Assembly: GCA_050257375.1 (NCBI GenBank)
Contig: JBLMWT010000060.1
Location: 1-58,124 of the forward strand
Origin: Sphingomonadaceae bacterium
GTDB taxonomy: Bacteria; Pseudomonadota; Gammaproteobacteria; Burkholderiales; SG8-39
Direction: 5' to 3'
Length of the DNA stretch: 58,124 bases
Shown here: piece by piece, positions 1 through 58,124 of the stretch
Layout of the letters: every line of letters begins with the position of its first letter
Numbering within the stretch: the first letter of the stretch is position 1
The notes under the pieces: generated by a model
Databases searched by the model: none
What the model saw: the letters and a program-made list of their open reading frames with translations, nothing else
What the model was told of the DNA's origin: nothing
Made by a program: the position numbers and the translations under genes

Positions 1-2
1 TC

Positions 3-1841
3 GCCTTCGCCGCCGACGGCACGCCCTATTCGACGGCCTACGGCGACGTGTATCACAGCGCCGCGGGCGGCCCCGCGCAGTCGCGCCACGTGTTCCTCGC
101 CGGCAACGGCCTGCCCGGCCGCTGGGCCGGACGACCGGTGTTCACGGTGCTGGAAACCGGCTTCGGCCTGGGGCTCAATCTCCTCGTCACCTGGGCCGCG
201 TGGCGCGCCGACCCGCAGCGCTGCGCGCGGCTGCATTTCGTCTCGGTGGAAAAGCATCCGTTCCGCGGCGCGGATCTCGCGCGGCTGCACGCGCGCTACC
301 CCGAGCTCGCGCCGCTCGCCGCCGAGTTGCGCGCCGCCTGGCCCCTGCTCGTTCCCGGCCTGCACCGGCTCGAATTCGACGGCGGCCGCGTCGTGCTTAC
401 GCTCGCGTTCGCCGACCTGGGCGACGCGCTGCCGCAGCTGCGTCTCGCCGCGGACGCGATCTATCTGGACGGCTTCGCGCCGGCGAAGAACCCCGGGATG
501 TGGTCGCCGCAGGCGCTCAAGGCGCTCGCGCGCCGGGCGGCGCCGGGCGCGAGCGCCGCGACCTGGAGCGCCGCGGGCGCGGTGCGCAGCGCGCTCGAGC
601 AGGCGGGCTTCGAAGTCGAGAAGCGCGCGGGATTCGCCGCCAAGCGCGACATGCTGGTCGCGCGCTACGCGCCGCGCGGGGGGGCGGCGGCTCCGCCCGT
701 CGCGCCGCCCGAGCGCCGCGCGCTGGTGGTCGGCGCGGGCCTCGCCGGCGCGGCAACCTGTGAGCGCCTCGCCGCGCGCGGCTGGGAAGTGACGCTCGTC
801 GAGCGCCGGCGCGAACCGGCGCAGGAGGCCTCGGGCAACCACGCGGGCGTGTTCCACCCGGTGGCGACGCCCGACGACAGCGTGCTCGCGCGCCTGACGC
901 GCGCCGGCTCTCTGTACGCGCTCTCGCGCTGGCGCGCGCTCTCGAGCGCGGCCTGGGCGCCCTGCGGCGTGCTGCAGCTCGCGCGCGACGACGACGAGGA
1001 CGCGGCGCAGCAGCGCGCGCTCGACGCGCTCGGTGCTCCGCGCGAGTATGCGCGCCACGTGACGCGCGCGGAGGCGTCGGAGCTCGCCGGCGCCGAGGTG
1101 GCCAGCGGCGGACTGTGGTTCGGCCCGGCCGGATGGGCGCGCCCGCCCGACCTCGTGCGCGCGCAGATCGCCCATGCGGCGGCCGAGGCCTGCTTCGGCA
1201 TCGAGGTCGCCACGCTCGAGCGCGACGGCGAAACCTGGAGCGCGCGTGACGCGGCGGGCACCCTGATCGCGCGTGCGCCGGTGGTCGTGCTCGCGAACGC
1301 CGCCGACGCGCTGCGCCTCGCTCCCTCGCCGGACATCGCGTTACGCCGCGTGCGCGGCCAGCTGACCCATCTGCCCGCGGAACGCCTGCGCGCGCCGCGG
1401 CTGCCGCTGCTGCGCGGCGGATTCGTACTGCCGGAAGTCGACGGCCTCGTCGTCGCCGGCGCGAGCTACGACTTCGAGGACCCCGATCCCCAGCCGCGCG
1501 CCGAGGGGCATGCCGGCAACCTCGAGCGGCTCGAGCGCATCCTGCCGGGTGCGGCGCGCGGGCTCGATCCCGCGGCGCTCGACGGGCGCGTCGGCTTCCG
1601 CGCGGCGACGCGCGACCGTCTGCCGGTGGTCGGCGCGCTCGCGCCGGGCCTGTATGGCGCGTTCGCCTATGGATCGCGCGGACTGGTGTGGGCGGCGCTC
1701 GCCGCCGAGCTGCTGGCGAGCCTGCTCGAAGGCGAACCGCTGCCGCTTGAGGGAATGCTCGCCGACGCGCTCGATCCGGCGCGCTTTACGCGCCGCCGTT
1801 CATCTCGCCCCTCATCTCGCCCTTCAGCCGACGCGCCATGA
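3..1841 (+). CDS. mnmC: bifunctional tRNA mnm5s2U34 methyltransferase / FAD-dependent cmnm5s2U oxidoreductase MnmC (5' end cut by window edge)
   Basis: The frame of ORF 48..1841 stays open back to base 3 (AFAADGTPYSTAYGDVYHSAAGG). It has an N-terminal SAM-MTase part (LETGFGLGLN, DGFAPAKNPGMWS) followed by a DAO-type FAD domain (VVGAGLAGAA). Confidence 0.88.
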   Translation, partial: AFAADGTPYSTAYGDVYHSAAGGPAQSRHVFLAGNGLPGRWAGRPVFTVLETGFGLGLNLLVTWAAWRADPQRCARLHFVSVEKHPFRGADLARLHARYPELAPLAAELRAAWPLLVPGLHRLEFDGGRVVLTLAFADLGDALPQLRLAADAIYLDGFAPAKNPGMWSPQALKALARRAAPGASAATWSAAGAVRSALEQAGFEVEKRAGFAAKRDMLVARYAPRGGAAAPPVAPPERRALVVGAGLAGAATCERLAARGWEVTLVERRREPAQEASGNHAGVFHPVATPDDSVLARLTRAGSLYALSRWRALSSAAWAPCGVLQLARDDDEDAAQQRALDALGAPREYARHVTRAEASELAGAEVASGGLWFGPAGWARPPDLVRAQIAHAAAEACFGIEVATLERDGETWSARDAAGTLIARAPVVVLANAADALRLAPSPDIALRRVRGQLTHLPAERLRAPRLPLLRGGFVLPEVDGLVVAGASYDFEDPDPQPRAEGHAGNLERLERILPGAARGLDPAALDGRVGFRAATRDRLPVVGALAPGLYGAFAYGSRGLVWAALAAELLASLLEGEPLPLEGMLADALDPARFTRRRSSRPSSRPSADAP

Positions 1842-2607
1842 GGCGCGCGTAGAGCGCCGGCGCAAGGCGGCTGACCCACCACGCGAGGCGGGCGGTGCGA
1901 CCATGAAGCAGCAGGCGCTGTCCGCGGCGCGCTGCACGATAGATGTCCTCGGCCACCGCTTCGGGCGCCGCGCGAGCGCCGACGACCTGCTGCGCGTGGC
2001 GCGCGGGCGCGCCGTCCGCGCCGAGCGCGTTGCGGTCGATCCCGGTGGCGATGAACGCGGGGCATACCAGCAGCACGTCGACGCCGCTGTCGACCAGCTC
2101 GGTGCGCAGGCTGTCGAAGAAACCGTGCAGAGCGTGCTTGCTCGCCGCGTAGCCGGTGCGCGCGATCAGCGGCGAGAACCCGGCCACGCTCGAAATGGCC
2201 ACGATCAGGCCGCGGGTGCGCACGAGGTCGCCGAGCGCGGCGCGCGTGCAGTGAACTGCGCCGAAGAAATTGACCTCCATGACGCGCCGGATCACCGCCG
2301 GCTCGGTCGCCGCGTACGCGCTGCGGTGCGAGATGCCGGCGTTGTTGACCAGCACGTGCACCGGCCCGAGCTGCGCCGAGACGCGCGAAAGCGCCTGCTC
2401 GCACTGCCCGGCGTCGCTGACGTCGCAGGCCAGGCCGAGCGCGCCGCCGCCAATCCGCGCCGCGCCCTGCTCGGCGGCCGCCCCATCGCGATCGAGCAAC
2501 GCCACGCGCGCGCCGCCTGCGGCGAAGCGCGCGGCGAGCGCCTTCCCCAGCCCGCCGGCGGCGCCGGTCACGACGACGACCTTGTCGCGGAAGTCACGCC
2601 GCGCCAC
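1786..2607 (-). CDS. short-chain dehydrogenase/reductase (classical SDR)
   Basis: It has a GTG start and overlaps the upstream gene by 14 nt. Motifs seen are TGAAGGLG (cofactor binding), NNAGI and YAASK (catalytic Tyr-x3-Lys). Confidence 0.85.
   Translation of the reverse strand: MARRDFRDKVVVVTGAAGGLGKALAARFAAGGARVALLDRDGAAAEQGAARIGGGALGLACDVSDAGQCEQALSRVSAQLGPVHVLVNNAGISHRSAYAATEPAVIRRVMEVNFFGAVHCTRAALGDLVRTRGLIVAISSVAGFSPLIARTGYAASKHALHGFFDSLRTELVDSGVDVLLVCPAFIATGIDRNALGADGAPARHAQQVVGARAAPEAVAEDIYRAARRGQRLLLHGRTARLAWWVSRLAPALYARLMARRLKGEMRGEMNGGA
1799..1822. repeat. 12-bp tandem duplication (ttcatctcgccc / ctcatctcgccc, 11/12 identical)
   Basis: Read directly. It lies inside the 56-bp convergent overlap of the mnmC and SDR 3' ends and encodes SSRP-SSRP on + and GEMR-GEMN on -. 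Confidence 0.8.
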
Positions 2608-3547
2608 TGCGACTCCTCGCGCGACGGTAGAGATCGAAGGTCTCGGACGAAGTGAGGCGCGGCGTATAGCCGAAGACCTCTTTCAGGCGCCGGTTGTCGA
2701 GCACCGGCCGGTAGCGCAGAAAGCGCACCTGCTCGGGCCCGTACTGCGACAGTCCGAGCGGCTTCGCCAGCGCGAGCGCGCCGGCGATCGCCCAGGCAGG
2801 GAGCTCGACGCAGGGCTTGCCGAGGCGCGCAGCGATCTCGCGCATGGCGAGCGCGCCGTCGCCCGCGACGTTGAACACTCCCTCGCGTCCCTCCTCCAGC
2901 GCCAGGAGAAGACAGGCGACGACGTCCTGGTCCCAGGCGAACACGAACGGGCTGTCCGCTCCGCGCACCGCGATCAGGCGCGGCTTGTCGAACAGGTCGG
3001 TGATCTGGTTGCGTGTGGTCTCGCCCAGGATGGTGCCCACGCGCAGCACCACCTGCGCCATGCGCGGGTGCGCGGCGCGGTAGCCGGAGAGCATCTCCTC
3101 GACCAAGCGCTTGTGCCAGGCATAGGCGAACTCGCGGTTGCCGCGCAGCGGCTGGTCCTCGTCGATCAGCGGCGGGTTGTCGGCATGGTAGCCGTAGGCG
3201 GCGCCGCTCGAGGTGACGACGAACTTCGCCACGCCGGCCTCGACGCAGGCCTCGAGCACGTTCTTCGTCCCCAGCACGTCGACCGAATATTCGTGCTCGC
3301 GCGAGCTGCGCCTGCCCGGGGTGACGATCGAGGCGAGGTGCGCGACCGCGTCGACGCCGTGCGCGCGCATCACGTCGGCGAGCCCCGGGTCGCGCACGTC
3401 GCGCGCCAGGTATTCGACCCCCTTCAGGCGCGCGACGGCAGGCGGCCCGCGCAGGTCGAGCGCAAGCACCGGCCGCCCGCACCGTGCGAGCTCGGCGACC
3501 AGCAGCCTCCCGAGGTAGCCGCCGGCGCCGGTGACCAGGACCGTCAT
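2594..3547 (-). CDS. NAD-dependent epimerase/dehydratase-fold (extended SDR) protein
   Basis: The start MTVLVTGAGGYLG at 3547 is in frame with ORF 2594..4198 and forms an ATGA overlap with the upstream stop. It carries a GxxGxxG Rossmann motif and YAWHK (Y-x3-K). Confidence 0.85.
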   Translation of the reverse strand: MTVLVTGAGGYLGRLLVAELARCGRPVLALDLRGPPAVARLKGVEYLARDVRDPGLADVMRAHGVDAVAHLASIVTPGRRSSREHEYSVDVLGTKNVLEACVEAGVAKFVVTSSGAAYGYHADNPPLIDEDQPLRGNREFAYAWHKRLVEEMLSGYRAAHPRMAQVVLRVGTILGETTRNQITDLFDKPRLIAVRGADSPFVFAWDQDVVACLLLALEEGREGVFNVAGDGALAMREIAARLGKPCVELPAWAIAGALALAKPLGLSQYGPEQVRFLRYRPVLDNRRLKEVFGYTPRLTSSETFDLYRRARSRSGAA

Positions 3548-4455
3548 GCCGGAGCGAGCAAAGGCGGGCGGCGCGACCAGGTGCCCGCCACGGTCAACCC
3601 CGCGACGATGTGCCAGATCCCCCACCACGCCGTGACCACCGCCATCCCGCCCAGGCCGTCGAAGTAACCGAAGATCAGGATCAGGCCGAGCCCGGAGTTC
3701 TGGATCCCGCACTCGATCGAGACCGCGCGCCGATCGCGCTCGGGCAGTCCCGCGGCGCGCGCCAGGCCGTACCCGGTCGCGAGCGCGAGCGCGTTGTGCA
3801 CGAACACGATGCCGACCACCGTGCCGACGTAGGCGACGAAGTACTGCCAGTTGGCCGCGAGCGCCGCCAGCACGAACACGACGAAGAACCCGAGCGAGAA
3901 GACCTTGAACGGCTTCACCGCGCGCGCGGTGAAGCGCGGAAAGCGGCGCGAGACGAGCAGCCCCGCCGCGAGCGGCGCGCCGAGCAGCAGCAGCACGTGG
4001 GCGAACATCTCGAGGGGGTTGACCGAGACCGCGCGCAGGATCGGCTGCGCCGGCCCGTACAGGCCGCCCCAGAAGGCCACGTTGAGCGGCGTCATGACGA
4101 TCGCGGCGAGCGTCGACAACGTGCTGATCGACACCGACAGCGCGGTGTTGCCGCGCGCGAGATGAGTCAGGAAGTTCGAGATGTTGCCTGCCGGGCACGA
4201 CGACACCAGGATCATGCCGAGCGCGATGCTCGGGCGCGGCTCGAGCGCGAGCACCAGCAGATAGGTCGCGGCCGGAAACACCACGTGGTGGCCGAGCAGG
4301 CCGATCGCCAGCGCGCGCGGCGTGGCGAGCGCCGCCTTGAAGTCGGCGGGCTTGAGCTCGAGCGAAACGCCGAACATCACCAGCCCGAGGATCACGTTCA
4401 GCGCGAGCAGCGTCTGCGGGTTGAAGTTGAGCCGCACCAGGTCGATGTCGCTCAT
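3544..4455 (-). CDS. bile acid:sodium symporter (BASS/SBF, YocS-like) family transporter
   Basis: A 303-aa polytopic membrane protein. The N-terminus LNVILGLVMFGVSLELKPADF and the SSCPAGNISN segment are typical of the SBF family. Confidence 0.82.
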   Translation of the reverse strand: MSDIDLVRLNFNPQTLLALNVILGLVMFGVSLELKPADFKAALATPRALAIGLLGHHVVFPAATYLLVLALEPRPSIALGMILVSSCPAGNISNFLTHLARGNTALSVSISTLSTLAAIVMTPLNVAFWGGLYGPAQPILRAVSVNPLEMFAHVLLLLGAPLAAGLLVSRRFPRFTARAVKPFKVFSLGFFVVFVLAALAANWQYFVAYVGTVVGIVFVHNALALATGYGLARAAGLPERDRRAVSIECGIQNSGLGLILIFGYFDGLGGMAVVTAWWGIWHIVAGLTVAGTWSRRPPLLAPA

Positions 4456-4459
4456 GACG

Positions 4460-6214
4460 CTACTTCCCGGCGGGCTCCTCGTGCATTTTCTTGAAGTGCA
4501 GCAGTCCCGGCGCCCACATGTGCTTCACCGGATCGACGTCGACGTGGATCACCGCGCAGCGGCCCGCGGCCAGGCTGCGCTCGAGCGCCGGCCCGAGTTC
4601 GGCGGGATCGGCGACGCGCTCGCCGTGCGCGCCCATCGCCTCGGCCAGCTTGTCGAAAGCGATCTCGCCCAGGTCGGCCTTGATCGTCTCCTCGGGCCCG
4701 AGCGACTTCATGATCAACGTCTTGAGCGGCCGCAGCATGAACTGCTGGTTCATCTTCACCATGCCCCACTGCCGATCGCACAGCACCAGGTACACCACGC
4801 GCAGCCCGTTGCGGATCGCGGTCTCGATCTCCTGAGGATGAAATCCCATCGCGCCGTCGCCGATGATGCAGCACACCGGGCGCTCCGGGCGCGCGGCCGC
4901 CGCCCCGAGCGCCTGCGCGACGCCGGCGCCGAGCATGCCGAACTTGAAGGTCGATAGCAGCGTGTTCGGCACCCGCACCTGGTGGTAGAACATCGCCCAG
5001 ATCGCCGCGTTGCCGCCGTCGGCGACCAGTACCGCGTCGTCGCCGAACGCCTTCTGGCAGGCGTGCGCGACGTGCGCGGGATTCATTGGCGCGGCGCGGT
5101 CCTCGAGCCGTTTGTCGAGCTCGGCGCGCTCGGCGCGGCGCGCCACGGCGTACTTCGCGACCCTCGCCCTGCGCGGCTCGAGCCGCATCGCGGCGGACCG
5201 TGTTTCGAGGCGCTCGGCGAGCTGCGCGAGGAACACCTTCGCATCTGCGAGCACCGCCAGCGCAGCGGGCTTCGCTGCGCCGAGCGCGGCGCCGTCGACA
5301 TCGACCTGGATCATCTTTTGCCCCGCGGGCGGGCGCCAGTACGGCGCCTTGCCCCACCAGTCGGTCTCGCCCAGCCGCGAGCCCACGCACAGCACCACGT
5401 CGGCGTCGTTGCGCACCTCGTGGTTGAGCTTGACGTGGATCATCGGCACGCACAGCTCGGAAGTCTCGGGCAGCGCGCCGCGCGCGCCCCAGCTGGTGGT
5501 GACCGGCGCGTGCAGCAGCTCGGCCACCCGCGCGAGCTCCGCAAAAGCGCCGGCATGCACCACTCCGCTTCCCGCGTGGACCATCGGCGCCTCGGCCGCG
5601 GTCAGCATCTCGGCGGCGCGCTCGACGTCGCCGGGCGCCGGGTGCGGCGCGCTCGCACGGCGGTATTCGGACGGCGCCCACAGCGCCGGCTCGCCCTTGA
5701 ACGCGCCGTTCATGATGTTCTCCGGCACGTCGAGGTGGACCACGCCGGGACGCCCCTCCCAGCAGGCGCGCAATGCCGCGCGCATGAGCTCGGGAATGCG
5801 CTCGTAGGACGGGGCGGCGCGGCTCCACTTCGCGAACGCGGACACGACGCCGGACTGGTCGAAGCTCTGGTAGGCGCCGGGCCGCTCGGGATAACTCAAT
5901 CCGGTGCGGCGCGCGCTGCTCACGCACAGCACGCGGTTGCCCTCGGCCTGCTCGACCACCAGTCCGGGCAGCACGTTCGCCACCCCCGGGCCGTTCGACG
6001 CCATGCACACGCCGAGCTGGCCGGTCATTCGTGCGTACGCACCCGCCATGTGCGCTGCGCTGGTCTCGTGGCGCGGCGTGACGATATCGATGCCGAGCCG
6101 GTGCAGCGCCGCGTAGAAGCCGAAATAAGTGCCGTCGATGATGCCGAAGACCTTGGTGACGCCTTCGGCCTGCAGCATGCGCGCGATCAGCTCGCCGCCT
6201 GAATGTTCCGCCAT
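4460..6214 (-). CDS. thiamine-pyrophosphate-dependent enzyme (acetolactate synthase / oxalyl-CoA decarboxylase / 2-hydroxyacyl-CoA lyase superfamily; subfamily not assignable)
   Basis: The start MAEHSGGELIARMLQAEGV at 6214 is in frame with ORF 4460..7963. It has an N-terminal Pyr domain (PRHETSAAHMAGAYAR, SNGPGVANV) and a C-terminal GDGAM ThDP/Mg motif. Confidence 0.85.
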   Translation of the reverse strand: MAEHSGGELIARMLQAEGVTKVFGIIDGTYFGFYAALHRLGIDIVTPRHETSAAHMAGAYARMTGQLGVCMASNGPGVANVLPGLVVEQAEGNRVLCVSSARRTGLSYPERPGAYQSFDQSGVVSAFAKWSRAAPSYERIPELMRAALRACWEGRPGVVHLDVPENIMNGAFKGEPALWAPSEYRRASAPHPAPGDVERAAEMLTAAEAPMVHAGSGVVHAGAFAELARVAELLHAPVTTSWGARGALPETSELCVPMIHVKLNHEVRNDADVVLCVGSRLGETDWWGKAPYWRPPAGQKMIQVDVDGAALGAAKPAALAVLADAKVFLAQLAERLETRSAAMRLEPRRARVAKYAVARRAERAELDKRLEDRAAPMNPAHVAHACQKAFGDDAVLVADGGNAAIWAMFYHQVRVPNTLLSTFKFGMLGAGVAQALGAAAARPERPVCCIIGDGAMGFHPQEIETAIRNGLRVVYLVLCDRQWGMVKMNQQFMLRPLKTLIMKSLGPEETIKADLGEIAFDKLAEAMGAHGERVADPAELGPALERSLAAGRCAVIHVDVDPVKHMWAPGLLHFKKMHEEPAGK

Positions 6215-6232
6215 CCCTCTCCCCCTCCCCCC
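6215..6232 (-). promoter_or_regulatory. 18-nt homopurine tract GGGGGGAGGGGGAGAGGG abutting the ATG of the TPP-enzyme gene (extended Shine-Dalgarno)
   Basis: Read directly. The plus strand is an uninterrupted C/T run over 6215..6232. Confidence 0.6.
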
Positions 6233-6258
6233 GTCCTGCCGGGCCGCATTGTATAGGC

Positions 6259-9102
6259 CTAACCGCCGCTCAAGGCCCTGAAGTCGATGCGCGCCGCGGC
6301 CGCATCCGGCTCGCCGGCGCGCGCCAGGATCGCCTCGCGCGCGCGGTCGCGCAGCCGGATCGCGGCATGCCAGTCGTTGCCGTCGGGGCGGATGGGCTCG
6401 CACACCAGTACTTCGAGCCGCCCGGGGCGCGGGAACCAGATGCCGTCCGGCAGCATGCCGCGCGTGCCGCGCATCACGACCGGCACCACCGCGCAGCCCG
6501 CCCGGACCGCCGTCACGAACGCTCCCATGCGAAACGGCAGCAACCCGGGATCGCGCCGCTGCGTGCCTTCCGGGAACACGAGCGGCAACGTTCCCTCGCG
6601 CGCGCGCGCCTCGATCGTCTGGTGGTCTTCGACGCTGCGCGCGACGTCGACGCGCTCGACGAACACGCTGCCCCGGCGCCCGAGCAGCGTGCCGGCGAAG
6701 AATTGCGGAGCGAGCTCGCGCTTGGCGACGAAGGCGATGCGCGGGGGCAGCGCCGCGCTGAGCAGCACGCCGTCGAGATAGCTCGCGTGGTTCGAGATGA
6801 CCACCGCGTTCGGCTCGCGCGCGAGGCGCTCGGCGCCCTCGACGCGCGGCGTCACGCCCCACAGCGCGAACAGCAGCCGCGCTGCGCCGCGCGCGATTCG
6901 GCGCGCACGCGGGGGGTGCCGCGTCGCCGCGATCATCAGCCACGCGGGCAGCATGACGAGGACGAGGCTCGTCCACGCCCAGACGCCCCAGACAAACTCG
7001 CCCGCGCGCGCCAGGGCGCCACGCGCGCGCCCCGCGATGCCCTCGGCCGCGAGCAGCGCGAGCTGCAGCCAGGCCGGACGCGGTGCCGCGACGCCCAGCT
7101 CGCCGCGCTCGTACTGCTCGCGGCAGGCGGCGCGCCGGATCTTGCCGCTCGAAGTCTTGAGCACCGTGCGTGGCGGCGCGAGCACCACCTCGTCGGCCGG
7201 CATCCCGGCCAGATCGACCGCCAGCTGGTTGATATCTGCGACGATGCGCGCGCGCTCCTCGGGTTTCGTCTCGCGCGTCTCGGCGAGAACGACCAGGCGC
7301 TCGGTGCCCGTGCGCCGGTCGCTCGCGGCGAACACGGCGACGCCGCCGTGGCGCACGCCGCGCACCTCGCCGACGGCCTCTTCCAGCTCCATGGGGTGGA
7401 TGTTGTGCCCGGCGCGGATGATCAGGTCCTTTGCGCGCCCGGTGATGAACAGCTCGCCGCCGGCGAGGTAGCCGAGGTCCCCGGTATTTCGCCAGGCGCC
7501 GTCGACGAGGCGCGCGGTCTCCTCCGGATTCTCGAAGTAGCCGCTGGTCGCCGACGGCCCCGCGAACTGCACCCTGCCCTGCGTGCGCTCGCCGAGCTCG
7601 CGCCCGCGCTCGTCGACCACGCGCACCGCGTGGCCGGGCAGCGCACGGCCGCAGGCCACCAGGCGCAGCGGCAGCGGATCGTCCTCGCGCGCCAGGCGCG
7701 CCACGCCGTGGCGCTGGAAGTGCGCGCGGTCGATGCGCTCGACGAGCACGCCGCGTTCGAGCGGCGGGAAGGTGGTGCCCAGGCAGCACTCCGCGAGCCC
7801 GTAGACCGGGGTCATCGCCTCGCGCCTGAAGCCGTAGCGCGCGAAGCGCTCGCAGAAGCGCTCGACCGTGTCCGGGCTCACCGCCTCGGCACCATTGAAC
7901 GACAGCCGCAGCGAGGAGAGGTCCAGTCCGTCGAGCTCTTGCTCGGAGAGCTTCGTCAGGCACAGCTCATAGGCGAAGTTCGGCGCGGACGTCATCGTCC
8001 CGCGATGCTGCTGGACGCGCCGCAGCCAGCGCGCCGGGCGCGACAGGAAGGCGAGCGGCGACATCAGCACGAGCGGGTACGCATACAGCATCGAGCCCAG
8101 GCATGCGCCGATGAGGCCCATGTCGTGGTACAGCGGCAGCCAGGACACAAAGTTGTCCGCGGAGGTGACGCGCGCCGCCGTTCCCATCGCGCGCAGGTTG
8201 GCGAGCAGATTCGCGTGCGTCAGCACCACGCCCTTGGGGCGTCCGGTACTGCCCGAGGTGTACTGCAGGAACGCGGTGTCGCCAGGCAGCGCGCGGTGCG
8301 TCGGGGCCGCACCGTCGGCGGTGAGCACCTCGGCGACCGTCGCCACGTGGCGCAGCGATCCGGCGTGCGCCTGCAGGACGTGGGCGAAGGTCTTCGCCTG
8401 CTCGATGGTGACGAACAGGTGCGCCCCGCAGTTGGCGACGATGCCAGCTATGCGCCGGAAATGCTGCTCGAGCTGCGCTGGGCGGGCCGGCGGATAGAGC
8501 GGCACCGGGACCGCGCCGATGCGCAGCGCGCCGTAGAAAGCGACGAAGAACTCGCGGCTCGTGGGCAGCATGATCGCGACGCGCTCGCCGACAACGACGC
8601 CGCGCGCCGCCAGCCCGGCGCCGAAGGCGCGCGCGGCTTCCGCGAGCGCACCGTAGCTGATCTCCTCGGCTGCGTCGCGCTCGCCGTAGAGCGTGATGTG
8701 CACGCGCTCCGGGTGGCGCTCGGTGTGCCAGTCGAAGGCCTCGAGGAGCGTGCTCACCGATGCGGGCGCCGAATCGACCGCCTCGGCCGCAGGCGCCGGC
8801 GCCGCCCGGGCCGGCGCCGGAGGCTCGGCGGCCGGCGCATGAGCGACGAATGCGAGCAGATCGCGCGGCGTCTCGGCCTCGCTGAACGCCGCCTCCGGAA
8901 GGCGCACGCCCCACGACTGCTCGATGCGAGCCGCGAGCTCGACTCGCGCCAGGCTGTCCAGCCCGTAGTCGCGCTCGAGCGAGTGATCCAGCCCGAGCGT
9001 GTCGACGCGCGTGTCCTGCGGGTGCAGCTCGCGCGCCAAGGCGCGCAGCAACTCGAGCAGCCGCTCGCCGGCGGGATCCTGCCGTGCGTCCGCGGCCTTC
9101 AA
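6259..9102 (-). CDS. tri-domain protein: acyl carrier (PP-binding) + AMP-dependent fatty-acid adenylase/ligase + TM segment + 1-acyl-glycerol-3-phosphate-type (LPLAT/PlsC) acyltransferase
   Basis: Features in order: an ACP-like GLDSL serine near aa 50, an Ala/Pro linker, YTSGSTGRPKGV and SSGKIRR adenylation motifs, the hydrophobic stretch WGVWAWTSLVLVMLPAWLMIAA, then NHASYLD and FPEGT acyltransferase motifs. The only plausible start upstream of the carrier helix is TTG at 9102, which overlaps the prs stop (TTGA). Confidence 0.8.
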   Translation of the reverse strand: MKAADARQDPAGERLLELLRALARELHPQDTRVDTLGLDHSLERDYGLDSLARVELAARIEQSWGVRLPEAAFSEAETPRDLLAFVAHAPAAEPPAPARAAPAPAAEAVDSAPASVSTLLEAFDWHTERHPERVHITLYGERDAAEEISYGALAEAARAFGAGLAARGVVVGERVAIMLPTSREFFVAFYGALRIGAVPVPLYPPARPAQLEQHFRRIAGIVANCGAHLFVTIEQAKTFAHVLQAHAGSLRHVATVAEVLTADGAAPTHRALPGDTAFLQYTSGSTGRPKGVVLTHANLLANLRAMGTAARVTSADNFVSWLPLYHDMGLIGACLGSMLYAYPLVLMSPLAFLSRPARWLRRVQQHRGTMTSAPNFAYELCLTKLSEQELDGLDLSSLRLSFNGAEAVSPDTVERFCERFARYGFRREAMTPVYGLAECCLGTTFPPLERGVLVERIDRAHFQRHGVARLAREDDPLPLRLVACGRALPGHAVRVVDERGRELGERTQGRVQFAGPSATSGYFENPEETARLVDGAWRNTGDLGYLAGGELFITGRAKDLIIRAGHNIHPMELEEAVGEVRGVRHGGVAVFAASDRRTGTERLVVLAETRETKPEERARIVADINQLAVDLAGMPADEVVLAPPRTVLKTSSGKIRRAACREQYERGELGVAAPRPAWLQLALLAAEGIAGRARGALARAGEFVWGVWAWTSLVLVMLPAWLMIAATRHPPRARRIARGAARLLFALWGVTPRVEGAERLAREPNAVVISNHASYLDGVLLSAALPPRIAFVAKRELAPQFFAGTLLGRRGSVFVERVDVARSVEDHQTIEARAREGTLPLVFPEGTQRRDPGLLPFRMGAFVTAVRAGCAVVPVVMRGTRGMLPDGIWFPRPGRLEVLVCEPIRPDGNDWHAAIRLRDRAREAILARAGEPDAAAARIDFRALSGG

Positions 9103-10004
9103 CGCGCAGCGAGCCGTGTGAGCGCCGCCGCGAGCAGCGGCGCGATGCCGATCACCTCGAGGCGCGCCACCGGCGGCACCGGGACGCTGTCGGTGGTCGC
9201 CACGCGCCCGAGGCGCGCCGCGCCGAGGCGCTCGAGCGCCCCGGGGGCAAGCACTGCGTGCACGAACATCGCGTGCACCGACCGGGCGCCCGCGGGGCGC
9301 AGCGCCTCCGCTGCGGCGGCGATCGTCCCGCCGGTGCTCGCCATGTCGTCCAGAATCACGCAGTCGCGCCCTCGCACGTCGCCGAGCACCTCGAGCGCTT
9401 GCGCGACATCGGCGCGCGGGCGCGTCTTGGCGAGCACTGCGAGCGGCGCACCGAGCGCGTTCGCGCAGCGCTGCGCACGCTTCAGGCCGCCCGCGTCGGG
9501 CGACACGATCATCGGGTTGGGCAGCGCCCAGGCGCGCAGCGCCGGCAGCAGGGCCTCGTCGGCGAGCAGGTGCGCGACCGGCATGGGAAAGGCGCTCTCG
9601 AGCGCCGGCGAATGCAGCTCGAGCGCGACCAGCCGGTCGACGCCCGCGGCGGCCAGCAGGCGCGCGGCAAGCTGCGCCGAACGCGGCTCGCCCGGATGCT
9701 TGCGCACGTCCTGGCGCGCATAACCGAAGTACGGCACGAGCGCGGTGATCCGCGCCGCGCCCGCGGTGCGCGCCGCGTCGACCATCAGCGCGAGCGTCAT
9801 CAGGCGCTCGTTGGTCGGCGCGCAGGTCGGCTGCAGGACGTAGAGATCGGCGCCGGCCAGCTCGCCGTCGATGCGCACCCGGGTCTCGCCGTCGGCGAAC
9901 GCCGCAACCGGGCACGGCAGCAGCGGAGCGCCGCAGCGCCGCGCCAACTCGGCGGCGAGCGCGGGATGCGCGTCCCCGGCTAGCACCACGGGCCCGGCGT
10001 TCAT
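9099..10004 (-). CDS. prs: ribose-phosphate pyrophosphokinase (PRPP synthetase) paralog
   Basis: The start MNAGPVV at 10004 forms an ATGA overlap with the upstream stop. It aligns by eye with E. coli Prs (FADGE..V, PYFGYARQD, VSPDAGG, DDMASTGGT). It is not in the usual housekeeping prs gene context. Confidence 0.85.
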   Translation of the reverse strand: MNAGPVVLAGDAHPALAAELARRCGAPLLPCPVAAFADGETRVRIDGELAGADLYVLQPTCAPTNERLMTLALMVDAARTAGAARITALVPYFGYARQDVRKHPGEPRSAQLAARLLAAAGVDRLVALELHSPALESAFPMPVAHLLADEALLPALRAWALPNPMIVSPDAGGLKRAQRCANALGAPLAVLAKTRPRADVAQALEVLGDVRGRDCVILDDMASTGGTIAAAAEALRPAGARSVHAMFVHAVLAPGALERLGAARLGRVATTDSVPVPPVARLEVIGIAPLLAAALTRLAAR

Positions 10005-10672
10005 TCCCGGCTCTCGCTCCCGAGGTAGCGCGTGAACCAGCGTCCGGCGTGGCGCGCCGCCTCTTCGAGCGCACCCGCCTCCGCAAAGAGATGAGTTGCG
10101 CCCGGAATCACCACCAGCTCCTTCACGCCCGCCAGCCGCTTGAGGGCATCGCGGTTCCACTCGAGTACTTGCTCGTCTTTTTCCCCGACGATGAGCAGCG
10201 TCGGCGCCTTCACGCGCGCGAGCGCACCCGCTGCGAGGTCTGGCCTGCCGCCGCGGGAAACCACCGCAGCGACGATCTGCGGCGATTCGGCCGCAGCCCA
10301 CAGCGCCGCGGCGGCGCCGGTGCTCGCGCCGAAATAGCCGAGCGGCAGCGCGGCGGTGAACGCCTGAGCGCGCAGCCAGCGCGCAGCGGCGAGCAGGCGG
10401 GATGCGAGCAGCCCGACGTCGAACACCTTGTCCTGGTCCCTGGCCTCGTCTTCCTCGAGCAGATCGATGAGCAGCGTGGCGAGGCTCAGCCTGCGAAACT
10501 CCTGCGCGACGAAGCGGTTGCGCGGACTGTAGCGCCCGCTGCCGCTGCCGTGGGCGAACGCGATCGCGCCGCGCGCGTGCTCTGGCACGCGCAGCTCGCC
10601 GCGCACCTCGCGTCCGCCGGATGCGATGCTCACTTCCACGACCGTCGGCGGCGGATCGGTCGGACGGCTCAT
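10001..10672 (-). CDS. dienelactone-hydrolase-family alpha/beta hydrolase
   Basis: 223 aa, with HGSGSG, a GASTG nucleophile elbow and a C-terminal GATHLF histidine motif. Confidence 0.78.
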   Translation of the reverse strand: MSRPTDPPPTVVEVSIASGGREVRGELRVPEHARGAIAFAHGSGSGRYSPRNRFVAQEFRRLSLATLLIDLLEEDEARDQDKVFDVGLLASRLLAAARWLRAQAFTAALPLGYFGASTGAAAALWAAAESPQIVAAVVSRGGRPDLAAGALARVKAPTLLIVGEKDEQVLEWNRDALKRLAGVKELVVIPGATHLFAEAGALEEAARHAGRWFTRYLGSESRE

Positions 10673-10724
10673 CGATCGTGCTCCATTTTTTCAGACAACA
10701 TCGCGCAAGGCGCGCCAAATTGAA

Positions 10725-10738
10725 TTGATGAAAATCAA
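10725..10738. promoter_or_regulatory. perfect FNR/Anr/Dnr-type (CRP-FNR family) binding site TTGAT-GAAA-ATCAA
   Basis: Read directly in the 138-bp divergent intergenic region. It matches the FNR consensus TTGAT-N4-ATCAA at 10/10 positions. Its centre is about 59 nt from the hydrolase start and about 79 nt from the Lon-like start. Confidence 0.7.
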
Positions 10739-10810
10739 ACGCCCATCCTTGACGCAAGTCAACCTTACACCCTTTCTCGCCGGCAGACTGAGGGTACGGA
10801 GGCACAAGCG

Positions 10811-13270
10811 ATGAACAAGGCGTCCAAGACCGCGCGGCACGCGCTCGCTCCGTCGGAGTTGCGCTGCACGTGCGACCCCGAACAGTTCGGCTTCAAGACG
10901 ACCGCTGAGCTGGAGGAACTCGGCGAGGCACTGGGGCAGCGGCGCGCGCTCGATGCGATCCGGTTCGGCATCGGCATTCGGCAGGAAGGCTACAACCTGT
11001 TCGCGATGGGCCCCGAAGGCGTAGGACGGCGCAGCGTGGTGCGCCACTTCCTCGAGCAGCAGGCGCCGGCGAGCGAGGTGCCGCCCGACTGGTGCTACGT
11101 ATTCAATTTCGAGACGCCGCACAAGCCGCGCGCGCTGAAGTTCCCGTCGGGGCAAGCGGCGAAGTTCAAGCGCAGCATGCAGCGTCTGGTCGAGGACCTG
11201 CGCGCCGGCATCCCGGCGGCATTCGAGACCGAGGAGTACCGCGCGCGACGGCAGGAGATCGAGAACGCATTCAGCGAGCACCAGGAGCAGGCATTCGGGG
11301 CGATCGGCGAGCGTGCCAAGGAGCAGGGCATCGCGCTGCTGCGCACGCCGGGCGGCTTCGGCTTCGCGCCGATGCGCGAGGACGCGGTGCTCAGCCCGCA
11401 GGAGTTCCACAAGCTGCCCACCTCTGAGCAAAAGCGGCTGGAAGACGCGATCGCCGCCCTGCAGGAAGAGCTCGAAGGGGTGATCCACGAGGTCCCGAAG
11501 TGGCGCCGCGAAGCGCTGCACAAGCTGAGAGAGCTCAACCGCGGCGTCACCAAGACCGCGGTCAACAGCTTGATCGAGGAGCTGAAGGCCGAGTACGAGT
11601 CTCTGCCGCAGGTGCGCGCGTACCTCGGCGCCGTGCAGGAGGACGTGCTCGACCACGCTGAATCCTTTCAGCAGCCCAAGGAAGGCGAGCAGCCGACGCT
11701 GTTCGGCATTCCGCTGCCGCAGGCGGAGAGCGCCGAGCAGCCGCTGCGCCGCTACGCAGTGAACGTGCTGATCGGGCACGAGGATGCCAAGGGCGCGCCG
11801 ATCGTCTTCGAGGACAATCCGACGCACAGCAACCTGACCGGTCGCATCGAGCACATCGCGCAGATGGGCACGCTGGTCACCGACTTCACGCTCATCAAGG
11901 CGGGCGCGCTGCACCGCGCGAACGGCGGCTTCCTCGTGGTCGACGCGCTCAGGCTGCTGATGCAGCCCTTCGCCTACGAAGCGCTCAAGCGCGCGCTGCG
12001 CTCGCACGAGATCCGCACCGAGTCGCTCGGGCAGATGCTCAGCCTGGTGAGCACGGTGTCGCTCGAGCCCGAGCCGATCCCGCTCGACGTGAAGATCGTG
12101 CTCGTGGGACAAAGGCTGCTCTATTACCTCCTGCACGAGCACGACCCGGAGTTCGGCGAGCTGTTCAAGGTGGCGGTCGACTTCGAAGAGGACATGGCGC
12201 GCGACGCGCAGAGCGACCTGCTCTATGCGCGCGTCATCGCCACCATCGCCCGGCGCGAGAAGCTGCGCCCGCTGTCGCGCGCTGCGGTGGCGCGCGTGGT
12301 GGAGCGCGGCGCGCGCGACGCGGGCGACGCCGACAAGGTGTCGGTGCAGATGCGCGGCCTGGCCGACCTGCTGCGCGAGTCCGACTACTGGGCGGGCGTC
12401 AACCGGCGCGACGTGGTCGCCGCCGAGGACGTGCAGCGCGCGATCGACGCGCAACAGGATCGCTCGGGGCGCATCCGCGCGCGCCTGCAGGAAGAGATCC
12501 TGCGCGGCAGGCTGCTGATCGACACCGATGGCGCACGCAGCGGCCAGGTGAATGCGCTCGCGGTAGTGCAGCTCGGTGGCTACGCCTTCGGCGTGCCGCA
12601 CCGCGTCACGGCGCGCACGCGCCTGGGCGGAGGCCGCGTGGTCGACATCGAACGCGAGTCCGAGCTCGGCGGACCCATCCACTCGAAGGGCGTGCTCATC
12701 CTCTCCGGCTTCGTCTCGGGCCGCTATGCCGCAGCCAAGCCGTTGTCGCTCGCCGCGAGCCTGGTGTTCGAGCAAAGTTATGGCGGCGTGGAAGGCGACA
12801 GCGCGTCCTCGGCCGAGCTGTACGCACTGCTGTCGTCGCTCGCGGACACCCCGGTGAAGCAGTCGCTCGCCATCACCGGCTCGGTCAACCAGCACGGCGA
12901 CGTGCAAGCGATCGGCGGCGTGAATGAGAAGATCGAGGGCTTCTTCGACGTCTGCGCGGCGCGCGGGCTGACCGGCGCGCAGGGGGTGCTCATTCCCGAG
13001 TCGAACCGCCGCAACCTCATGCTGCGCCACGACGTGATCGAGGCGGTCGCGAAAGGCAAGTTCCACATCTACGCAGTGTCCACGATCGACCAGGGGATCG
13101 AGATCCTGACCGGCGTGCCGGCGGGCGAGCGTGACGCGACGGGGCAGTTCCCGCCGGGCACGATCAATCACCGGGTCGAGCAGCGCCTGTCGGACTACGC
13201 CGAGCGGCTGCGCACCTTCGGCGCCGCCGGTGCGCCACGCAAGACCTGGCGCAGGGAGCCGCAGAAGTGA
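10811..13270 (+). CDS. Lon-like (LonB/COG1067-type) AAA+ protease homolog
   Basis: 819 aa, with GGAGG 8 nt upstream of the ATG. It has an N-terminal AAA-like region (GPEGVGRRS) and a C-terminal S16 Lon protease domain (GDSASSAELYALLS, GGVNEKIEGFF). Confidence 0.85.
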   Translation: MNKASKTARHALAPSELRCTCDPEQFGFKTTAELEELGEALGQRRALDAIRFGIGIRQEGYNLFAMGPEGVGRRSVVRHFLEQQAPASEVPPDWCYVFNFETPHKPRALKFPSGQAAKFKRSMQRLVEDLRAGIPAAFETEEYRARRQEIENAFSEHQEQAFGAIGERAKEQGIALLRTPGGFGFAPMREDAVLSPQEFHKLPTSEQKRLEDAIAALQEELEGVIHEVPKWRREALHKLRELNRGVTKTAVNSLIEELKAEYESLPQVRAYLGAVQEDVLDHAESFQQPKEGEQPTLFGIPLPQAESAEQPLRRYAVNVLIGHEDAKGAPIVFEDNPTHSNLTGRIEHIAQMGTLVTDFTLIKAGALHRANGGFLVVDALRLLMQPFAYEALKRALRSHEIRTESLGQMLSLVSTVSLEPEPIPLDVKIVLVGQRLLYYLLHEHDPEFGELFKVAVDFEEDMARDAQSDLLYARVIATIARREKLRPLSRAAVARVVERGARDAGDADKVSVQMRGLADLLRESDYWAGVNRRDVVAAEDVQRAIDAQQDRSGRIRARLQEEILRGRLLIDTDGARSGQVNALAVVQLGGYAFGVPHRVTARTRLGGGRVVDIERESELGGPIHSKGVLILSGFVSGRYAAAKPLSLAASLVFEQSYGGVEGDSASSAELYALLSSLADTPVKQSLAITGSVNQHGDVQAIGGVNEKIEGFFDVCAARGLTGAQGVLIPESNRRNLMLRHDVIEAVAKGKFHIYAVSTIDQGIEILTGVPAGERDATGQFPPGTINHRVEQRLSDYAERLRTFGAAGAPRKTWRREPQK

Positions 13271-13917
13271 CGCTCAAGCGCATCGTCGTCGGCATCGATC
13301 CGCGGCCGCAGGACCGCGCGGCACTCGAGGCCGCGGCACAGCTCGCCGGCCGCTTGCAGGCGGAATGGGTGGGGCTTTTCGTCGAGGACATCGATCTGCT
13401 GCACCTCGCGGCCCTGCCCTTCGCGCGCGAGATCGGTTTTCCTTCGGCGAGAGCGCGCGCGCTCGACATCGAGGCAATGGAGCGCTCCTTGCGCGCGCTC
13501 GCCGGCGACATCGAGCGCACCATGGCGGCGATCGCCGCGCGCGCGCCCGTGCCGTGGTCGTTCCGCGTCACGCGCGGCGCGCTCATGCGCGAGCTGCGCG
13601 AGGCGGCCGCTCCGGGCGACATCGTGGTGACCGGCGCGCTCGGCCTCAGCCTGGCCCCGCCGCTCTCGGTGCTGTGCTCGGCGTCGACGCCGCCCGAGGC
13701 GGTCGTACCGGCGGCAGCGGCGCTCGCGCGCTCCGTCGGCCGCCGCGTGGAGATCGTGCTGCTCTACGGTGACGACGAAGCGGCGCGACGCTGGGAGGAG
13801 GCGGCGCGCGCTTTACTCGCGGCGCAGGGCGGCCGCCTCGAACTGCGCCTTGCGCCCGCGGATCGGGCGAGGGACGAGAAGCGAACGAAGGGAGGGTCGG
13901 CACGTGGCAATCGGTGA
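13267..13917 (+). CDS. universal-stress-protein-like protein
   Basis: The GTG start overlaps the Lon-like stop (GTGA). The N-terminal half resembles a USP fold (IVVGIDPRPQDRAALEAAAQLAGRL..., GDIVVTGALG). The C-terminal part cannot be assigned. Confidence 0.5.
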   Translation: MTLKRIVVGIDPRPQDRAALEAAAQLAGRLQAEWVGLFVEDIDLLHLAALPFAREIGFPSARARALDIEAMERSLRALAGDIERTMAAIAARAPVPWSFRVTRGALMRELREAAAPGDIVVTGALGLSLAPPLSVLCSASTPPEAVVPAAAALARSVGRRVEIVLLYGDDEAARRWEEAARALLAAQGGRLELRLAPADRARDEKRTKGGSARGNR

Positions 13918-14362
13918 GATCTGCAATCGCGAGGTCGTGTTCGCCAGGGCGAACGAGAGCGTGCTCTCCGCGGCGCTGCTGATGCGCGAGCATCACGTCG
14001 GCAGCCTGGTGGTGATCGAGGAGTCCGCCGGCAGGCGTGTTCCGGCCGGCGTGCTGACCGACCGCGACATCGCGGTCGGCGTGGTCGCTCTCGGCTTGGA
14101 CCCCGCGGCGACCCTGGTCGGCGCCGTGATGGGCCCGGAAGTGGTCGTCGTGCGCGAGGACGCGGGCGTGGCCGACACCGTCGCGCTGATGCGGCAGAAG
14201 GGCCTGCGCCGCCTGCCGGTAGTGGACCGTGCGGGCGGGCTGGTGGGCCTGGTCGCGGCCGACGACCTGCTCGAGCTTTTGGCCGAGGAGATGGGCGGCC
14301 TCGCCGCCATCGTGGCGCGCGAGCAGCGGCGCGAAACCGAGCAGCGGCGCGCGCTACCCTGA
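13904..14362 (+). CDS. CBS-domain pair protein, similar to M. tuberculosis hypoxic response protein 1 (Rv2626c)
   Basis: GTG at 13904 is preceded by GAAGGGAGGG. GVLTDRDIAVGVVALGLDPAATLVG resembles the remembered Hrp1 segment GMLTDRDIVIKGLAAGLDP. A second CBS repeat is RRLPVVDRAGGLVGLV. Confidence 0.8.
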   Translation: MAIGEICNREVVFARANESVLSAALLMREHHVGSLVVIEESAGRRVPAGVLTDRDIAVGVVALGLDPAATLVGAVMGPEVVVVREDAGVADTVALMRQKGLRRLPVVDRAGGLVGLVAADDLLELLAEEMGGLAAIVAREQRRETEQRRALP

Positions 14363-15781
14363 GCCACCGCGTCCGCCGCGGCGGCGCGCGTACAGCTCGC
14401 GAAAGGTGCGCCCCTCGGGCGCGGGCATGTCGCGCCCGAGCGTCCAGCCCGAGCCGAGCGGCAGCCTGGAGATGCGGCCCCGCGCACCGCCCATCAGCTT
14501 GAGCGCACGCACCGCGACCGCGGTGCCTAGGGCGTACAGGCGCGGGCGCTTCGCGGCGAACGCCCACAGCGCAAAACCGGCGCGCTCGCGCCACGGGCGC
14601 AAGCGAGCGGCCATCTGTCGCTCGCGCAGCTTGCGCAGCAATTCCGGCAGCGGGATCTGCACCGGGCAGGCGACGTGGCAAGCGCCGCACAAGGTCGCCG
14701 CCTGCGGCAGATCGAGTGCGTTCTCGATGCCCTGGTACACGGGCGTGAGCACCGAGCCCATCGGACCCGGATAAACCCAACCGTAAGCGTGCCCGCCGAC
14801 CGCCTTGAAAACCGGACAGTGATTCATGCAAGCGCCGCAGCGGATGCAGCGCAGCATCTGTTGCATATCGCCACCGAGAAAACGCGTGCGCCCGGCGTCG
14901 ACCAGAATCACATACATGTGCTCGGGGCCGTCGAGGTCGCCCTCGCGCCGCGGACCGGTGACGATCGTGAAATAGTTTTCGATCTCCTGCCCGGTCGCCG
15001 AACGCGGCAGCACGCGGTTCAGCGTGGAGAGATCCTCGAGCGTCGGGATCACCTTTTCGATGCCGGTGATGGCCACATGCACGCCGGGCAGCGTCGTCAC
15101 CATGCGGCCGTTGCCCTCGTTGGTCACCAGCGCGACCGAGCCTGTCTCGGCGACCAGGAAATTCCCCCCGGAGATGCCGAGATCGGCGGTGAGGAAGTGC
15201 CCGCGCAGCATCTGGCGTGCCTCGTCGGTCATGGCGCGGACGTCGTCGAGCCGAGGGCGCCGATGGTGCTCGGCGAACAGATCGGCGACCTGATCCTTGT
15301 CCTTGTGGATCGCCGGCGCAATGATGTGCGAAGGTGGCTCTTTCGCGAGCTGGATGATGTATTCGCCAAGGTCAGTCTCGACGGGCTGCACTCCGTGCGC
15401 CTCGAGCGCTTGGTTCAGGCCCGCTTCCTCCGAGACCATGGACTTGGACTTGATGGCCTTCTTCAGGCCGTGGCGCGAGCAGATCTCGAGCACGTGACGT
15501 CGCACCTCGGCCGTGTCCTTCGCCCACAGCACCTTGGTGCCGCGCCGGGTCGCCTCGGCTTCGAAACGCAAGAGCCACGCGTCGAGCGCGCCGAGTGCGC
15601 GCTCGCGGATCGCGGCGCTCGCAGTGCGCAGCGCTTCGAACGCTTCCACACCGTAGGCTTCGCGCGCCGCCGCGCGCTTCTCGGCGAAACCGCTGCCGAA
15701 GCGCTTCAGCACGCTCTGCAGTCGCGCGTCTTCGAGTGCGCCGTGCGCGCGCGCGTGGAAGTGCATCGACTGCACGCGCAT
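14354..15781 (-). CDS. lutB: lactate utilization protein B (LutB/LldF/YkgF, 4Fe-4S protein)
   Basis: The start MRVQSMHFHA at 15781 is in frame with ORF 14354..16102. It has the CIRCGACMNHCP ferredoxin motif and a typical length of 475 aa. Confidence 0.9.
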   Translation of the reverse strand: MRVQSMHFHARAHGALEDARLQSVLKRFGSGFAEKRAAAREAYGVEAFEALRTASAAIRERALGALDAWLLRFEAEATRRGTKVLWAKDTAEVRRHVLEICSRHGLKKAIKSKSMVSEEAGLNQALEAHGVQPVETDLGEYIIQLAKEPPSHIIAPAIHKDKDQVADLFAEHHRRPRLDDVRAMTDEARQMLRGHFLTADLGISGGNFLVAETGSVALVTNEGNGRMVTTLPGVHVAITGIEKVIPTLEDLSTLNRVLPRSATGQEIENYFTIVTGPRREGDLDGPEHMYVILVDAGRTRFLGGDMQQMLRCIRCGACMNHCPVFKAVGGHAYGWVYPGPMGSVLTPVYQGIENALDLPQAATLCGACHVACPVQIPLPELLRKLRERQMAARLRPWRERAGFALWAFAAKRPRLYALGTAVAVRALKLMGGARGRISRLPLGSGWTLGRDMPAPEGRTFRELYARRRGGRGGSG

Positions 15782-16524
15782 CAGCCGCGCTCCTCGCCGG
15801 CGAGCATCTCGGCGATGTGCAGCACGCGCGTGCGCTCGTCGCCGCGGCGCCGCAGCCGCCCCTCGATGTTCAGCATGCAGCCCAGGTCGCCCAGCACCAC
15901 GGCGTCGGCGCCCGAGGCGGCGATGTTCTCGCACTTCGCTTCGGCGATCGCGGCCGCGACGTCGCCGAATTTGATCGAGAATGTGCCGCCGAAGCCGCAG
16001 CATTCCTCGCAATTCTTCATTTCCTTGAGTGCAACGCCGGGCATGCCTGCGAGCAACCGGCGCGGCTGCTGCTTGACGCCCAGCTCGCGCAGACCCGAGC
16101 ACGAGTCGTGGTAGGTGACGGTGCCGCGGAAATCACCCGGCACGCGATCCAGCCGCGCCACGTTCACCAGGAAATCGGTGAGCTCCCAGGTCTTCGCCGC
16201 GAGACGATCCACGCGTTCGAGCCAGGCGCCTTCGCCCGCGAAAATATCGGGGTAGTGCTGCTTGATCATACCCGCGCACGAACCCGAGGGCACCACCACG
16301 TAGTCGAAACCCTCGAATTCCGCGATCAGCTTTTCCGCGAGCGAGCGCGCCGAGCCGCGCTCGCCGGAGTTCCAGCCGGGCTGGCCGCAGCAGGTCTGCG
16401 TGGCGGGCACCTCGACGACGAAACCAGCCTGCTCGAGCAGCTTCAGCGCTGCGAACCCGATGCGCGGCCGCATCATGTCCACGAGGCAAGTGACGAACAG
16501 ACCGACGCGGCGTCCTGTGCTCAT
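15781..16524 (-). CDS. lutA: lactate utilization protein A (LutA/LldE/YkgE, CCG-domain Fe-S oxidoreductase)
   Basis: 247 aa, with VGLFVTCLVD, CCGQPGWNSG and CCGFGGTF cysteine-rich motifs. Confidence 0.9.
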   Translation of the reverse strand: MSTGRRVGLFVTCLVDMMRPRIGFAALKLLEQAGFVVEVPATQTCCGQPGWNSGERGSARSLAEKLIAEFEGFDYVVVPSGSCAGMIKQHYPDIFAGEGAWLERVDRLAAKTWELTDFLVNVARLDRVPGDFRGTVTYHDSCSGLRELGVKQQPRRLLAGMPGVALKEMKNCEECCGFGGTFSIKFGDVAAAIAEAKCENIAASGADAVVLGDLGCMLNIEGRLRRRGDERTRVLHIAEMLAGEERG

Positions 16525-16545
16525 GGCAGGGCGGAGGATAGCACT

Positions 16546-16556
16546 TCACATTGTGA
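16546..16556. promoter_or_regulatory. palindrome TCACA-T-TGTGA in the lutA/iclR divergent intergenic region (candidate operator)
   Basis: Read directly. It lies 22 nt upstream of the lutA start and 39 nt upstream of the iclR-family start. Confidence 0.4.
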
Positions 16557-16594
16557 GATAGAATTCCCGACTCTCTCGCACGCGCACGCCGCCC

Positions 16595-17386
16595 GTGGCT
16601 ACCAGCAAGGAAGATCAGAAGAGCCCGATCCAGGTGATCGAGCGCATGATGAAGCTGCTCGACGTGCTCGCCGAGCATCCCGAACCCCTCGGTCTCAAGC
16701 AAGTCGCGCAATACGCGGGGCTGCACCCTTCAACCGCCCATCGCATCCTCGCCGCCATGTCGGCCGACCGACTGGTCGATCGGGTCGAGCCCGGCAGCTA
16801 CCGCCTCGGCATGCGCCTGCTCGAGCTGGGCAATCTGGTCAGGTCGCGCATCAGCGTGCGCGAGCTGGCACTGCCGGTGATGCGCGAGCTGCACGCGCAG
16901 ACCGGCGAGACGGTCAACCTCTCGGTGCGCCACGACGACGAGATCGTGTACGTCGAGCGCACGTCGGCGGGGCGCTCGGCGATGCGCGTCGTGCACGCGA
17001 TCGGCACGCGCGCGCCACTGCACTGCACGGCGGCCGGAAAGCTGTTTCTGCTAGAAGAGGGCTTCGCAAAGCTGCGCGACTACGCCAAACGTACCGGCCT
17101 CGCGCCGCATACCAAGAACACGCTCTCCAGCGTTGCGCTGCTCGAGCGCGACCTGGAGCGCGTTCAGCGCCAGGGCTACGCCACCGACAACGAGGAGGCG
17201 GAAATCGGCGTGCGCTGCGTGGCCGCCGGGGTGCGCGATGACGGCGGGCACCTCATCGCGGGGCTGTCGCTGTCCACTCCCGCCGACCGTATGAAGGCGA
17301 ACTGGGGCCCCTTGATCAAGGAAGCCGCCGAGCGCATTTCGCGCGGAGTTGGACACCGCCCGGCGGCGCGCATCGGCGCGGCCTAA
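16595..17386 (+). CDS. IclR-family transcriptional regulator
   Basis: It has an N-terminal wHTH (IERMMKLLDVLAEHPEPLGLKQVAQYAGLHPSTAHRIL) and a C-terminal IclR effector domain. The start is GTG. Confidence 0.85.
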   Translation: MATSKEDQKSPIQVIERMMKLLDVLAEHPEPLGLKQVAQYAGLHPSTAHRILAAMSADRLVDRVEPGSYRLGMRLLELGNLVRSRISVRELALPVMRELHAQTGETVNLSVRHDDEIVYVERTSAGRSAMRVVHAIGTRAPLHCTAAGKLFLLEEGFAKLRDYAKRTGLAPHTKNTLSSVALLERDLERVQRQGYATDNEEAEIGVRCVAAGVRDDGGHLIAGLSLSTPADRMKANWGPLIKEAAERISRGVGHRPAARIGAA

Positions 17387-17392
17387 TCCCCC

Positions 17393-18373
17393 TCACGCCG
17401 CCATCAGGCCGTGCAGCGAAAACTGTCCGCGGCGGTCACGCCATACGCGCGCAGGCCGAAAGCCGGCCTCGGCGGCCAGCGCCTGGAAGCCTTGGATCGA
17501 GTACTTGCATGAATTTTCGGTGTGGATTGTTTCGCCCGGCTCGAAGTCGAAGCGGCTGCGGCCGACGCGCACGGACTGCGCAGTGAGCGAGACCAGGTGC
17601 ATCTCGACGCGAGCCTGCGACGCATTGTAGAAGGCGTAGTGGCGAAAGCGCCGCAGATCGAAGTCGCCGTCCAGCTCGCGGTTGATGCGCACGAGCAGGT
17701 TGAGGTTGAACGCTGCGGTGACACCGCGCGCATCGTTGTACGCGGCGTGCAGCACGTTGGCGTCCTTGACCAGGTCGACTCCCACCAGCATCGCGCCGCG
17801 CGCACCGACTTGAGCGCGCGTCATGCGCAGGAACGCTTCGGCCTCCGATGCCGAAAGATTGCCGATCGTCGAGCCCGGGAAATACACGACGCGGCGTGCG
17901 CTCCTGGCGCCGCGCGCCGCCGGCAGCTTCAGAGGCCGCGAAAAGTCGCCCACTACGCCGTCGATCGTCAGCCACGGATACTCGCGCGCCAGGCGCTGCG
18001 TGCCCTCGCGCAGCGCGGCCTCCGAGATGTCCACCGCGACGTAGCGCGTCGGGCGCAGATGCTCGATCAATAGCCGCGTCTTGATGCCCTCGCCGCTGCC
18101 GTACTCGATCAACTCGCAACCCTGGCCCGCAAAGCGCACGATCTCGGCCAGATGGCGGCGGGTGAGCGACAGCTCGGTCCGCGTGGGGTAGTACTCGCGC
18201 AGACGGCAAATGCGCTCGAACAGGCGGCTGCCCTCGGCGTCGTAAAAGTACTTGGGCGGCAGCGCCTTCTGCGGCCGCGACAGGCCCGCGATGACGTCGT
18301 CTAGAAAGGAGTCTGCCGGAAGTTGCGCGTCGAAGAAGCGGATGCTGCGCGCCGGTCCGGCGGCCGGCTTCAA
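17393..18373 (-). CDS. EgtD-like SAM-dependent (histidine-type) N-alpha-methyltransferase, Methyltransf_33 family
   Basis: It contains YFYDAEGSRLFERICRLREYYPTRTE, ELIEYGSGEG, FPGSTIGN and ENSCKY. The TTG start at 18373 overlaps the upstream stop (TTGA) and gives 326 aa, about the size of EgtD. Confidence 0.78.
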   Translation of the reverse strand: MKPAAGPARSIRFFDAQLPADSFLDDVIAGLSRPQKALPPKYFYDAEGSRLFERICRLREYYPTRTELSLTRRHLAEIVRFAGQGCELIEYGSGEGIKTRLLIEHLRPTRYVAVDISEAALREGTQRLAREYPWLTIDGVVGDFSRPLKLPAARGARSARRVVYFPGSTIGNLSASEAEAFLRMTRAQVGARGAMLVGVDLVKDANVLHAAYNDARGVTAAFNLNLLVRINRELDGDFDLRRFRHYAFYNASQARVEMHLVSLTAQSVRVGRSRFDFEPGETIHTENSCKYSIQGFQALAAEAGFRPARVWRDRRGQFSLHGLMAA

Positions 18374-19239
18374 CCGCGCGAAGCGAGGTACGCGCTGGTT
18401 TCGAGCCACTTGCGAATGCGGTTGGCGTCGCCGAAGCGCGAGTACTTGCCCCAAGAATCGAGCAGCACGACGATCAGGTCCTTCGAGGCAACCCTGACCC
18501 GCATCACCAGGCAGCGCCCGGCTTCGCTGATGTAGCCGGTCTTGGAGAGATAGATGTCCCAGCGCGGATTGCGCACCAGGCGGTTCGTGTTGACGAATGC
18601 AAGCTTTTGGCCGCGGGTCCTCACGACCGCGCGCTCGGTTGTGGTGAATTCCCGGATGAGCGGATAGTCGTCCGCGGCCTTGACCAGCCTGGCGAGATCC
18701 TCGGCGCTCGAGACGTTGCCCGAATCGAGGCCCGTCGGATCGACATAGTGCGTCTCGTGCATGCCGAGCGCGCGCGCCTTGCGATTCATCGCCGCGACGA
18801 ACTCTTCGGTACCGCCCGGATAGGTGCGCCCCAGGGCGGCGGCGGCACGATTCTCCGAAGCCATAAGCGCAAGCAGCAGCAGCTCCCTGCGCGTCAGCCG
18901 CGTGCCGACGCGCAACCGCGAATGCGTGCCTTTCAGATGGTCGATGTCCTCGCGGCTCACGACGATCTCGTCGTTCAGGTCGAGGCCGCGATCGAGGATC
19001 ACCATGGCCGTCATCAGCTTGGTGATCGAGGCAATCGGCGCGACCTGATCGGAGTTCTTCGAGAGGATCGTTTCGCCGCTGTCGGCGTCCTGAACCAGCG
19101 CCACCGAAGAGCGCAGGAACACCTTCCTCTGGTGTTCGAGTTCGCCCGCCTGCGCGAAGCCGACTGTCAGCGCGAGCACCGCGAGCAGCGCAAAGACGGC
19201 CACGATTTTTTCCAGGTGGTGGAGTTTTCTCTCTTGCAT
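18370..19239 (-). CDS. D-alanyl-D-alanine endopeptidase/carboxypeptidase (S11, PBP7/PbpG-like)
   Basis: It has a signal-like N-terminus and the SITK (SxxK), SEN (SxN) and KTG motifs. Confidence 0.85.
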   Translation of the reverse strand: MQERKLHHLEKIVAVFALLAVLALTVGFAQAGELEHQRKVFLRSSVALVQDADSGETILSKNSDQVAPIASITKLMTAMVILDRGLDLNDEIVVSREDIDHLKGTHSRLRVGTRLTRRELLLLALMASENRAAAALGRTYPGGTEEFVAAMNRKARALGMHETHYVDPTGLDSGNVSSAEDLARLVKAADDYPLIREFTTTERAVVRTRGQKLAFVNTNRLVRNPRWDIYLSKTGYISEAGRCLVMRVRVASKDLIVVLLDSWGKYSRFGDANRIRKWLETSAYLASRG

Positions 19240-19356
19240 GGTCGCCGCCCGCTTTCTGGGGTTTTTTCGCAGTGTATAGCAGGGCTTCTCGAAAATGCAA
19301 GCAAAAATAAGGGGCTATCTAGAATACCTCGAAAGTGCGTGAAATTTGCCCTGCCG

Positions 19357-21168
19357 CTAGGCGACCTTCACCCGCTCCAGGGTCTGCTCCGCTTCGGCGA
19401 CCTGCTGCTGCAGCGCCCACATGCGGGCGTATTCGCCCCGCACGGCGAGCAGCTCGCGGTGCGTACCGCGCTCGCTCACCCGGCCGCGGGCAAGCACGAG
19501 GATCTGATCGGCGTCCATGACCGTGGACAGGCGATGCGCGATCACCAGAGTCGTACGTCCCTGGGAGATGCGTTCGAGTTCCGCTTGGATCGCCTTTTCG
19601 GCCTTCGAGTCGAGCGCTGAGGTCGCCTCATCGAAGATCAGGATGCGCGGATTCTTGAGCAGCGCGCGTGCGATCGCGACGCGCTGCTTCTCGCCGCCCG
19701 AAAGCTTCAATCCCCGCTCGCCGACCATCGTCTCGTAGCCCGCGGGCAGCGACTCGATGAAGTCGTGAATGTGCGCCGCGCGTGCGGCCTGGATGACCTC
19801 TTCGTCGCTTGCCTCGGGCCGGCCGTAGCGGATGTTGTAGCGGATCGTGTCGTTGAAGAGAACCGTGTCCTGCGGCACGATGCCGATCGCGGCGCGTAGC
19901 GACTTCTGAGTGAGGTCTCGGACGTCAACACCGTTGGCCAGGATGGCTCCGCCGCCCACGTCGTAGAAGCGGTACAGCAGCCGTGCGAGCGTCGACTTGC
20001 CCGAGCCCGAGTGGCCTACGACTGCGACGCGGTGCCCTGCGGGAATGGTGAAGCTCACCCCGTACAGGATCTGGCGCGCCGGCTCGTAGGAGAAGTCCAC
20101 GTCGCGGAATTCGACCGTGGCGGGCCCTGCAGGCAGGTCGGCGGCGCCGGGGCGGTCCTCGATCTCGCGGTGCTCGGTGAGCAGGCGGAACATGCGGTCC
20201 ACGTCGATGAGCGCCTGCTTGATCTCGCGGTACACCATGCCGAGGAAGTTGAGCGGGATGTAGAGCTGGATCAGCAATCCATTCACCAGCACGAGATCGC
20301 CCAGCGTGAACGCCTTACTGACCACCCCTTGCGCGGCGAGATACATGAGCGCCGTCACCGCGATCGCTATGATGAACGACTGGCCGATGTTGAGCAGGCC
20401 GAGCGAGGCCTCGTTCTGCACCGCGGCGGTCTCGTACTTGCGCAGGTTCTCGTCGTAGCGGCGCGCCTCGAACTCCTCGTTGCCGAAGTACTTCACCGTC
20501 TCGTAATTGAGCAGGCTGTCGATGGCTCGCGTGTTGGCCTTCGAATCGAGCTCGTTCGCGCGGCGCCGGATCTCCATGCGCCACTCGGTCACCAGCACGG
20601 TGAAGGTGAGGTACAGGGCGACCGCGCCGAAGGTTACGGCGGCGAAGCGCCAGTCGAATTTCTTCAGCAGCACGCCAGCGACCAGCGCGAACTCGAGGAT
20701 CACGGGAATGATGGAGAACAGCAGGTACGACAGCAGCGTCGAAATACCGCGTGTACCTCGCTCGATGTCGCGCGACATGCCGCCGGTCTGGCGCTCGAGG
20801 TGAAACCTGAGCGACAGGCCGTGCAAATGCCGGAACACGCCGAGCGCTACGCGCCGGATGGCGCGCTGCGTCACGCGCACGAACACCACGTCGCGTAACT
20901 CACCGAACAGCGTCGTCGAGAAGCGCAGTACGCCGTAGATCGCCAGCAGTGCGATTGGCACGACGAGCACGGCGGTGCGCGCGTCGAGACTGTCGACCAG
21001 CCGCTTCATGACGAGGGGCACGCCGACGTTGGCGAGCTTGGCGAACACGAGGCAGCCGAGCGCGGCTGCCACGCGCCACTTGTATTCGAGCAGGTACGGG
21101 ACCAGCAAACGCAACGCGCGCCACTCCGATCCGGAGAGCCGTTGCGTCGGGGCGGAGTGATGGGCCAT
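19357..21168 (-). CDS. ABC transporter, fused permease/ATPase, Atm1/ABCB7/HMT1-like exporter
   Basis: 603 aa, with a six-TM N-terminal half, Walker A GHSGSGKST and the signature LSGGEKQR. Confidence 0.9.
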   Translation of the reverse strand: MAHHSAPTQRLSGSEWRALRLLVPYLLEYKWRVAAALGCLVFAKLANVGVPLVMKRLVDSLDARTAVLVVPIALLAIYGVLRFSTTLFGELRDVVFVRVTQRAIRRVALGVFRHLHGLSLRFHLERQTGGMSRDIERGTRGISTLLSYLLFSIIPVILEFALVAGVLLKKFDWRFAAVTFGAVALYLTFTVLVTEWRMEIRRRANELDSKANTRAIDSLLNYETVKYFGNEEFEARRYDENLRKYETAAVQNEASLGLLNIGQSFIIAIAVTALMYLAAQGVVSKAFTLGDLVLVNGLLIQLYIPLNFLGMVYREIKQALIDVDRMFRLLTEHREIEDRPGAADLPAGPATVEFRDVDFSYEPARQILYGVSFTIPAGHRVAVVGHSGSGKSTLARLLYRFYDVGGGAILANGVDVRDLTQKSLRAAIGIVPQDTVLFNDTIRYNIRYGRPEASDEEVIQAARAAHIHDFIESLPAGYETMVGERGLKLSGGEKQRVAIARALLKNPRILIFDEATSALDSKAEKAIQAELERISQGRTTLVIAHRLSTVMDADQILVLARGRVSERGTHRELLAVRGEYARMWALQQQVAEAEQTLERVKVA

Positions 21169-21190
21169 GGCGAGCCCGGGATTCTAAGCG

Positions 21191-21556
21191 CTACGTGCGC
21201 GACCTTCCCTTGCCATAGCGGCGCACGAGGCCGAGCAGCGCGAGCAGCAGCCCGCCGGCGCAATACACGTCGAGCACGAGCGGCAGCGTGATCCAAAGCC
21301 ACGGCCAGTGCACCGTATAGCCCGCCTTGAGGGCCCAGCCCACGGTGAAGAAGGACGCCAGCGAGCCGACGACACCCGGCAGAAATAGAATTCCCGCCAC
21401 GGGCGGCGCGCTGCCTCGGCGCGCGCGCAGCGCCATTCGCCAGGCGTGGAAATTGAGCGCCGCGCCGCCGATGAAGAATAGCCACGCCATCGACAGCAGG
21501 ACGAGGCCCAGCAGGGAGAAACCGGTCATTGGGTTGACGCGGGGCACAGGCCCCAT
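21191..21556 (-). CDS. small hypothetical membrane protein (3-4 TM)
   Basis: A hydrophobic ORF directly upstream of the ABC gene. An alternative start is at 21529 (MTGFSLLG). I recognise no family. Confidence 0.45.
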   Translation of the reverse strand: MGPVPRVNPMTGFSLLGLVLLSMAWLFFIGGAALNFHAWRMALRARRGSAPPVAGILFLPGVVGSLASFFTVGWALKAGYTVHWPWLWITLPLVLDVYCAGGLLLALLGLVRRYGKGRSRT

Positions 21557-21563
21557 CTATCAT

Positions 21564-21579
21564 TCAAACGTTCGTTTGA
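21564..21579. promoter_or_regulatory. inverted repeat TCAAACG-TT-CGTTTGA (candidate TetR operator)
   Basis: Read directly. It lies 20 nt upstream of the tetR-family ATG (21599) in a 42-bp divergent spacer. Confidence 0.55.
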
Positions 21580-21598
21580 TTCTTTCCAGGGCACCGCC

Positions 21599-22282
21599 AT
21601 GTCCCTCCTCGCCGTAAAGCCCCAGCACGAGACTCGCACGCGCATCCTCGACGCCGCCGAATCGCTATTCATGCAGCATGGATTCGAGGCTACCTCGATG
21701 CGCCTGCTGACTTCGACCGCCGGCGTCAACCTCGCCGCCGTCAATTATCACTTCGGCTCCAAGGACGCGCTCATCGAAGCGTTGTTCCGGCGGCGCCTCG
21801 ATCCGATGAACGCCGAGCGCGTCGCGGCGCTCGATCAGCTGGAGCGCGAAGCAGCCGGCGCACCGCTGCCGCCCGAGCGCATCATCCGAGTGTTCGTTCG
21901 GCCCAGCCTGCGCATGATCGAAGACACCGCCGGCGGCGGGCGCAATTTCATCCGCCTGCTGGGACGCACCTACACGGAGCCGGCCGCGCCGATCCGCTCG
22001 CTGATCGGCCAGCTCTATGCGCCCGCCATGGAACGCTTCAAGCAAGCATTCGTCAGGGCCTTGCCCGAGCTGCCGCGCGACGAGCTGGTGTGGCGTATGC
22101 ACTTCATGTTCGGCACGCTGTCCTACACGCTCGCCGCGACCGACACGGTTCAGTTGATCGCCGGCTGCAAGCCGGAGGATCGTTACGACGCGCGGCTGCT
22201 GGAAGAGCGCCTGGCCGCGTTTCTGACCGCGGGCCTGTGCGCGCCGCTGCCGGAGCGGTGCGACGTCAAGATCGCCGCATAG
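21599..22282 (+). CDS. TetR/AcrR-family transcriptional regulator
   Basis: It has the N-terminal HTH TRTRILDAAESLFMQHGFEATSMRLLTSTAGVNLAAVNYHF. Confidence 0.87.
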   Translation: MSLLAVKPQHETRTRILDAAESLFMQHGFEATSMRLLTSTAGVNLAAVNYHFGSKDALIEALFRRRLDPMNAERVAALDQLEREAAGAPLPPERIIRVFVRPSLRMIEDTAGGGRNFIRLLGRTYTEPAAPIRSLIGQLYAPAMERFKQAFVRALPELPRDELVWRMHFMFGTLSYTLAATDTVQLIAGCKPEDRYDARLLEERLAAFLTAGLCAPLPERCDVKIAA

Positions 22283-22294
22283 AGAAAGAGGGGG

Positions 22295-24781
22295 ATGACC
22301 ATGCTTGCAGTCGTGCTTGCCGCAATCGCCGCATTTTTGGTACTCGGCTTCTTCAGCCTTCCGCTCATCTGGTGGACCGCCGCAGGCGCCGCCCTCGCGA
22401 TCTGGCTCTCCGCCGCGGCCGCTTTTGGCCCGGCTGCGAATGCGATCGTCGCGGCGGTTTTCATTGCGCTCGCGGCGGTGCTGAATGTGCCGGCCTTGCG
22501 CCGCGCGTTGATCAGCGCCCCGTTGCTCGCGCTGTTCCGGCGCATCCTGCCGGACATGTCGCAGACGGAACGAGAGGCGATCGACGCCGGCACGGTGTGG
22601 TGGGACGGCGACCTGTTCTCGGGGCGGCCGCGCTGGGACCGGCTGCTCTCGACGCCGGCGCCCAAGCTCGCGCCCGAGGAGCAGGCCTTTCTCGACGGGC
22701 CATGCGAAGAGCTGTGCGCCCTGTGCGACGACTGGGAGATCACGCACGAGCGACAGGACCTGCCGCCGCACGTGTGGCAGTTCATCAAGGACAAGGGCTT
22801 CCTCGGCATGATCATTCCGAAGAAGTACGGCGGTCTCGGTTTCTCCGCGCTCGCGCATTCTGCGGTGGTGATGAAGCTCTCGACGCGCTCGAACGCTGCG
22901 GCGGTGACGGTGATGGTGCCGAATTCGCTCGGGCCGGCCGAGCTGCTGCTGCACTACGGTACCGAGGAGCAGAAGAACCACTACCTGCCGCGCCTCGCCA
23001 GGGGACAGGAAATCCCTTGCTTCGCGTTGACCAGCCCGGAGGCAGGATCGGATGCGGCGTCGATTCCGGACTACGGCATCGTGTGCAGGGGCAGCTACCA
23101 GGGCAAGGAAGTACTCGGCATGCGGGTGACCTGGGACAAGCGCTATATCACGCTCGGCCCGGTGGCCACGGTACTCGGGCTCGCCTTCAAGCTCTACGAC
23201 CCCGAGCGGCTGCTCGGCGGCGCGGAGGACCTCGGGATCACCTGCGCGCTCGTTCCGACCAGCCATCCCGGCGTCAATATCGGTCGCCGCCATCTGCCGT
23301 TGAACGCCGTGTTCCAGAATGGCCCCAACTGGGGCAAGGACGTGTTCATGCCGCTGGAGTGGATCATCGGAGGCAGGGACTACGCAGGCAAAGGCTGGAT
23401 GATGTTGATGAACAGCCTCGCGGCGGGGCGCTCGATTTCGCTTCCCAGCTCTTCGGTAGGCGGCGCCAAGGCGATGGCGCGCTACACCGGCGCATACGCA
23501 CGCGTGCGCAGCCAGTTCAAGACGCCGATCGGCAAGCTGGAAGGCGTGGAGGAAGCGCTGGGGCGCATCGCCGCGAATTGCTACATGATGGACGCGGCGC
23601 GCGTCATGACCGCAGGCGCGGTCGACGCCGGCGAGAAGCCGGCCGTCATTTCGGCGATCGTCAAGTACCACATGACCGAGCGCGTGCGCCGCGTCATCGA
23701 TGACGCAATGGATGTCCACGGCGGCAAGGGCATCTGCCTCGGTCCCAGCAACTGGATCGGGCGCGGCTACCAGGTCGTCCCCGTCGGCATCACCGTGGAA
23801 GGCGCCAACATCCTCACCCGGAGCCTCATCATCTTCGGACAAGGCGTGATTCGCTGCCACCCCTACGTCCTGCGCGAGATGCGCGCCGCCAAGGATATGA
23901 ACGGCGCGCAGGCCGTGCGCGAATTCGACGACGCTTTCACCGCGCACGTCGGCCACGTCATTTCTAGCGGCGTGCGCGCCTTCGTGCTCGGGCTGAGCGG
24001 GGCGCGGCTGGAAGCGGCGCCCGCGGCGGCGGCTCCCGAGACGGCGCGCTACTACCAGCGCGCGTCGCAGCTCTCAGCCGCCTTTGCGTTTCTCGCCGAC
24101 ATGTCGATGCTGGCGCTGGGCGGGGCCCTGAAGCGCAAGGAAAAGCTCTCGGCGCGCCTGGGCGACGTGCTGTCGATGATGTACCTGGTGTCGGCCACGC
24201 TGAAACGCTACGAGGAGCAGGGGCGCCTGAAGGACGACCTGCCGCTCGTGCACTGGGCAGTGCGCGACGCGTTGTGGCAGGCGCAGCAGGCGATCGACGC
24301 GGTGTACGCGAACTTCCCGGTCAAGCCGCTGCGCTGGCTGCTGCGCTGGGTCGTATTCCCGCTCGGCACGCCGTTCCGGCCGGCCAAGGACAGCCACAAT
24401 CACGAGTGCGCTCGACTGCTGCTTGAGCCCGGCGCGGCGCGTGACCGCCTGACTGCGGGCATGTACGTACCGCACGATCAGTCTGACGCAACCGGCATCC
24501 TGGAAGCCGCTTTACGCGCTTCGATCGCCTGCGAGCCGATCGAAAGGAAGATCCGCGAAGCCGCGCGCGGGGGCAGGCTGCGGCCGAGCCCGGGTGCGGA
24601 CCTCGCGGCGCTGGCCCAGGCGCAAGGGGTTATCGGCGCCGACGAGCTCGCGCTGTGGCAGGCGAAGGAAGCGCTGCGCAAGGACGTTATCAAGGTCGAC
24701 GATTTCGCGCAGGACTTCGGCCGCGCCGAGATCATGGACAAGCTCGCCCAGGAAACCCCGTTGAAGGCAAAGGCCGCCTGA
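22295..24781 (+). CDS. fadE: acyl-CoA dehydrogenase FadE (large membrane-anchored type)
   Basis: It matches remembered E. coli FadE along its whole length (MSQTEREAIDAGTVWWDGDLF, YLPRLARGQEIPCFALTSPEAGSDA, TVEGANILTRSLIIFGQG). The start could be 22295 or 22301. Confidence 0.92.
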   Translation: MTMLAVVLAAIAAFLVLGFFSLPLIWWTAAGAALAIWLSAAAAFGPAANAIVAAVFIALAAVLNVPALRRALISAPLLALFRRILPDMSQTEREAIDAGTVWWDGDLFSGRPRWDRLLSTPAPKLAPEEQAFLDGPCEELCALCDDWEITHERQDLPPHVWQFIKDKGFLGMIIPKKYGGLGFSALAHSAVVMKLSTRSNAAAVTVMVPNSLGPAELLLHYGTEEQKNHYLPRLARGQEIPCFALTSPEAGSDAASIPDYGIVCRGSYQGKEVLGMRVTWDKRYITLGPVATVLGLAFKLYDPERLLGGAEDLGITCALVPTSHPGVNIGRRHLPLNAVFQNGPNWGKDVFMPLEWIIGGRDYAGKGWMMLMNSLAAGRSISLPSSSVGGAKAMARYTGAYARVRSQFKTPIGKLEGVEEALGRIAANCYMMDAARVMTAGAVDAGEKPAVISAIVKYHMTERVRRVIDDAMDVHGGKGICLGPSNWIGRGYQVVPVGITVEGANILTRSLIIFGQGVIRCHPYVLREMRAAKDMNGAQAVREFDDAFTAHVGHVISSGVRAFVLGLSGARLEAAPAAAAPETARYYQRASQLSAAFAFLADMSMLALGGALKRKEKLSARLGDVLSMMYLVSATLKRYEEQGRLKDDLPLVHWAVRDALWQAQQAIDAVYANFPVKPLRWLLRWVVFPLGTPFRPAKDSHNHECARLLLEPGAARDRLTAGMYVPHDQSDATGILEAALRASIACEPIERKIREAARGGRLRPSPGADLAALAQAQGVIGADELALWQAKEALRKDVIKVDDFAQDFGRAEIMDKLAQETPLKAKAA

Positions 24782-24783
24782 CG

Positions 24784-26082
24784 ATGTTCGCCAAACCCAT
24801 CTACATCGTGGACGGCGCCCGCTCGCCGTTCCTCAAAGCGAAAAACCGTCCCGGGGCGTTCGCGGCCGGGGATCTCGCAACGCAGGCGGGGCGCGCGCTG
24901 CTCGCGCGGCAGCGCTTCGAGCCGAGCGAACTGGACGAGGTGATCCTGGGCTGCGCCGCGCCATCGGTGGACGAAGTGAACATCGGCCGCGTGGTGGCAC
25001 TGCGCATGGGTTGCGGACAGAAGGTTCCCGGGTGGACCGTGATGCGCAACTGCGCCTCGGGAATGCAGGCGCTCGACTCGGGCATCAACAACATCCTCGC
25101 GGGCCGCTCCCACCTTGTGCTCGCAGGCGGCGTGGACGCGCTGTCGCGCGCGCCGCTGCTCTACGCCGACGCGATGGTGAACTGGTTCGCCGACATGGCG
25201 GCGGCGAAGACCGCCGGCCAGAAGGCAGCCCTGTTCGCGCGCTTGCCGCTCAAGTCGCTGCTCGCGCCGGTGATCGGCATCATGAAGGGGCTCACCGACC
25301 CGACGGTCGGCCTGCTGATGGGTCAAACCGCCGAGAATCTCGCCTACCGCTTCGGCATCACGCGCGAGCAGATGGACGAGTACTCGGTGCGCAGCCACCA
25401 GAGGGTCGCCGCGGCGCAGGATGCGGGCTACCTCGTTGCGGGCGGCGGCGAAATCGAGGCGCTCTACGACCGCGACGGCCACGCCTACCCGCTGGACGAC
25501 GGTGTGCGGCGCGACGCCTCGCTCGAGCGGCTGGCGAAGCTCAAGCCGTTCTTCGATCGCAAGTACGGCAACGTGACCCCGGGAAACAGCTCGCAGATCA
25601 CCGACGGCGCCGCATGGCTGATTCTCGCCTCCGAGGACGCGGTGCATCGGCACGGCCTCCGACCCGCGGGGCGCATCGTCGATTCCGAGTGGGCCGGCCT
25701 CGATCCCGCGCAGATGGGCTTGGGCCCGGTGCACGCCGCCACGCCGATCCTCAAGCGCCACGGCCTGGCACTGAACGATCTCGACTACTGGGAGATCAAC
25801 GAGGCGTTCGCCGCGCAGGTGCTCGCCTGCCTCGCGGCGTGGAAGGACGAAGCCTACTGCCGCGACGTGCTCGGCCTGCCGGGCGCGCTCGGCGAGCTGA
25901 ACATGGCGAAGCTTAATGTAGACGGCGGCGCAGTCGCGCTCGGCCATCCCGTCGGGGCCTCGGGCGCGCGCATCGTGCTGCATCTGTTGAGGACGCTCGA
26001 GCGCAACAAGGCCAAGCGCGGCATCGCCGCGATCTGCATCGGCGGCGGGCTCGGCGGCGCCATGCTGGTGGAGGCGCTGTGA
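24784..26082 (+). CDS. acetyl-CoA C-acyltransferase (3-ketoacyl-CoA thiolase, FadA/FadI-like)
   Basis: The ATG at 24784 is in frame with ORF 24655..26082. It has the thiolase Cys motif RNCASGMQA and the C-terminal ICIGGGLGGA. Confidence 0.9.
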   Translation: MFAKPIYIVDGARSPFLKAKNRPGAFAAGDLATQAGRALLARQRFEPSELDEVILGCAAPSVDEVNIGRVVALRMGCGQKVPGWTVMRNCASGMQALDSGINNILAGRSHLVLAGGVDALSRAPLLYADAMVNWFADMAAAKTAGQKAALFARLPLKSLLAPVIGIMKGLTDPTVGLLMGQTAENLAYRFGITREQMDEYSVRSHQRVAAAQDAGYLVAGGGEIEALYDRDGHAYPLDDGVRRDASLERLAKLKPFFDRKYGNVTPGNSSQITDGAAWLILASEDAVHRHGLRPAGRIVDSEWAGLDPAQMGLGPVHAATPILKRHGLALNDLDYWEINEAFAAQVLACLAAWKDEAYCRDVLGLPGALGELNMAKLNVDGGAVALGHPVGASGARIVLHLLRTLERNKAKRGIAAICIGGGLGGAMLVEAL

Positions 26083-28010
26083 AGCACTGGCGTCACGAGC
26101 AGGACCGCGACGGGCTCGTCTGGCTGACCTTTGACAAGCAGGGCGAATCGACCAACACATTCTCGCGCGAGGCGCTCGAAGAGTTCGGCGCCGCGCTGGA
26201 CGAGGCCGCCGCGGCGCATCCCAAGGGCCTGATCATCCGCTCGGCGAAGGAAAACTACATCGCCGGCGCCGACGTGAACGAGTTCGTGAATTTCAAGTCG
26301 ACCGACGAGGCGGTCACTTTCACGCGCCTCGGCTGGGACACGATGAGCAAGCTGCGCGCGCTGCCCTTCTCCACGACCGCGATGATCAACGGTTTTTGCA
26401 TGGGGGGTGGCCTGGAAATGGCGCTCGCCTGCAGACACCGCGTCGTGCTGGACGATCCCAGAACCCGCCTTGCTTTCCCGGAGGTGATGCTGGGCATCTG
26501 GCCGTTCTGGCACGGACTGCAGTGGCTGCCGAAGCTGGTCGGCCCCGCCGCCGCCATGGACATGCTGCTCACCGGGCGCACGGTCGACGCGCGCCGCGCG
26601 AAACGTATCGGCCTGGCCGACGAAGCGGTTCCATTGCGGATCCTGCAGAACACCGCGCGCATGGTGACGCTCGCCGACCGCCCGCGACGCCGCCCGCCGC
26701 TCGCGCAACGCCTGCTCCTGACGCCGCCGGGCCGCCGACTCGTGGCGGCACAAGCGCGCAAGAAGGTCGCGAGACGCGCGCGCCGCGACCATTACCCGGC
26801 GCCGTACGCGATCCTGGACGCGTGGCTCAAGTACGACGGCGACCCTTTTATTGCCCCCGACGATCCCACCTGCTCGATCAAGGCGCTCTCGGAGCACCCC
26901 ACGACGCGCAATCTCATCAGGGTGTTCTTCCTCCAGGAAAGGCTCAAGAGTGCCGGCAAGGGCTCGGATTTTGCCGCCGCGCGCGTGCACATCGTCGGGG
27001 CCGGAGTGATGGGTGGCGATATCGCGGCGCTGTGCGCGATGCGCGGCCTGCGCGTCACGCTGCAGGATACCTCGCCCGAGCGCATCGCGCCGGCGATCAA
27101 GCGCGCCGCACGGCTATTCGAGCGGCGTCTGCGTGACAGGCGCCGCGTGCGCGATGCGCTCGATCGCCTCGTGCCGGACGTCGCGGGACTCGGCGCGGCG
27201 CATGCCGATGTGATCATCGAGGCGATTTTCGAGAACCTCGAGGCCAAGCGCGAGCTGTTCGCGCGGCTCGAGCGCATCGCAAAGCCGGGGGCGATTCTCG
27301 CCTCCAATACCTCGAGCCTCAAGCTCGCGGATATCGCGACATCCCTCGAGAACCCCGCCCGGCTGATCGGCATCCACTTCTTCAATCCGGTTCCGCAGAT
27401 GATGCTGGTGGAAGTCGTTTCGGGCGAGCGGACCGATGCGGCGTTCGCGGCGCGCGCCGCCGCATTCGTGCGCCAGATTGACAAGCTGCCGCTCCCGGTC
27501 AAGGATTCTCCGGGGTTTCTGGTCAACCGAGTCCTCGGCCCGTACATGCAGAAGGCGTTTCGCATGCTCGATGAAGGCGTCCCGCCCGAGACCATCGACG
27601 CGGCGATGGAAGCGTTCGGCATGCCGATGGGACCGATCGAGCTCGCCGACACGGTCGGGCTCGACATCTGCCTCGCCGCGGGCAAAGAGTTGGCGAAGAA
27701 GGGCGCCGGCGGCGAAGCCGAGGCGCCCAAGGTGCTGCTCGACAAGGTTGCGCTCGGCCAGCTCGGCAAGAAGACTGGCCACGGCATCTACCGCTACGAA
27801 AAAGGCAGGCCGGCGAAGGGCTCGGCGGGCGCGGTCACGCCAGAGCTCACCGAATCGCTCATCGAACCGTACCTCGCCGAGGCTCGCGCGGTACGCGCCG
27901 AAGGCATCGTCGCCGACGCCGATCTGATCGACGCCGGTCTCATATTCGGCACCGGCTTCGCTCCGTTCCGCGGAGGTCCGCTGCACTACCTCGCGGAGAA
28001 GAATCGGTAG
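26079..28010 (+). CDS. fused enoyl-CoA hydratase / 3-hydroxyacyl-CoA dehydrogenase (FadB/FadJ-like)
   Basis: The GTG start overlaps the thiolase stop. It has an N-terminal crotonase fold (GFCMGGGLEMALAC) followed by an NAD domain (VGAGVMGGDIA). Confidence 0.9.
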   Translation: MKHWRHEQDRDGLVWLTFDKQGESTNTFSREALEEFGAALDEAAAAHPKGLIIRSAKENYIAGADVNEFVNFKSTDEAVTFTRLGWDTMSKLRALPFSTTAMINGFCMGGGLEMALACRHRVVLDDPRTRLAFPEVMLGIWPFWHGLQWLPKLVGPAAAMDMLLTGRTVDARRAKRIGLADEAVPLRILQNTARMVTLADRPRRRPPLAQRLLLTPPGRRLVAAQARKKVARRARRDHYPAPYAILDAWLKYDGDPFIAPDDPTCSIKALSEHPTTRNLIRVFFLQERLKSAGKGSDFAAARVHIVGAGVMGGDIAALCAMRGLRVTLQDTSPERIAPAIKRAARLFERRLRDRRRVRDALDRLVPDVAGLGAAHADVIIEAIFENLEAKRELFARLERIAKPGAILASNTSSLKLADIATSLENPARLIGIHFFNPVPQMMLVEVVSGERTDAAFAARAAAFVRQIDKLPLPVKDSPGFLVNRVLGPYMQKAFRMLDEGVPPETIDAAMEAFGMPMGPIELADTVGLDICLAAGKELAKKGAGGEAEAPKVLLDKVALGQLGKKTGHGIYRYEKGRPAKGSAGAVTPELTESLIEPYLAEARAVRAEGIVADADLIDAGLIFGTGFAPFRGGPLHYLAEKNR

Positions 28011-28421
28011 ATGGGTAAAGCCTCGCACCAGCCGCCCGGCCTGAAGCTGCCGAGAGGTAAGGTGCCCGCGCTGCGCGTGGTACCGATGCCGGCGGACGCC
28101 AACCACAACGGCGACATCTTCGGGGGCTGGATCATGTCGCAGGTCGACGTCGCTGGCGGAACTGTGGCGGGCCGCGTGGCGCGCGGCCGCGTTGCCACCG
28201 TGGCGGTGAACTCGTTCGTGTTCAAGCAGCCGGTGCAGATCGGAGACGTGCTTTCCTTCTACGCCGACGTGGTGCGCATCGGCACGACGTCGATCACCGT
28301 GAACGTGGAAGTGTTCGCCGAGCGCCGTCCGGCAGACCCCAAGGTGGTGAAGGTGACCGAAGCGACGCTCACCTACGTCGCCATCGATCAGCAGGGAATG
28401 CCGCGTCCCGTCCCCAAGTGA
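28011..28421 (+). CDS. acyl-CoA thioesterase, hotdog fold (YciA-like)
   Basis: 136 aa, with PADANHNGDIFGGWIMSQVD. The ATG immediately follows the upstream TAG. Confidence 0.8.
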   Translation: MGKASHQPPGLKLPRGKVPALRVVPMPADANHNGDIFGGWIMSQVDVAGGTVAGRVARGRVATVAVNSFVFKQPVQIGDVLSFYADVVRIGTTSITVNVEVFAERRPADPKVVKVTEATLTYVAIDQQGMPRPVPK

Positions 28422-29269
28422 TCCACGAAGAGCGGGTCGAATTCCCCGCACGCGACGGCCTGGCGCTCAGTGGCACCCTGTTCCGCCCTGCGTCTCCCGC
28501 GGGCCGCGCGCTTCAGATCCAGGCGGCCGCCGGCGTCCCGCAGCAGTACTACGCCAAGTTCGCCGCATTTCTCGCCGGGCGCGGCTTCACGGTGCTCAGC
28601 TTCGACTACCGCGGCATCGGCCGCTCGCGTCCGGCGCAGCTGCGCGGCATGCGGGCGCGCATGCGCGATTGGCCGCTGCTCGATGCGGCCGGCGCGCTCG
28701 ACTTCCTCGAGCGCGCGGCGCCAGGCGAACGCTTGATGGTCGTGGGCCATAGCATCGGCGGCGTGTCGACCGCGCTCCTGCCGCAGGCGGCGCGGCTCGC
28801 CGCCGTGCTCATGGTTGGCGCGCAGTCAGGCTACTGGCGCAACTGGCCGCCGCTGCACCGCCCAGGAATCTGGCTCGCGGTCCACGTGGCCATTCCACTG
28901 CTGCCGAGGATCGTGGGCTATCTGCCCTCGTCGCGCCTCGGCTTCGGCGAAGACCTGCCCAAGGGCGTCGCGCTCGAGTGGGCGCGCTGGTGCCGGCATC
29001 CGCGTTACCTGGCCGGCGCGCTCAGCGCCGGCGAAGCCTTCGCCCGCTTCGCCGCGCCGCTGCGCGCCTACGTCGCCGACGATGACGCCTTCGCGCCGCC
29101 GCGCGCGGCCGCGGCGTTGCTCGAACTGTATTCCGGGGCACGCGCCGAACTGCGCGCGATCAGTCCGCGCGACGTGGGCGTCGACAGGATCGGCCACTTC
29201 GGGTTCTTCCGCGAGCGCTTCCGCGAGACGCTGTGGCGCGAGGCCGCCGACTGGCTCGCGCGGCAGTGA
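28418..29269 (+). CDS. alpha/beta hydrolase (Ser nucleophile)
   Basis: It has a GTG start overlapping the upstream stop, a GHSIGG elbow and a C-terminal IGHFGFF. Confidence 0.75.
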   Translation: MIHEERVEFPARDGLALSGTLFRPASPAGRALQIQAAAGVPQQYYAKFAAFLAGRGFTVLSFDYRGIGRSRPAQLRGMRARMRDWPLLDAAGALDFLERAAPGERLMVVGHSIGGVSTALLPQAARLAAVLMVGAQSGYWRNWPPLHRPGIWLAVHVAIPLLPRIVGYLPSSRLGFGEDLPKGVALEWARWCRHPRYLAGALSAGEAFARFAAPLRAYVADDDAFAPPRAAAALLELYSGARAELRAISPRDVGVDRIGHFGFFRERFRETLWREAADWLARQ

Positions 29270-30153
29270 CCACTCCAATACAAGGCCTGCGCACGCTGGC
29301 GGTGGCCGACGGCGCGCGCATCGCCTACGCGCGCTCAGGTGCGCCCGGCGCTGCGCGTGCGCTGGTGCTGGTGCACGGCGTCGCCAGCAACATGAGCCGC
29401 TGGTCGGAATTCGTGGGCCAGACCGCGCTCGGCGACTCGTGGGCGCTGCTGCGCCTGGACCTTCGTGGCCAGGGGCGCTCCGTCCACCGGGGACGTATCG
29501 GCATGGCCGAGTGGTGTGCCGATCTCGCCGCGATTCTTCGCGCCGAAGGTATCGCGCGCGCCGTCGTCGTCGGGCATTGTCTGGGCGCGAATATCGCGCT
29601 GCAGTTCGCGGCGCGCAGCCCTGCGCTCACCGCGGGCCTGGTCCTGGTCGAGCCGATGCCGCCGGGGGCGCTCGCCGGCAACATGCGGCGCATCGCGCAC
29701 CTTCGACCGCTACTCGTCGCCCTCGGCTGGCTGACGCGTGCGCTGAACGCGTTCGGACTCCGCCGTCGCCATCTGGCAGAACTGGATCTCGAGCAGCTCG
29801 ATCGAGAGACCCGCGCCGCGCTCGCGGCCGGCCCGGGCGGCGAAGCGCTGCTCGCGCGCTACGCCTCGCCGTTCGCGGACCTGCGCAGCACCGCCACCGG
29901 TGCCTACTTGCAGGCTTTGACCGCGGTCACTGCTTCCTGGCCAGACCTCGAGGGCATCGCCGCGCCAGTGCTCGCGCTCATTTCGGCGCGCAGCAGCTTC
30001 ACGGACCCGCAGCAGACGCGCGCGGCGCTCGGCGCGCTACCTGAGTGCGAAATCGTCGAGCTCGACGCGCGCCACTGGATTCCCACCGAGCAGCCGCAGG
30101 CGATGCGCGCGGCGATCGAGGTCTGGGTGGCGCGCGAGTTTGCGCACGACTAG
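29266..30153 (+). CDS. alpha/beta-fold hydrolase with a Cys at the nucleophile elbow (GHCLG)
   Basis: GTG at 29266 forms a GTGA overlap with the upstream stop. The HGVASN oxyanion region, VVVGHCLGANIALQFA (TGT codon at 29578..29580) and a distal ARHWIPTEQP histidine motif are present. Confidence 0.75.
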   Translation: MTTPIQGLRTLAVADGARIAYARSGAPGAARALVLVHGVASNMSRWSEFVGQTALGDSWALLRLDLRGQGRSVHRGRIGMAEWCADLAAILRAEGIARAVVVGHCLGANIALQFAARSPALTAGLVLVEPMPPGALAGNMRRIAHLRPLLVALGWLTRALNAFGLRRRHLAELDLEQLDRETRAALAAGPGGEALLARYASPFADLRSTATGAYLQALTAVTASWPDLEGIAAPVLALISARSSFTDPQQTRAALGALPECEIVELDARHWIPTEQPQAMRAAIEVWVAREFAHD

Positions 30154-30794
30154 GCGCCCGCGAGGCCCGGGAGCAGCTTCACGAGTCCCGACGCCATGAT
30201 CTGGATGGCGAGCGCGGCGAGCAGAAGCCCGAGCAGGCGCGTGGCGATGTTCAGGCCTGTCGTGCCCATGCGCGGCGCGAGCGCATGCGCGAAGCGGAGT
30301 ACCGCCCACAGCACGGCGCACACCAGCGCGATGCACAGGATCATCACGACCAGATGCACCAGGCCGTGCGCCTGCGCCGCGATGATGGTGGTGCCGATCG
30401 CCCCGGGGCCCGCGAGCAGCGGCACCGCGAGCGGCACGACTCCGGACAGTTCCCCGGCCTCCAGCTCCTCGGCTTCGGCCTCGGACTGCCGCACGCCGCC
30501 CGCACGCGCGTTCAGCATGGCGAGCGCCATGAGCAACAGCACGAGCCCGCCTCCGACGCTGAATGCCGGCAGGCTCGCGCCGATCAGATGTAGCAGCGCC
30601 TCGCCAAACAGCGCCGACCCGGCGAGGACACCAAAAACGGTGAACGTGACGACGCGCGCCAGCGCGATTCGCTCCGCATCCGAGCGCGAGGCCGTAATTC
30701 CGACGAAGATAGGCACCGCGAGGAAAGGGTCTAGCACCGCCGTAAGCGTGACGACAAAGCGCAGATATTCGCCGAGCGGCGCGAGCTCCTGCAT
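30150..30794 (-). CDS. MarC/UPF0056-family integral membrane protein
   Basis: 214 aa with six TM segments. The motif TAVLDPFLAVPIF is typical of the MarC family. Confidence 0.78.
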   Translation of the reverse strand: MQELAPLGEYLRFVVTLTAVLDPFLAVPIFVGITASRSDAERIALARVVTFTVFGVLAGSALFGEALLHLIGASLPAFSVGGGLVLLLMALAMLNARAGGVRQSEAEAEELEAGELSGVVPLAVPLLAGPGAIGTTIIAAQAHGLVHLVVMILCIALVCAVLWAVLRFAHALAPRMGTTGLNIATRLLGLLLAALAIQIMASGLVKLLPGLAGA

Positions 30795-30803
30795 GTGGCG
30801 CGC

Positions 30804-31457
30804 CTACTTTTTCGCGCGCGCCGCCATCGCCTCGACGGCGGCCTTGCGGTCGGCGCTCACCCTGGCAAACGTGGGGCGCTCGCCCAGCATCTTGAGGTAG
30901 GCCTTGACCGGGAATTCCTCGAGAAAGTCGCGCCCGAAGGCCATCTTGCCGATCATCGATACGAGCGGAAGGTGCACGTAGGCCGCGCAGTCGGCCAGCG
31001 TCAGATCCTTTCCAGCGACGTACGGGTCGAATTTGGCGCGCGTCGCAAAGCCGCGAACGCCTTTGGCGAGATCGCGCTCGACCTCCTTCTTGGTCTCGTC
31101 CGATACCTTGCCTCCGAAGAAGTACTCCTTGTACAGCCGCCGCGCGACGAGCTCCATGTGCAGCTCGATGTACTGGATGAGCTCGCGCACCTTCGCTTTG
31201 GCGAGAGGGTCCGCAGGGTAAAGCGGCTTCTCGCGGTGCGTGTCTTCGAGATACTCGCAGATCACCTGCGACTCCGTGAGCACTGCGCCGTTCACTTCCA
31301 CGAACGGCACCTTGCCGAGCGGCGAGCGGGCCAGAAACTCGTCCTTCTGCGAGGGCGCGCAGCTCGCGTCCTCCTCGAACGCGATGCCCTTCTCGAGCAG
31401 CGCGAGGCGCACCTTGTTGTGGTAGTTGCTGACGTGGAAACCGCACAGCTTGAGCAT
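30804..31457 (-). CDS. glutathione S-transferase
   Basis: It has an N-terminal thioredoxin-like GST fold (MLKLCGFHVSNYHNKVRLALLEKGI, PLGKVPFVE) and a C-terminal helical domain. Confidence 0.8.
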   Translation of the reverse strand: MLKLCGFHVSNYHNKVRLALLEKGIAFEEDASCAPSQKDEFLARSPLGKVPFVEVNGAVLTESQVICEYLEDTHREKPLYPADPLAKAKVRELIQYIELHMELVARRLYKEYFFGGKVSDETKKEVERDLAKGVRGFATRAKFDPYVAGKDLTLADCAAYVHLPLVSMIGKMAFGRDFLEEFPVKAYLKMLGERPTFARVSADRKAAVEAMAARAKK

Positions 31458-31493
31458 GAGTTCTCCTGAGTTCGATGCAAGTGAAATCGCCGG

Positions 31494-32597
31494 TCAGAGC
31501 AAGCTGTCCGCCGGCGTATAGGCAAGGCCGAGCGCTTCGGCCACCGCGCGGTGCGCAAGCTTGCCGCGCGCCACGTTCAGCCCGTTGCGCAGGTGCTCGT
31601 CCTCGGCGAGCGCGCGTCGCCAGCCCTTGTCGGCCAGGGTGAGCACGAAGGGTAACGTGGCGTTGTTGAGCGCGTAAGTCGAAGTGCGCGGCACGGCGCC
31701 CGGCATGTTCGCGACGCAGTAGTGCACCACTCCGTCGACCATGTAAGTCGGGTCGGCGTGCGTCGTCGGACGCGAGGTTTCGAAGCAGCCGCCCTGGTCG
31801 ATCGAGACGTCTATCAGCGCCGCACCCGGCTTCATGCGGCGGAGCAGAGCGCGCGTCACGAGCTTGGGCGCCGCCGCGCCGGGTACGAGCACCGCGCCGA
31901 TCACCAGGTCGGCGGACACGACGTGCTGCTCGATCGCGTCACGGCTCGAATACACGGTCACCACGCGAGCGCCGAATTCACTTTCGATCCTGCGCAGTGC
32001 GTCGACCGAACGGTCGAGAGCGAACACACGCGCGCCCGACCCGACCGCGATGCGTGCCGCATTCGAGCCCACGACACCCGCACCGAGGATCGTGATCTTC
32101 CCGGCTGGCACGCCCGGCACGCCGGCGAGCAGCGTGCCCATGCCGCCGCGCTCCTTCTCCAAGCAGCCGGCGCCGACCTGGATCGACATGCGTCCCGCGA
32201 CCTCCGACATCGGCGCGAGCAATGGCAGGCCGCCGCCGGGGCGCGTCACGGTCTCGTAGGCGATACAGGTTGCACCCGATGCGAGCAGATCGCGCGCCTG
32301 CTCCGGATCGGGTGCCAAGTGCAGATAGGTGAACAGCACCTGGTCGGCGCGCAGCCTCTTGCGCTCGGCGGGCTGGGGCTCCTTTACCTTGACGACGAGC
32401 TCGCTGCCGGCGAACGCATCCTCCACGATCGTCGCGCCCGCGCGCTCGTAGGCCGCGTCTGTGGCGCCGATTCCCTCCCCCGCTCCGCGCTCGACCAGCA
32501 CCTCGTGGCCGTGCGCGATCAACTCGCGCGCCGAGGTCGGTGTCAGGCCGACGCGGTGCTCTTCGACCTTTATCTCGCGCGGGACGCCGACACGCAT
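31494..32597 (-). CDS. ald: alanine dehydrogenase
   Basis: The start [20 protein letters not shown] at 32597 is in frame with ORF 31494..32768. It has [12 protein letters not shown] (NAD binding) and [13 protein letters not shown]. Confidence 0.9.
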
Positions 32598-32607
32598 CGC
32601 GCTACTT

Positions 32608-33852
32608 CTAGGCGCGCTTCTTCGGCGCGACGGCCTCCGCCACCGTTGTCTGCTCGCCGATCTCGAGCTTGGCGATCTGGTTACGGTGCACCTCGTCCGG
32701 TCCGTCCGCGAAGCGCAGGGTGCGTGCGTGCGCGTAGGCCGCCGCGAGGCCGAAGTCCTCCGCGACACCGCCGCCGCCGTGGACCTGCATCGCCCAGTCG
32801 ATCACCTTGCACGCCATGTTCGGCGCGAGCACCTTGATCATGGCGATTTCCTTCCGCGCCACCTTGTTGCCCACGGTGTCCATCTTCCAGGCCGCGTTCA
32901 GCACCATGAAGCGTGCGGAATCGATCATGATGCGCGCCTCCGCGATGCGCTCGCGCGTCACGCCCTGCTCGGCGACCGTCCGCCCGAAGGCGACGCGCGA
33001 GCTCGCGCGCTTGCACATCTTTTCCAGTGCGCGCTCGGCCTGACCGATCAGGCGCATGCAGTGGTGGATGCGCCCCGGCCCGAGGCGCCCCTGCGCGATC
33101 TCGAAGCCGCGCCCCTCGCCGAGCAGGATGTTGGCGGCCGGCACGCGCGCGTTCTTCAGCTCGATTTCCATGTGCCCGTGTGGCGCATCGTCGTAGCCGA
33201 AGACCTTGAGGTGGCGCACGATCCGGATGCCGGGAGTCCCGGCCGGCACCAGAATCATCGACTGCTGGCTGTGGCGCGAAGGATTGTCCGGCGAGGTCTT
33301 GCCCATCAGGATGTACAGCTTGCAACGCGGGTCGCCGGCACCGGAAGACCACCACTTGGTGCCGTTGATCACGTAATCGTTGCTCTCGCGCCTGATGTGC
33401 GTCTGGATGTTGGTGGCATCGGACGACGCCACCGCGGGCTCGGTCATGAGGAACGCCGAGCGGATCTTGCCTTCGAGCAGCGGCTCCAGCCACTCGTCCT
33501 TCTGCGCCTCAGTGCCGTAGCGCTCGATGGTCTCCATATTGCCGGTGTCGGGGGCGGAGCAATTGAACACCTCGGGCGCCCAGCCCACGCGGCCCATGAT
33601 CTCGCACAGCGGCGCGTACTCGAGGTTCGACAGCCCCTCGGGCGCGCGCGGCGAGCGCGGCAGGAACAGGTTCCACAATCCGAGCGCGCGTGCCTTCGGT
33701 TTCAGCTCCTCGATGATCGGAACCGGCTGCCAGCGATTCGGCCCGTTGCAGTGGTCGTACCAGGCCTTCTCGTTCGGATAGATGTGCTCGTCCATGAACG
33801 CCTTGAGCTTCTTCTGCAGCTCCTTCACCCTGGGCGAATACTCGAAGTCCAT
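32608..33852 (-). CDS. acyl-CoA dehydrogenase, ACAD10/ACAD11-like (LvaC-like)
   Basis: 414 aa, with [24 protein letters not shown] and a C-terminal PDEVHR. Confidence 0.88.
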
Positions 33853-33861
33853 GCTGTTCTC

Positions 33862-34932
33862 CTAGGCGGCTCGTTTCAGTATCTTCTCGACTTGCTTCCA
33901 GCCGAGCTCGGCGAGCAGCGGCGCCTTGCTACCCGCCTCCACGGCGTGGGCGCTCGCGGCGGTGCCGTCGACCACGCGCTTCTTGATACCCTGGGTGATC
34001 GCGGCGATGCGAAACAGGTTGTAGGCCATGTAGAAGTCCCAAGTCGTCGGATCGATGCCCGCCCGCCCGGTCCTCCTGCAGTACATCTCGACGTACTCGC
34101 GCTCGGTGGGAATGCCGAGTTCCTCGAGCGGCAGCCCCTCGATGCCGCGGAACTTACCCGGCGGAATGTGCCAGCTCATGCAATGGTAGGAAAAATCGGC
34201 CAGCGGATCGCCGAGCGTCGACAGTTCCCAGTCGAGCACCGCTAGAATTTTCGGCTCGCGCGGGTGGAAGATGGTGTTGTCGAGGCGGTAGTCGCCATGC
34301 ACGACGCTCGTCATGTCGTCCGGCGGGATGTTCTTCGGTAGCCAGTCGATCAGGTTGTCCATCGGCTCGATGCGCTCCGTTTCGGAGGCGTGGTACTGCT
34401 TGGTCCAGCGCGCAATCTGGCGCTCGACGTAGCTGCCGGGCTTGCCGAAGTCTTCCAGTCCGACCGCTCGGTAGTCGATCGAGTGCAGCTGAGCGATCAC
34501 GCGGTTAAGTTCATCCCAGATTGCGCGCCGCTCGGAGCGGGTCAGGCCAGGCAGGGCCTGGTCCCACAGCACCCTGCCCTCCACGCAATCCATGATGTAG
34601 AAAGCGGTGCCGATGATCGACTCGTCCTCGCACAGCACGTAGGGCCTGGCCACCGGGAAACCGACGCCGTGCAGTGCCTTGATGACGCGGAACTCGCGCT
34701 CGACGGCGTGCGCCGACGGCAGCAGCTTGCCGGGCGGCTTGCGCCGCAGCGCGTAATATCTCCCGCCGGCGCTCAACCGGTAGGTCGGATTGGACTGCCC
34801 GCCCCTGAACTGTTCGACTTCGAGCGGGCCTGAGTAGCCCACCACATGCGCCTGCATGTATTGGTCCAGCCGTCCGGCGTCGAACCGGTGTCGTTCCTCG
34901 ACCGGCTTGGTGCCGACGAACTGATCGTACAT
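33862..34932 (-). CDS. phosphotransferase-family (APH/ChoK-like) kinase, ACAD10/11 N-domain-like (LvaA-like)
   Basis: The start MYDQFVG at 34932 is in frame with the track ORF. It has GGQSNPTYRL, VHGDYRLDN (catalytic loop) and DWELSTLGDP. Confidence 0.85.
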   Translation of the reverse strand: MYDQFVGTKPVEERHRFDAGRLDQYMQAHVVGYSGPLEVEQFRGGQSNPTYRLSAGGRYYALRRKPPGKLLPSAHAVEREFRVIKALHGVGFPVARPYVLCEDESIIGTAFYIMDCVEGRVLWDQALPGLTRSERRAIWDELNRVIAQLHSIDYRAVGLEDFGKPGSYVERQIARWTKQYHASETERIEPMDNLIDWLPKNIPPDDMTSVVHGDYRLDNTIFHPREPKILAVLDWELSTLGDPLADFSYHCMSWHIPPGKFRGIEGLPLEELGIPTEREYVEMYCRRTGRAGIDPTTWDFYMAYNLFRIAAITQGIKKRVVDGTAASAHAVEAGSKAPLLAELGWKQVEKILKRAA

Positions 34933-35011
34933 GGGGGAAATCGAAGCCTGCGATCGGTGTCGCCGCAAGCTTACGCCCAATCGAGTGTCGGCGCCCGCAC
35001 CTGCGCGAACC

Positions 35012-35467
35012 TCAGGAGCCGCCCGCAGGCGGGCAGCGCAGCCAGAAGGTCACTGGACCGTCGTTCACCAAGCTCACCTGCATGTTGGCGCCGAACCACC
35101 CGACGCTCACCTCGGGGACGAGCCCGCGGCAACGCGTAACGAAGCGGCCGAACAGCCGCTCGCCTTCATCGGGCGGCGCAGCGGAGGAAAAACTGGGCCG
35201 CGCGCCCTTCCCCGTATCGGCGGCAAGCGTGAATTGCGGGACGGCGAGCAGCGCGCCGCGCGCATCGGCAAGCGAGAGGTTCATGCGGCCCGCAGCATCC
35301 GGAAAGACGCGGTAGCCCGCGACACGCTCCGCGAGCCGCTCCGCCTCGCGCTCGCCGTCGTTCCGTTCGACCCCCACCAGCGCGAGGATCCCCGGACCGA
35401 TGCGTGCAATCACGCACCCGTCGACCGAAACGCCCGCCTCGGCGACACGCTGGATCAGGGCGATCAC
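35012..35467 (-). CDS. dtd: D-aminoacyl-tRNA deacylase
   Basis: GTG at 35467 forms a GTGA overlap with the upstream stop. IALIQRV..., SQFTLAADT-like PQFTLAADT and MQVSLVNDGPVTFWL align with E. coli Dtd. Confidence 0.87.
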   Translation of the reverse strand: MIALIQRVAEAGVSVDGCVIARIGPGILALVGVERNDGEREAERLAERVAGYRVFPDAAGRMNLSLADARGALLAVPQFTLAADTGKGARPSFSSAAPPDEGERLFGRFVTRCRGLVPEVSVGWFGANMQVSLVNDGPVTFWLRCPPAGGS

Positions 35468-35730
35468 GCGATGATGTCCGGGATCAGCCTGTTCTTTAGC
35501 AGCGCGATCTGGTCCTTGAGCAGCAGCTTTCGCTTCTTGAGACGCCGCAGCTGCAGCTGGTCCTGCACCGGGTCCTGAGCCAGTCGGTCGATGATGTCGT
35601 TCAGATCGCTGTGCTCGACTTCGAGCGCGCGAATACGCGCGACCAATTGCGATTTTTCCTCGTCGGTGAGAGAAAGGTTTGCCAAAGTCAGCTCCCACCA
35701 CGGCTCGGGTGCGCCCGCATTACCGACCAT
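35464..35730 (-). CDS. small coiled-coil protein, DUF465/YdcH-like
   Basis: HSDLNDIIDRL ... LRRLKKRKLLLKDQI is characteristic of DUF465. The exact start is uncertain. Confidence 0.5.
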   Translation of the reverse strand: MVGNAGAPEPWWELTLANLSLTDEEKSQLVARIRALEVEHSDLNDIIDRLAQDPVQDQLQLRRLKKRKLLLKDQIALLKNRLIPDIIA

Positions 35731-35838
35731 GACAAATCCACCATTCTCATGGCGGCCCGGTCGTGAAAAAGGTCACCGCCCCTTCGCGGGATTTGGCACA
35801 TCCTAGCGCTACTCGCCGACACGGAAAAGAGGCGCGGA

Positions 35839-36888
35839 GTGCACACAGACATCGCCGAGAGGGCAACCAAGTCGCAGCCGTCGGATCCGACGTGCTCGGG
35901 GCAAGAAGCGCCCGCTGCCTCAGGCATGCGTCGCAACGATTACGACGTCACGAACCTGGTGCAGACCACGGCGCCTACGGCGGTGTACGACGAGATCATC
36001 CGGCTGTTCCAAGGCTTGTACGAAGAGTCCCCGGGTCGATTGCTGCAGCGGGCGTTCCAGGACGTGGAGCGCCTGTATCAAGGCGAAGACGCCGAGTACT
36101 ACCCCTGCGATACCAGCTATCACGATATCCAGCACGTGCTCGACGTAACTTTGGCGATGGGCCGGCTGATGGATGGCTATCAGCGCAGCCGGCGCAACGG
36201 GACCCCGGCCCTCCCCCCGGAGCTGTTCGTGCTCGGAGTGCTGTCGGCCCTGTTTCACGATTTCGGTTACCTCCGGCGCCGCAGCGATCGCCGGCACCGG
36301 TATGGCGCCGAGTACACGCTTACGCACGTCGCGCGGGGCGCGACCTTCCTGCGCCGCTACATGCGGCGCCAGGGTACCGGTCGGCTTGCGGAAATTGCGT
36401 CCAGGCTGCTGCACTACACCGGCTACGAGCGCCGCGCGGAATCGATCCGCATCGGCGACACGCTGCTCAGGCGCGTCGGTCACATGCTCGGGACTGCAGA
36501 CATCATCGCGCAGATGGCCGATCGCTGCTATTTGGAGAAGTGCCGCGACCGCCTCTACCCGGAATTCGTGCTCGGCGGCCTCGCGCGGCGCCCGTTGACC
36601 GGCGCCCAGACCCACCTCCTCGTCGCCTCGGGCGAGGAGTTGGTGCGCCAGACGCCGAGTTTCTACCACAATGCGCTCAGGCGCCTGGACGTGCAGCTTG
36701 CGCGCGCGTACGAGTATGCCGCCTATCACTTCCGTGGACAGAACCTGTACCTGGAAGAGATGCAGAAAAACGTCCACTACGCGACGCTGCTCGAAGGCAG
36801 CGACAGCAGCGAGATGCTGCGTCGGACTCCGCCGGAGACGCTCAGTTCGGACGTCGAGTCTTACCCTCCTGATACCGTAAACCGCTAG
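35839..36888 (+). CDS. HD-domain (metal-dependent phosphohydrolase superfamily) protein, function unknown
   Basis: SYHDIQHVLDV and LSALFHDFGYL supply the H..HD..D signature. More A/T-ending codons are seen by eye than in neighbouring genes. The start could be 35839 (GTG) or 35926 (ATG). Confidence 0.6.
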   Translation: MHTDIAERATKSQPSDPTCSGQEAPAASGMRRNDYDVTNLVQTTAPTAVYDEIIRLFQGLYEESPGRLLQRAFQDVERLYQGEDAEYYPCDTSYHDIQHVLDVTLAMGRLMDGYQRSRRNGTPALPPELFVLGVLSALFHDFGYLRRRSDRRHRYGAEYTLTHVARGATFLRRYMRRQGTGRLAEIASRLLHYTGYERRAESIRIGDTLLRRVGHMLGTADIIAQMADRCYLEKCRDRLYPEFVLGGLARRPLTGAQTHLLVASGEELVRQTPSFYHNALRRLDVQLARAYEYAAYHFRGQNLYLEEMQKNVHYATLLEGSDSSEMLRRTPPETLSSDVESYPPDTVNR

Positions 36889-36954
36889 AAGTCGATAGCG
36901 CACGCGGCGCGCGCATTCATCACAGTTCCTTGCACACAACTCCGAGCGGCCGAG

Positions 36955-37248
36955 CTACATTCTGATCGCAGCAAAGATCTCCTCCCTGCGATGGCTCGGC
37001 CCGGAAGCTTCCCGCTCCGGGCCTTTTTGTTTCTCTGTAAGGGCTTCGCCGCCTCGCTGCCTGGCAGCCAGGGCGATGACCAGGTCGCTGCGCTCGCGAA
37101 GGAATTTGCCGGGTACGCGCACGCCTTCGCCTGAGGGGTCGAGATATCCGATACGCACTCGCGCGCGGGCAGAAGTCGCTTCGGCAACCTGATGCTGCCG
37201 CGACCGACCGCGCGGCGTATCGAAGCCGACACTCAAGCCTGCGATCAT
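36955..37248 (-). CDS. hypothetical 97-aa ORF (possibly a gene remnant)
   Basis: This is only an open frame with ordinary amino-acid composition and intermediate GC3 (about 70% by eye). I recognise no family. Confidence 0.25.
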   Translation of the reverse strand: MIAGLSVGFDTPRGRSRQHQVAEATSARARVRIGYLDPSGEGVRVPGKFLRERSDLVIALAARQRGGEALTEKQKGPEREASGPSHRREEIFAAIRM

Positions 37249-37331
37249 CAGCCGCTCATCGTCGAGCTCGAGCCCTGAGAGCGCCCGCGTAAACCGGACG
37301 CACCACTCGAGCTTTCGGCTGCAACCGTGCG

Positions 37332-37343
37332 GATGTTAACATC
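37332..37343. promoter_or_regulatory. perfect 12-bp palindrome GATGTTAACATC (candidate operator)
   Basis: Read directly. It is AT-rich in a GC-rich context and lies 51 nt upstream of the 37394 ATG, in the spacer between two divergent orphan ORFs. Confidence 0.45.
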
Positions 37344-37393
37344 GCCGCGCGAACGGCTCGGTCAAACTCTTGCCATCGCACTGGAGGATTTCC

Positions 37394-37762
37394 ATGCTGC
37401 ACATCTCCGCTCAACATCTCGCGGAACTGCTCTCGGGGATCGCGCGCGCGCAGACCGCATTGGTGCATGGAATCGAGTCGGCCAATCCTGGGACGCGCAG
37501 CAACTTCATCGTGCCCGCGATCCAGAACGCCGCGCACCTGCGCGATCACCCGCAGCCGACACTGACGGATCTGCCGGTGCGCATCCTGCTCACCTACATG
37601 GGACGCAGCGGTCCGGACATCGAGGCGGTCGCGCGCGACATCGAGCGATTGGTCGCGCAGCCCGCCCAAGCGGCCGACCCGGTCGGCGCACCCGAATCCT
37701 CCGTCACATCGAGCGAGCCGGAATCCTCGGCGGGCGAATCGCTCGATTTCAGTAATCTCTGA
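37394..37762 (+). CDS. hypothetical protein (122 aa) with an acidic Ser/Glu-rich tail
   Basis: The ATG is preceded by GGAGG at -12..-8. I recognise no family. The C-terminus is PESSVTSSEPESSAGESLDFSNL. Confidence 0.4.
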   Translation: MLHISAQHLAELLSGIARAQTALVHGIESANPGTRSNFIVPAIQNAAHLRDHPQPTLTDLPVRILLTYMGRSGPDIEAVARDIERLVAQPAQAADPVGAPESSVTSSEPESSAGESLDFSNL

Positions 37763-37765
37763 GGG

Positions 37766-38575
37766 CTAGAAGTCCTTCGGCTCGGGAGGGAACGAAGGCT
37801 TCCTTTTCTCGCGGTGCGAGGCAATGCCTTCCTGCACTTCGGGCCCGCTGAAACCCACGAATTCGAGCGCGAGCGAGGCATCGAAGCTCGGTCCCGCCAT
37901 GCGCAGCCAATTGTTCAGGCTGTATTTGGTCCAGCGCAGCGCGGTCTGCGCGCCCGCAGCGAGCCTGCGCGCCACCTCGAGCGCTTTGGCCTGCAGCTCC
38001 GCCTCCTCGCAAACGAGCGACACCAGGCCGATGCGTTCGGCCTCTTCGCCGCTCACCTGTTCGCAAGTGAGCAGATAGTATTTCGCCTTCGCCATACCGC
38101 AAAGCAATGGCCACACGATCGCCGCGTGGTCGCCCGCCGCAACGCCGAGCCGGGTGTGGCCATCGATAATGCGCGCGTTTCTCGCTGCGATCGATACGTC
38201 GGCGAGCAGCCCGGCAACCAACCCGGCTCCGACTGCCGGCCCGTGCATGGCCGACACCACGAGCTTCGAGCAGTTGATGAGGTTGTAGACGAGGTCGCGC
38301 GCCTCGCGCCAGACGCGGGCGCGCGCCGCGAAGTCACGCGTGATCTCCTCGACCATCGCGAGGTCTCCACCGCCGGAGAAGCCCTTGCCCGCACCGCGCA
38401 GAATCGCCACCCGCGTCTCGGGATCCCGGTCGATATCTAGCCAGATCTGCGCCAGCTCGGCGTGCATGCGCGCCGTGGCGGTCGAGAGCTTTCCCCCCTC
38501 CTCGCCCATGACGACTTCGACGATACCCGGCTCGACGCGCCGGACTTTCAGGTCCTGGTATTTAGAGTAGTCCAT
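37766..38575 (-). CDS. enoyl-CoA hydratase/isomerase (crotonase) family protein
   Basis: 269 aa, with [12 protein letters not shown] and [10 protein letters not shown] crotonase motifs. Confidence 0.85.
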
Positions 38576-38597
38576 GCGGACATTCTACAATCGGGCC

Positions 38598-39488
38598 ATG
38601 ACTTCGATTCTGCGGACGGCGGAGGAGCGGTTCGTCGGGCTTCCGGGCTTTTCCTGGGCGCCGCGCTATCTCGAGTGGCGCGGCATGCGCGTGCATTACT
38701 TGGATGAAGGACCGCAACGCGCGCCGGTCTACCTGTGCCTGCACGGCGAGCCGACCTGGAGCTACCTGTACAGGCGCATGATCCCGCCGCTGCTCGCCGC
38801 CGGCGCGCGTGTGCTGGCACCGGACCTGCTCGGCTTCGGCCGCTCGGACAAGCCCGAGGACGAAGCAACGTACACTTTCGAGTTCCATCGCGCCTTGCTA
38901 CTCGATTTCGTCGAGCGCCTCGACCTGCGCCGCATCACCCTGGTCGTGCAGGACTGGGGCGGGCTCCTCGGTCTCACGCTTCCGATGGAAGCGCCTGAAC
39001 GCTACCATCGGCTGCTCGTCATGAACACTGCGCTCGGCACCGGGGACGTGCCGCTGTCCGAGGGCTTCGTTGCCTGGCGCGACTACGTGAACAAGAATCC
39101 GGATCTGGCCTGCGGCAAGCTGCTCAAGCGCGCCTGCCCGCAGCTGAACGACGCGGAAGCAGCGGGCTACGACGCACCGTTTCCGGACACGCGCTACAAG
39201 GCGGGCGTGCGAAGCTTCCCGAACCTGGTGCCGGACCACCCCGAGGCGCCCGGGGCGGCGCTGTCGCGCAAGGCGCGCGAGTGGTGGCGCGACGACTGGC
39301 GCGGCGAGTCGTTCATGGCGGTGGGCGCACGGGATCCGGTGCTCGGAACGCCCGTGATGAATGAATTGCGCAAGTCCATCCGCGGCTGCCCCGAACCGTA
39401 CGTCGTCGCCGAAGGCGGGCATTTCCTGCAGGAATGGGGCGAGCAGGTTGCGCGCGCGGCCCTCGCGCACTGGCGGAGCGCGGCGTGA
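38598..39488 (+). CDS. dhlA: haloalkane dehalogenase, DhlA-type (HLD-I)
   Basis: It aligns by eye with X. autotrophicus DhlA (HGEPTWSYLYRRMIP, YTFEFHR, ITLVVQDWGG, PFPDTRYKAGVRSFP, GGHFLQEWGEQVA). The Asp nucleophile, both Trp residues, the Asp and the His are all present. Confidence 0.85.
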   Translation: MTSILRTAEERFVGLPGFSWAPRYLEWRGMRVHYLDEGPQRAPVYLCLHGEPTWSYLYRRMIPPLLAAGARVLAPDLLGFGRSDKPEDEATYTFEFHRALLLDFVERLDLRRITLVVQDWGGLLGLTLPMEAPERYHRLLVMNTALGTGDVPLSEGFVAWRDYVNKNPDLACGKLLKRACPQLNDAEAAGYDAPFPDTRYKAGVRSFPNLVPDHPEAPGAALSRKAREWWRDDWRGESFMAVGARDPVLGTPVMNELRKSIRGCPEPYVVAEGGHFLQEWGEQVARAALAHWRSAA

Positions 39489-40465
39489 AGCTCGCGGTTT
39501 CGTTCGAGGACGTCGCCGCCGCGCACGCGCGCATTGCGGGTCAGGCGCGGCGCACGCCCGCGCTGACCTCGAGCACTGTCGATGCGCTCACCGGCGCGCG
39601 CGTGTTCTTCAAGTGCGAGAACCTGCAGCGCATGGGTGCCTTCAAATTTCGTGGCGCGTACAACGCGCTTGCGCAACTTTCCGCGGACGAAAAGCGTCGC
39701 GGCGTCATCACGTTTTCCTCGGGCAACCACGCCCAGGCGGTCGCGCTCGCGGGCAGGATGCTCGGCGTGCCGGCGACCATCGTCATGCCGCAGGACGCCC
39801 CGGCGGTGAAGCTCGCGGCGACGCGCGGCTACGGCGCCGAGGTGATCACCTACGATCCGCGACAGGAGTCGCGCGAAGCGCTTGCGCGGCGCATCGGCGC
39901 CGAGCGCGGCCTCAAGGTGATCCCGCCGTTCGACCACCCCCACATCATCGCGGGCCAGGGTACGGCCGCCAAGGAACTGATCGAGGACGCAGGTCCGCTC
40001 GACATGTTGCTCGTGCCCTGCGGCGGCGGCGGCCTGCTCTCGGGCTGCGCAGTAGCGGCGCGCCACATGCTGCCCGGTTGCCGCGTGATCGGCGTCGAGC
40101 CGGCAGCCGGCGACGATGCGACGCGCTCGTTCAGGACGAGGACGCTGCAAAGCGTGCACAACCCGGACACCATCGCCGACGGCGCGCGCACCTCCTCGCT
40201 CGGCGAACTGACCTTTCCGCTGGTGCTGCAATACGTGAGCGACATGCTCACCGTGGAAGACGAAGAGCTGCTCGGCAGCATGTTCTTTCTGTGGGAGCGC
40301 ATGAAGCTCGTGGTCGAGCCGACCGGAACGCTCGCGGCCTGCGCCTTGCTGACGAAGAAGGTCGACGCGCACGGCCTGCGCGTCGGCATCATCCTCTCGG
40401 GCGGCAACGTCGACCTGGACTGGGCCGCCGCGCAGCGCCTGCGAGCGGTCAAGGCAAAGGTCTAG
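39485..40465 (+). CDS. PLP-dependent serine/threonine dehydratase family protein (serine-racemase / threo-3-hydroxyaspartate ammonia-lyase-like)
   Basis: GTG at 39485 forms a GTGA overlap with the dehalogenase stop. It has the PLP-lysine motif ENLQRMGAFKFRGAYN, SSGNHAQA and GGGGLLSG. Confidence 0.85.
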   Translation: MKLAVSFEDVAAAHARIAGQARRTPALTSSTVDALTGARVFFKCENLQRMGAFKFRGAYNALAQLSADEKRRGVITFSSGNHAQAVALAGRMLGVPATIVMPQDAPAVKLAATRGYGAEVITYDPRQESREALARRIGAERGLKVIPPFDHPHIIAGQGTAAKELIEDAGPLDMLLVPCGGGGLLSGCAVAARHMLPGCRVIGVEPAAGDDATRSFRTRTLQSVHNPDTIADGARTSSLGELTFPLVLQYVSDMLTVEDEELLGSMFFLWERMKLVVEPTGTLAACALLTKKVDAHGLRVGIILSGGNVDLDWAAAQRLRAVKAKV

Positions 40466-41163
40466 GCCCGTCTCCGGCGTCGGGGCCCGAGCAAGCTGGC
40501 GAGCAGCACGCCGATCAATCCGCTCAGAAAGATACCGTCGAACTTCCCGGCACCACCGATCGACGCGATTGGCGCACCGAGGCCGGCCACCTTGCCGAGG
40601 TTGAGCAGGTCCGCGCCGATCAGCGTCCCGATGCTGCCGGCCACGTAAGCGAGCGGCGCCGCGCGCTTGCGGGAAAAGGCGAGGGCGGCAAGCGCCGCGA
40701 CGAGCGGCGGAACGAAGATCGGCACGGCGATTCCCACTCCGGGCACCGGGTAGGCCAACGCGTGCACGACGAGCGTTACGACGGCCACCGCAGCCAGGCC
40801 GCTCAGGTAGAGCCTGTTCTTCAGGACCAGGTAGGCGGAGACCAAGGTCGGCACGACCGCGCCGCCCACGTTCACCGCGATCGCCGTACCCGGCCACTCG
40901 TGCACCACCGGCACCACGTAGCGCATGCCGAAAAAGCTGATGACCTCGTTCGAGTAGACATGCTCGGGCGGCAAGTGCGCCACCGTCACGTTGACGTAGC
41001 TTCCCAGAAACGACAGCAGCAGCAGCGCGAGCATATAGCGCGGGCCGATGCCGGCCTGCTCGTAGGCGAACTGCACGATGCGCAGCTCGATCAGGACGAC
41101 GACGAACACGAACAGGAAGAACAGGCCGGCGAAAAACGGCAGAGCGAGAGGGAGGTAGTTCAT
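40462..41163 (-). CDS. integral membrane protein (DUF1614-like)
   Basis: 233 aa and polytopic. The family assignment is from memory of the overall pattern only. Confidence 0.55.
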   Translation of the reverse strand: MNYLPLALPFFAGLFFLFVFVVVLIELRIVQFAYEQAGIGPRYMLALLLLSFLGSYVNVTVAHLPPEHVYSNEVISFFGMRYVVPVVHEWPGTAIAVNVGGAVVPTLVSAYLVLKNRLYLSGLAAVAVVTLVVHALAYPVPGVGIAVPIFVPPLVAALAALAFSRKRAAPLAYVAGSIGTLIGADLLNLGKVAGLGAPIASIGGAGKFDGIFLSGLIGVLLASLLGPRRRRRA

Positions 41164-41186
41164 CTGGGACCGAGCCGTGGTTCGCC

Positions 41187-41233
41187 GCGATCTTAGCGCG
41201 GGGCGTGGCGACGCGCATTTGCGCTAAGATCGC
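41187..41233. repeat. perfect 13-bp inverted repeat GCGATCTTAGCGC ... GCGCTAAGATCGC with a 21-nt spacer
   Basis: Read directly and checked base by base. It lies in the 95-bp divergent spacer and ends 25 nt before the oxidoreductase ATG. Confidence 0.8.
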
Positions 41234-41258
41234 CCCCTTCTCAGCGAGCGAGCCTGCC

Positions 41259-42254
41259 ATGCCACTACCCGACAAGATGCGCGCGGTCGAGATCGCGAAA
41301 CCCGGCGGACCCGAGGTGCTCGTTCCGACGTCGCGCCCGCTGCCCGTTCCGAAGCGCGGCGAGATCGTGGTGAAGGTCGCCGCCGCGGGGGTCAACCGTC
41401 CCGACGTCCTGCAGCGCATGGGGTTGTATCCGGTGCCGGCGGACGCCTCCGACCTGCCGGGACTCGAGATCGCTGGCGAGGTGGTCGCCTGCGGCGCCGA
41501 AGCGCGCATGTGGAAGGTCGGCGCGAGCGTGTGCGCGCTCGCGCACGGCGGGGGCTATGCCGAGTATTGCGTCGTGCCCGAGGTGCAGGCGCTGCCGGTG
41601 CCGCGCGGACTGTCGATGGTCGAGGCCGCCTCGCTGCCGGAGACATTTTTCACCGTGTGGTCGAACGTCTACGACCGCGGGCGCCTCAAGCCCGGCGAGA
41701 CCCTGCTCGTGCAGGGCGGCTCATCCGGCATCGGCGTGACGGCGATCCAGATGGCGAAGGCGATGGGCAACCGCGTGATCGCCACCGCGGGCAGCGACGA
41801 GAAATGCGCCGCGTGCGTCCGGCTCGGCGCCGACAAGGCCATCAACTACCGAACGCAGGACTTCCTCGCCGAGGTGCTCGCGGCCACCGGCGGCAAGGGC
41901 GTGAACGTTGTGCTCGACATGGTCGGCGGCGACTACGTGCCGAAGGAGCTCAAATGCCTGGCCGATGAAGGGCGCCTCGTGTTCATCGCCTTCCTGCGCG
42001 GGCCGAAGACCGAGCTCGACATCAACGAAGTGATGCGCAGGCGGCTGGTCCTGACCGGCTCGACGCTGCGGCCGCGCCCCGTGGAATTCAAGGGCGCTGT
42101 CGCGCGCAGCCTGCGCGAGCACGTCTGGCCGCTGATCGAGGCGGGCAAGATCAGACCGGTCGTGTTTAAGACCTTCCCGCTCGCCGAGGCGGCCGAAGCG
42201 CATCGCCTGATGGAATCCTCGCAGCACATCGGCAAGCTGGTGCTCACCGTATAG
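41259..42254 (+). CDS. NAD(P)H:quinone oxidoreductase (zeta-crystallin/PIG3-type MDR)
   Basis: The start MPLPDKMRAVEI is in frame with ORF 41205..42254. It has AAGVNRPDVLQRMGLYP and LVQGGSSGIGV. Confidence 0.87.
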   Translation: MPLPDKMRAVEIAKPGGPEVLVPTSRPLPVPKRGEIVVKVAAAGVNRPDVLQRMGLYPVPADASDLPGLEIAGEVVACGAEARMWKVGASVCALAHGGGYAEYCVVPEVQALPVPRGLSMVEAASLPETFFTVWSNVYDRGRLKPGETLLVQGGSSGIGVTAIQMAKAMGNRVIATAGSDEKCAACVRLGADKAINYRTQDFLAEVLAATGGKGVNVVLDMVGGDYVPKELKCLADEGRLVFIAFLRGPKTELDINEVMRRRLVLTGSTLRPRPVEFKGAVARSLREHVWPLIEAGKIRPVVFKTFPLAEAAEAHRLMESSQHIGKLVLTV

Positions 42255-43200
42255 CTTTTCCGCCGCGCGGCTCCTCGGACGCGGCCTCGGCGCGCAGCCA
42301 GGCGAGAAACTGCGCCACCTCGGGGCGCGACACAGCAGTCTTCGACACGATCGCGAAATACGCGCGCGCCGGATCGGCGCTGCGCTTGAACGGCGCGACC
42401 AGCTCGCCCGAGGCGAGCGCCTCGCGCACCAACGGGCTCCTGCCGAGCGCCACGCCGTTGCCGGCGATCGCCGCCGGGATGATCTGCTCGTAGCCCGAGA
42501 AGAGCAGGCTGCCCGCGGGCCGCAGGTCGGTGAGCCGCTCGACCTCGAGCCAGGTCTTCCAGTGCAGCCACGGATGGCGTCCGTCCGGGTCGTCATACTG
42601 CAGCAGCACGTGGTGGCGTAGATCGGCAGGCTGGCGCAGCGGTCGCTTCGGGTCGGCGAGCAGCTTCGGGCTGCATACCGGGAACACGCGCTCGCCGAAC
42701 AGCCGGAGCGCGTTCGGGCCCGCGAGCGAGGCCGCGCCGTGGCGGATCGCGATGTCCAGGCCCTCGCGCTCGAGGTCCTGCACGCGCGTATCGGCGGCGA
42801 TGCGCACGTCGACGCCCGGGTGCCCGCGAGTGAAGCGCGCCAGGCGCGGAATCAGCCACAGCGCGGCGAACGAATGCGTCGTGGTGACCGCGAGCGCGCG
42901 CCGCGCGGAGAGCGCGCGCAGGCGGTCGGTCGCGGCGCGCATCGCCTGCAGCACCTGGGCGGCGGCCGGGAACAGCGTGCGCCCGGCCTCAGTCAGCGCG
43001 AGCGCGCGGTGGCGCCGCTCGAACAGGGCCACGCCGAGCTGCTCCTCGAGATCCTTGATCTGGCGGCTGACGGCCGACTGCGTGAGGTGCAGCTCCTCGC
43101 CCGCGCGTGTGAACGACAGCAGGCGCGCGGCCGCCTCGAAGCCCTTCAGCAGGTCGAGGGACGGCAGGCGTGGTGTCGCCTTCGCATTCCCGTTAGTCAT
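42244..43200 (-). CDS. LysR-family transcriptional regulator (GcvA-like)
   Basis: The start MTNGNAKATPRLPSLDLLKGFEAAARLLSFTRAGEELHLTQSAVSRQIKDLE at 43200 is in frame with the track ORF. Confidence 0.88.
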   Translation of the reverse strand: MTNGNAKATPRLPSLDLLKGFEAAARLLSFTRAGEELHLTQSAVSRQIKDLEEQLGVALFERRHRALALTEAGRTLFPAAAQVLQAMRAATDRLRALSARRALAVTTTHSFAALWLIPRLARFTRGHPGVDVRIAADTRVQDLEREGLDIAIRHGAASLAGPNALRLFGERVFPVCSPKLLADPKRPLRQPADLRHHVLLQYDDPDGRHPWLHWKTWLEVERLTDLRPAGSLLFSGYEQIIPAAIAGNGVALGRSPLVREALASGELVAPFKRSADPARAYFAIVSKTAVSRPEVAQFLAWLRAEAASEEPRGGKAIR

Positions 43201-43265
43201 GCATATCCTGAGAATTAAGCGTTTGTAGTCACTCTCGCCATGGCGCAACATGCGCCTCACGAAGC

Positions 43266-43280
43266 ATGCGCTTTCCGCAT
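43266..43280. promoter_or_regulatory. LysR-type T-N11-A dyad ATGCG-CTTTC-CGCAT
   Basis: Read directly. It lies in the LysR/DUF2917 divergent spacer, 22 nt upstream of ATG 43302. Confidence 0.45.
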
Positions 43281-43301
43281 GCCGTACACAAGGAGTGGAC
43301 C

Positions 43302-43529
43302 ATGCGCATCGAACTCGACGCCGACAAGCTGCGACTCGCCCAGGGGCAAACGCTCAGGCTGCGGGATGGCGCGGGCGGCACGGTCTGCTGCCGCGCGGGC
43401 ACAGTCTGGGTCACCGAAGAGAATCAGCCGCGCGACGTTGTGCTCGAAGCAGGCGCCTGCCACCACCTGTCGCAGCGCGGCGTGGCGCTGGTGCAGGCGC
43501 TCGGCGACGCCCTGATTTCTTTTTCCTGA
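43302..43529 (+). CDS. DUF2917-like small protein
   Basis: The ATG is preceded by AAGGAG. The pattern LRLRDGAGGTVCCRAGTVWVTEENQPRDVVLEAG matches remembered DUF2917 proteins, which usually pair with LysR regulators. Confidence 0.6.
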   Translation: MRIELDADKLRLAQGQTLRLRDGAGGTVCCRAGTVWVTEENQPRDVVLEAGACHHLSQRGVALVQALGDALISFS

Positions 43530-43544
43530 CCCCCAAGAGCCGGG

Positions 43545-43745
43545 ATGACCGACATGCTGCAACTCGACATCGATACCTGGCTCATGGACCCGGCCGCGGA
43601 CCTGCGCGTTCACGCGGCGGCGCGCCGCGCGCGCGCCGAGCTGGCCCACGACCTGCTCGTGCGCTTACGCGCGCGGCTAGGACGTAAAATGCGCGTTCCT
43701 GCAAGCTGGAGCGCGCATGTTCAAGGAAGGGCTGCTCGAGGGTAA
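43545..43745 (+). CDS. possible small helical protein (66 aa)
   Basis: The first 40 or so codons have high GC3, which then decays. It overlaps the next gene by 29 nt. I recognise no family. Confidence 0.25.
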   Translation: MTDMLQLDIDTWLMDPAADLRVHAAARRARAELAHDLLVRLRARLGRKMRVPASWSAHVQGRAARG

Positions 43746-44592
43746 ACGCATCCTCATCACCGGTGGCGGCACCGGCCTGGGCAAGGAAATCGCCGCCAAG
43801 TACCTCGAGCTCGGCGCGGAAGTGTGGATCGCCGGGCGGCGCGGCGGCGTACTCGAGCAAACGGCCAAGGAGCTCGCCGCGAAGTTCGGCGGCACGGTGC
43901 GCACGCACGCGGTCGACATCCGCGACGCGCAGTCGGTCGATGCGATGGTGCAGCGCATCTGGGACGAAGCCGGTCCGCTGACGGGACTGGTGAACAACGC
44001 CGCCGGCAACTTCATCAGTCCGACCAAGGATCTGACGCCGAACGGCTTCAACGCGATCGCCCACATCGTCTTCCACGGCACGTTCTACGTCACACACGCG
44101 GTGGGACGGCGTTGGATCGCCGGCGGGCACAAGGGCTCGGTCGTGTCGATCCTCGTCACCTGGGTGTGGACCGGCTCGCCCTACGTCGTGCCCTCGGCGA
44201 TGTCGAAGGCGGGCCTGCATGTGATGACCAAGTCGCTCGCGGTCGAGTGGGGGCGTTACGGCATCCGCCTGAACGCCATCGCGCCCGGCGCCTTTCCCAC
44301 CGAAGGCGCGTCCAAGCGGCTGCGCCCCGACGGAAGTTTCGAGGACGCGACCGGCTCGATCCCGATGCGCCGCTTGGGGCGGATGCCGGAGCTGCAGCGC
44401 CTCGCGACCTTCCTCATGGCCGACGGCTGCGATTGGCTGACCGGAGAGACCATCGCGATCGATGGCGGCGGCTACCTGGCGAACGGTGCCTCGTTCAGCG
44501 AGCTGGACAAGCTGAGCGATGCCGATTGGGAGCGCATGCGCGCGCTGATCAAGGCGCAGAACGAGAAGGATCGCACCGGACGCACCGCATGA
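43717..44592 (+). CDS. SDR, 2,4-dienoyl-CoA reductase (DECR)-like
   Basis: It has ITGGGTGLG, NNAAGNF and SAMSKAG (S..K). GGAG lies 6 nt upstream of the ATG. Confidence 0.82.
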   Translation: MFKEGLLEGKRILITGGGTGLGKEIAAKYLELGAEVWIAGRRGGVLEQTAKELAAKFGGTVRTHAVDIRDAQSVDAMVQRIWDEAGPLTGLVNNAAGNFISPTKDLTPNGFNAIAHIVFHGTFYVTHAVGRRWIAGGHKGSVVSILVTWVWTGSPYVVPSAMSKAGLHVMTKSLAVEWGRYGIRLNAIAPGAFPTEGASKRLRPDGSFEDATGSIPMRRLGRMPELQRLATFLMADGCDWLTGETIAIDGGGYLANGASFSELDKLSDADWERMRALIKAQNEKDRTGRTA

Positions 44593-46256
44593 AGCCCGTT
44601 CCACGGCCCGCGGCGACCGTCGTCCTGATGCGCGAAGCAGCGGTTGGCCCCGAGGTAATGTTGCTCCAGCGCACCAAAGGCGCGGCATTTCTCGCCGGCG
44701 CCTACGTGTTTCCCGGCGGCGCGCTGGATGCCGCCGACGGCGACGCGCGCACGCTCGCGCGCGTGACCGGGCTGTCCGACGCCGATGCGAGCCGCCTTCT
44801 CGGGGTCGATCGAGGCGGGCTCGCCTACTGGGTGGCGGCGATGCGCGAATGCTTCGAGGAGGCGGGCATCCTGCTCGCGCACGACGAGCACGGCCAGACG
44901 GTGAGCCCGGCGCGCGTCGAGCAGCTGGCGCGCTTTCGAGCGCCGCTGAACGCCGGCGAAGTCGCGTTCGCCGACTTTCTCGAAAGCGAGGGCCTGACGC
45001 TGCCCGCAGGCGAGCTCGCCTACATCGGCCACTGGATCACCGCGCCGGGACGGCCGCGGCGCTTCGACACACGCTTCTTCGTCGCGGCCGCGCCGCAAGG
45101 CCAAAGCGGCTCGCACGATGCCTCCGAAACCATCCATCACCTGTGGATCCGCCCGCAGGATGCGCTCGCGCGCGGCGAGCGCGGCGAGATCGAGCTGGTA
45201 TTCGCCACCCAGCACACGCTCGCCGAGCTGGCGCAGTTCGAGCACCCGCAGCGCGCCATGGACTACGCGCGCGCGAAGCCGGAAATCGAGACCAACCGCG
45301 CCTGCTGGGCGCAGGGCAGCCAGGGCCCGAAGCTCTTCCGCCGCGCCGATCCGCAATACTTCGAGATCCACTGGTGCGATCCCGAGGAGACGGGCGAGTC
45401 GAGCTACGAGATCGTTCCCGGAAAGCCGAAGCGGCTCGATCGGCTGGTGACGCGCATCACCGCCCCCAATCCCGGCATGATGACCGGGCCCGGCACCAAC
45501 AGCTACCTGGTCGGCGAGCGCGAGCTCGCGCTGATCGATCCGGGGCCGGCCATCGACTCGCACGTTCAGGCGCTTCTTGCTGCGGGTGCGGGCCGCATCC
45601 GCTGGATCCTGTGCACGCACACGCACCTCGACCATTCGCCTGCGGCCGCCGCGCTCAAGGCCGCGACCGGGGCGACCGTGATCGGCCGGCCGGCGCCGCA
45701 GGGCGCGAGCCAGGACCAGGGTTTCGCGCCCGAGCGCATGCCGGGACACGGCGAGCGGCTGGAGCTCGGCGGCTACGTGCTGCGCGCACTGCACACGCCG
45801 GGACATGCGTCCAATCACCTGTGCTACCTGCTCGAAGAGACGAAGATGCTGTTCACCGGCGACCACGTGATGCAGGGCTCGACGGTGGTGATCAATCCGC
45901 CAGACGGCGACATGCGCGCCTACCTGCTCGCGCTCGAGGGTCTGCTCGAGGAAGACGTCGAGATCTTCGCGCCCGGCCACGGCTTCCTGATCGGGCAGCC
46001 CCAGCGCGAGCTACGGCGGCTGATCGCGCACCGCCTGGCGCGCGAGGCAAAGGTTGTCGCGGCGCTCGCGCGACTCGGTCGCGCCACGCTCGAGCAGCTG
46101 GTGCCCGCAGTGTACGACGACGTGCATCCAAGGCTGCACGCTGTCGCGGCGCGCTCGCTCACCGCGCATCTCCAAAAGCTCGTCGCCGAGGGCAACGTGC
46201 GCGCCCAGGACGGGTGGTACCATCCGGCCCAAGAAGAAATGCGAGAGCGCGGGTGA
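44589..46256 (+). CDS. fusion of a degenerate Nudix-like N-domain and an MBL-fold (LACTB2-like) metallo-hydrolase
   Basis: The ATG forms an ATGA overlap with the upstream stop. The N-terminus has FPGGALD...MRECFEEAGIL (Nudix-box remnant). The C-terminus has CTHTHLDHS, HTPGHA and a C-terminal winged-helix-like tail. Confidence 0.8.
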   Translation: MKPVPRPAATVVLMREAAVGPEVMLLQRTKGAAFLAGAYVFPGGALDAADGDARTLARVTGLSDADASRLLGVDRGGLAYWVAAMRECFEEAGILLAHDEHGQTVSPARVEQLARFRAPLNAGEVAFADFLESEGLTLPAGELAYIGHWITAPGRPRRFDTRFFVAAAPQGQSGSHDASETIHHLWIRPQDALARGERGEIELVFATQHTLAELAQFEHPQRAMDYARAKPEIETNRACWAQGSQGPKLFRRADPQYFEIHWCDPEETGESSYEIVPGKPKRLDRLVTRITAPNPGMMTGPGTNSYLVGERELALIDPGPAIDSHVQALLAAGAGRIRWILCTHTHLDHSPAAAALKAATGATVIGRPAPQGASQDQGFAPERMPGHGERLELGGYVLRALHTPGHASNHLCYLLEETKMLFTGDHVMQGSTVVINPPDGDMRAYLLALEGLLEEDVEIFAPGHGFLIGQPQRELRRLIAHRLAREAKVVAALARLGRATLEQLVPAVYDDVHPRLHAVAARSLTAHLQKLVAEGNVRAQDGWYHPAQEEMRERG

Positions 46257-46331
46257 TGAGCAGGTACGACAAGACCCTCGAGCCGGTCGAGATCGACCCG
46301 CCCGACCTCGAGTAACCTGCACACGACTTTT

Positions 46332-47699
46332 TTGCCTGACGTGGCGCGCTTCGATTTCGACCTGTTCACCATCGGCGGCGGCTCCGGCGGAGTGCGCGCC
46401 AGCCGCTTCGCCGCACAGTACGGCGCGCGCGTGGCAATCGCCGAGAGCGACCGCTTCGGTGGCACCTGCGTGAACGTCGGCTGCATCCCGAAGAAGCTGT
46501 TTTCCTACGCCGCGCATTTCCGCGACGATCTCGAGGACGCGCGCGGCTACGGCTGGAGCGTCGGCGAGCCTGCCTTCGACTGGCCGAAACTCGTCGCCGG
46601 CAAGGACAAGGAGGTGGCGCGCCTGAATGCGGTCTACGAGCGCCTGCTCGCCACCGCGGGCGCGGAGATCCTGCGCGGACGCGCGGTGATCGTCGATCCC
46701 CACACCGTCGAGGTCGCGGGGCGCCGCTGGAGCGCCGAGCACATCCTCGTCGCCACCGGATCGCGCCCGCAAATTCCCGATATCCCCGGCAAGTCGCTCG
46801 CGCTCACCTCGGATGACATCTTCCGCCTCGAGCGCCTGCCGCCGCGCGCGATCGTCGTGGGCGGAGGCTACATCGCGGTCGAGTTCGCCTCGATCTTCAA
46901 CGGCCTTGGCGTGCGCACGACGCTCGCCTACCGGCGTCACCGTCTGCTGCGCGAGTTCGACGCCGAGCTCGGCACGCGCCTGGGCGAAGAGATCCAAAAG
47001 AAGGGGGTGATGCTGCATTTCGGCGCCGAGCCGGTGGCAATCGAGCGGCAGCCGGACGGTGCGCTCGAAGTTACGTACGGCGATGGCCAGCACGCGCGCG
47101 CCGAGCTGGTTCTGTTCGCCACCGGGCGCGTGCCGAACAGCAAGGGCCTAGGCCTGGAGGCCGCGGGCGTGAAGCTCGGGCCGATCGACGAGGTCCTGGT
47201 CGACGCCTATTCCAGGAGTTCGGTCGAGTCGATTCACGCCATCGGCGACGTCACCAACCGCATCAACCTGACTCCCGTGGCGACCGCCGAGGGCGGCGCA
47301 CTCGCGAAGACCCTGTTCGGCGGCCAGCCGACGGCGCCCGACCACGAGAACGTGCCGACCGCCGTGTTTGCGAATCCGAACCTGGCCACCGTGGGGCTAT
47401 CGGAAGAGCAGGCGCGCGAGCGCCATGGCGCGATCGAGATCTACAAGACCAGCTTCCGCTCGCTCAAGCACGCGCTGACGGCAGGCGAGGAAAAGATATT
47501 CATGAAGCTGGTCGTCGAAACCGCGAGCGGCAGGGTGCTCGGCGCGCACATGATCGGCCCGGAGGCCGCCGAGATCATCCAGGGCATCGCTATCGCCGTG
47601 AAGCTGGGCGCGACCAAGGCGCAATTCGACGCCACGCTCGGCATCCACCCCACCGCCGCCGAGGAGTTCGTCACCCTGCGCGAGCCGGTGGTATCCTAA
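46332..47699 (+). CDS. gor: glutathione-disulfide reductase
   Basis: It has GGGSGG, the redox-active GGTCVNVGCIPKK motif and a C-terminal HPTAAEE. The start is TTG at 46332 or, more likely, GTG at 46341. Confidence 0.9.
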   Translation: MPDVARFDFDLFTIGGGSGGVRASRFAAQYGARVAIAESDRFGGTCVNVGCIPKKLFSYAAHFRDDLEDARGYGWSVGEPAFDWPKLVAGKDKEVARLNAVYERLLATAGAEILRGRAVIVDPHTVEVAGRRWSAEHILVATGSRPQIPDIPGKSLALTSDDIFRLERLPPRAIVVGGGYIAVEFASIFNGLGVRTTLAYRRHRLLREFDAELGTRLGEEIQKKGVMLHFGAEPVAIERQPDGALEVTYGDGQHARAELVLFATGRVPNSKGLGLEAAGVKLGPIDEVLVDAYSRSSVESIHAIGDVTNRINLTPVATAEGGALAKTLFGGQPTAPDHENVPTAVFANPNLATVGLSEEQARERHGAIEIYKTSFRSLKHALTAGEEKIFMKLVVETASGRVLGAHMIGPEAAEIIQGIAIAVKLGATKAQFDATLGIHPTAAEEFVTLREPVVS

Positions 47700-47706
47700 A
47701 TTTACT

Positions 47707-48912
47707 ATGCTGCTCGAATCCCGTGTCAAGAAAGTGATCGCCAGGCTGCGCGCCAATGCGAGCCTGCCGGTGGCGATCGAGCTGTGGAACGGCGAGCGCT
47801 ACGAGCTATCGCCCGCGCCGACCGTGACGCTGAGGATTCCCTCGGCCTCGGCGCTGCGCTACTTCGCCAACCCGGACCTCGGCAAGCTCGGCGAGGCCTA
47901 TGTCGAAGGCCGTGTGGACGTCGAGGGACCGATCACCGAGGCGCTGCGGGCCGCCGAAGGCCTGTCACGCCATGCCGGGCAGGCAAAACGCGGGCGTCTG
48001 CCGGTGCTGCGCAACCTGCACACCCGGAAGGTCGACGCCGCATCGATCCAGTACCACTACGACGTCTCGAACGATTTCTACGCGCTGTGGCTCGACCGCA
48101 ACATGGTTTATTCCTGCGCGTACTTCAAGACGGGCGACGAAACGATCGATGTCGCCCAGGAGCAGAAGCTCGACCACATCTGCCGGAAGCTGCGCCTGCG
48201 CCCGGGCGAGAAACTGCTCGACATTGGCTGCGGCTGGGGAGCGCTGGTGCGCTGGGCGGCCAAGCACTACGGCGTGGACGCGACCGGCATCACGCTATCG
48301 CACAACCAGCACGCGCTCGCCAACCAGCGCATCGCCGACGAAGGTTTGGGCGCGCGCTGCCGCGTGCTGCTGCAAGATTACCGCGACGTGCCCGGCGAAG
48401 GGGTCTACGACAAGATCTCCTCGGTGGGCATGTTCGAGCATGTCGGCCTCAAGAACCTGCCGCTCTACTTCCGCAAGGTCCACTCGCTCCTGCGCGAAGG
48501 CGGCCTGGTTATGAACCACGGCATCACCTCGGTCGACCCGGACAGCCGCTCGGTCGGCCTGGGCGCGGGCGAGTTCATCGGCAAGTACGTGTTCCCGCAC
48601 GGCGAGCTGCCGCACGCGTCGCTTGTGCTCAAGGAGATGGCGCGCGCCGAGCTGGAGGTCATGGACGTCGAGACGCTGCGACAGCACTACGCGCGAACAC
48701 TGTGGCACTGGAGCGAACGCTTCGAAGCGAATCTCGATGCCGCGCGCCGGCACGCCGGCGAAAAGCGCGTGCGCATCTGGCGCGCCTATCTCGCCGGCTG
48801 CGCGCACGCGTTCGAGCAGCGCTGGGTGTCGATCCACCAGGTGCTCGCGGCGAAGAGCTCGGATCCCAAGGCCAAGCCCCTGCCCTGGACGCGCGCCTGG
48901 ATCTACGAATGA
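47707..48912 (+). CDS. cfa: cyclopropane-fatty-acyl-phospholipid synthase
   Basis: It has YHYDVSNDFYALWLD, the LLDIGCGWG SAM motif and MFEHVG. Confidence 0.9.
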   Translation: MLLESRVKKVIARLRANASLPVAIELWNGERYELSPAPTVTLRIPSASALRYFANPDLGKLGEAYVEGRVDVEGPITEALRAAEGLSRHAGQAKRGRLPVLRNLHTRKVDAASIQYHYDVSNDFYALWLDRNMVYSCAYFKTGDETIDVAQEQKLDHICRKLRLRPGEKLLDIGCGWGALVRWAAKHYGVDATGITLSHNQHALANQRIADEGLGARCRVLLQDYRDVPGEGVYDKISSVGMFEHVGLKNLPLYFRKVHSLLREGGLVMNHGITSVDPDSRSVGLGAGEFIGKYVFPHGELPHASLVLKEMARAELEVMDVETLRQHYARTLWHWSERFEANLDAARRHAGEKRVRIWRAYLAGCAHAFEQRWVSIHQVLAAKSSDPKAKPLPWTRAWIYE

Positions 48913-49457
48913 CGAGCCCTACCGCGCACTGGCACGCCGAGCATGCGAACTTCACCAAATTGCTCGACGTGCTCGACCGGCAGCTGGCGCTCTTTCGTGC
49001 CGGCGAGAATCCGAACTACGAGCTGATGCTGGATATCGTCAGCTACCTGCGTCATTTCCCGGACCGCCACCATCACCCGCGCGAGGACGTGGCGTTCACG
49101 CGTCTCGCTGCGCGCGATCCGGCGATGCAGGTGAAGGTGAACCGTTTGCTGCAGGAACACCGCGTGCTCGCCAAGGCGGGCGACGACCTGCTCGCGCTGC
49201 TGAACCAGGCCGCCGACGAGGCGATCATCGCGCGCGCCGAGGTCGAGGCCACGGCCGCGACGTACCTGATCTACTACCGCCACCATATCGCGAGCGAGGA
49301 GCGCGACATCCTGCCGCGCGCGGCCGAGCTGCTCACGCCCGAGGACTGGAGCGCGGTGGCCGCGGCCGTGCCGCCCGGACACGACCCGCTGTTCGGCGAG
49401 CAGTCCGAAGAGCGCTACCGCGAATTGCGCCGCCTGATCGCGCTCGCCTCGAGCTAG
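48909..49457 (+). CDS. hemerythrin-domain (HHE cation-binding) protein
   Basis: The ATG forms an ATGA overlap with the cfa stop. Repeated His/Glu ligand motifs are present (HAEHANF, HHHPREDVAF, HHIASEERDILP). Confidence 0.75.
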   Translation: MTSPTAHWHAEHANFTKLLDVLDRQLALFRAGENPNYELMLDIVSYLRHFPDRHHHPREDVAFTRLAARDPAMQVKVNRLLQEHRVLAKAGDDLLALLNQAADEAIIARAEVEATAATYLIYYRHHIASEERDILPRAAELLTPEDWSAVAAAVPPGHDPLFGEQSEERYRELRRLIALASS

Positions 49458-50194
49458 GCGAGCGCGCGCGCGACGAGCGAGGCTCCGCTTGCGAGCAGGA
49501 GCGGCGCGACCGCGCGCATCAGCGTCTCGCGCCGCAAGCGCATGAAGAGGTGCGAGGCGACCGAGATGCCGACCCAGGCCGCAGGCAGCGCGAGCGCCGC
49601 GCCGAGCCACACCCGCGGATTGCTCATCAGGCCGGTCAGCACGAACGCGGCAAGCCGCAATGAGATGCTCGCCACCGAAGTAAGCGCAAGCGTGGCGCGG
49701 AACGACTCCTTGGACAGGTTGCGCTGCGCGAGGTAGATCGCATATGGCGGCCCGCCCGCGCCGAACAGCGCGCTGGTCACGCCGCCGGCGAGGCCGGCGG
49801 GATAGGCCCAGCCGCGCCCGACGGTGCCGCGCGGGCCGCGCGCGGCGAGCGAGTAGAGCGCGAAGGCGACCACGAAGCAACCGAGCGCCAGCATGCCGGC
49901 CCGACGCGGCATGTTGACCAGCAGCGAAGCGCCCAGCGCGGTGCCGACCAGGATCATCGGCACCAGCCGCGCGACCTCGCCACGTACGACGTGCTGCGGC
50001 GCCTCCAGCCCGAGGCGCAGCGAATTGGAGAGGTCGACGAGCACGAATACCGCGAGCGCGAACGGCAGCGGCACGAAGTGCGTCGCGAGCGGAATTGCGA
50101 TCAGCGCTGCACCGAAGCCGGTGATGCCGTAGACGAGCGCGGCCGCGAGCGCAATCGGCGCCAACGCGAGCAGTGCCGCGGTTCCCCCGGGCAC
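49454..50194 (-). CDS. TauE/SafE-family (sulfite/organosulfonate exporter-like) membrane protein
   Basis: 246 aa with 7-8 TM segments. It has ITGFGAALIAIP and GAGGPPYAIY motifs and a GTG start. Confidence 0.78.
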   Translation of the reverse strand: MPGGTAALLALAPIALAAALVYGITGFGAALIAIPLATHFVPLPFALAVFVLVDLSNSLRLGLEAPQHVVRGEVARLVPMILVGTALGASLLVNMPRRAGMLALGCFVVAFALYSLAARGPRGTVGRGWAYPAGLAGGVTSALFGAGGPPYAIYLAQRNLSKESFRATLALTSVASISLRLAAFVLTGLMSNPRVWLGAALALPAAWVGISVASHLFMRLRRETLMRAVAPLLLASGASLVARALA

Positions 50195-50203
50195 AAGCGC
50201 CGC

Positions 50204-50839
50204 TTAGAGCTTGACCGAGAGGTTGAGCGAGAAACGGCCGGTGAGCTCGGCGCTATCCAGCACGTGCCCCTCGATCGCCGCGAGCAGCTCGGGGCCTTTG
50301 AACGCGCCCGACACGGGGCAGTTCGGCACGTCGAGCGCGTACAGCGTGAAAACGTAATGGTGCACCAGCGGATCGTTCCAGGGCGGACAAGGACCGTCGT
50401 AGCCGAAGTAGTTGCCCGCCATGTCCTTGTCGTTCGCGAACCAGGAAGTGTAGTCATTGACGCCTTGGCGTGCGCCGCGCGCGGCCTGCGGACCGGGCTT
50501 GCCCCGCGGCGTGACGCCGTTCGAGAACTCGCCCTCGGCGATCGGCCCGTCGAAGGGTTTCAGGTCGACGAGCAGCCAGTGATGGAAATTCACGCGTGGC
50601 AGCGTTTTCGGAACCTGCCGATCCTCCTTGTTGACGTCGTCGGGCCGCGAGGGCACGTCGCGGTCGTGGCACACCAGCACGAGCGAACGCGTGCCGGGCG
50701 GCAGATCGCTCCATGCGAGCTGCGGATTTCGATTGTCGGACAGCCGGACATGTGTCTTTGCATCGGGTACCGCGAAGGCGCAGCGGCCCGGAATTTTCCC
50801 CATGTCGGAAAAGCTCTCGCTTGTCAGCTTCACGGTCAT
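50204..50839 (-). CDS. YbhB/YbcL-family PEBP (Raf-kinase-inhibitor-like) protein
   Basis: The start MTVKLTSESF at 50839 forms an ATGA overlap with the upstream stop. It has YDGPCPPWNDPLVHHYVFTLYALD. Confidence 0.8.
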   Translation of the reverse strand: MTVKLTSESFSDMGKIPGRCAFAVPDAKTHVRLSDNRNPQLAWSDLPPGTRSLVLVCHDRDVPSRPDDVNKEDRQVPKTLPRVNFHHWLLVDLKPFDGPIAEGEFSNGVTPRGKPGPQAARGARQGVNDYTSWFANDKDMAGNYFGYDGPCPPWNDPLVHHYVFTLYALDVPNCPVSGAFKGPELLAAIEGHVLDSAELTGRFSLNLSVKL

Positions 50840-51603
50840 TCTCCATTCATGATCCGGGCCATTATAAGGTCGCCACCTGCGCTCGGATTCATGCGCCCCA
50901 GCGCAGCAACGTAGCGGCGAAATGGAAGCGCATAGCGAGCCTCCAGCCCTTCGGCGCGCACGCGCAACGCGCGCCACGCCGCGCGCTCGGGATATCCCTT
51001 GAGCGCGATCGCGATCAGGTTGGGATCGGAGAGCGCCGGCATGCACAGCACCGCACCGCCGAAGGCCCGCTCGAGCCGCTGCAGGTAGCTGTCGAGCCGA
51101 GGGTCGTCGCTCATGTAATTGGCGACCAGCACGCCCTTCGCGGCGAGCGCGAGGTAGCACGCGTCGTAGAACTCGCTGGATGCGAGCCGCGGCACCTGCT
51201 CGCCGTCGTCGAAACCGTCCACCATCACCAAGTCGCAGCATTCCGGCTCGAGTGCCTCCGCCCCGTCGCCGATCTCCACCTGCAGGCGCGCATCGTCGGG
51301 CGGCAGTGCGAAATGCTGGCGGGCGGCCGTGAGCACGCGCCGGTCCCGCTCGATCACCTTCACTCGCGTCGCTCGGAGGAAACGATGGAAGTACTTTGGC
51401 AGCGAGCCACCCCCGAGGCCGATCATCAGCGCGCGCCGCGGCCGTGGGTGAAACAGCAGGAACGCCATCATGCAGCGCGTGTAATCGAGCGCGAGCGCGT
51501 ACGGGTCGTCCAGGCGCATCGCGCTCTGGATCGCTTCGCCGCCGATGTGCAGCTGGCGCAGGCCGCGTCGCTCGCTCACCGCCACCGCCGGGGAGCGCTT
51601 CAC
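50836..51603 (-). CDS. spermidine-synthase-like (class I SAM-fold) protein
   Basis: GTG at 51603 forms a GTGA overlap with the MFS stop. It has LMIGLGGGSLP, VKVIERD and LVMVDGFD. Confidence 0.7.
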   Translation of the reverse strand: MKRSPAVAVSERRGLRQLHIGGEAIQSAMRLDDPYALALDYTRCMMAFLLFHPRPRRALMIGLGGGSLPKYFHRFLRATRVKVIERDRRVLTAARQHFALPPDDARLQVEIGDGAEALEPECCDLVMVDGFDDGEQVPRLASSEFYDACYLALAAKGVLVANYMSDDPRLDSYLQRLERAFGGAVLCMPALSDPNLIAIALKGYPERAAWRALRVRAEGLEARYALPFRRYVAALGRMNPSAGGDLIMARIMNGE

Positions 51604-52793
51604 GGCGCAACCGCGCGCACGTGCCGCATCAGCACGAGCACCAATCCGGCGCCGGCAAAGGACAGCGCTGACGCCGCGAGGATCGGCGCGGCATAGCTGC
51701 CCCACGCGTCGTAGGCCGCACCGGCGAGCGGCGGACCGACGAGCGTACCGACGCCCGGTGCGGTGTACAGCAGGCCGATGATGCCCGATACCGCGCGCGG
51801 CCCGTACAGGTCCATGATGAGGGTCGGCGCCAGCGCGACGAAGCCACCGTAGAAGGCGCCGAACAGCAGCGCGAACGCCACTAGCAGCCAGTAGCTCGTG
51901 GTGAGCCACCAGACGATCAGCATCGCGCCGAGCCCCACGTACATCACCGCGAACGACGGCACTCGCCCGAGCCGGTCGGCGACGCCCCCGATGGTGAAGC
52001 GACCGAGCAGGCTGCCCAGGCCGATGAGGCTCACCAGCGCCACGCCCTGGGCCTCGCTGTAGCCCGCGTCCTGCGCGTAGCTTGCAAGGTGCACCATGGG
52101 CACGAACAGGCCGACGCACACCAGCATGCTCGAGAAGTACAGTAGCCAGAAGGCCTTCGTGCGCAGCGCCTGCCCGAGCGTGGCGCCCGGAAGCGTGGCG
52201 CGGTCGGTGCGCGTGGCCCCGCGCGCGCCGTGGCGCGCCGGATCGTCGTCGATCGCCAGCGCCGCTGCGCCGGCGAGCAACAGCACGACGGCCGCGAGCA
52301 CCTGGTAGGCCGTGCGCCAGCCGACCAGCCCGATCAGCCAGGTCGCCGCCAGCGGCACCAGGAAGTTGCCGGCGCCGATCCCGGCGACTGCCAGCCCCGA
52401 GGCGAAAGCGCGGTTTGCCAGGAACCACGGTTGCACGGCCCCCACGGACGGCACGTACGTCAATCCGATGCCGATGCCCAAGCCCACGCTGTAAGTGACG
52501 TACAGCAGGTCCACGGACCGCGCGACGCTCGCCAGGCCCAGCGCCGCCACCATGCAGGCCACGCCCGCCAGTGCGACCCGGCGCGGACCGAAGCGGTCGG
52601 CGAGCATGCCTCCCGGTGCGCCGAGCGTGAACCACAGAAACGCGCTCACCGAGAACACCAAAGACACGTCGGCGCGCGAGGCGTCGAACTCGGACTGGAA
52701 AGCCTTGAAGAAGGCGGCGAAGGAATACGCCGCGCCGAAACCCACGAACATCAGGGTGAACGCCGCCGCCACCACGACCCAGCCGTAGTACAT
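51600..52793 (-). CDS. MFS transporter (oxalate/formate-antiporter / monocarboxylate-like)
   Basis: The start MYYGWVVVAAAF at 52793 is in frame with the track ORF. It has 12 predicted hydrophobic segments and the GMLADRFGPRRV loop motif. Confidence 0.8.
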   Translation of the reverse strand: MYYGWVVVAAAFTLMFVGFGAAYSFAAFFKAFQSEFDASRADVSLVFSVSAFLWFTLGAPGGMLADRFGPRRVALAGVACMVAALGLASVARSVDLLYVTYSVGLGIGIGLTYVPSVGAVQPWFLANRAFASGLAVAGIGAGNFLVPLAATWLIGLVGWRTAYQVLAAVVLLLAGAAALAIDDDPARHGARGATRTDRATLPGATLGQALRTKAFWLLYFSSMLVCVGLFVPMVHLASYAQDAGYSEAQGVALVSLIGLGSLLGRFTIGGVADRLGRVPSFAVMYVGLGAMLIVWWLTTSYWLLVAFALLFGAFYGGFVALAPTLIMDLYGPRAVSGIIGLLYTAPGVGTLVGPPLAGAAYDAWGSYAAPILAASALSFAGAGLVLVLMRHVRAVAP

Positions 52794-52813
52794 GCGCCGC
52801 CGCACGCCGCGCC

Positions 52814-53926
52814 TCAATAGATCGCGCCGCGCGCCGCGATCGGCCACAACGCCTCGACCGCGCCGCCGCGCACGCACACGTACCAGTCGTGCAGATTCAC
52901 CGTGGGATCACAGTGCCCTGGTACGAGCATGAGCTTTTCTCCGAGCGCCGGCGCCTGCGCCCCGGGCGCGATCTCGATGACGCCGTGCTCGTCGGAGGCG
53001 CGCACGTAGCGCAGCCCCGGCCGCTGCCACACGACCGGCAGACCGGAGTCGACGCTCGAGGCTTTGAGGCCCGCATCCAGCACGGCGCGCTCCGCGGTCG
53101 GCCGGCTCATCACCGTGGACAGCACGAACAGCGCGTGCTCGAAGCGAGGCAGCGGCGCGGCCCACTCGTTTCTCGCGTAGTCCGCGTCCATGAAGACGTA
53201 GGAGCCCGGCTGGATCTCGTCGAAAGCATGCGATTCGATTTCGAACGCGAACGTGCCGCTGCCCCCGCCGGTGACGATCGGGCAGGCGATGCCCGAGGAC
53301 TCGATGAGCGCGCGCGTATCGCGCGCGGCGCGCGCGGCGGCCTCGATTGCGGCGCGCCGCTCGGCCGTCGGGCGCATGTGCTGGGCGGCGCCATGGTAGG
53401 CCTGCAGGCCGGCGAAGCGCAGCGCCGGTTGCGCGGCAACCTCGCGTGCGAGCGCGAGCGCCGCCTCGCCCGGCGCGACGCCGCAGCGCCGCGCGCCGAT
53501 GTCGATTTCCACGTACGCGTCGAGCCGGGCACCTGCCGCCGCCGCGGCGGCGGCGAGGTCGCGCACGTTGCCCGCGTCGTCGATGCACACACCGATGCGC
53601 GCGCGCGTGGCGAGCGCGGCCAGGCGCCCGAGCTTCGCGGCGCCGACCACTTCGTTCGATACGAGCACGTCGGAAATGCCGCCGTCGACCATCGCTTCGG
53701 CCTCGGATACCTTCTGGCAGCACACGCCGACCGCACCCGCGGCGATCTGCCGCTTAGCGATCTCTGGACACTTGTGCGTCTTGGCGTGAGCGCGCACGCG
53801 GACGTTCTTGCCTTGGACGCATTCAAGCAGCGTCTTCTGATTCCGCTCGAAAGCGTCCAAATCGATAACCAGCGCCGGGGTATCGACCTGCGCAAGGTCC
53901 TGGCCCGGGCTCGCCGGCGGCAGCAT
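52814..53926 (-). CDS. DSD1-family PLP enzyme (D-serine dehydratase / D-threonine or D-3-hydroxyaspartate aldolase-like)
   Basis: The start MLPPASPG at 53926 is in frame with the track ORF. It has TPALVIDLDAFERN, the PLP lysine in RAHAKTHKCPEIA, and a C-terminal LVPGHCDPTVN. Confidence 0.83.
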   Translation of the reverse strand: MLPPASPGQDLAQVDTPALVIDLDAFERNQKTLLECVQGKNVRVRAHAKTHKCPEIAKRQIAAGAVGVCCQKVSEAEAMVDGGISDVLVSNEVVGAAKLGRLAALATRARIGVCIDDAGNVRDLAAAAAAAGARLDAYVEIDIGARRCGVAPGEAALALAREVAAQPALRFAGLQAYHGAAQHMRPTAERRAAIEAAARAARDTRALIESSGIACPIVTGGGSGTFAFEIESHAFDEIQPGSYVFMDADYARNEWAAPLPRFEHALFVLSTVMSRPTAERAVLDAGLKASSVDSGLPVVWQRPGLRYVRASDEHGVIEIAPGAQAPALGEKLMLVPGHCDPTVNLHDWYVCVRGGAVEALWPIAARGAIY

Positions 53927-53928
53927 GG

Positions 53929-55113
53929 TCACGCCGCAGCCGGCCGGCTCGCGCGCTGCTGCAGCGCAAGCCACACGATCGCCGCCATCACGATGACGAT
54001 GAGCGGCAGCGCCGCGTAGTTGATCCGGCTCCAGCCGCCGTTGGTGACGATCAGCCCGGAGGAAAACGAAGACACGGCCATCATGATGAAGATTGCGGAG
54101 TCGTTCGCGCCTTGCGCCTTGGCGCGCTCCTCGGGTCGGTAGGTCTCCGTCAGCAGGGTGGTCGCGCCGATGAAGAGGAAATTCCAGCCTACGCCGAGGA
54201 GGACGAGCGCGAGCCAGAACTCGGTCAGCGCGATGCCCGACAGCGCGATGCCGACCGACGCGGCGTTCAGCACTGCGCCCCCGAACATGACGCGCAGTGC
54301 GCCGAAGCGCCGAATCAGCCCGCCGGTGATGAACGAGGGCAGGTACATGCCGACCACGTGCGAGGAAATCACGAAAGTGGCGGCTTTGTAGGGGTGGCCG
54401 CAGATCTCCATCGCGATCGGCGTCGAAGTCATGAGGAAGTTCATGACCCCGTAGCTGATCGCCGCGCAGGCCACCGCGACGATGAATTTGGGCTGCGCCG
54501 CGAGCTTGGACATCGGCCGGCCGGTCGCTGCCTGCACGGCCGCCCCGGCGTGCGGAATGCGGATGAAGTTGAGCACCGTCATGGTCGCTAGCGATACCAG
54601 GATGAGAGCAAGGTAGGCGCCAAGGAACTTCTCGGGCAGCAAATCGACCGTGATGCGGCTGGTCGTTGGCCCGAGGATCCCGCCGACCAGGCCTCCGGCG
54701 AGCACGAGCGAAATCGCCGTGGGTCGATATTGGGCGCTTGCGACGTCCGCCGCGGCGAAGCGATAGTACTGGCCATAAGCGTTGTACACGCCGAACACCA
54801 GCGTCGCGAAACACAGCAGCCAGAAGCTGTGCACCCGGATCGCGCCTGCGCACAGCAGGGCGCCGGCGACGCCCCACAGCGTGCCCAGCATCAGGCCGCG
54901 GCGCCGCCCGACACGCTTCATGTGCAGGGAGGCAAGCATCGTCGCGGACGCGCCGCCGAGCACCCAGAATGTCACTGGCAGCGTGGCGAGGCTGCGATTC
55001 GCCGCCAGCGAGAGCCCTGCCAGGCCGTTGATCGCTATCAGCGTCGAATTGTTGGTCATCAGCAGCGCCTGGCAGGCAGTGAGCAGGGCGACATTGCGCC
55101 GTTCACTGATCAT
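53929..55113 (-). CDS. MFS transporter
   Basis: The start MISERRNVALL at 55113 is in frame with the track ORF. It has 12 hydrophobic segments and the HMKRVGRRRG loop. Confidence 0.8.
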   Translation of the reverse strand: MISERRNVALLTACQALLMTNNSTLIAINGLAGLSLAANRSLATLPVTFWVLGGASATMLASLHMKRVGRRRGLMLGTLWGVAGALLCAGAIRVHSFWLLCFATLVFGVYNAYGQYYRFAAADVASAQYRPTAISLVLAGGLVGGILGPTTSRITVDLLPEKFLGAYLALILVSLATMTVLNFIRIPHAGAAVQAATGRPMSKLAAQPKFIVAVACAAISYGVMNFLMTSTPIAMEICGHPYKAATFVISSHVVGMYLPSFITGGLIRRFGALRVMFGGAVLNAASVGIALSGIALTEFWLALVLLGVGWNFLFIGATTLLTETYRPEERAKAQGANDSAIFIMMAVSSFSSGLIVTNGGWSRINYAALPLIVIVMAAIVWLALQQRASRPAAA

Positions 55114-55165
55114 ATATACAGTATCGGCAACGAAGAGCGAAGACTCGATTCTACCGGTGAGCGCA

Positions 55166-56299
55166 ATGCCGGACGACGCAAAGAACGAAACACGCTCGAT
55201 CGCGAGCTGTGCATCGCACGTGCTGCTCGAGCACAAGTCGCGCGGCGCGCTGTCGCGCCCGCAGGGGCGTTTCGAGCGCGAGCAGCGTACGCCCTTCGAC
55301 GACGGCTGGACGCGCGACGACGAGCCGCCCGCGACACTCCGGACGAGCGTGACCGAAGAACGAGCGCGCTCGATCATCCAGACGAACGATTCGCCCGACC
55401 TGCCCTTCGACCAGTCGATCAATCCGTACCGCGGCTGCGAGCACGGCTGCGTGTACTGCTACGCGCGGCCGAGCCACGCCTATCTCGAGCTCTCGCCGGG
55501 GCTCGACTTCGAAAGCCGGCTGTTCGCGAAGGTGAACGCGGTCGAAAGGCTTCGTGCCGAGCTCGCGCGTCCGGGCTACGTGCCCAAGCCCATCTCCCTC
55601 GGCGCCAATACCGACTGCTACCAACCGATCGAGCGCCGCTACCGCATCACGCGCGACCTGATCGAGCTGCTCTCGCAATGCAGGCATCCGCTCACCATCG
55701 TCACCAAGTCGGCGCTCGTCGAGCGCGACCTGGATCTTCTGGGACCGATGGGCCAGGCGGGTCTCGCCAAGGTGTTCGTCTCGCTCGGCACGCTCGACCG
55801 CGAACTCGCGCGCCGGCTCGAGCCGCGCGCGGCGAGCCCACAGCGCCGGCTCGACACGATCCGCGCGCTCGCCGCGGCAGGCGTGCCGGTCGGAGTGATG
55901 GTCGCGCCGGTCGTGCCTGCGCTCTCGGACAAGTCGCTCGAGGAATCGATGGGCGCCGCGGCGGCGGCCGGCGCCAGCATGGCCGGCTACCAGCTGCTCA
56001 GGCTGCCGAACGAATTGAAGTCCCTTTTCCGAGAGTGGCTCGCCACCCACTACCCCCTGCGCGCGGAGCACGTCATGAGCGTGCTCCAGCAACTGCGCAG
56101 CGGGCGCGACAACGATCCACGCTTCGGCACGCGCATGACTGGAACGGGCAATTACGCCGAGCTGCTCGCAAAGCGCTTCGAGATCGCGTGCCGGCGCCTC
56201 GGGCTGAACGGCGAGGAGCGCGGCGGCGTCGCGCGCCGCGCGCTCGACCGCTCGCAATTCGTGCCGCCCTCTCCCGGGGGTCAGATGCGGCTGCTTTAG
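55166..56299 (+). CDS. radical SAM protein, PA0069/SplB-like (COG1533) family
   Basis: The ATG at 55166 is in frame with the track ORF. It has the CEHGCVYC (CX3CX2C) cluster motif. Confidence 0.83.
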   Translation: MPDDAKNETRSIASCASHVLLEHKSRGALSRPQGRFEREQRTPFDDGWTRDDEPPATLRTSVTEERARSIIQTNDSPDLPFDQSINPYRGCEHGCVYCYARPSHAYLELSPGLDFESRLFAKVNAVERLRAELARPGYVPKPISLGANTDCYQPIERRYRITRDLIELLSQCRHPLTIVTKSALVERDLDLLGPMGQAGLAKVFVSLGTLDRELARRLEPRAASPQRRLDTIRALAAAGVPVGVMVAPVVPALSDKSLEESMGAAAAAGASMAGYQLLRLPNELKSLFREWLATHYPLRAEHVMSVLQQLRSGRDNDPRFGTRMTGTGNYAELLAKRFEIACRRLGLNGEERGGVARRALDRSQFVPPSPGGQMRLL

Positions 56300-56301
56300 T
56301 G

Positions 56302-56676
56302 ATGTTGCGCAGGCTCTGGATCGGGGTCGGCTGGGCGCTGGTGGCGGGCGTCATATACGGCTCGCTGATGCACTCTCCCCCGTCGCTCGGCTTCCAGCAG
56401 GGAGACAAGCTCGAGCACCTGGGCAGCTATGGCCTTCTGATGTTCTGGTTCTGCCAGCTGTACGTGGAGCCGCGCGTCCGCCTTGGCTACGCGCTCGGCT
56501 TCGTGGCCCTCGGGGTGGCGCTCGAGTTCGTGCAGGGCTGGACCGGCTACCGCGACTTCGAGGTCGCCGACATGTTCGCCGACGCGGCAGGCGTAGCGCT
56601 GGGCTGGGGCGCGGCGCTCATCTTCCCTAAAGCGCTGCCAGGAGCGGAAACAGGAACGCGCTCGACAGCCCGTTGA
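56302..56676 (+). CDS. VanZ-family membrane protein
   Basis: 124 aa with four TM segments. It has the motif GDKLEHLGSYGLL. Confidence 0.65.
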   Translation: MLRRLWIGVGWALVAGVIYGSLMHSPPSLGFQQGDKLEHLGSYGLLMFWFCQLYVEPRVRLGYALGFVALGVALEFVQGWTGYRDFEVADMFADAAGVALGWGAALIFPKALPGAETGTRSTAR

Positions 56677-56738
56677 GGCCCATCGCCTGGCCGGTGAAAC
56701 GCGCGCCCGGGCGTTCGGCGCCCTGCTACGCTGGCGCG

Positions 56739-58097
56739 ATGAGCGTTGTCGCCACCGACCGGCGCACTGAGCGCCTGCTTAGCGCGCCGATCCTGCCTGC
56801 CCTGCTGCGCCTGTCGGCGCCGGGCGTGCTGCTCGTGGTGTTCCAGACGATGATCTCGATCGGCGACACGTATTTCGTCAGCCGGCTCGGCACCGATCCG
56901 CTCGCGGGGCTGGCGCTCGTGTTCCCGTTGATCATGCTGCTGCAGATGACTTCGGCCGGCGCGATGGGCGGCGGTGTTGCGTCGGCGATTGCGCGCGCGC
57001 TCGGGGCGGGCGATCTCTCCGCCGCGCGCCGGCTGCTGGTGCACGCGATCGCGATCGCGCTGGCGCTCGGACTCGCCTTCACGTTGCTCTTGAGCACCCT
57101 CGGACGGCCGGTCTATGCGCTGCTCGGCGGCCGTGGCGCGACTGTCGAACATGCGCTCGCCTATTCCAACGTAGTGTTCGGCGGCGCGATCATGGTCTGG
57201 CTCGCCAATACGCTGGCGAGCGTGCTGCGCGGCACCGGCAACATGCTGGTCCCCGCTCTCACTCTCAGCGCTGCGGCCTGCATCCACGTGCCGCTTTCGG
57301 CGTCGCTGGTGCTCGGCCTCGGACCGATGCCGCGCCTGGGCATCGCCGGGGCGGGCGTGGCCTACGTGACCACCTTCAGCCTCTCGTGCCTGGCGATGAG
57401 CGCAGTCGTTTTCAGGCCGGCGAGCCTGCTGCGGCCGGGAATCGGAGACTTCCGCTTCGAGCGCCGTCATTTCCGCGACATCCTGCGCGTGGGCGGGATC
57501 TCGGTGATCTCGTCGGCGCAGACCGTGCTCACCGCCGTGGTGCTCACCGGCTTCGTCGGGCGCTTCGGCGCGCCGGCGCTCGCCGGATACGGCGTGGGAC
57601 TACGCGTCGACCTGCTGCAGATGCCGCTGGTATTCGCGGTCGGCCAGGCGATGGTGGCGCTGGTCGGCGCGCACGTTGGCGCCGGCCGCGCGCGGCGGGC
57701 GAAGAGGATCGCCTTCACCGGCGCCGCACTTGCGTGCGTGCTCAGCCTCGCGATCGGCATCGCGGTGACCGTCTATCCCCAGGGCTGGGTCGGCCTGTTC
57801 AGTGCCGATGCCGGCGTGCTGGATGCGGGCACGCGCTATCTGCGCACGGTGGGGTTGTGTTATCCGTTCCTCGCGATCGGCCTCGCGCTGTACTTCGCCT
57901 CGCAGGGAGCGGGCGAAGTGCTGCTGCCGGTGCTTGCGGGGACGGTGCGCCTGGCGATCGTGATCGGCGGCGGCGCCGCGGTATTCGCGTTCGGCGCCGG
58001 GCTCGCGTCGATGTTCGGCGTGGTTGCGGTCGGCATGGTCGCCTTCGGCACGCTGACCGGCCTCGCAGTGAGCCGCGCGGTGTGGGGCGTGCGCTAG
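56739..58097 (+). CDS. MATE-family efflux transporter
   Basis: 452 aa with 12 TM segments. It has the N-terminus LLRLSAPGVLLVVFQTMISIGDTYFVSRLG. Confidence 0.85.
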   Translation: MSVVATDRRTERLLSAPILPALLRLSAPGVLLVVFQTMISIGDTYFVSRLGTDPLAGLALVFPLIMLLQMTSAGAMGGGVASAIARALGAGDLSAARRLLVHAIAIALALGLAFTLLLSTLGRPVYALLGGRGATVEHALAYSNVVFGGAIMVWLANTLASVLRGTGNMLVPALTLSAAACIHVPLSASLVLGLGPMPRLGIAGAGVAYVTTFSLSCLAMSAVVFRPASLLRPGIGDFRFERRHFRDILRVGGISVISSAQTVLTAVVLTGFVGRFGAPALAGYGVGLRVDLLQMPLVFAVGQAMVALVGAHVGAGRARRAKRIAFTGAALACVLSLAIGIAVTVYPQGWVGLFSADAGVLDAGTRYLRTVGLCYPFLAIGLALYFASQGAGEVLLPVLAGTVRLAIVIGGGAAVFAFGAGLASMFGVVAVGMVAFGTLTGLAVSRAVWGVR

Positions 58098-58124
58098 CCC
58101 AGGAACTCGACGAGGGCGTCGAGC

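Follow-up and report, generated by a model that had tools for sequence, protein, structure and literature searches.

The seven genes packed on the minus strand between positions 10672 and 1786 of the window (the whole analysed stretch of 58,124 nucleotides) are probably a recent mosaic whose three modules were inherited separately, and not one conserved lipid pathway. Two of these modules are widespread. The sequence-only reading had taken the seven genes as a single pathway built around the tri-domain protein (ACP, adenylation and acyltransferase domains), which was contradicted by a co-occurrence check, since the neighbourhood is not conserved beyond close relatives. TPP, epimerase or SDR genes were found near the tri-domain gene in none of 80 GTDB loci, and a tri-domain gene lies upstream of the TPP-BASS-epimerase-SDR cassette in 2 of the 48 cassette loci whose upstream sequence was long enough, both from the clade of the window. 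The explanation that we favour, and consider fairly likely, is that a single FNR-driven transcript carries a stress module, an Aas-like re-esterification enzyme and an organic-anion cassette as independent modules.

Array layout and promoter region

The same-strand array and the overlaps and gaps described earlier were borne out by translation and coordinates (Table 1), all ORFs being clean with a single terminal stop each. The overlap of the epimerase and SDR genes recurs in the related loci L081 and L171. In L081, L170, L171 and L175 the boundary at the mnmC side is identical, and a spacer of 44–47 nt is found at the same place between the tri-domain and TPP genes. This spacer is the border between the second module (the tri-domain gene) and the third (the cassette). 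It was rightly described as free of hairpins: its folding was not better than that of shuffled controls (z = 0.45), and no terminator-like sites were detected on the minus strand within the array. A consensus scan of positions 1500–11000, which picks up strong σ70 sites only, gave no σ70-like match.

Table 1 Features of the array and its surroundings (positions in the window)
Feature	Position	Strand	Remarks
mnmC	3–1841	+	Convergent; 56-nt overlap with SDR 3' end; downstream boundary of array
SDR gene	2607–1786	−	GTG start; 273 aa; last gene of array
Epimerase/SDR junction	2594–2607		14-nt overlap
Epimerase-fold gene	3547–2594	−	317 aa
BASS/epimerase junction	3544–3547		4-nt overlap
BASS/SBF gene	4455–3544	−	303 aa
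TPP/BASS junction	4456–4459		4-nt gap
TPP (ThDP enzyme) gene	6214–4460	−	584 aa; first gene of cassette
Tri-domain/TPP junction	6215–6258	−	44-nt spacer; purine-rich ribosome-binding stretch GGGGGGAGGGGGAGAGGG
Tri-domain gene	9102–6259	−	TTG start; 947 aa
Prs/tri-domain junction	9099–9102		4-nt overlap
Prs paralogue gene	10004–9099	−	ATG start; 301 aa
DLH/Prs junction	10001–10004		4-nt overlap
DLH gene	10672–10001	−	ATG start; 223 aa; first gene of array
Proximal FNR/Anr-type palindrome TTGATgaaaATCAA	10725–10738		Centre 59.5 nt upstream of DLH ATG
Distal FNR-type palindrome TTGACgcaaGTCAA	10749–10762		Centre 55.5 nt upstream of LonC-like ATG
LonC-like AAA protease gene	10811–13270	+	Divergent from array
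Hypothetical protein gene	13267–13917	+	216 aa; USP-like N-terminus
CBS-pair protein gene	13904–14362	+	
lutB	15781–14354	−	LutB TIGR00273, 446.8 vs 444.8
lutA	about 16524–15781	−	
IclR regulator gene	16595–17386	+	

Both palindromes lie in the 138-nt divergent region between the DLH and LonC-like genes. The proximal one matches the consensus TTGAT-N4-ATCAA with zero mismatches, and the FNR box proposed at the head of the operon thus stands, with an FNR/Anr-type promoter architecture. The two palindromes are the only TTGA-N6-TCAA sites in the window, where 0.15 were expected, and none of 100 shuffled windows gave two such sites. The position of the proximal box is kept in L082 as TTGATctccGTCAA, and L090 has a counterpart of the distal box, TTGATcccgGTCAA, about 58 nt from the ATG of its LonC gene. 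FNR-type boxes were found near the tri-domain gene start in 7/77 loci, with about 1.4 expected, and in 1/84 cassette loci; a search in L081, a relative with the five-gene core from the tri-domain to the SDR gene, detected none. FNR control is a trait of neither the cassette nor the five-gene core of the relatives, and the array in the window is predicted to be FNR-dependent.

We infer the regulator of the palindromes, since no FNR-family regulator gene was found within the window. A CRP/FNR-family regulator of the Dnr, NnrR or CRP type, responding to cAMP, NO or redox state and not to low oxygen, might bind there instead, as TTGAT-N4-ATCAA is common to many members of this family, no regulator gene is at hand in the window and a cNMP-binding regulator adjoins the comparable locus L173. 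We consider this highly improbable because the set of LonC, CBS, USP-like, DLH and Prs-paralogue genes fits low-oxygen/dormancy sets, such as islands with HPF-CSD and Usp genes and the lxa locus of Burkholderia, which has the same core motif (TGA-N6-TCA, heading a low-oxygen regulon there; PMC3721108).

Three modules and their distribution

The domain calls made for all seven proteins were each confirmed by the Pfam and NCBIfam scans. In line with the sequence-only reading, no enzyme of the set reached the cut-off of a functionally named NCBIfam family, the exceptions being the broad models for the Prs subfamily and 'SDR family oxidoreductase'.

The first module starts with a DLH-family α/β serine hydrolase (DLH and Peptidase_S9 domains in Pfam/NCBIfam) with the motifs GASTG, D and H, which matched PDB 2o2g, an entry labelled 'dienelactone hydrolase', with 219 bits. 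The Prs paralogue contains Pribosyltran_N and Pribosyltran domains, scored 290 bits with TIGR01251 (cut-off 113) and carries the PRPP loop DDMASTGGT and KTRPR; it is predicted to be a PRPP-forming ribose-phosphate diphosphokinase. These two genes and the divergent ones for the LonC-like, hypothetical and CBS proteins make up a low-oxygen/dormancy-type block. The divergent trio is also present in L082 (order CBS-hyp-LonC<>DLH-Prs-Tri). Prs paralogues occur also in the stress-type loci L173, 3.4 kb away from a tri-domain homologue, and L176, where HPF-CSD and Usp islands contain PRTase and, beside it, a DLH protein 54% identical to that of the window.

The ancestral upstream context of the array is lutB-lutA-IclR (14354–17386). 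DLH-Prs is missing in the relatives L081, L170, L175 (order IclR<>lutAB-Tri-TPP-BASS-Epi-SDR), L171 (IclR<>Tri-TPP-BASS-Epi-SDR) and L090 (LonC<>Tri-TPP-BASS-Epi). Since lutAB or the IclR intergenic region lies directly upstream of the tri-domain gene in several of them, the stress block either entered the space separating lutB from the tri-domain gene in the sublineage of the window or was lost from these relatives.

The second module encodes a protein with PP-binding, AMP-binding and Acyltransferase domains (Pfam): an N-terminal ACP with Ser50 in GLDSL, an adenylation domain, one TM helix (residues 706–727) and a C-terminal LPLAT/AGPAT acyltransferase with NHASYLD and FPEGT, which gave generic AGPAT matches only. 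The N-termini of 16 homologues support the TTG start; the DSL serine, YTSGSTGRPKG, HX4D, EGT and the single TM helix are invariant in the family. The adenylation domain is nearest to FAALs (PDB 3pbk, 308 bits), and its best model was NF006624, 'fatty acyl-AMP ligase'. Uncharacterised FAAL-LPLAT fusions are on record (PMC8460268). Homologues were found at no fewer than 599 loci in GTDB species genomes; the 80 loci examined (43–57% identity) come from Proteobacteria, Actinomycetota, Nitrospira, Desulfobacterota and others. PRTase, DLH, HPF-CSD or LonC genes were located within 10 kb in 10/80 tri-domain loci and 0/86 cassette-only loci (Fisher p = 5e-4), a comparison of genome contigs with metagenome contigs that differ in taxa and lengths.

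The third module, TPP-BASS-epimerase-SDR, forms a cassette that is highly conserved and autonomous; it was complete and in the same order in 38 of the 47 metagenome loci whose downstream sequence was long enough. The ThDP enzyme (TPP_enzyme_N/M/C in Pfam) reached no cut-off of the curated NCBIfam families, its best PDB matches being BbmA (214 bits), HACL/OXC (185) and ALS (181). The members of its family are all about 584 aa long, are 72–75% identical across orders and share the invariant GETDWWG, CD[RK]QWGM and C-terminal tail; judged by these sequences, it is a separate, very conserved subfamily. The BASS protein (SBF domain, Pfam/NCBIfam) belongs to the organic-anion:cation symporter family; in most cassette loci its gene comes after that of the TPP enzyme. 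The epimerase gene, which accompanies the TPP gene most constantly (70/88 loci), encodes an extended-SDR NAD(P) oxidoreductase (Epimerase/3Beta_HSD) with GxxGxxG and YxxxK motifs. The last protein is a classical SDR (adh_short) of the NF004825/PRK06181 family (283.5 bits, cut-off 215). The surroundings of the cassette vary (TauE, AraC, LuxR, MCP, acyl-CoA dehydrogenase, PCC and others). In a Lysobacterales-type lineage, same-strand DUF2505, WS/DGAT, DUF3047 and acyl-CoA synthetase genes come after it, a set found beside the cassette in 7 of 21 long loci; a 4HBT thioesterase gene comes directly after the cassette in three loci.

All visible members of the clade to which the window belongs retain the Tri-TPP-BASS-Epi-SDR core, even where tri-domain identity is as low as 71%; this may reflect functional coupling rather than hitch-hiking. 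In such a five-gene pathway, which comes near the sequence-only reading, the cassette would make or modify a hydroxylated small molecule or lipid head group, such as an acyloin or diol that ThDP carboligation and reduction would yield, and the tri-domain protein would itself activate a fatty acid and use it to acylate this product. Contiguity of the genes with 44–47-nt or overlapping junctions in the window, L081, L090, L170, L171 and L175 speaks for this, as do the 4HBT thioesterase, the WS/DGAT and acyl-CoA synthetase genes as a non-homologous 'activate and O-acylate' pair, and the acyl-CoA-dependent HACL/OXC among the nearest solved relatives of the TPP enzyme. Nevertheless, we regard coupling as doubtful. 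The junction is a single event in one clade, the remaining 46 of the 48 cassette loci lack a tri-domain gene and the 80 other tri-domain loci lack cassette enzymes, acyl-handling neighbours are wholly absent from most cassette loci, the WS/DGAT association is limited to one lineage, and the LPLAT domain has only its generic matches.

Transcription and proposed functions

The seven genes probably form one transcription unit from a class-II-type FNR/Anr promoter, which would be shared back-to-back with the LonC-like protease operon. In L081, L170 and L175 the end of lutB is 1–19 nt from the tri-domain gene, leaving the core no promoter space of its own, and the DLH promoter is thus the simplest source of its transcription in the window. 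Internal promoters may be present within prs or the 44-nt spacer. If the FNR promoter served only DLH-Prs (and LonC) and an unrecognised internal promoter drove the genes from tri-domain to SDR, the lipid and ThDP genes would be outside oxygen control. Promoters before the tri-domain gene do exist in relatives, as intergenic regions precede it in L171 (105 nt, next to IclR) and L090 (next to LonC); cassette-only loci must carry one before the TPP gene, and the spacer contains a TACAAT-like element. This element, however, is only 14 nt from the best −35-like hexamer, the Prs and tri-domain genes overlap without intergenic space, and the scans for terminators and σ70 sites were empty. Considering also the tight spacing in the three relatives, we find split transcription unlikely.

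In the single-transcript reading that we favour, the stress block would supply PRPP and proteostasis functions. The FAAL domain would adenylate a free fatty acid, the acyl group would pass to the phosphopantetheine of the protein's own ACP without CoA, and the LPLAT domain, acting at the inner membrane face, would transfer it as an ester to a lyso-glycerolipid or a comparable hydroxyl acceptor. This would be Aas-like lipid re-acylation by a membrane-anchored single polypeptide, whose gene is located among hypoxia/dormancy genes in many lineages. The substrate imported by the cassette would be an organic anion, probably a 2-oxo acid, a 2-hydroxy acid or a related carboxylate; it would undergo one ThDP-dependent step that makes or breaks a C–C bond and two redox steps that depend on NAD(P).

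Comparison with known systems

The first module resembles the lxa locus of the betaproteobacterium Burkholderia cenocepacia, where stress genes lie behind TGA-N6-TCA (Anr/Fnr-type) motifs, and, like this locus and the mycobacterial DosR dormancy regulon, it combines USP-like, protease and nucleotide-precursor functions (PMC3721108). Gene contents overlap only partly, and the searched parts of PMC3721108 make no mention of dienelactone hydrolase, CBS or acyltransferase genes.

The ThDP enzyme shares the TPP_enzyme_N/M/C fold, the catalytic Glu50 and the GDG ThDP motif with ALS, glyoxylate carboligase, 2-hydroxyacyl-CoA lyase and BbmA. It differs from this group by CD[RK]QWGM where NN is usual, by GETDWWG, the invariant tail and the fixed BASS-epimerase-SDR context. 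Its scores as ALS (281, cut-off 538), Xsc (268, 676), Gcl (228, 791) and HACL (213, 600) were all too low.

ElbD of Myxococcus xanthus is a CoA-ligase-ACP-reductase-AGPAT ether-lipid enzyme. Like ElbD, the tri-domain protein unites fatty-acid adenylation, a carrier and an AGPAT-type acyltransferase in one polypeptide for CoA-independent lipid assembly, but its ACP is N-terminal and it has no reductase domain. The separate epimerase-fold protein is no thioester reductase (34 bits with TIGR01746, cut-off 213).

The dismissal of an Aas-type system in the sequence-only reading was correct for family membership (NCBIfam scores of 166, 139 and 30 bits, cut-offs 1221, 1349 and 886) but unjustified for the mechanism. 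In contrast to Aas (AT-adenylase), the domain order is reversed (ACP-adenylase-AT), the ACP is fused and the adenylation domain is of the FAAL type. An MFS transporter gene adjoins the tri-domain gene in about 10/80 loci and in L172, as in lplT-aas, although the MFS proteins near tri-domain genes gave no recognisable LplT match. As in E. coli Aas, ANL-superfamily fatty-acid activation and an LPLAT domain (HX4D) are joined in one membrane protein and the acyl group is predicted to pass via a phosphopantetheine thioester and not CoA; the ACP-FAAL-LPLAT architecture is most economically read as following an Aas-like logic.

Layout and promoter region of the seven-gene array

The genes for a DLH hydrolase, a Prs paralogue, a tri-domain protein (ACP-FAAL-LPLAT), a ThDP enzyme (TPP), a BASS transporter, an epimerase-fold protein (Epi) and an SDR probably constitute a lineage-specific, FNR-driven and co-transcribed mosaic of three parts, of which we infer the roles and the oxygen response. 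The mosaic would combine a low-oxygen stress module (DLH and Prs with the divergent LonC-like, hypothetical and CBS genes), a self-contained fatty-acid re-esterification enzyme, Aas-like but outside the Aas family (the tri-domain protein), and an autonomous ThDP/redox/transport cassette (TPP-BASS-Epi-SDR). The layout, domains and FNR box described in the sequence-only reading were upheld, whereas its proposal of a single undescribed seven-gene pathway was not, as the set is not conserved.

Each of the seven minus-strand frames, translated as named, has a plausible start and a single terminal stop. Raw ORF lists are crowded because the G+C content of the window is about 69%; a GC3-based gene call picked the identical frames, the sole departure being the DLH start (GTG 10639 instead of ATG 10672). 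The ATG gives 223 aa, matching the length called for the orthologue in the relative L082, and the TTG start of the tri-domain gene falls in the same alignment column as the start of 16 homologues. The junctions proved exact as claimed: neighbouring genes overlap by 4 nt at DLH/Prs, Prs/tri-domain and BASS/epimerase and by 14 nt at epimerase/SDR, and there are gaps of 4 nt between TPP and BASS and 44 nt between the tri-domain and TPP genes. The 44-nt spacer, said to lack a hairpin, folds no better than shuffled sequence, and no terminator-like hairpin was found within the array on the coding strand. The 3' end of the array is set by the convergent mnmC gene, which overlaps the SDR gene here and, by 35-41 nt, in relatives; there is therefore no room for a terminator between them. 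Neither a riboswitch nor any other Rfam element was detected in window positions 1-20000. Per-gene GC and GC3 did not differ clearly between the modules, so there is no clear compositional signal of horizontal transfer. Pfam and NCBIfam scans of the seven proteins, proposed earlier as a check, bore out each domain call.

Coordinates of features in the window and in compared loci
Locus	Position (nt)	Strand	Feature
Window	1786-10672	minus	Seven-gene array
Window	1786-1841		Overlap of SDR gene and mnmC (56 nt)
Window	4460-6214	minus	ThDP enzyme gene
Window	10725-10738		TTGATgaaaATCAA, perfect FNR/Anr consensus TTGAT-N4-ATCAA
Window	10749-10762		TTGACgcaaGTCAA, two mismatches to TTGAT-N4-ATCAA
Window	13267-13917		Gene of a 216-aa protein between LonC-like and CBS genes
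Window	21599-28421		Beta-oxidation-type cluster: TetR regulator, 814-aa FadE-like acyl-CoA dehydrogenase, thiolase, 643-aa FadB-like bifunctional enzyme, hotdog thioesterase
L088	4753-17375		Cassette, then DUF2505, WS/DGAT, DUF3047, acyl-CoA synthetase
L137	8252-9988		Second, ALS-like ThDP enzyme (578 aa)
L170	11874-13630		ThDP gene called as two pieces (211 + 374 aa)
L170	14543-15409		Shortened epimerase gene
L176	184-10771		Betaproteobacterial 'dormancy island'

The divergent region between the DLH and LonC-like genes (138 nt) contains two palindromes, TTGATgaaaATCAA and TTGACgcaaGTCAA, with centres 24 bp apart. The 58 kb contain no further TTGA-N6-TCAA site; 0.15 sites would be expected, and no shuffle gave two, in agreement with the claim of an FNR box at the head of the array. 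For a class II promoter, with its site centred near -41.5, the distances from palindrome centre to start codon (59.5 and 55.5 nt) would be compatible with short leaders, and a GGAG-type ribosome-binding site precedes the ATG of both DLH and LonC-like genes. This arrangement, with each palindrome 55-60 nt from one start codon, is consistent with a pair of class II promoters set back to back. L082 (85% identical) keeps the proximal box, and another relative, L090, has a box at equal distance from LonC. A tblastn search of the window with an E. coli FNR query found no FNR-family gene.

Conservation of the gene neighbourhood

A comparison of neighbourhoods at tri-domain and cassette loci found no adjacency of the seven genes beyond close relatives, and a conserved seven-gene cluster was consequently rejected. 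TPP, epimerase and SDR genes lay within 10 kb of the tri-domain gene in none of 80 loci (the best 80 of at least 599), with one weak BASS match. Among the matches listed, the tri-domain gene was upstream of the cassette in 2 of the 48 loci with enough upstream sequence, and both of these cassettes, at 92% TPP identity or more, therefore belong to the window's own clade. The next-closest cassette (L092, 79% TPP identity) has a LuxR-type gene upstream and no tri-domain gene there.

Within the clade, L081, L170 and L175 have the order IclR<>lutA-lutB-Tri-TPP-BASS-Epi-SDR followed by mnmC (<> denotes divergence; Tri, tri-domain gene), and only 1-19 nt separate the end of lutB from the tri-domain gene. 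According to the gene tables, the order is IclR<>Tri-TPP-BASS-Epi-SDR in L171 and LonC<>Tri-TPP-BASS-Epi in L090, and in L082 and the window CBS-hyp-LonC<>DLH-Prs occupies the position between lutB and the tri-domain gene. The five-gene core Tri-TPP-BASS-Epi-SDR is thus stable within one Burkholderiales clade; DLH-Prs is missing from five of the six visible relatives and present only in L082. The split ThDP gene and short epimerase gene of L170 may reflect frameshifts, assembly errors or cassette decay. Further along the window, the TetR and acyl-CoA dehydrogenase genes of a beta-oxidation-type cluster are syntenic in L081, L170 and L171, in the last together with the thiolase gene.

The ThDP cassette and its possible coupling to the tri-domain gene

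A metagenome scan with the ThDP enzyme confirmed at least 512 stretches. Among the matches listed, TPP-BASS-epimerase-SDR occurred in this order on one strand in 38 of the 47 loci that extend 3.6 kb or more downstream, and the arrangement was seen in Burkholderiales and Lysobacterales MAGs. The ThDP enzymes are all about 584 aa long and 72-75% identical across Burkholderiales, Lysobacterales, Steroidobacteraceae and Myxococcota. Such conservation (70-75% ThDP-enzyme identity across orders) of a cassette that over 500 metagenome contigs carry suggests a small-molecule conversion under strong selection. As its neighbours vary by locus, the cassette acts as a self-standing unit that includes a transporter, and divergent AraC-type regulators at nine loci suggest a substrate-induced conversion of an imported anion. 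FNR control was rejected as a property of the cassette, since a box was present in 1 of 84 cassette loci.

Acetolactate synthase, Xsc, glyoxylate carboligase and 2-hydroxyacyl-CoA lyase were all rejected as identities of the ThDP enzyme, every curated model scoring well under its cut-off. Its best NCBIfam model was PRK08266, 'hypothetical protein' (297 vs 571), and it is about equidistant from the BbmA, HACL/OXC, ALS and Gcl structures. In this family CD[RK]QWGM replaces the NN that usually ends the GDG-X26 cofactor motif, and a 30-residue C-terminal tail is invariant; each of these features may mark a distinct type of reaction. Literature searches on BbmA and on the four-gene combination yielded nothing usable. 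The epimerase-fold protein scored far under the cut-offs for thioester reductase, OleD, HpnA and SdmB. For the cassette as a whole, a sulfonate, steroid or branched-sugar (YerE-like) role, considered because of TauE in 19 of 74 loci, a sulfotransferase and 3-beta-HSD-type annotations, had no more than anecdotal support. The ancestral linkage to lutAB (2-hydroxy-acid oxidase) and IclR in the window's clade would be compatible with 2-oxo or 2-hydroxy acid chemistry. In L137 and seven other loci a second, ALS-like ThDP gene lies directly upstream of the cassette ThDP gene, sharing its strand in seven of the eight.

A coupled pathway of the tri-domain gene and the cassette, limited to these five genes, appears rather unlikely to us. 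The junction between the two arose once and, as a single event, is weak evidence on its own. Recurring acyl-thioester partners, combined with the affinity of the ThDP enzyme to HACL/OXC, speak for coupling: one other lineage has DUF2505-WS/DGAT-DUF3047-acyl-CoA synthetase immediately 3' of the cassette and in the same orientation (7 of 21 long loci), and another has a 4HBT thioesterase there (three loci), but most cassette loci are without such a partner. Under coupling, an outcome to which we give a low probability, the tri-domain protein and the cassette would together make a new acylated lipid or acyl-metabolite, here under oxygen limitation, for example a ThDP-derived acyloin or diol head group esterified with a fatty acid, and Lysobacterales-type relatives would build an analogue via WS/DGAT and acyl-CoA synthetase. 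The preferred reading, a three-part mosaic, averts a wrong pathway annotation and leaves two separate questions that are amenable to experiment. Of the three modules, two represent large and conserved families that have so far gone unstudied.

The Lysobacterales-type gene order tabulated for L088 was also observed in L094, L099, L109 and L113. Trehalose genes (otsB, GH15, otsA) precede the cassette in L088/L113 and L109, and L088 and several related loci have TauE, methyltransferase, sulfotransferase and class IV aminotransferase genes close by in the opposite orientation. The region may be a glycolipid or sulfolipid cluster.

Proposed stress module and tri-domain protein

The DLH-Prs/LonC block of about 4.6 kb is a separable unit with its own predicted bidirectional FNR-type promoter. 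The DLH protein has serine-hydrolase triad motifs, and its nearest solved relative (2o2g) is a structural-genomics entry of unknown function. The Prs paralogue matched TIGR01251 (290.1 bits vs 113), contains the PRPP loop DDMASTGGT and KTRPR, and is slightly under the cut-off of the narrower model NF002320 (289 vs 297). Paralogues at 66-73% identity are common, and a 93% identical homologue is labelled 'Burkholderiales bacterium'. The 216-aa protein whose gene separates the LonC-like and CBS genes gave no Pfam or NCBIfam match, but its N-terminus is USP-like (IVVGIDP...); the start of the gene shares 4 nt with the LonC stop, and its 3' end shares 14 nt with the CBS start.

The dormancy island of L176 and L177 carries a Prs paralogue, adjacent PRTase and DLH genes, an HPF(S30AE)-cold-shock-domain fusion, Usp, malic enzyme and glycogen phosphorylase. 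Its DLH is 54% identical to that of the window, and the PRTase-DLH pair looks like the architecture of mycobacterial Rv0571c divided over two genes. In L173 a Prs paralogue lies 3.4 kb from a tri-domain homologue, close to a cNMP-binding regulator. A similar set is the low-oxygen-activated lxa locus of Burkholderia cenocepacia, for whose genes PMC3721108 gives a common TGA-N6-TCA motif.

A scan of GTDB species genomes with the tri-domain alignment showed that at least 599 stretches encode a relative. The best 80 of these, which were inspected, are 43-57% identical and come from Beta-, Gamma- and Alphaproteobacteria, Desulfobacterota, Actinomycetota (including a Rhodococcus isolate), Nitrospira, Acidobacteriota and Entotheonella. 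At these 80 loci the gene is usually solitary, and unsupervised clustering of flanking ORFs revealed no common neighbour. An MFS gene adjoins in about 10 of them and in a further locus, L172; its assignment as LplT was rejected, as there was no NCBIfam match. Genes of the dormancy set (PRTase, DLH, HPF-CSD, LonC) were within 10 kb in 10 of the same best 80 loci, in unrelated taxa, vs 0 of 86 cassette-only loci taken as a rough control (p = 5e-4), and 7 of 77 loci had FNR-type boxes close to the start of the gene vs about 1.4 expected. What recurs beside the tri-domain gene is therefore the stress set and not the cassette, which suggests a role in lipid maintenance under oxygen limitation.

The carrier serine (GLDSL), the adenylation A3 motif, the HX4D and EGT motifs of LPLATs and a single TM helix (residues 706-727) are all present and family-invariant. 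The adenylation domain is nearest to FAALs, both by model (NF006624 'fatty acyl-AMP ligase', 432 bits, under the whole-protein cut-off of 600) and by PDB matches (3pbk, 308 bits; 3kxw; FadD32), and with its fused PP-binding carrier domain it is a predicted FAAL and not an acyl-CoA ligase. The acyltransferase domain matched PF01553 (95.8 bits vs 23), with NHASYLD, FPEGT and the TM helix characteristic of an LPLAT/AGPAT; its matches were to generic AGPATs, the PlsC, OlsA and YihG models all falling under their cut-offs. FAAL-lysophospholipid acyltransferase fusions are mentioned as uncharacterised in a FAAL review (PMC8460268), and our literature searches on such fusions found nothing beyond this passing mention. 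With the ACP-FAAL-LPLAT protein, a single polypeptide would channel free fatty acids into membrane lipids independently of CoA. Independently of any acyl product shared with the cassette, the family would be a widespread CoA-independent lipid-remodelling enzyme tied to hypoxia or dormancy.

The tri-domain protein, a candidate for Aas-like acylation of lysophospholipids with ACP-activated fatty acids, has the catalytic motifs DSL, A3, HX4D and EGT. In contrast to Aas, in which the acyltransferase precedes the adenylase, its order is ACP-adenylase-AT, and it gave only 166, 139 and 30 bits with the full-length Aas models PRK08633, PRK06814 and PRK08043 (cut-offs 1221, 1349 and 886). The proposed role under oxygen limitation parallels that of the hypoxia-induced acyltransferases of mycobacteria.

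Follow-up and report, generated by a model that had tools for sequence, protein, structure and literature searches.

A carrier protein, fatty acyl-AMP ligase and PlsC-type acyltransferase in one chain probably form a membrane-anchored relay for fatty acids

The window analyzed here is the whole stretch of 58,124 nucleotides on contig JBLMWT010000060.1, assigned to a Sphingomonadaceae bacterium. On its minus strand we identified a coding sequence with a TTG start codon (9100-9102) and a TAG stop codon (6259-6261), and the features of this gene and its surroundings are summarized in Table 1. The open reading frame and a Pfam scan together gave the order carrier, adenylase, membrane segment and PlsC-type acyltransferase within a single chain of 947 residues, as had been read from the letters of the DNA in a preliminary description. 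The PP-binding domain (PF00550) was matched at residues 32-86 (40.9 bits; cut-off 20.8), the PF00501-type AMP-binding domain at 123-523 (243 bits, 5.5e-72) and the acyltransferase domain (PF01553) at 753-877 (95.8 bits; cut-off 23; 2.4e-27), all above their cut-offs, and AMP-binding_C_3 was weakly matched at 561-665. The motifs previously quoted were likewise in place, including GLDSL with Ser50, YTSGSTGRPKGV (281-292), SSGKIRR (651-657), NHASYLD (771-777) and FPEGT (843-847). The AF2 model (pLDDT 80) comprises a helical-bundle carrier, an unstructured linker, the fatty acyl-AMP ligase (FAAL), helices at 677-726 and 730-747, and an alpha/beta acyltransferase (LPLAT); with a pTM of 0.61, the relative placement of these domains in the model is unreliable.

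Table 1. Coordinates of the fusion gene, its parts and the adjacent genes in the window.
Feature	Position	Strand	Description or evidence
Whole coding sequence	6259..9102	(-)	Encodes the complete 947-aa fusion protein
Carrier (PP-binding) domain, aa 13-87	8842..9066	(-)	Pfam PF00550, S50 conservation, AF2 helices
Ala/Pro-rich linker, aa 88-117 (HAPAAEPPAPARAAPAPAAEAVDSAPASVS)	8752..8841	(-)	Unstructured in AF2, poorly conserved
Fatty acyl-AMP ligase domain, aa 118-668	7099..8751	(-)	Pfam, NCBIfam and PDB matches
FAAL-specific helix equivalent, aa 349-356 (PLAFLSRP)	8035..8058	(-)	Mapping of EcFAAL T252-R258; AF2 helix 349-354
FAAL-specific insertion, aa 458-484 (DRAHFQRHGVARLAREDDPLPLRLVAC)	7651..7731	(-)	Alignment to FadD and EcFAAL
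Membrane-anchoring helices (predicted), aa 677-747	6862..7074	(-)	Kyte-Doolittle; AF2 helices 677-726 and 730-747
PlsC-type (LPLAT) acyltransferase, aa 753-877	6472..6846	(-)	Pfam PF01553; PDB 5KYM
TTGA overlap, TTG start and prs TGA stop	9099..9102	(-)	Sequence; conserved in relative L086
prs-like gene (ribose-phosphate diphosphokinase), upstream	9099..10004	(-)	TIGR01251, 290 bits (cut-off 113)
Downstream block	1786..6214	(-)	ThDP enzyme, BASS/SBF transporter, NAD epimerase and SDR; same strand
ThDP enzyme	4460-6214	(-)	Downstream block
BASS/SBF transporter	3544-4455	(-)	Downstream block
NAD epimerase/3beta-HSD-like	2594-3547	(-)	Downstream block
SDR	1786-2607	(-)	Downstream block

The start codon is embedded in the stop of the prs-like gene, with the context cgTTGAagg. 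The preliminary description was right in choosing TTG 9102 but slightly inexact in regarding it as the only candidate with no ATG or GTG upstream, as the frame is open up to 10110 and holds GTG 9915, GTG 10074 and TTG 10086, while further in-frame TTGs at 9051 and 9039 (codons 18 and 22) fall inside carrier helix 1. None of these other candidates fits the homologues, which begin 8-27 residues before helix 1, and from the sequence comparison TTG 9102 thus stands as the best start. The prs locus varies among the close relatives. L086 (82% identical to the target) has prs and keeps the same TTGA overlap, L087 (85%) has prs with the target gene starting at a GTG 31 nt past it, L085 (91%) carries a clean prs deletion that puts the prs ATG onto the target gene 17 codons before helix 1, and L003 has LUD genes instead. 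L085, L086 and L087 each lend separate support to the chosen start. A start farther downstream (TTG 9051, TTG 9039 or later) would leave the carrier truncated or unmade and the protein a two-domain FAAL-LPLAT enzyme. In favor of this, TTG initiates translation weakly, TTG 9102 has no visible Shine-Dalgarno motif in front of it, and the two additional TTGs are in frame; however, these two lie in a conserved helix whose residues L15, L16, L22 and E25 vary little or not at all, the region is conserved as protein in this frame, and the overlap in L086, the position of the prs ATG in L085 and the N-termini of all homologues point to the upstream site, which makes a downstream start extremely improbable. 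The comparative support for TTG 9102 implies that the carrier domain is translated, and translation of the target is probably coupled to termination of prs.

Ser50 of the carrier (codon 8953-8955) is by homology the phosphopantetheine-attachment residue. It lies in a conserved (D/G)S(L/I) context where helix 2 begins. All 81 homologues from other phyla that have an N-terminus possess it, it never varies in alignments A1 and A3, and the surrounding motif LERD[FY]GLDSLARVEL is nearly invariant across phyla. The AF2 helices of this domain span residues 10-26, 31-35, 50-64, 70-75 and 79-87, with block pLDDT values mostly of 77-92. The linker that follows has a mean identity across the family of only 18%, compared with 46-55% in the domains. 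Among 83 homologues from many phyla, the catalytic residues hardly vary in any of the three modules, the A10 lysine of the adenylase (Lys654) and the HX4D pair of the acyltransferase being retained in 83 of 83, and near-invariant catalytic residues beside a drifting linker indicate that the three modules have been kept functional together.

Judged by its sequence, the adenylation domain is a true FAAL in which the insertion, the helix and the bulky CoA-pocket residues characteristic of these enzymes are all present and conserved. Its closest PDB entry in both sequence and fold is the E. coli FAAL (EcFAAL) 3PBK (1.2e-90; TM 0.82 on target), with an identity of ~32% across the entire domain, and the top 41 Foldseek matches were all FAALs or FAAL-like A-domains. 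The residues of the ANL core motifs A3 (YTSGSTGxPKG), A5 (YGLAE), A7 (GD), A8 (GRxKD) and A10 (SGK) occur in 82-83 of the 83 homologues. The FAAL-specific insertion that the preliminary description had raised was confirmed by alignment to EcFAAL and two FadD acyl-CoA ligases, and consists of 27 residues relative to the FadD enzymes while being gapless against 3PBK; FAALs are recognized by such an insertion, some 20 residues long or longer, in their N-terminal domain. The CoA-rejection elements described for EcFAAL are W224, M231, F279, P107, P226 and the helix T252-R258 (PMC8460268). The five residues correspond here to W321, M328, F376, P205 and P323, the prolines belonging to the alternative pocket, and T252-R258 corresponds to residues 349-355; the equivalent helix adjoins these pocket-blocking residues and prolines, and helix, blocking residues and prolines are conserved in 78-83 of 83 homologues. 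The best NCBIfam model, PRK09192 ('fatty acyl-AMP ligase'), was matched at 432 bits, below its cut-off of 600, and the FadD32, FAAL28 and FAAL21 models were all far below theirs; the domain is thus a member of the FAAL clade that belongs to none of the named subfamilies.

As the canonical CoA pocket appears blocked in the same way as in characterized FAALs, the acyl group would be expected to go to the phosphopantetheine arm on Ser50 and not to CoA. It is conceivable that no closed relay exists, with the adenylase producing acyl-CoA or loading soluble ACP, the LPLAT domain using a diffusible donor, and the carrier being vestigial or serving another partner. PlsC-type enzymes commonly take acyl-CoA or acyl-ACP in trans, and FAAL and FACL activities are not always separable by sequence (PMC12086093). 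Nevertheless, every described CoA-rejection element is conserved, the near invariance of the carrier serine and its motif across phyla is unlike that of a vestigial domain, and the fusion is kept in every homologue examined, and we consider such an arrangement very unlikely.

Between the FAAL and the acyltransferase lies a predicted membrane anchor composed of an amphipathic stretch, a hydrophobic core (residues 703-727; nt 6922-6996), a turn (HPP) and a helix at 730-747. The core is the one strongly hydrophobic segment (Kyte-Doolittle maximum 1.88), with Arg-rich sequence on either flank. The position of this anchor matches that of the unaligned N-terminal 64 residues of Thermotoga maritima PlsC (PDB 5KYM), the acyltransferase domain's best match among solved structures (4e-20). 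In PlsC, N-terminal helices precede the catalytic core and fix it to a single leaflet of the membrane. The two enzymes share the HX4D, FxxR, EGT and Pro motifs, found here as motif I NHASYLD (6772-6792), motif II FVER, motif III FPEGTQR (6556-6576) and motif IV PVVPV. All 83 homologues retain H772, D777, R817 and E845, and 81 of them P874. The acyl donor would be supplied in cis here, unlike in PlsC, and motif III differs: T. maritima PlsC reads EGTR in the alignment, and its arginine binds the 3-phosphate of 1-acyl-glycerol-3-phosphate (LPA) (PMC6688108), whereas 81 of the 83 homologues read EGT[F/L] and the target EGTQ. Since this arginine is missing, the acceptor is probably a lysolipid other than LPA.

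With LPA as acceptor, the same relay would make the protein a PlsC isozyme through which exogenous fatty acids directly enter the de novo synthesis of phosphatidic acid. The similarity to T. maritima PlsC is consistent with this, as is the best NCBIfam domain model, TIGR00530 (1-acylglycerol-3-phosphate O-acyltransferase domain; AGP_acyltrn). However, the TIGR00530 score of 87.8 bits is below the cut-off of 102.95, the phosphate-binding arginine is replaced, and the corresponding names in databases are automatic annotations, and we therefore regard LPA as an unlikely acceptor. The second-best matches of the LPLAT domain were OlsA models (54; cut-off 300), and the domain scored below the curated cut-off of every named NCBIfam model searched.

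A close parallel is offered by E. coli Aas (2-acyl-GPE acyltransferase/acyl-ACP synthetase) and the LplT-Aas fusions (NCBIfam PRK08043, PRK08633 and PRK06814), which likewise unite a membrane-associated fatty-acid activator and a PlsC-type acyltransferase in one polypeptide. Aas converts fatty acid to acyl-AMP and acyl-ACP and transfers the acyl group to a lysophospholipid, with the donor remaining enzyme-bound. The order previously stated for Aas, acyltransferase before adenylase, was verified, as the acyltransferase domain found here falls on positions 17-140 of the Aas model (719 positions) and the adenylation domain on the C-terminal portion of the LplT-Aas models. The domain order is thus reversed compared with the target. 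Furthermore, the activator, which carries the FAAL insertion and helix, is a member of the FAAL clade and not Aas/FACL-like; the carrier is built in, while Aas borrows it from fatty-acid synthase (FAS); and there is no LplT partner. Scores were correspondingly distant from the cut-offs, with 30.5 bits for the acyltransferase part against PRK08043 (cut-off 886) and 139-166 bits against the LplT-Aas models (cut-offs 1221-1349). Stand-alone and didomain FAALs (EcFAAL 3PBK with EcACP, Legionella pneumophila FAAL, FadD32 with Pks13, and the olefin synthase FAAL) share the fold, insertion, helix and pocket residues with the target and transfer the acyl group to a phosphopantetheine arm instead of CoA. 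Their carrier is either placed after the FAAL or supplied as a separate protein, and the acyl group is handed to a PKS or NRPS, whereas here the carrier precedes the FAAL and a lipid acyltransferase is found in the same chain.

Ether-lipid biosynthesis in Myxococcus xanthus involves ElbD, a protein with FAR, ACS, ACP and AGPAT-like domains, of which ACS and ACP have been shown to be active in vitro (PMC9131029). Among the genetically studied proteins of bacteria that we found, it alone unites acyl-activating, carrier and AGPAT-like domains. Going by the published descriptions, ElbD is set apart by an N-terminal fatty-acyl reductase and by the listed order ACS, ACP, AT, and it was purified as a soluble protein and belongs to the elbA-E operon. 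The target has its carrier at the N-terminus, a hydrophobic anchor and no conserved operon, and gave no Pfam match to FAR/NAD_binding_4 at E up to 0.1.

Taken together, we consider it probable that the protein is a self-contained, membrane-anchored enzyme that converts a fatty acid to acyl-AMP, passes it in cis to its own carrier and hands it on to an acceptor in the membrane, likely a lysolipid distinct from LPA. By homology to the enzymes above, the FAAL domain would adenylate a free long-chain fatty acid with ATP, and the acyl group would then be transferred to the phosphopantetheine arm on Ser50 of the N-terminal carrier. Swinging on the ~30-residue Ala/Pro linker, the acyl-S-carrier would dock on the C-terminal PlsC-type domain, which is predicted to sit on the cytoplasmic side of the inner membrane, tethered by the helical anchor with both ends cytoplasmic. 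The His772/Asp777 dyad would finally move the acyl group to a hydroxyl (or amine) of the membrane-embedded acceptor, and with a lysolipid other than LPA the outcome would be re-acylation or remodelling of lysophospholipids in the manner of Aas, independent of the CoA and FAS-ACP pools. The closed circuit from fatty acid to acceptor without CoA or soluble ACP put forward in the preliminary description thus agreed with every sequence-level test applied here, its chemistry and acceptor being deduced from related enzymes.

No neighbor was conserved across the family in the ~80 loci compared, as would be expected of an enzyme without a dedicated partner that acts on a common cellular lipid. An ATG22-type MFS transporter adjoins about 10 of 80 loci (~12%) and FadD about 5 of 80; the MFS protein is unrelated to LplT (NCBIfam; one tested), and there is no MFS gene beside the gene in the window. 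The four-gene block downstream of the target is shared with L003 only. It is absent from L085, L086 and L087, where mnmC directly follows the target gene, and from all 80 distant loci, which marks it as an insertion of variable occurrence separating the target from the convergent mnmC, not as an obligate partner. No terminator-like site was found between target and block, and the target may be co-transcribed with the block in the window, which leaves room for a specialized role restricted to this clade.

More broadly, the enzyme could serve a specialized lipid pathway instead of housekeeping repair, through an ElbD-like ether-lipid step, an OlsA-like acylation of an aminolipid or, in the clade of the window only, acylation of a product that the adjacent ThDP enzyme, BASS transporter, NAD epimerase and SDR make or import. 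ElbD joins comparable domains and its operon contains NAD epimerase/dehydratase genes (PMC9131029; PMC11948995), the window and L003 both have a NAD epimerase and an SDR downstream on the same strand with no terminator-like site between, an epimerase/NAD_binding_4 gene adjoins the target homologue in L004, and OlsA ranks second among the LPLAT models. On the other hand, the protein has no reductase domain, the block is missing even from the closer relatives, no epimerase, HAD or OlsB-type neighbor is enriched across the family, and the OlsA score is far under its cut-off, and we give a specialized pathway a low probability. There is also a slim chance that the family makes a distinct acyl-lipid and does not repair phospholipids. 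The hydrophobic residue in motif III would then reflect a non-phosphorylated or otherwise unusual acceptor, which in the clade of the window would be made or imported through coupling to the ThDP, BASS, epimerase and SDR proteins. If so, many bacteria would use this family to build a new class of membrane lipid from free fatty acid with one protein and without CoA.

The three Pfam domains recur together in more than 120 full-length homologues, and relatives are encoded in at least 599 species genomes, all 80 examined being full-length; cultured carriers include Sulfuriferula multivorans, Methylocystis parvus and Nitrosomonas communis. The architecture, previously called unusual, is so only relative to E. 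coli Aas; it is common but uncharacterized, a variant of the Aas/ElbD theme, and a literature search found no functional study or biochemistry of any family member. Two FAAL surveys had already remarked on it. The same surveys posed the question of what FAALs do outside polyketide and lipopeptide pathways, and gave no answer. If the relay operates as proposed, it would be the first role assigned to a FAAL outside such pathways in ordinary proteobacteria, and hundreds of bacterial species would incorporate free fatty acids into membrane lipids with one protein, bypassing both acyl-CoA and the ACP pool of fatty-acid synthase. The relay would bear on the scavenging of exogenous fatty acids, on membrane repair after phospholipase or oxidative damage and on bypass of FAS II inhibition. 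The protein also offers a compact model for the shuttling of a carrier domain between soluble and membrane-bound active sites. Organisms carrying the gene include nitrifiers, methanotrophs, sulfur oxidizers, sulfate reducers and some actinomycetes.

The open reading frame at 6259-9102, which is richer in G+C (73.5%) than the window (69%), was found with the length and domain order that the preliminary description had given. All the motifs quoted there were located where stated in the protein, and a Pfam scan recovered each of the three proposed domains, PP-binding, AMP-binding and PF01553 (see table). An AlphaFold2 model of the protein reached a mean pLDDT of 80.4 and a pTM of 0.61.

Target gene, encoded domains and neighboring genes (positions in the window, or in amino acids of the target where marked aa)
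Feature	Position	Strand	Remarks
Target CDS, 947 codons	6259-9102	minus	TTG 9100-9102 to TAG 6259-6261
PP-binding	aa 32-86		Pfam, 40.9 bits (cut-off 20.8)
AMP-binding	aa 123-523		Pfam, 243 bits
AMP-binding C-terminal	aa 561-665		Pfam, weak match
Acyltransferase PF01553	aa 753-877		Pfam, 95.8 bits (cut-off 23)
ThDP enzyme	4460-6214	minus	downstream of target
BASS/SBF transporter	3544-4455	minus	downstream of target
NAD epimerase/3beta-HSD-like protein	2594-3547	minus	weak OleD and HpnA similarity
SDR	1786-2607	minus	followed by convergent mnmC
prs-like gene	about 9099-10004	minus	start overlapped by dienelactone-hydrolase-like gene
Dienelactone-hydrolase-like gene	10001-10672	minus	
LonC-type protease	10811-13270	plus	divergent from the prs/dienelactone-hydrolase-like pair

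The TTG at 9102 overlaps the TGA of the upstream prs-like gene for a ribose-phosphate diphosphokinase as TTGA, and had been described as the sole candidate start, with no ATG or GTG upstream of the carrier helix. It is the best predicted start in the window, but it is not the only candidate: no stop interrupts the frame up to 10110, with in-frame upstream starts at GTG 9915, GTG 10074, and TTG 10086, and further in-frame TTGs are found at codons 18 and 22. The three upstream starts were rejected, as they would add 271-328 residues from an alternative frame of prs that occur in no homologue. Initiation downstream of 9102 is opposed by the homologues, whose N-termini lie 8-27 residues ahead of helix 1, a conserved helix that would be truncated by a start at codon 18 or 22. 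In the closely related locus L086 (82% identity) the TTGA overlap is retained, while in L087 (85% identity) the homologue has a GTG start 31 nt past prs. A natural experiment is provided by L085 (91% identity), where prs has been deleted exactly between two ATCCCGC heptamers (L085:1136-1200 compared with 9060-10004 in the window), which leaves the prs ATG with 15 codons joined in frame to the target homologue right before GERLLELL. This deletion shows the first twelve or so residues to be dispensable and rules out prs as a functional partner. Together with the homologue starts, these three loci indicate that the carrier domain is translated. No Shine-Dalgarno motif is visible ahead of TTG 9102, and initiation is thus probably coupled to prs termination. 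Sequences nearly identical to the window were confined to metagenome runs from soil, marsh, and wetland; as these were DNA runs and no RNA runs, they gave no transcript evidence for the N-terminus.

The adenylation domain is predicted to be a fatty acyl-AMP ligase (FAAL) and not an acyl-CoA ligase. Its top-ranked NCBIfam models are named 'fatty acyl-AMP ligase', yet it scores under their subfamily cut-offs. The E. coli FAAL (EcFAAL, PDB 3PBK) is the closest solved relative both by sequence (1.2e-90) and by fold (TM 0.82 on the target model). The FAAL-specific insertion, for which an alignment had been proposed in the preliminary description, is present as 27 residues (aa 458-484) that follow the YGLAE motif and precede the next strand when compared with two bona fide FadD proteins from related loci, and this segment aligns to EcFAAL without gaps. 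According to a 2021 study, CoA is rejected in EcFAAL by W224, M231, and F279, which occupy the canonical pocket, and by a FAAL-specific helix (T252-R258) and the prolines P107 and P226 (PMC8460268). HMMER alignment placed these elements at W321, M328, and F376, at aa 349-355, and at P205 and P323 of the target, and the mapped residues are kept in 78 to 83 of 83 homologues from many phyla.

The carrier (aa 10-87) was modeled as a small helical bundle, with Ser50 of the GLDSL motif inside the near-invariant sequence LERD[FY]GLDSLARVEL; this serine was found in all 81 homologues whose N-terminus lies on the contig. The following Ala/Pro-rich stretch (aa 88-117) is without secondary structure in the model and only 18% identical across the family, as against 48% for the carrier, 55% for the FAAL and 46% for the acyltransferase, a pattern typical of a flexible tether. 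At an E-value of 1e-10 or lower, an exhaustive HMMER search with carrier and linker retrieved 416 cluster representatives; the top matches were mostly 90-300 aa long, aligned from their own N-terminus and indistinguishable from gene fragments on short contigs, and thus allow no statement on stand-alone carriers. The only strongly hydrophobic segment of the protein is aa 703-727, which has Arg-rich flanks on both sides. In the model, a long helix (677-726) is followed by a His-Pro-Pro turn and a second helix (730-747) that runs into the catalytic core. The positive charge of both flanks, together with the need for ATP, carrier, and FAAL to lie in the cytoplasm, suggests that the anchor is monotopic or re-entrant and that the chain enters and leaves it on the cytoplasmic side. 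PlsC may offer a parallel, as its N-terminal helical anchor fills the corresponding, unaligned position in the Thermotoga maritima enzyme (5KYM). The acyltransferase domain matches the latter at 4e-20 and contains motifs I-IV as NHASYLD, FVER, FPEGT, and PVVPV, with His772, Asp777, Arg817, and Glu845 found in 83/83 homologues. The key residues and domain identities kept across homologues point to joint purifying selection on all three modules, none of which looks vestigial.

In order to identify possible operon partners, open reading frames from 85 loci were clustered all against all, neighbors from the window and from L004 were searched by tblastn, and 269 neighboring frames (131 downstream and 138 upstream) were scanned with Pfam. 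The conserved-operon hypothesis was rejected, as no neighbor was conserved family-wide by any of the three approaches; a dedicated partner is evidently not required by the enzyme. Only two kinds of neighbor recurred: ATG22-type MFS transporters, in ~10 of 80 loci and in most cases encoded on the same strand, and FadD-like ligases, in ~5 loci. Pairing with LplT was also rejected, as the adjacent MFS protein in L004 matches no LplT model in NCBIfam. A canonical FadD (815 bits with the FadD model) precedes the gene in one Desulfobulbaceae, one Sulfuriferula, and one Polaromonas genome (L004:6088-9981; L001:8224-9909; L005). L004 and L005 additionally encode a 260-aa membrane protein that faintly resembles ceramidases, and L004 the ATG22-type MFS protein; this neighborhood could be a cluster for the uptake and recycling of fatty acids. 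In the window itself, no terminator-like site separates the target from the four downstream genes, and neither rRNA or tRNA genes nor Rfam matches at the gathering threshold were detected across the 58 kb. The first of these genes encodes a ThDP enzyme that falls under all NCBIfam cut-offs, its nearest models being acetolactate synthase-like and sulfoacetaldehyde acetyltransferase-like. The block (1786-6214) is shared only with L003 (74% identity). It was rejected as an obligate biosynthetic partner, since the closer relatives L085, L086, and L087 lack it and have mnmC directly after the target homologue. The presence of prs is likewise variable among relatives, and the copy in the window seems to be accessory and not the housekeeping gene. 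The dienelactone hydrolase-like/prs/LonC trio, together with a CBS-domain gene, also occurs in L087.

The best-supported reading, which we consider fairly likely as a whole, is the closed relay put forward in the preliminary description. The FAAL would convert a free fatty acid to acyl-AMP, the acyl group would move in cis onto the phosphopantetheinyl carrier as acyl-S-carrier, as suggested by the blocked CoA pocket, and the PlsC-type domain would pass it from the carrier to a membrane acceptor. Alternatively, acyl donors could be used in trans. As for the acceptor, a PlsC-like role as LPA acyltransferase is opposed by motif III (aa 845-849, nt 6556-6570), which reads EGT[F/L] in 81 of 83 family members and EGTQ in the window, not EGTR as in LPA acyltransferases; this family-wide signature may mark a different acceptor. 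A role in a specialized pathway, whether ElbD-like, OlsA-like or linked to the ThDP block in the clade of the window, is countered for the last of these by the absence of that block from the closer relatives and from all 80 distant loci. The lack of a conserved neighbor suggests a common cellular lipid, and in combination with a motif III without the Arg of EGTR it leads us to favor, with considerably less confidence than the relay itself, a lysolipid other than LPA and an Aas-like role in re-acylation or remodeling.

By analogy, the protein would work like E. coli Aas. It differs from Aas in its reversed domain order, FAAL-type activator, built-in carrier, and lack of LplT, and scores far under the Aas cut-offs. 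Myxococcus ElbD consists of FAR, ACS, ACP, and AGPAT-like domains (PMC9131029, PMC11948995); compared with this published description, the target has domain content in common but lacks the reductase, carries its carrier at the opposite end and has a membrane anchor. The FAAL itself falls within the EcFAAL-like clade and is unremarkable there, except that it is predicted to feed a lipid acyltransferase rather than a PKS or NRPS. Fusions of FAAL to lysophospholipid (LPAT_AGPAT-like) acyltransferases appear in two surveys of FAAL diversity, which call them unusual or typical of one clade and assign no function (PMC8460268, PMC12820801), and full-text literature searches found no functional study of the carrier-FAAL-acyltransferase architecture. 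Of the two properties that the preliminary description had named together as grounds for refutation, common and already characterized, only the first applies; having been noticed before, the architecture adds a variant to the theme of adenylating enzyme, carrier, and PlsC-type acyltransferase and is no categorical novelty.

At least 599 loci with a relative were found when one genome per species was scanned, and among database proteins of 55-97% identity at least 120 are full-length and share all three domains. Cultured organisms with the gene include Sulfuriferula multivorans (WP_124704221.1), Methylocystis parvus, Nitrosomonas communis, Cupriavidus, and Rhodococcus aetherivorans. The nearest named relatives are Betaproteobacteria; others belong to Gamma- and Alphaproteobacteria, Desulfobacterota, Actinomycetota, Nitrospira, Entotheonella, Acidobacteriota, Planctomycetia, and further groups. 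Almost all of the 80 retrieved loci span query residues ~15 to ~935. Extra domains in longer homologues were rejected, as the 1183-aa match seen in L008 resolves into a 960-aa protein followed by a separate gene. In the protein cluster of P0016, the gene is split on one 1.5-Mb contig into a 559-residue and a 374-residue product (P0126 and P0127), probably through an assembly frameshift rather than a natural split.

Follow-up and report, generated by a model that had tools for sequence, protein, structure and literature searches.

Two separable, translationally coupled gene modules stand side by side in a clade of uncultured soil Burkholderiales

Within a 58,124-nt contig (the whole stretch of DNA that was analysed, here called the window), a string of six genes represents, in evolutionary terms, two separable and translationally coupled modules that lie side by side. 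Block A consists of a transporter of the major facilitator superfamily (MFS1) and a PLP enzyme of the D-threonine-aldolase type. Block B consists of an OFA-like MFS transporter (MFS2), a SpeE-like protein, a PEBP and a TauE permease, where the SpeE-fold enzyme and TauE form the constant core, and MFS2 and PEBP are dispensable cassettes. This arrangement is limited to one clade of uncultured soil Burkholderiales. We further propose, with moderate confidence in the explanation as a whole, that module A centres on an aldolase and module B on a methyltransferase, and that the string starts from a control region with a LexA box, shared with a divergent gene.

The six genes are co-directional and occupy positions 49454-55113 of the minus strand. 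In order of transcription, and with the neighbouring elements, the features are:

55166..56299, plus strand: divergent PA0069-family radical-SAM gene (context only; NF033668, 484 bits)
55104..55123, minus strand: palindrome resembling a LexA (SOS) box, TACTGTATATATGATCAGTG, overlapping the MFS1 start codon in a 52-nt divergent control region
53929..55113, minus strand: MFS1, ATG start, 394 aa, first gene of the string, block A
52814..53926, minus strand: DSD1-family PLP enzyme, predicted D-threonine-aldolase type, ATG start, 370 aa, block A
51600..52793, minus strand: MFS2, OFA/MCT-like, ATG start, 397 aa, optional first gene of block B
50836..51603, minus strand: SpeE-like protein, PRK04457-type, spermidine-synthase fold, GTG start, 255 aa, core of block B
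50204..50839, minus strand: PEBP, long-form YbhB/YbcL-type, ATG start, 211 aa, optional cassette of block B
49454..50194, minus strand: TauE/SafE (TSUP) permease, GTG start, 246 aa, last gene, core of block B

Gaps of 2 nt (MFS1/DSD1), 20 nt (DSD1/MFS2) and 9 nt (PEBP/TauE) separate three pairs of neighbours, and the other two pairs overlap, MFS2 with the SpeE-like gene by GTGA (51600-51603) and the SpeE-like gene with PEBP by ATGA (50836-50839). All six genes and every junction are thus exactly as in the original prediction. Its family assignments were likewise correct, as judged by Pfam matches above the gathering scores: MFS_1 for both MFS proteins, Ala_racemase_N and D-ser_dehydrat for the PLP enzyme, and Spermine_synth, PBP and TauE for the remaining three. 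The GTG start of the SpeE-like gene is supported by homologues that start at the same MKR... position, and the ATG start of MFS1 by tblastn alignments, which in 43 of 45 loci reach back to residue 1-6. The string is bounded on one side by a convergent hemerythrin-domain gene ending at 49457 and on the other by the divergent radical-SAM gene, whose start is at 55166. From the spacing of the genes, all six almost certainly form one transcript in the source genome. Internal terminators were not predicted above chance (6 weak sites versus 3.6 +/- 1.8 expected, none of them at a junction), and no Rfam element was found in the region of the gene string.

The division into two blocks emerges from a comparison of 80 related genome loci, in which the number of assessable loci differs for each gene and junction. 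MFS1 and DSD, which always occur as a pair, are tightly joined in 44 of 45 loci, the MFS2/SpeE-like overlap is kept in 45 of 49, and the SpeE-like gene shows a -4 overlap with PEBP in 26 of 28 loci. Where PEBP has been lost, the SpeE-like gene overlaps TauE anew (39 of 45 loci without PEBP). The junction between the blocks behaves differently: DSD and MFS2 are tightly spaced in only 15 of 35 loci and more than 150 nt apart in 17, and in about half of the loci the passage from DSD to MFS2 or the SpeE-like gene is interrupted by insertions of up to 4 kb, with RidA (PF01042) lying between the blocks in 11 loci. Of 69 loci, 67 have TauE next to the SpeE-like gene and 27 have PEBP; MFS2 occurs in 44 of 63 and DSD in 38 of 43. 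The original prediction had treated the six genes as one coupled operon and had proposed neighbourhood analysis as a check; co-conservation of all six did not hold, since the full set occurs in only 14 of 40 assessable loci and the inter-block junction is broken in about half. PEBP and MFS2 are often absent. The tight coupling stands, and the conserved MFS2-SpeE, SpeE-PEBP and SpeE-TauE overlaps speak for a functional unit centred on the SpeE-like gene.

Block B is present in metagenome loci whose SpeE-like protein is at least approximately 55% identical to that of the window. Around SpeE-like relatives of 28-52% identity the arrangement is absent; none of the 52 loci in the 41-52% range has TauE or PEBP, and only one (L127) has an MFS2-like gene nearby. 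We also did not find the block in Ralstonia, Burkholderia, Paraburkholderia, Cupriavidus, Neisseria, Sphingobium or Pseudoalteromonas. The related loci all belong to one lineage, and their flanks are syntenic throughout it (the PA0069-family radical-SAM gene, VanZ, MATE, a glutathione-reductase-like gene and a NUDIX-MBL gene), so that conservation may partly reflect simple descent. Taken to its limit, this would mean that the adjacency is inherited synteny among unrelated genes packed into a compact region, with no shared function, as could be expected from the synteny of the whole region including both flanks and from the lack of linkage between the partners in every other lineage examined. 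We consider this unlikely, because the 4-nt overlaps persist over 60-87% protein identity despite repeated gene gain and loss around them, because the SpeE-like/TauE overlap re-forms once PEBP is lost, and because, with numerous insertions in the flanks, the SpeE-like gene has stayed with TauE and MFS1 with DSD.

The opposite reading is that all six genes constitute one pathway for the uptake, conversion and export of a small amino or polyamine-like metabolite, in which MFS2 and the SpeE-like protein are the split form of the family named 'fused MFS/spermidine synthase' (NF037959). The very tight junctions in the window, the 14 loci with the full set and the frequent MFS2/SpeE-like overlap would fit such a pathway. 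In addition, three loci of another clade (L092, L100 and L101) have a DSD homologue close to the SpeE-like gene, a hint of a possible functional link between the two modules after all. The fused family does also have true split members: a 207-aa membrane half from Pseudoalteromonas scores 91.5 bits over NF037959 positions 6-182. However, neither MFS1 nor MFS2 matches this profile even at E<=10, BLASTP of MFS2 against the Pseudoalteromonas membrane half gives E=3.2, and TauE is unrelated to the membrane half. The SpeE-like protein itself reaches 37 bits, below the cut-off of 40, and aligns only with the synthase half (profile positions 249-393), whereas it aligns with PRK04457 over its full length. 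There are no MFS fusions among its 150 nearest 50%-identity clusters, in which the long members that were read are extended at the N-terminus by TPR repeats or other soluble sequence. The split-fusion proposal was therefore rejected when checked by HMM and BLAST. The 'fused' name is in fact placed by PGAP (the NCBI annotation pipeline) on unfused proteins of 278-299 aa scoring 42-48 bits, and stand-alone relatives in Burkholderia and Sphingobium (38-43% identity) bear it. Relatives of the SpeE-like gene often adjoin genes for small membrane proteins, such as YoaK/DUF1275 or a 207-aa membrane half, but its transporter neighbours in this cluster, a full 12-TM OFA/MCT-like MFS protein and a TauE permease, come from unrelated families. 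Since PEBP and MFS2 are, moreover, often missing, the halves lie up to 4 kb apart and the partner genes are unlinked outside the clade, a single six-gene pathway seems to us very improbable. No characterised pathway with the same gene set was found, in line with the original prediction, which could name none.

The activity of the SpeE-like protein bears on what block B might do. Its best NCBIfam matches, NF003380 (PRK04457; 264.5 bits over the full length, cut-off 304) and NF002010 (54.9 bits), are both named 'polyamine aminopropyltransferase', its modelled fold is that of spermidine synthases, and in an alignment with T. maritima SpeE, E85 and D129 correspond to E121 (ribose-binding) and D170. 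One could thus suppose a genuine aminopropyltransferase, with MFS2 and TauE moving polyamines or their precursors. However, every equivalog score is below its cut-off, the cluster contains neither speD nor any other polyamine gene, and a GLGGGS motif, invariant across relatives at 35-87% identity, stands where aminopropyltransferases need GxG(D/E)G, with G65 at the position of Asp101. The acidic residue of this motif is required for decarboxylated SAM (dcSAM), and its loss marks methyltransferases (PMC3725402, PMC10349129); replacing the equivalent Asp by Ile (D101I or D103I) abolishes spermidine-synthase activity or lowers it approximately 2000-fold (PMC3725402). By the same criterion, a 'spermidine synthase family' protein, the fungal seven-transmembrane NHMT, proved to be a methyltransferase (PMC10349129). 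We therefore give an aminopropyltransferase very little credence, and the polyamine-like role suggested originally is doubtful, as the dcSAM-binding acidic residue is missing.

Instead, the SpeE-like protein is probably a SAM-dependent methyltransferase, as suggested by the replacement of the acidic residue by G65, the invariance of GLGGGS, the literature rule and the predicted structure. In a Foldseek search with the AF2 model (mean pLDDT 78; first 37 residues of low confidence), the top match was the C-terminal domain of human METTL13, a SAM-dependent N-terminal methyltransferase (5wcj, E=3.3e-12), although spermidine synthases followed at 7e-11 or weaker, a difference of only approximately 20-fold, and identity to METTL13 is only 26%. 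The motif I sequence, GLGGGSL, is identical in the two proteins, and METTL13 and NHMT share with the SpeE-like protein the lack of the acidic residue. The enzyme keeps the Glu for the adenosine ribose and the Asp that activates the amine. It would most likely methylate an amine, with SAM as the donor and a small molecule or a protein N-terminus as the acceptor. NHMT is joined to a membrane domain, whereas the SpeE-like protein has none in the same polypeptide; since its gene is translationally coupled to genes for membrane proteins, it may nevertheless act near the membrane.

Among the other genes of block B, MFS2 scores 153 bits with MFS_1 but is below the cut-offs for SfMCT (213 bits; cut-off 320) and the OFA subfamily TIGR00890 (133 bits; cut-off 375), and TauE matches PF01925 with 89.6 bits. 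The PEBP is above both cut-offs for its family (PF01161, 114 bits; TIGR00481, 69.6 bits, cut-off 57.75), matches the E. coli YbhB structures 1vi3 and 1fjj, aligns with YbhB in the DxDxP and GYxGPxPP...H motif regions, and has no signal peptide evident by eye. It differs from E. coli YbhB/YbcL in being approximately 50 residues longer, owing to internal insertions, and in lying inside an overlapping operon, from which it is yet dispensable.

In block A, the DSD1-family enzyme is predicted to be metal- and PLP-dependent and of the D-threonine-aldolase type. Among solved structures, it matches D-threonine aldolases (424 bits for 7dib, 412 bits for AxDTA of A. xylosoxidans, 4v15) and BhcC (6qkb, 372 bits) over its full length, and D-Ser and D-hydroxyaspartate dehydratases with only approximately 92 bits. 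Residues K49, Y177, H183, H338 and D340 align with AxDTA Lys59, Tyr187, His193, His347 and Asp349, so that conservation extends to the PLP lysine (Lys59), to Tyr187, to His193 as the base and to the His/Asp pair that binds Mn2+ (roles from PMC4401734). In contrast to the BhcC system, the enzyme is below the equivalog cut-off (468.6 versus 690), and no bhcA, bhcB or bhcD gene is nearby. MFS1, a 12-TM transporter (MFS_1, 90 bits) that matched no specific NCBIfam subfamily, would probably import a D-beta-hydroxy-alpha-amino acid, for example D-Thr, D-allo-Thr or a compound like D-3-hydroxyaspartate, and the PLP enzyme would cleave it by a retro-aldol reaction to glycine and an aldehyde. What D-threonine aldolases as a group do physiologically is described as 'still largely unknown' (PMC4401734). 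In relatives, RidA is often added to module A.

The transcript of the six genes would start in the 52-nt divergent control region. The LexA box-like palindrome there is the sole match in the window to CTGTAT-N6-WCAG (0.02 expected), and 30 of 31 related loci have a CTG-N10-CAG box in the corresponding position, which is consistent with LexA control of the string. The box, of the CTGT-N8-ACAG type, also lies 43-62 nt upstream of the start of the divergent gene, which exceeds the NF033668 cut-off of 360, and it may serve only that gene. PA0069 is listed among 15 SOS genes of P. aeruginosa (bioRxiv 10.1101/2022.03.14.484287, citing Cirz 2006); the divergent neighbour belongs to the same family and likewise has a box upstream of its start, but here the predicted operator additionally extends over the start codon of MFS1, with which the six-gene string begins.

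The six genes of the string are listed in order of transcription, with boundaries from an ORF map and a start-codon scan and with families assigned by Pfam.

Genes of the string at 49454-55113
55113-53929, minus strand, first major facilitator superfamily transporter (MFS1)
53926-52814, minus strand, DSD1-family PLP enzyme (DSD)
52793-51600, minus strand, second MFS transporter (MFS2)
51603-50836, minus strand, SpeE-like protein, GTG start
50839-50204, minus strand, PEBP
50194-49454, minus strand, TauE

The original prediction had described six co-directional genes on the minus strand joined by a 2-nt gap, a 20-nt gap, a GTGA overlap, an ATGA overlap and a 9-nt gap, and we recovered every one of these junctions. 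Its family calls also held, since each Pfam assignment exceeds the gathering score. The GTG start of the SpeE-like gene agrees with the N-termini of homologues, and the ATG of MFS1 is backed by 43 of 45 loci, where the tblastn alignment begins at residue 1-6. On one side the string meets a convergent hemerythrin-domain gene, whose end is at 49457, and on the other a divergent gene for a PA0069-family radical-SAM protein, whose start is at 55166. A promoter and terminator scan, which gives little signal in DNA of 68% G+C, found no terminators at the string's junctions, and no riboswitch or other Rfam element was detected in 48500-56500 at E<=1.

At the level of subfamilies, the best scores of MFS2 (SfMCT, 213.2 against a cut-off of 320; TIGR00890, 132.9 against 374.85) are below the cut-offs, so that this transporter can be called OFA/MCT-like only, and no specific NCBIfam subfamily was found for MFS1. 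TauE matches PF01925 over its full length (residues 12-240; 89.6 bits, gathering score 32.6). The PEBP, a long form of 211 aa that looks cytoplasmic, exceeds the cut-offs of the YbhB/YbcL models TIGR00481 (69.6; cut-off 57.75) and PF01161 (114.3; cut-off 24).

A scan of a genome collection yielded 80 related loci, all in metagenome-assembled genomes of uncultured soil Burkholderiales, in which the SpeE-like protein is 60-87% identical to that of the window. According to tblastn mapping, the whole region, including both flanks, is syntenic across these loci. We counted the presence of a gene only at loci with a long enough flank. By this measure, the expectation that the six genes are conserved together was not borne out: all six occur in only 14 of 40 loci, and TauE (67/69) and DSD (38/43) are nearly always present, but MFS2 is found in 44 of 63 loci and the PEBP in only 27 of 69. 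Most junctions are tightly kept where the genes occur. MFS1 and DSD are closely joined at 44 of 45 loci, MFS2 overlaps the SpeE-like gene in 45 of 49, the SpeE-like gene and the PEBP share a 4-nt overlap in 26 of 28, and in loci that lack the PEBP the SpeE-like gene overlaps TauE directly (39/45). The distance between DSD and MFS2 is bimodal: of 35 loci, 15 have at most 30 nt here and 17 have more than 150 nt. Inserts between DSD and MFS2 or the SpeE-like gene reach 4 kb. Gene presence and junction distances thus divide the string into two coupled blocks: block A, consisting of MFS1 and DSD, and block B, consisting of the SpeE-like gene and TauE with MFS2 and the PEBP as optional members. The cluster is a real, lineage-restricted, operon-like string in which two modules, both from known families, stand side by side. 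What is new here is an undescribed arrangement of known-family members, a modest novelty, and the cluster does not represent a new kind of system. In the relatives closest to the window, whose flanking genes are 92-93% identical, two loci (L003 and L004) differ from two others (L005 and L008) over the PEBP, which is present in two of the four and cleanly absent in two. In these relatives the SpeE-like protein is 79-83% identical, and is thus less conserved than its neighbours.

The PLP enzyme of block A is, judged by its sequence, a D-threonine-aldolase-type protein. Its full-length matches to D-threonine aldolases (424 bits to 7dib, 412 bits to 4v15) exceed that to BhcC (6qkb, 372 bits), and it matches D-serine and D-hydroxyaspartate dehydratases with only about 92 bits. 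Residues K49, Y177, H183, H338 and D340 align with Lys59, Tyr187, His193, His347 and Asp349 of the A. xylosoxidans D-threonine aldolase AxDTA (4v15), so that the residues expected of EC 4.1.2.42 are all in place: the PLP lysine, the PLP-stacking tyrosine, the base His193 and the His/Asp ligands of Mn2+. The His/Asp metal pair and His193 set aldolases apart from dehydratases, which have a His/Cys pair (PMC4401734). Because this metal site and His193 are present, we dropped the reading of the DSD1-family enzyme as a D-serine dehydratase in favour of an aldolase. We also rejected membership in the beta-hydroxyaspartate cycle, because the BhcC equivalog score (468.6) is below the cut-off of 690 and neither the ORF lists nor tblastn mapping with the window's own genes showed any bhcABD partner.

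The commonest insert between the two blocks is a gene for RidA (Endoribonuclease L-PSP, PF01042), found in 11 loci; others have inserts of up to 4 kb here that are unrelated to it.

RidA gene between DSD and MFS2 or the SpeE-like gene
L016, L019, L023-L025, L029, L034, L036, L042, L052, L069

RidA enzymes clear reactive enamine and imine products of PLP enzymes, so that their presence here is consistent with D-amino-acid catabolism by block A.

The 52-nt region between MFS1 and the divergent radical-SAM gene contains a putative LexA/SOS box, TACTGTATATATGATCAGTG (55104-55123, minus strand), which overlaps the MFS1 start codon and is common to both genes. In the window it reads CTGTATATATGATCAG, agreeing with 15/16 consensus positions, and it is the sole match in the window, where 0.02 matches are expected. 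Of 31 related loci (within L002-L079), 30 have a box at this position, many with a perfect CTGT-N8-ACAG. As a palindrome in a promoter region that is conserved in relatives, it has the properties predicted for a LexA/SOS operator. The divergent gene encodes a PA0069-family protein (484 bits, cut-off 360), and PA0069 is named among 15 SOS genes of P. aeruginosa in a preprint (bioRxiv 10.1101/2022.03.14.484287, citing Cirz 2006). LexA may also gate the six-gene string, and it is a regulatory oddity, open to testing, that a conserved box overlaps the point where a transporter/aldolase operon starts. Some relatives have the box within the first MFS1 codons, where it encodes 'TVY'.

With regard to block B, the overlapping MFS2 and SpeE-like genes had been interpreted as a split form of the 'fused MFS/spermidine synthase' family (NF037959), whose curated cut-off is 40 bits and whose membrane half spans profile positions of about 6-182. 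HMM, BLASTP and hhalign comparisons all speak against this interpretation. The SpeE-like protein reaches 37.0 bits, which is below the cut-off, and aligns only with positions 249-393, in the synthase half; neither MFS2 nor MFS1 matches the model at E<=10. A genuine split form exists in Pseudoalteromonas, where a gene for a 207-aa membrane protein (L085:4295-4918; 91.5 bits to NF037959) overlaps one for a 294-aa synthase-like protein. MFS2 aligns with this membrane half at a BLASTP E-value of 3.2, and the TauE profile does so with an hhalign probability of 0.1%. Furthermore, we searched 1.84 billion representative proteins for MFS-fused relatives of the SpeE-like protein. Most of the 150 nearest clusters, defined at 50% identity, are 240-300 aa in length, and none of the five longest relatives that we read carries an MFS fusion: by eye, P0158 and P0245 have TPR repeats, and P0173, P0246 and P0150 have other soluble N-terminal extensions. 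We therefore rejected the split-fusion reading. Four of these proteins (P0158, P0245, P0173 and P0246) are 38-47% identical to the SpeE-like protein, and among the soluble extensions one seems to resemble GNAT and another uracil-DNA glycosylase. The fused TPR repeats hint that the substrates could be proteins.

The family name itself is an annotation trap, which can now be corrected. PGAP gives it to proteins of 278-299 aa that are not fused and whose scores are 42-48 bits.

Unfused proteins named 'fused MFS/spermidine synthase' in RefSeq plasmid or chromid records
L081, 6926-7762
L084, 4782-5681
L082, 4023-4856

Since only the synthase half of the model contributes to these scores, which barely pass the 40-bit cut-off, the name is an annotation artefact and not evidence of fusion. 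On Paraburkholderia aromaticivorans pBN1 (L082, 4023-9041), three SpeE-like paralogues lie within 5 kb, near genes for YoaK/DUF1275, HPr and CopG. In Sphingobium, a DUF1275 gene overlaps the SpeE-like gene. A small membrane protein is thus a recurrent neighbour of the family (L082, L081 and L084); hhalign found the TauE profile to be unrelated to DUF1275/YoaK.

The string had further been suggested to handle a polyamine-like metabolite, which the SpeE-like protein does not support. This protein is PRK04457-like, although its score against NF003380 (264.5 bits) is below the cut-off of 304, and it falls far short of other aminopropyltransferase equivalogs (NF002010, 54.9 against 260; TIGR00417, 36.4 against 249.55); true spermidine synthases are matched weakly, with at most 42 bits. 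The residues that would bind dcSAM and putrescine are kept in part. In our alignments, E85 corresponds to the ribose-binding E121 of T. maritima SpeE and D129 to the amine-activating D170. Both are invariant among close relatives, and the aspartate is also invariant among distant ones. However, the acidic residue of GxG(D/E)G is absent: in the motif GLGGGS, G65 occupies the position of T. maritima Asp101 (GGGDGG). GLGGGS does not vary among relatives of 35-87% identity, 21 of them close and 14 distant. In aminopropyltransferases, the Asp/Glu that is missing here contacts the aminopropyl amine of dcSAM and keeps SAM out (PMC3725402, PMC10349129). With the change D103I, spermidine-synthase activity is lost and methyltransferase activity gained, and the analogous D101I in T. 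maritima lowers kcat about 2000-fold (PMC3725402). The absence of D/E in this motif also served to show that a 'spermidine synthase family' protein with a 7-TM domain is in fact an N-terminal histidine methyltransferase (PMC10349129).

Motif I of the SpeE-like protein, GLGGGSL, is identical to that of the C-terminal METTL13 domain (5wcj), an N-terminal methyltransferase, which likewise has no acidic residue. When its AF2 model (mean pLDDT 78) was searched with Foldseek, 5wcj, a SAM- or SAH-bound structure, ranked first (E=3.3e-12, target-normalised TM-score 0.68), ahead of spermidine synthases (about 7e-11 or weaker). From motif I, this structural comparison and the two papers, we infer that the SpeE-like protein is a SAM-dependent N-methyltransferase. 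The chemistry of block B is most likely methyl transfer to an amine, which may take place in association with membrane permeases. PRK04457-type 'spermidine synthases' do not have the dcSAM residue and are probably methyltransferases too.

A more far-reaching reading, to which we give little credence, is that block B constitutes an undescribed, SOS-induced methylation module at the membrane. The SpeE-fold methyltransferase would have its membrane partner in the TauE permease, MFS2 and the PEBP would be optional parts, the reaction at the membrane would modify an amine or the N-terminus of a protein, and the SOS response of this clade would switch the module on through the common LexA box. If such a module were real, bacteria would have, spread over several genes, an analogue of the fungal NHMT, in which a methyltransferase of this kind and a 7-TM domain are joined, and bacterial PEBPs would have their first conserved operon partner. 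Block B is in any case a conserved, translationally coupled neighbourhood of a SpeE-fold enzyme, a long PEBP and TauE, three families without an assigned bacterial function, and it allows a targeted experiment although the clade is uncultured.

The proposed linkage of SpeE-like, PEBP and DSD1 genes largely fails to extend beyond the clade. None of the other five genes occurs within 5-7 kb of SpeE-like homologues of 28-44% identity on plasmids and chromids of Ralstonia, Burkholderia, Paraburkholderia, Cupriavidus, Neisseria, Sphingobium and Pseudoalteromonas. In metagenomes, a scan that took a 49%-identical relative of the SpeE-like protein as its seed gave 80 loci. Block B is kept in those where this protein is at least 55% identical to the window's, and neither TauE nor the PEBP was found at the 52 loci where it is 41-52% identical. 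One of the latter (L127) has an MFS2-like gene nearby. Clustering of ORFs in their flanks was noisy because of spurious ORFs in high-GC DNA, and the recurrent neighbours (DsbA/HCCA-isomerase-like and cupin-like, by eye from the sequences) look unrelated. No partner genes were found around PEBP and DSD homologues elsewhere, and a published survey reports that YbhB-family genes seldom occur in conserved operons (PMC8793217). Long-form PEBP homologues elsewhere (L088, L089 and L090) adjoin genes for AraC or other helix-turn-helix regulators. On pAt of Agrobacterium tumefaciens (L090, 5920-7379), the gene after that of the PEBP homologue encodes a class I SAM methyltransferase, which is unrelated to the SpeE-like protein (BLASTP E=0.15).

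A DSD homologue is near the SpeE-like gene in three of the 52 loci, which belong to a different clade.

SpeE-like gene with DSD homologue
L100, 244-2116
L092
L101, 6025-10359

At these loci, where TauE, PEBP and MFS2 are absent, the DSD homologue is 66-68% identical and the SpeE-like protein about 50% identical to those of the window. The DSD homologue lies downstream of the SpeE-like gene, at distances from 110 nt (L100) to 3.6 kb, and this proximity could be a relic, or else SpeE-like and D-threonine-aldolase-type genes may be linked recurrently.
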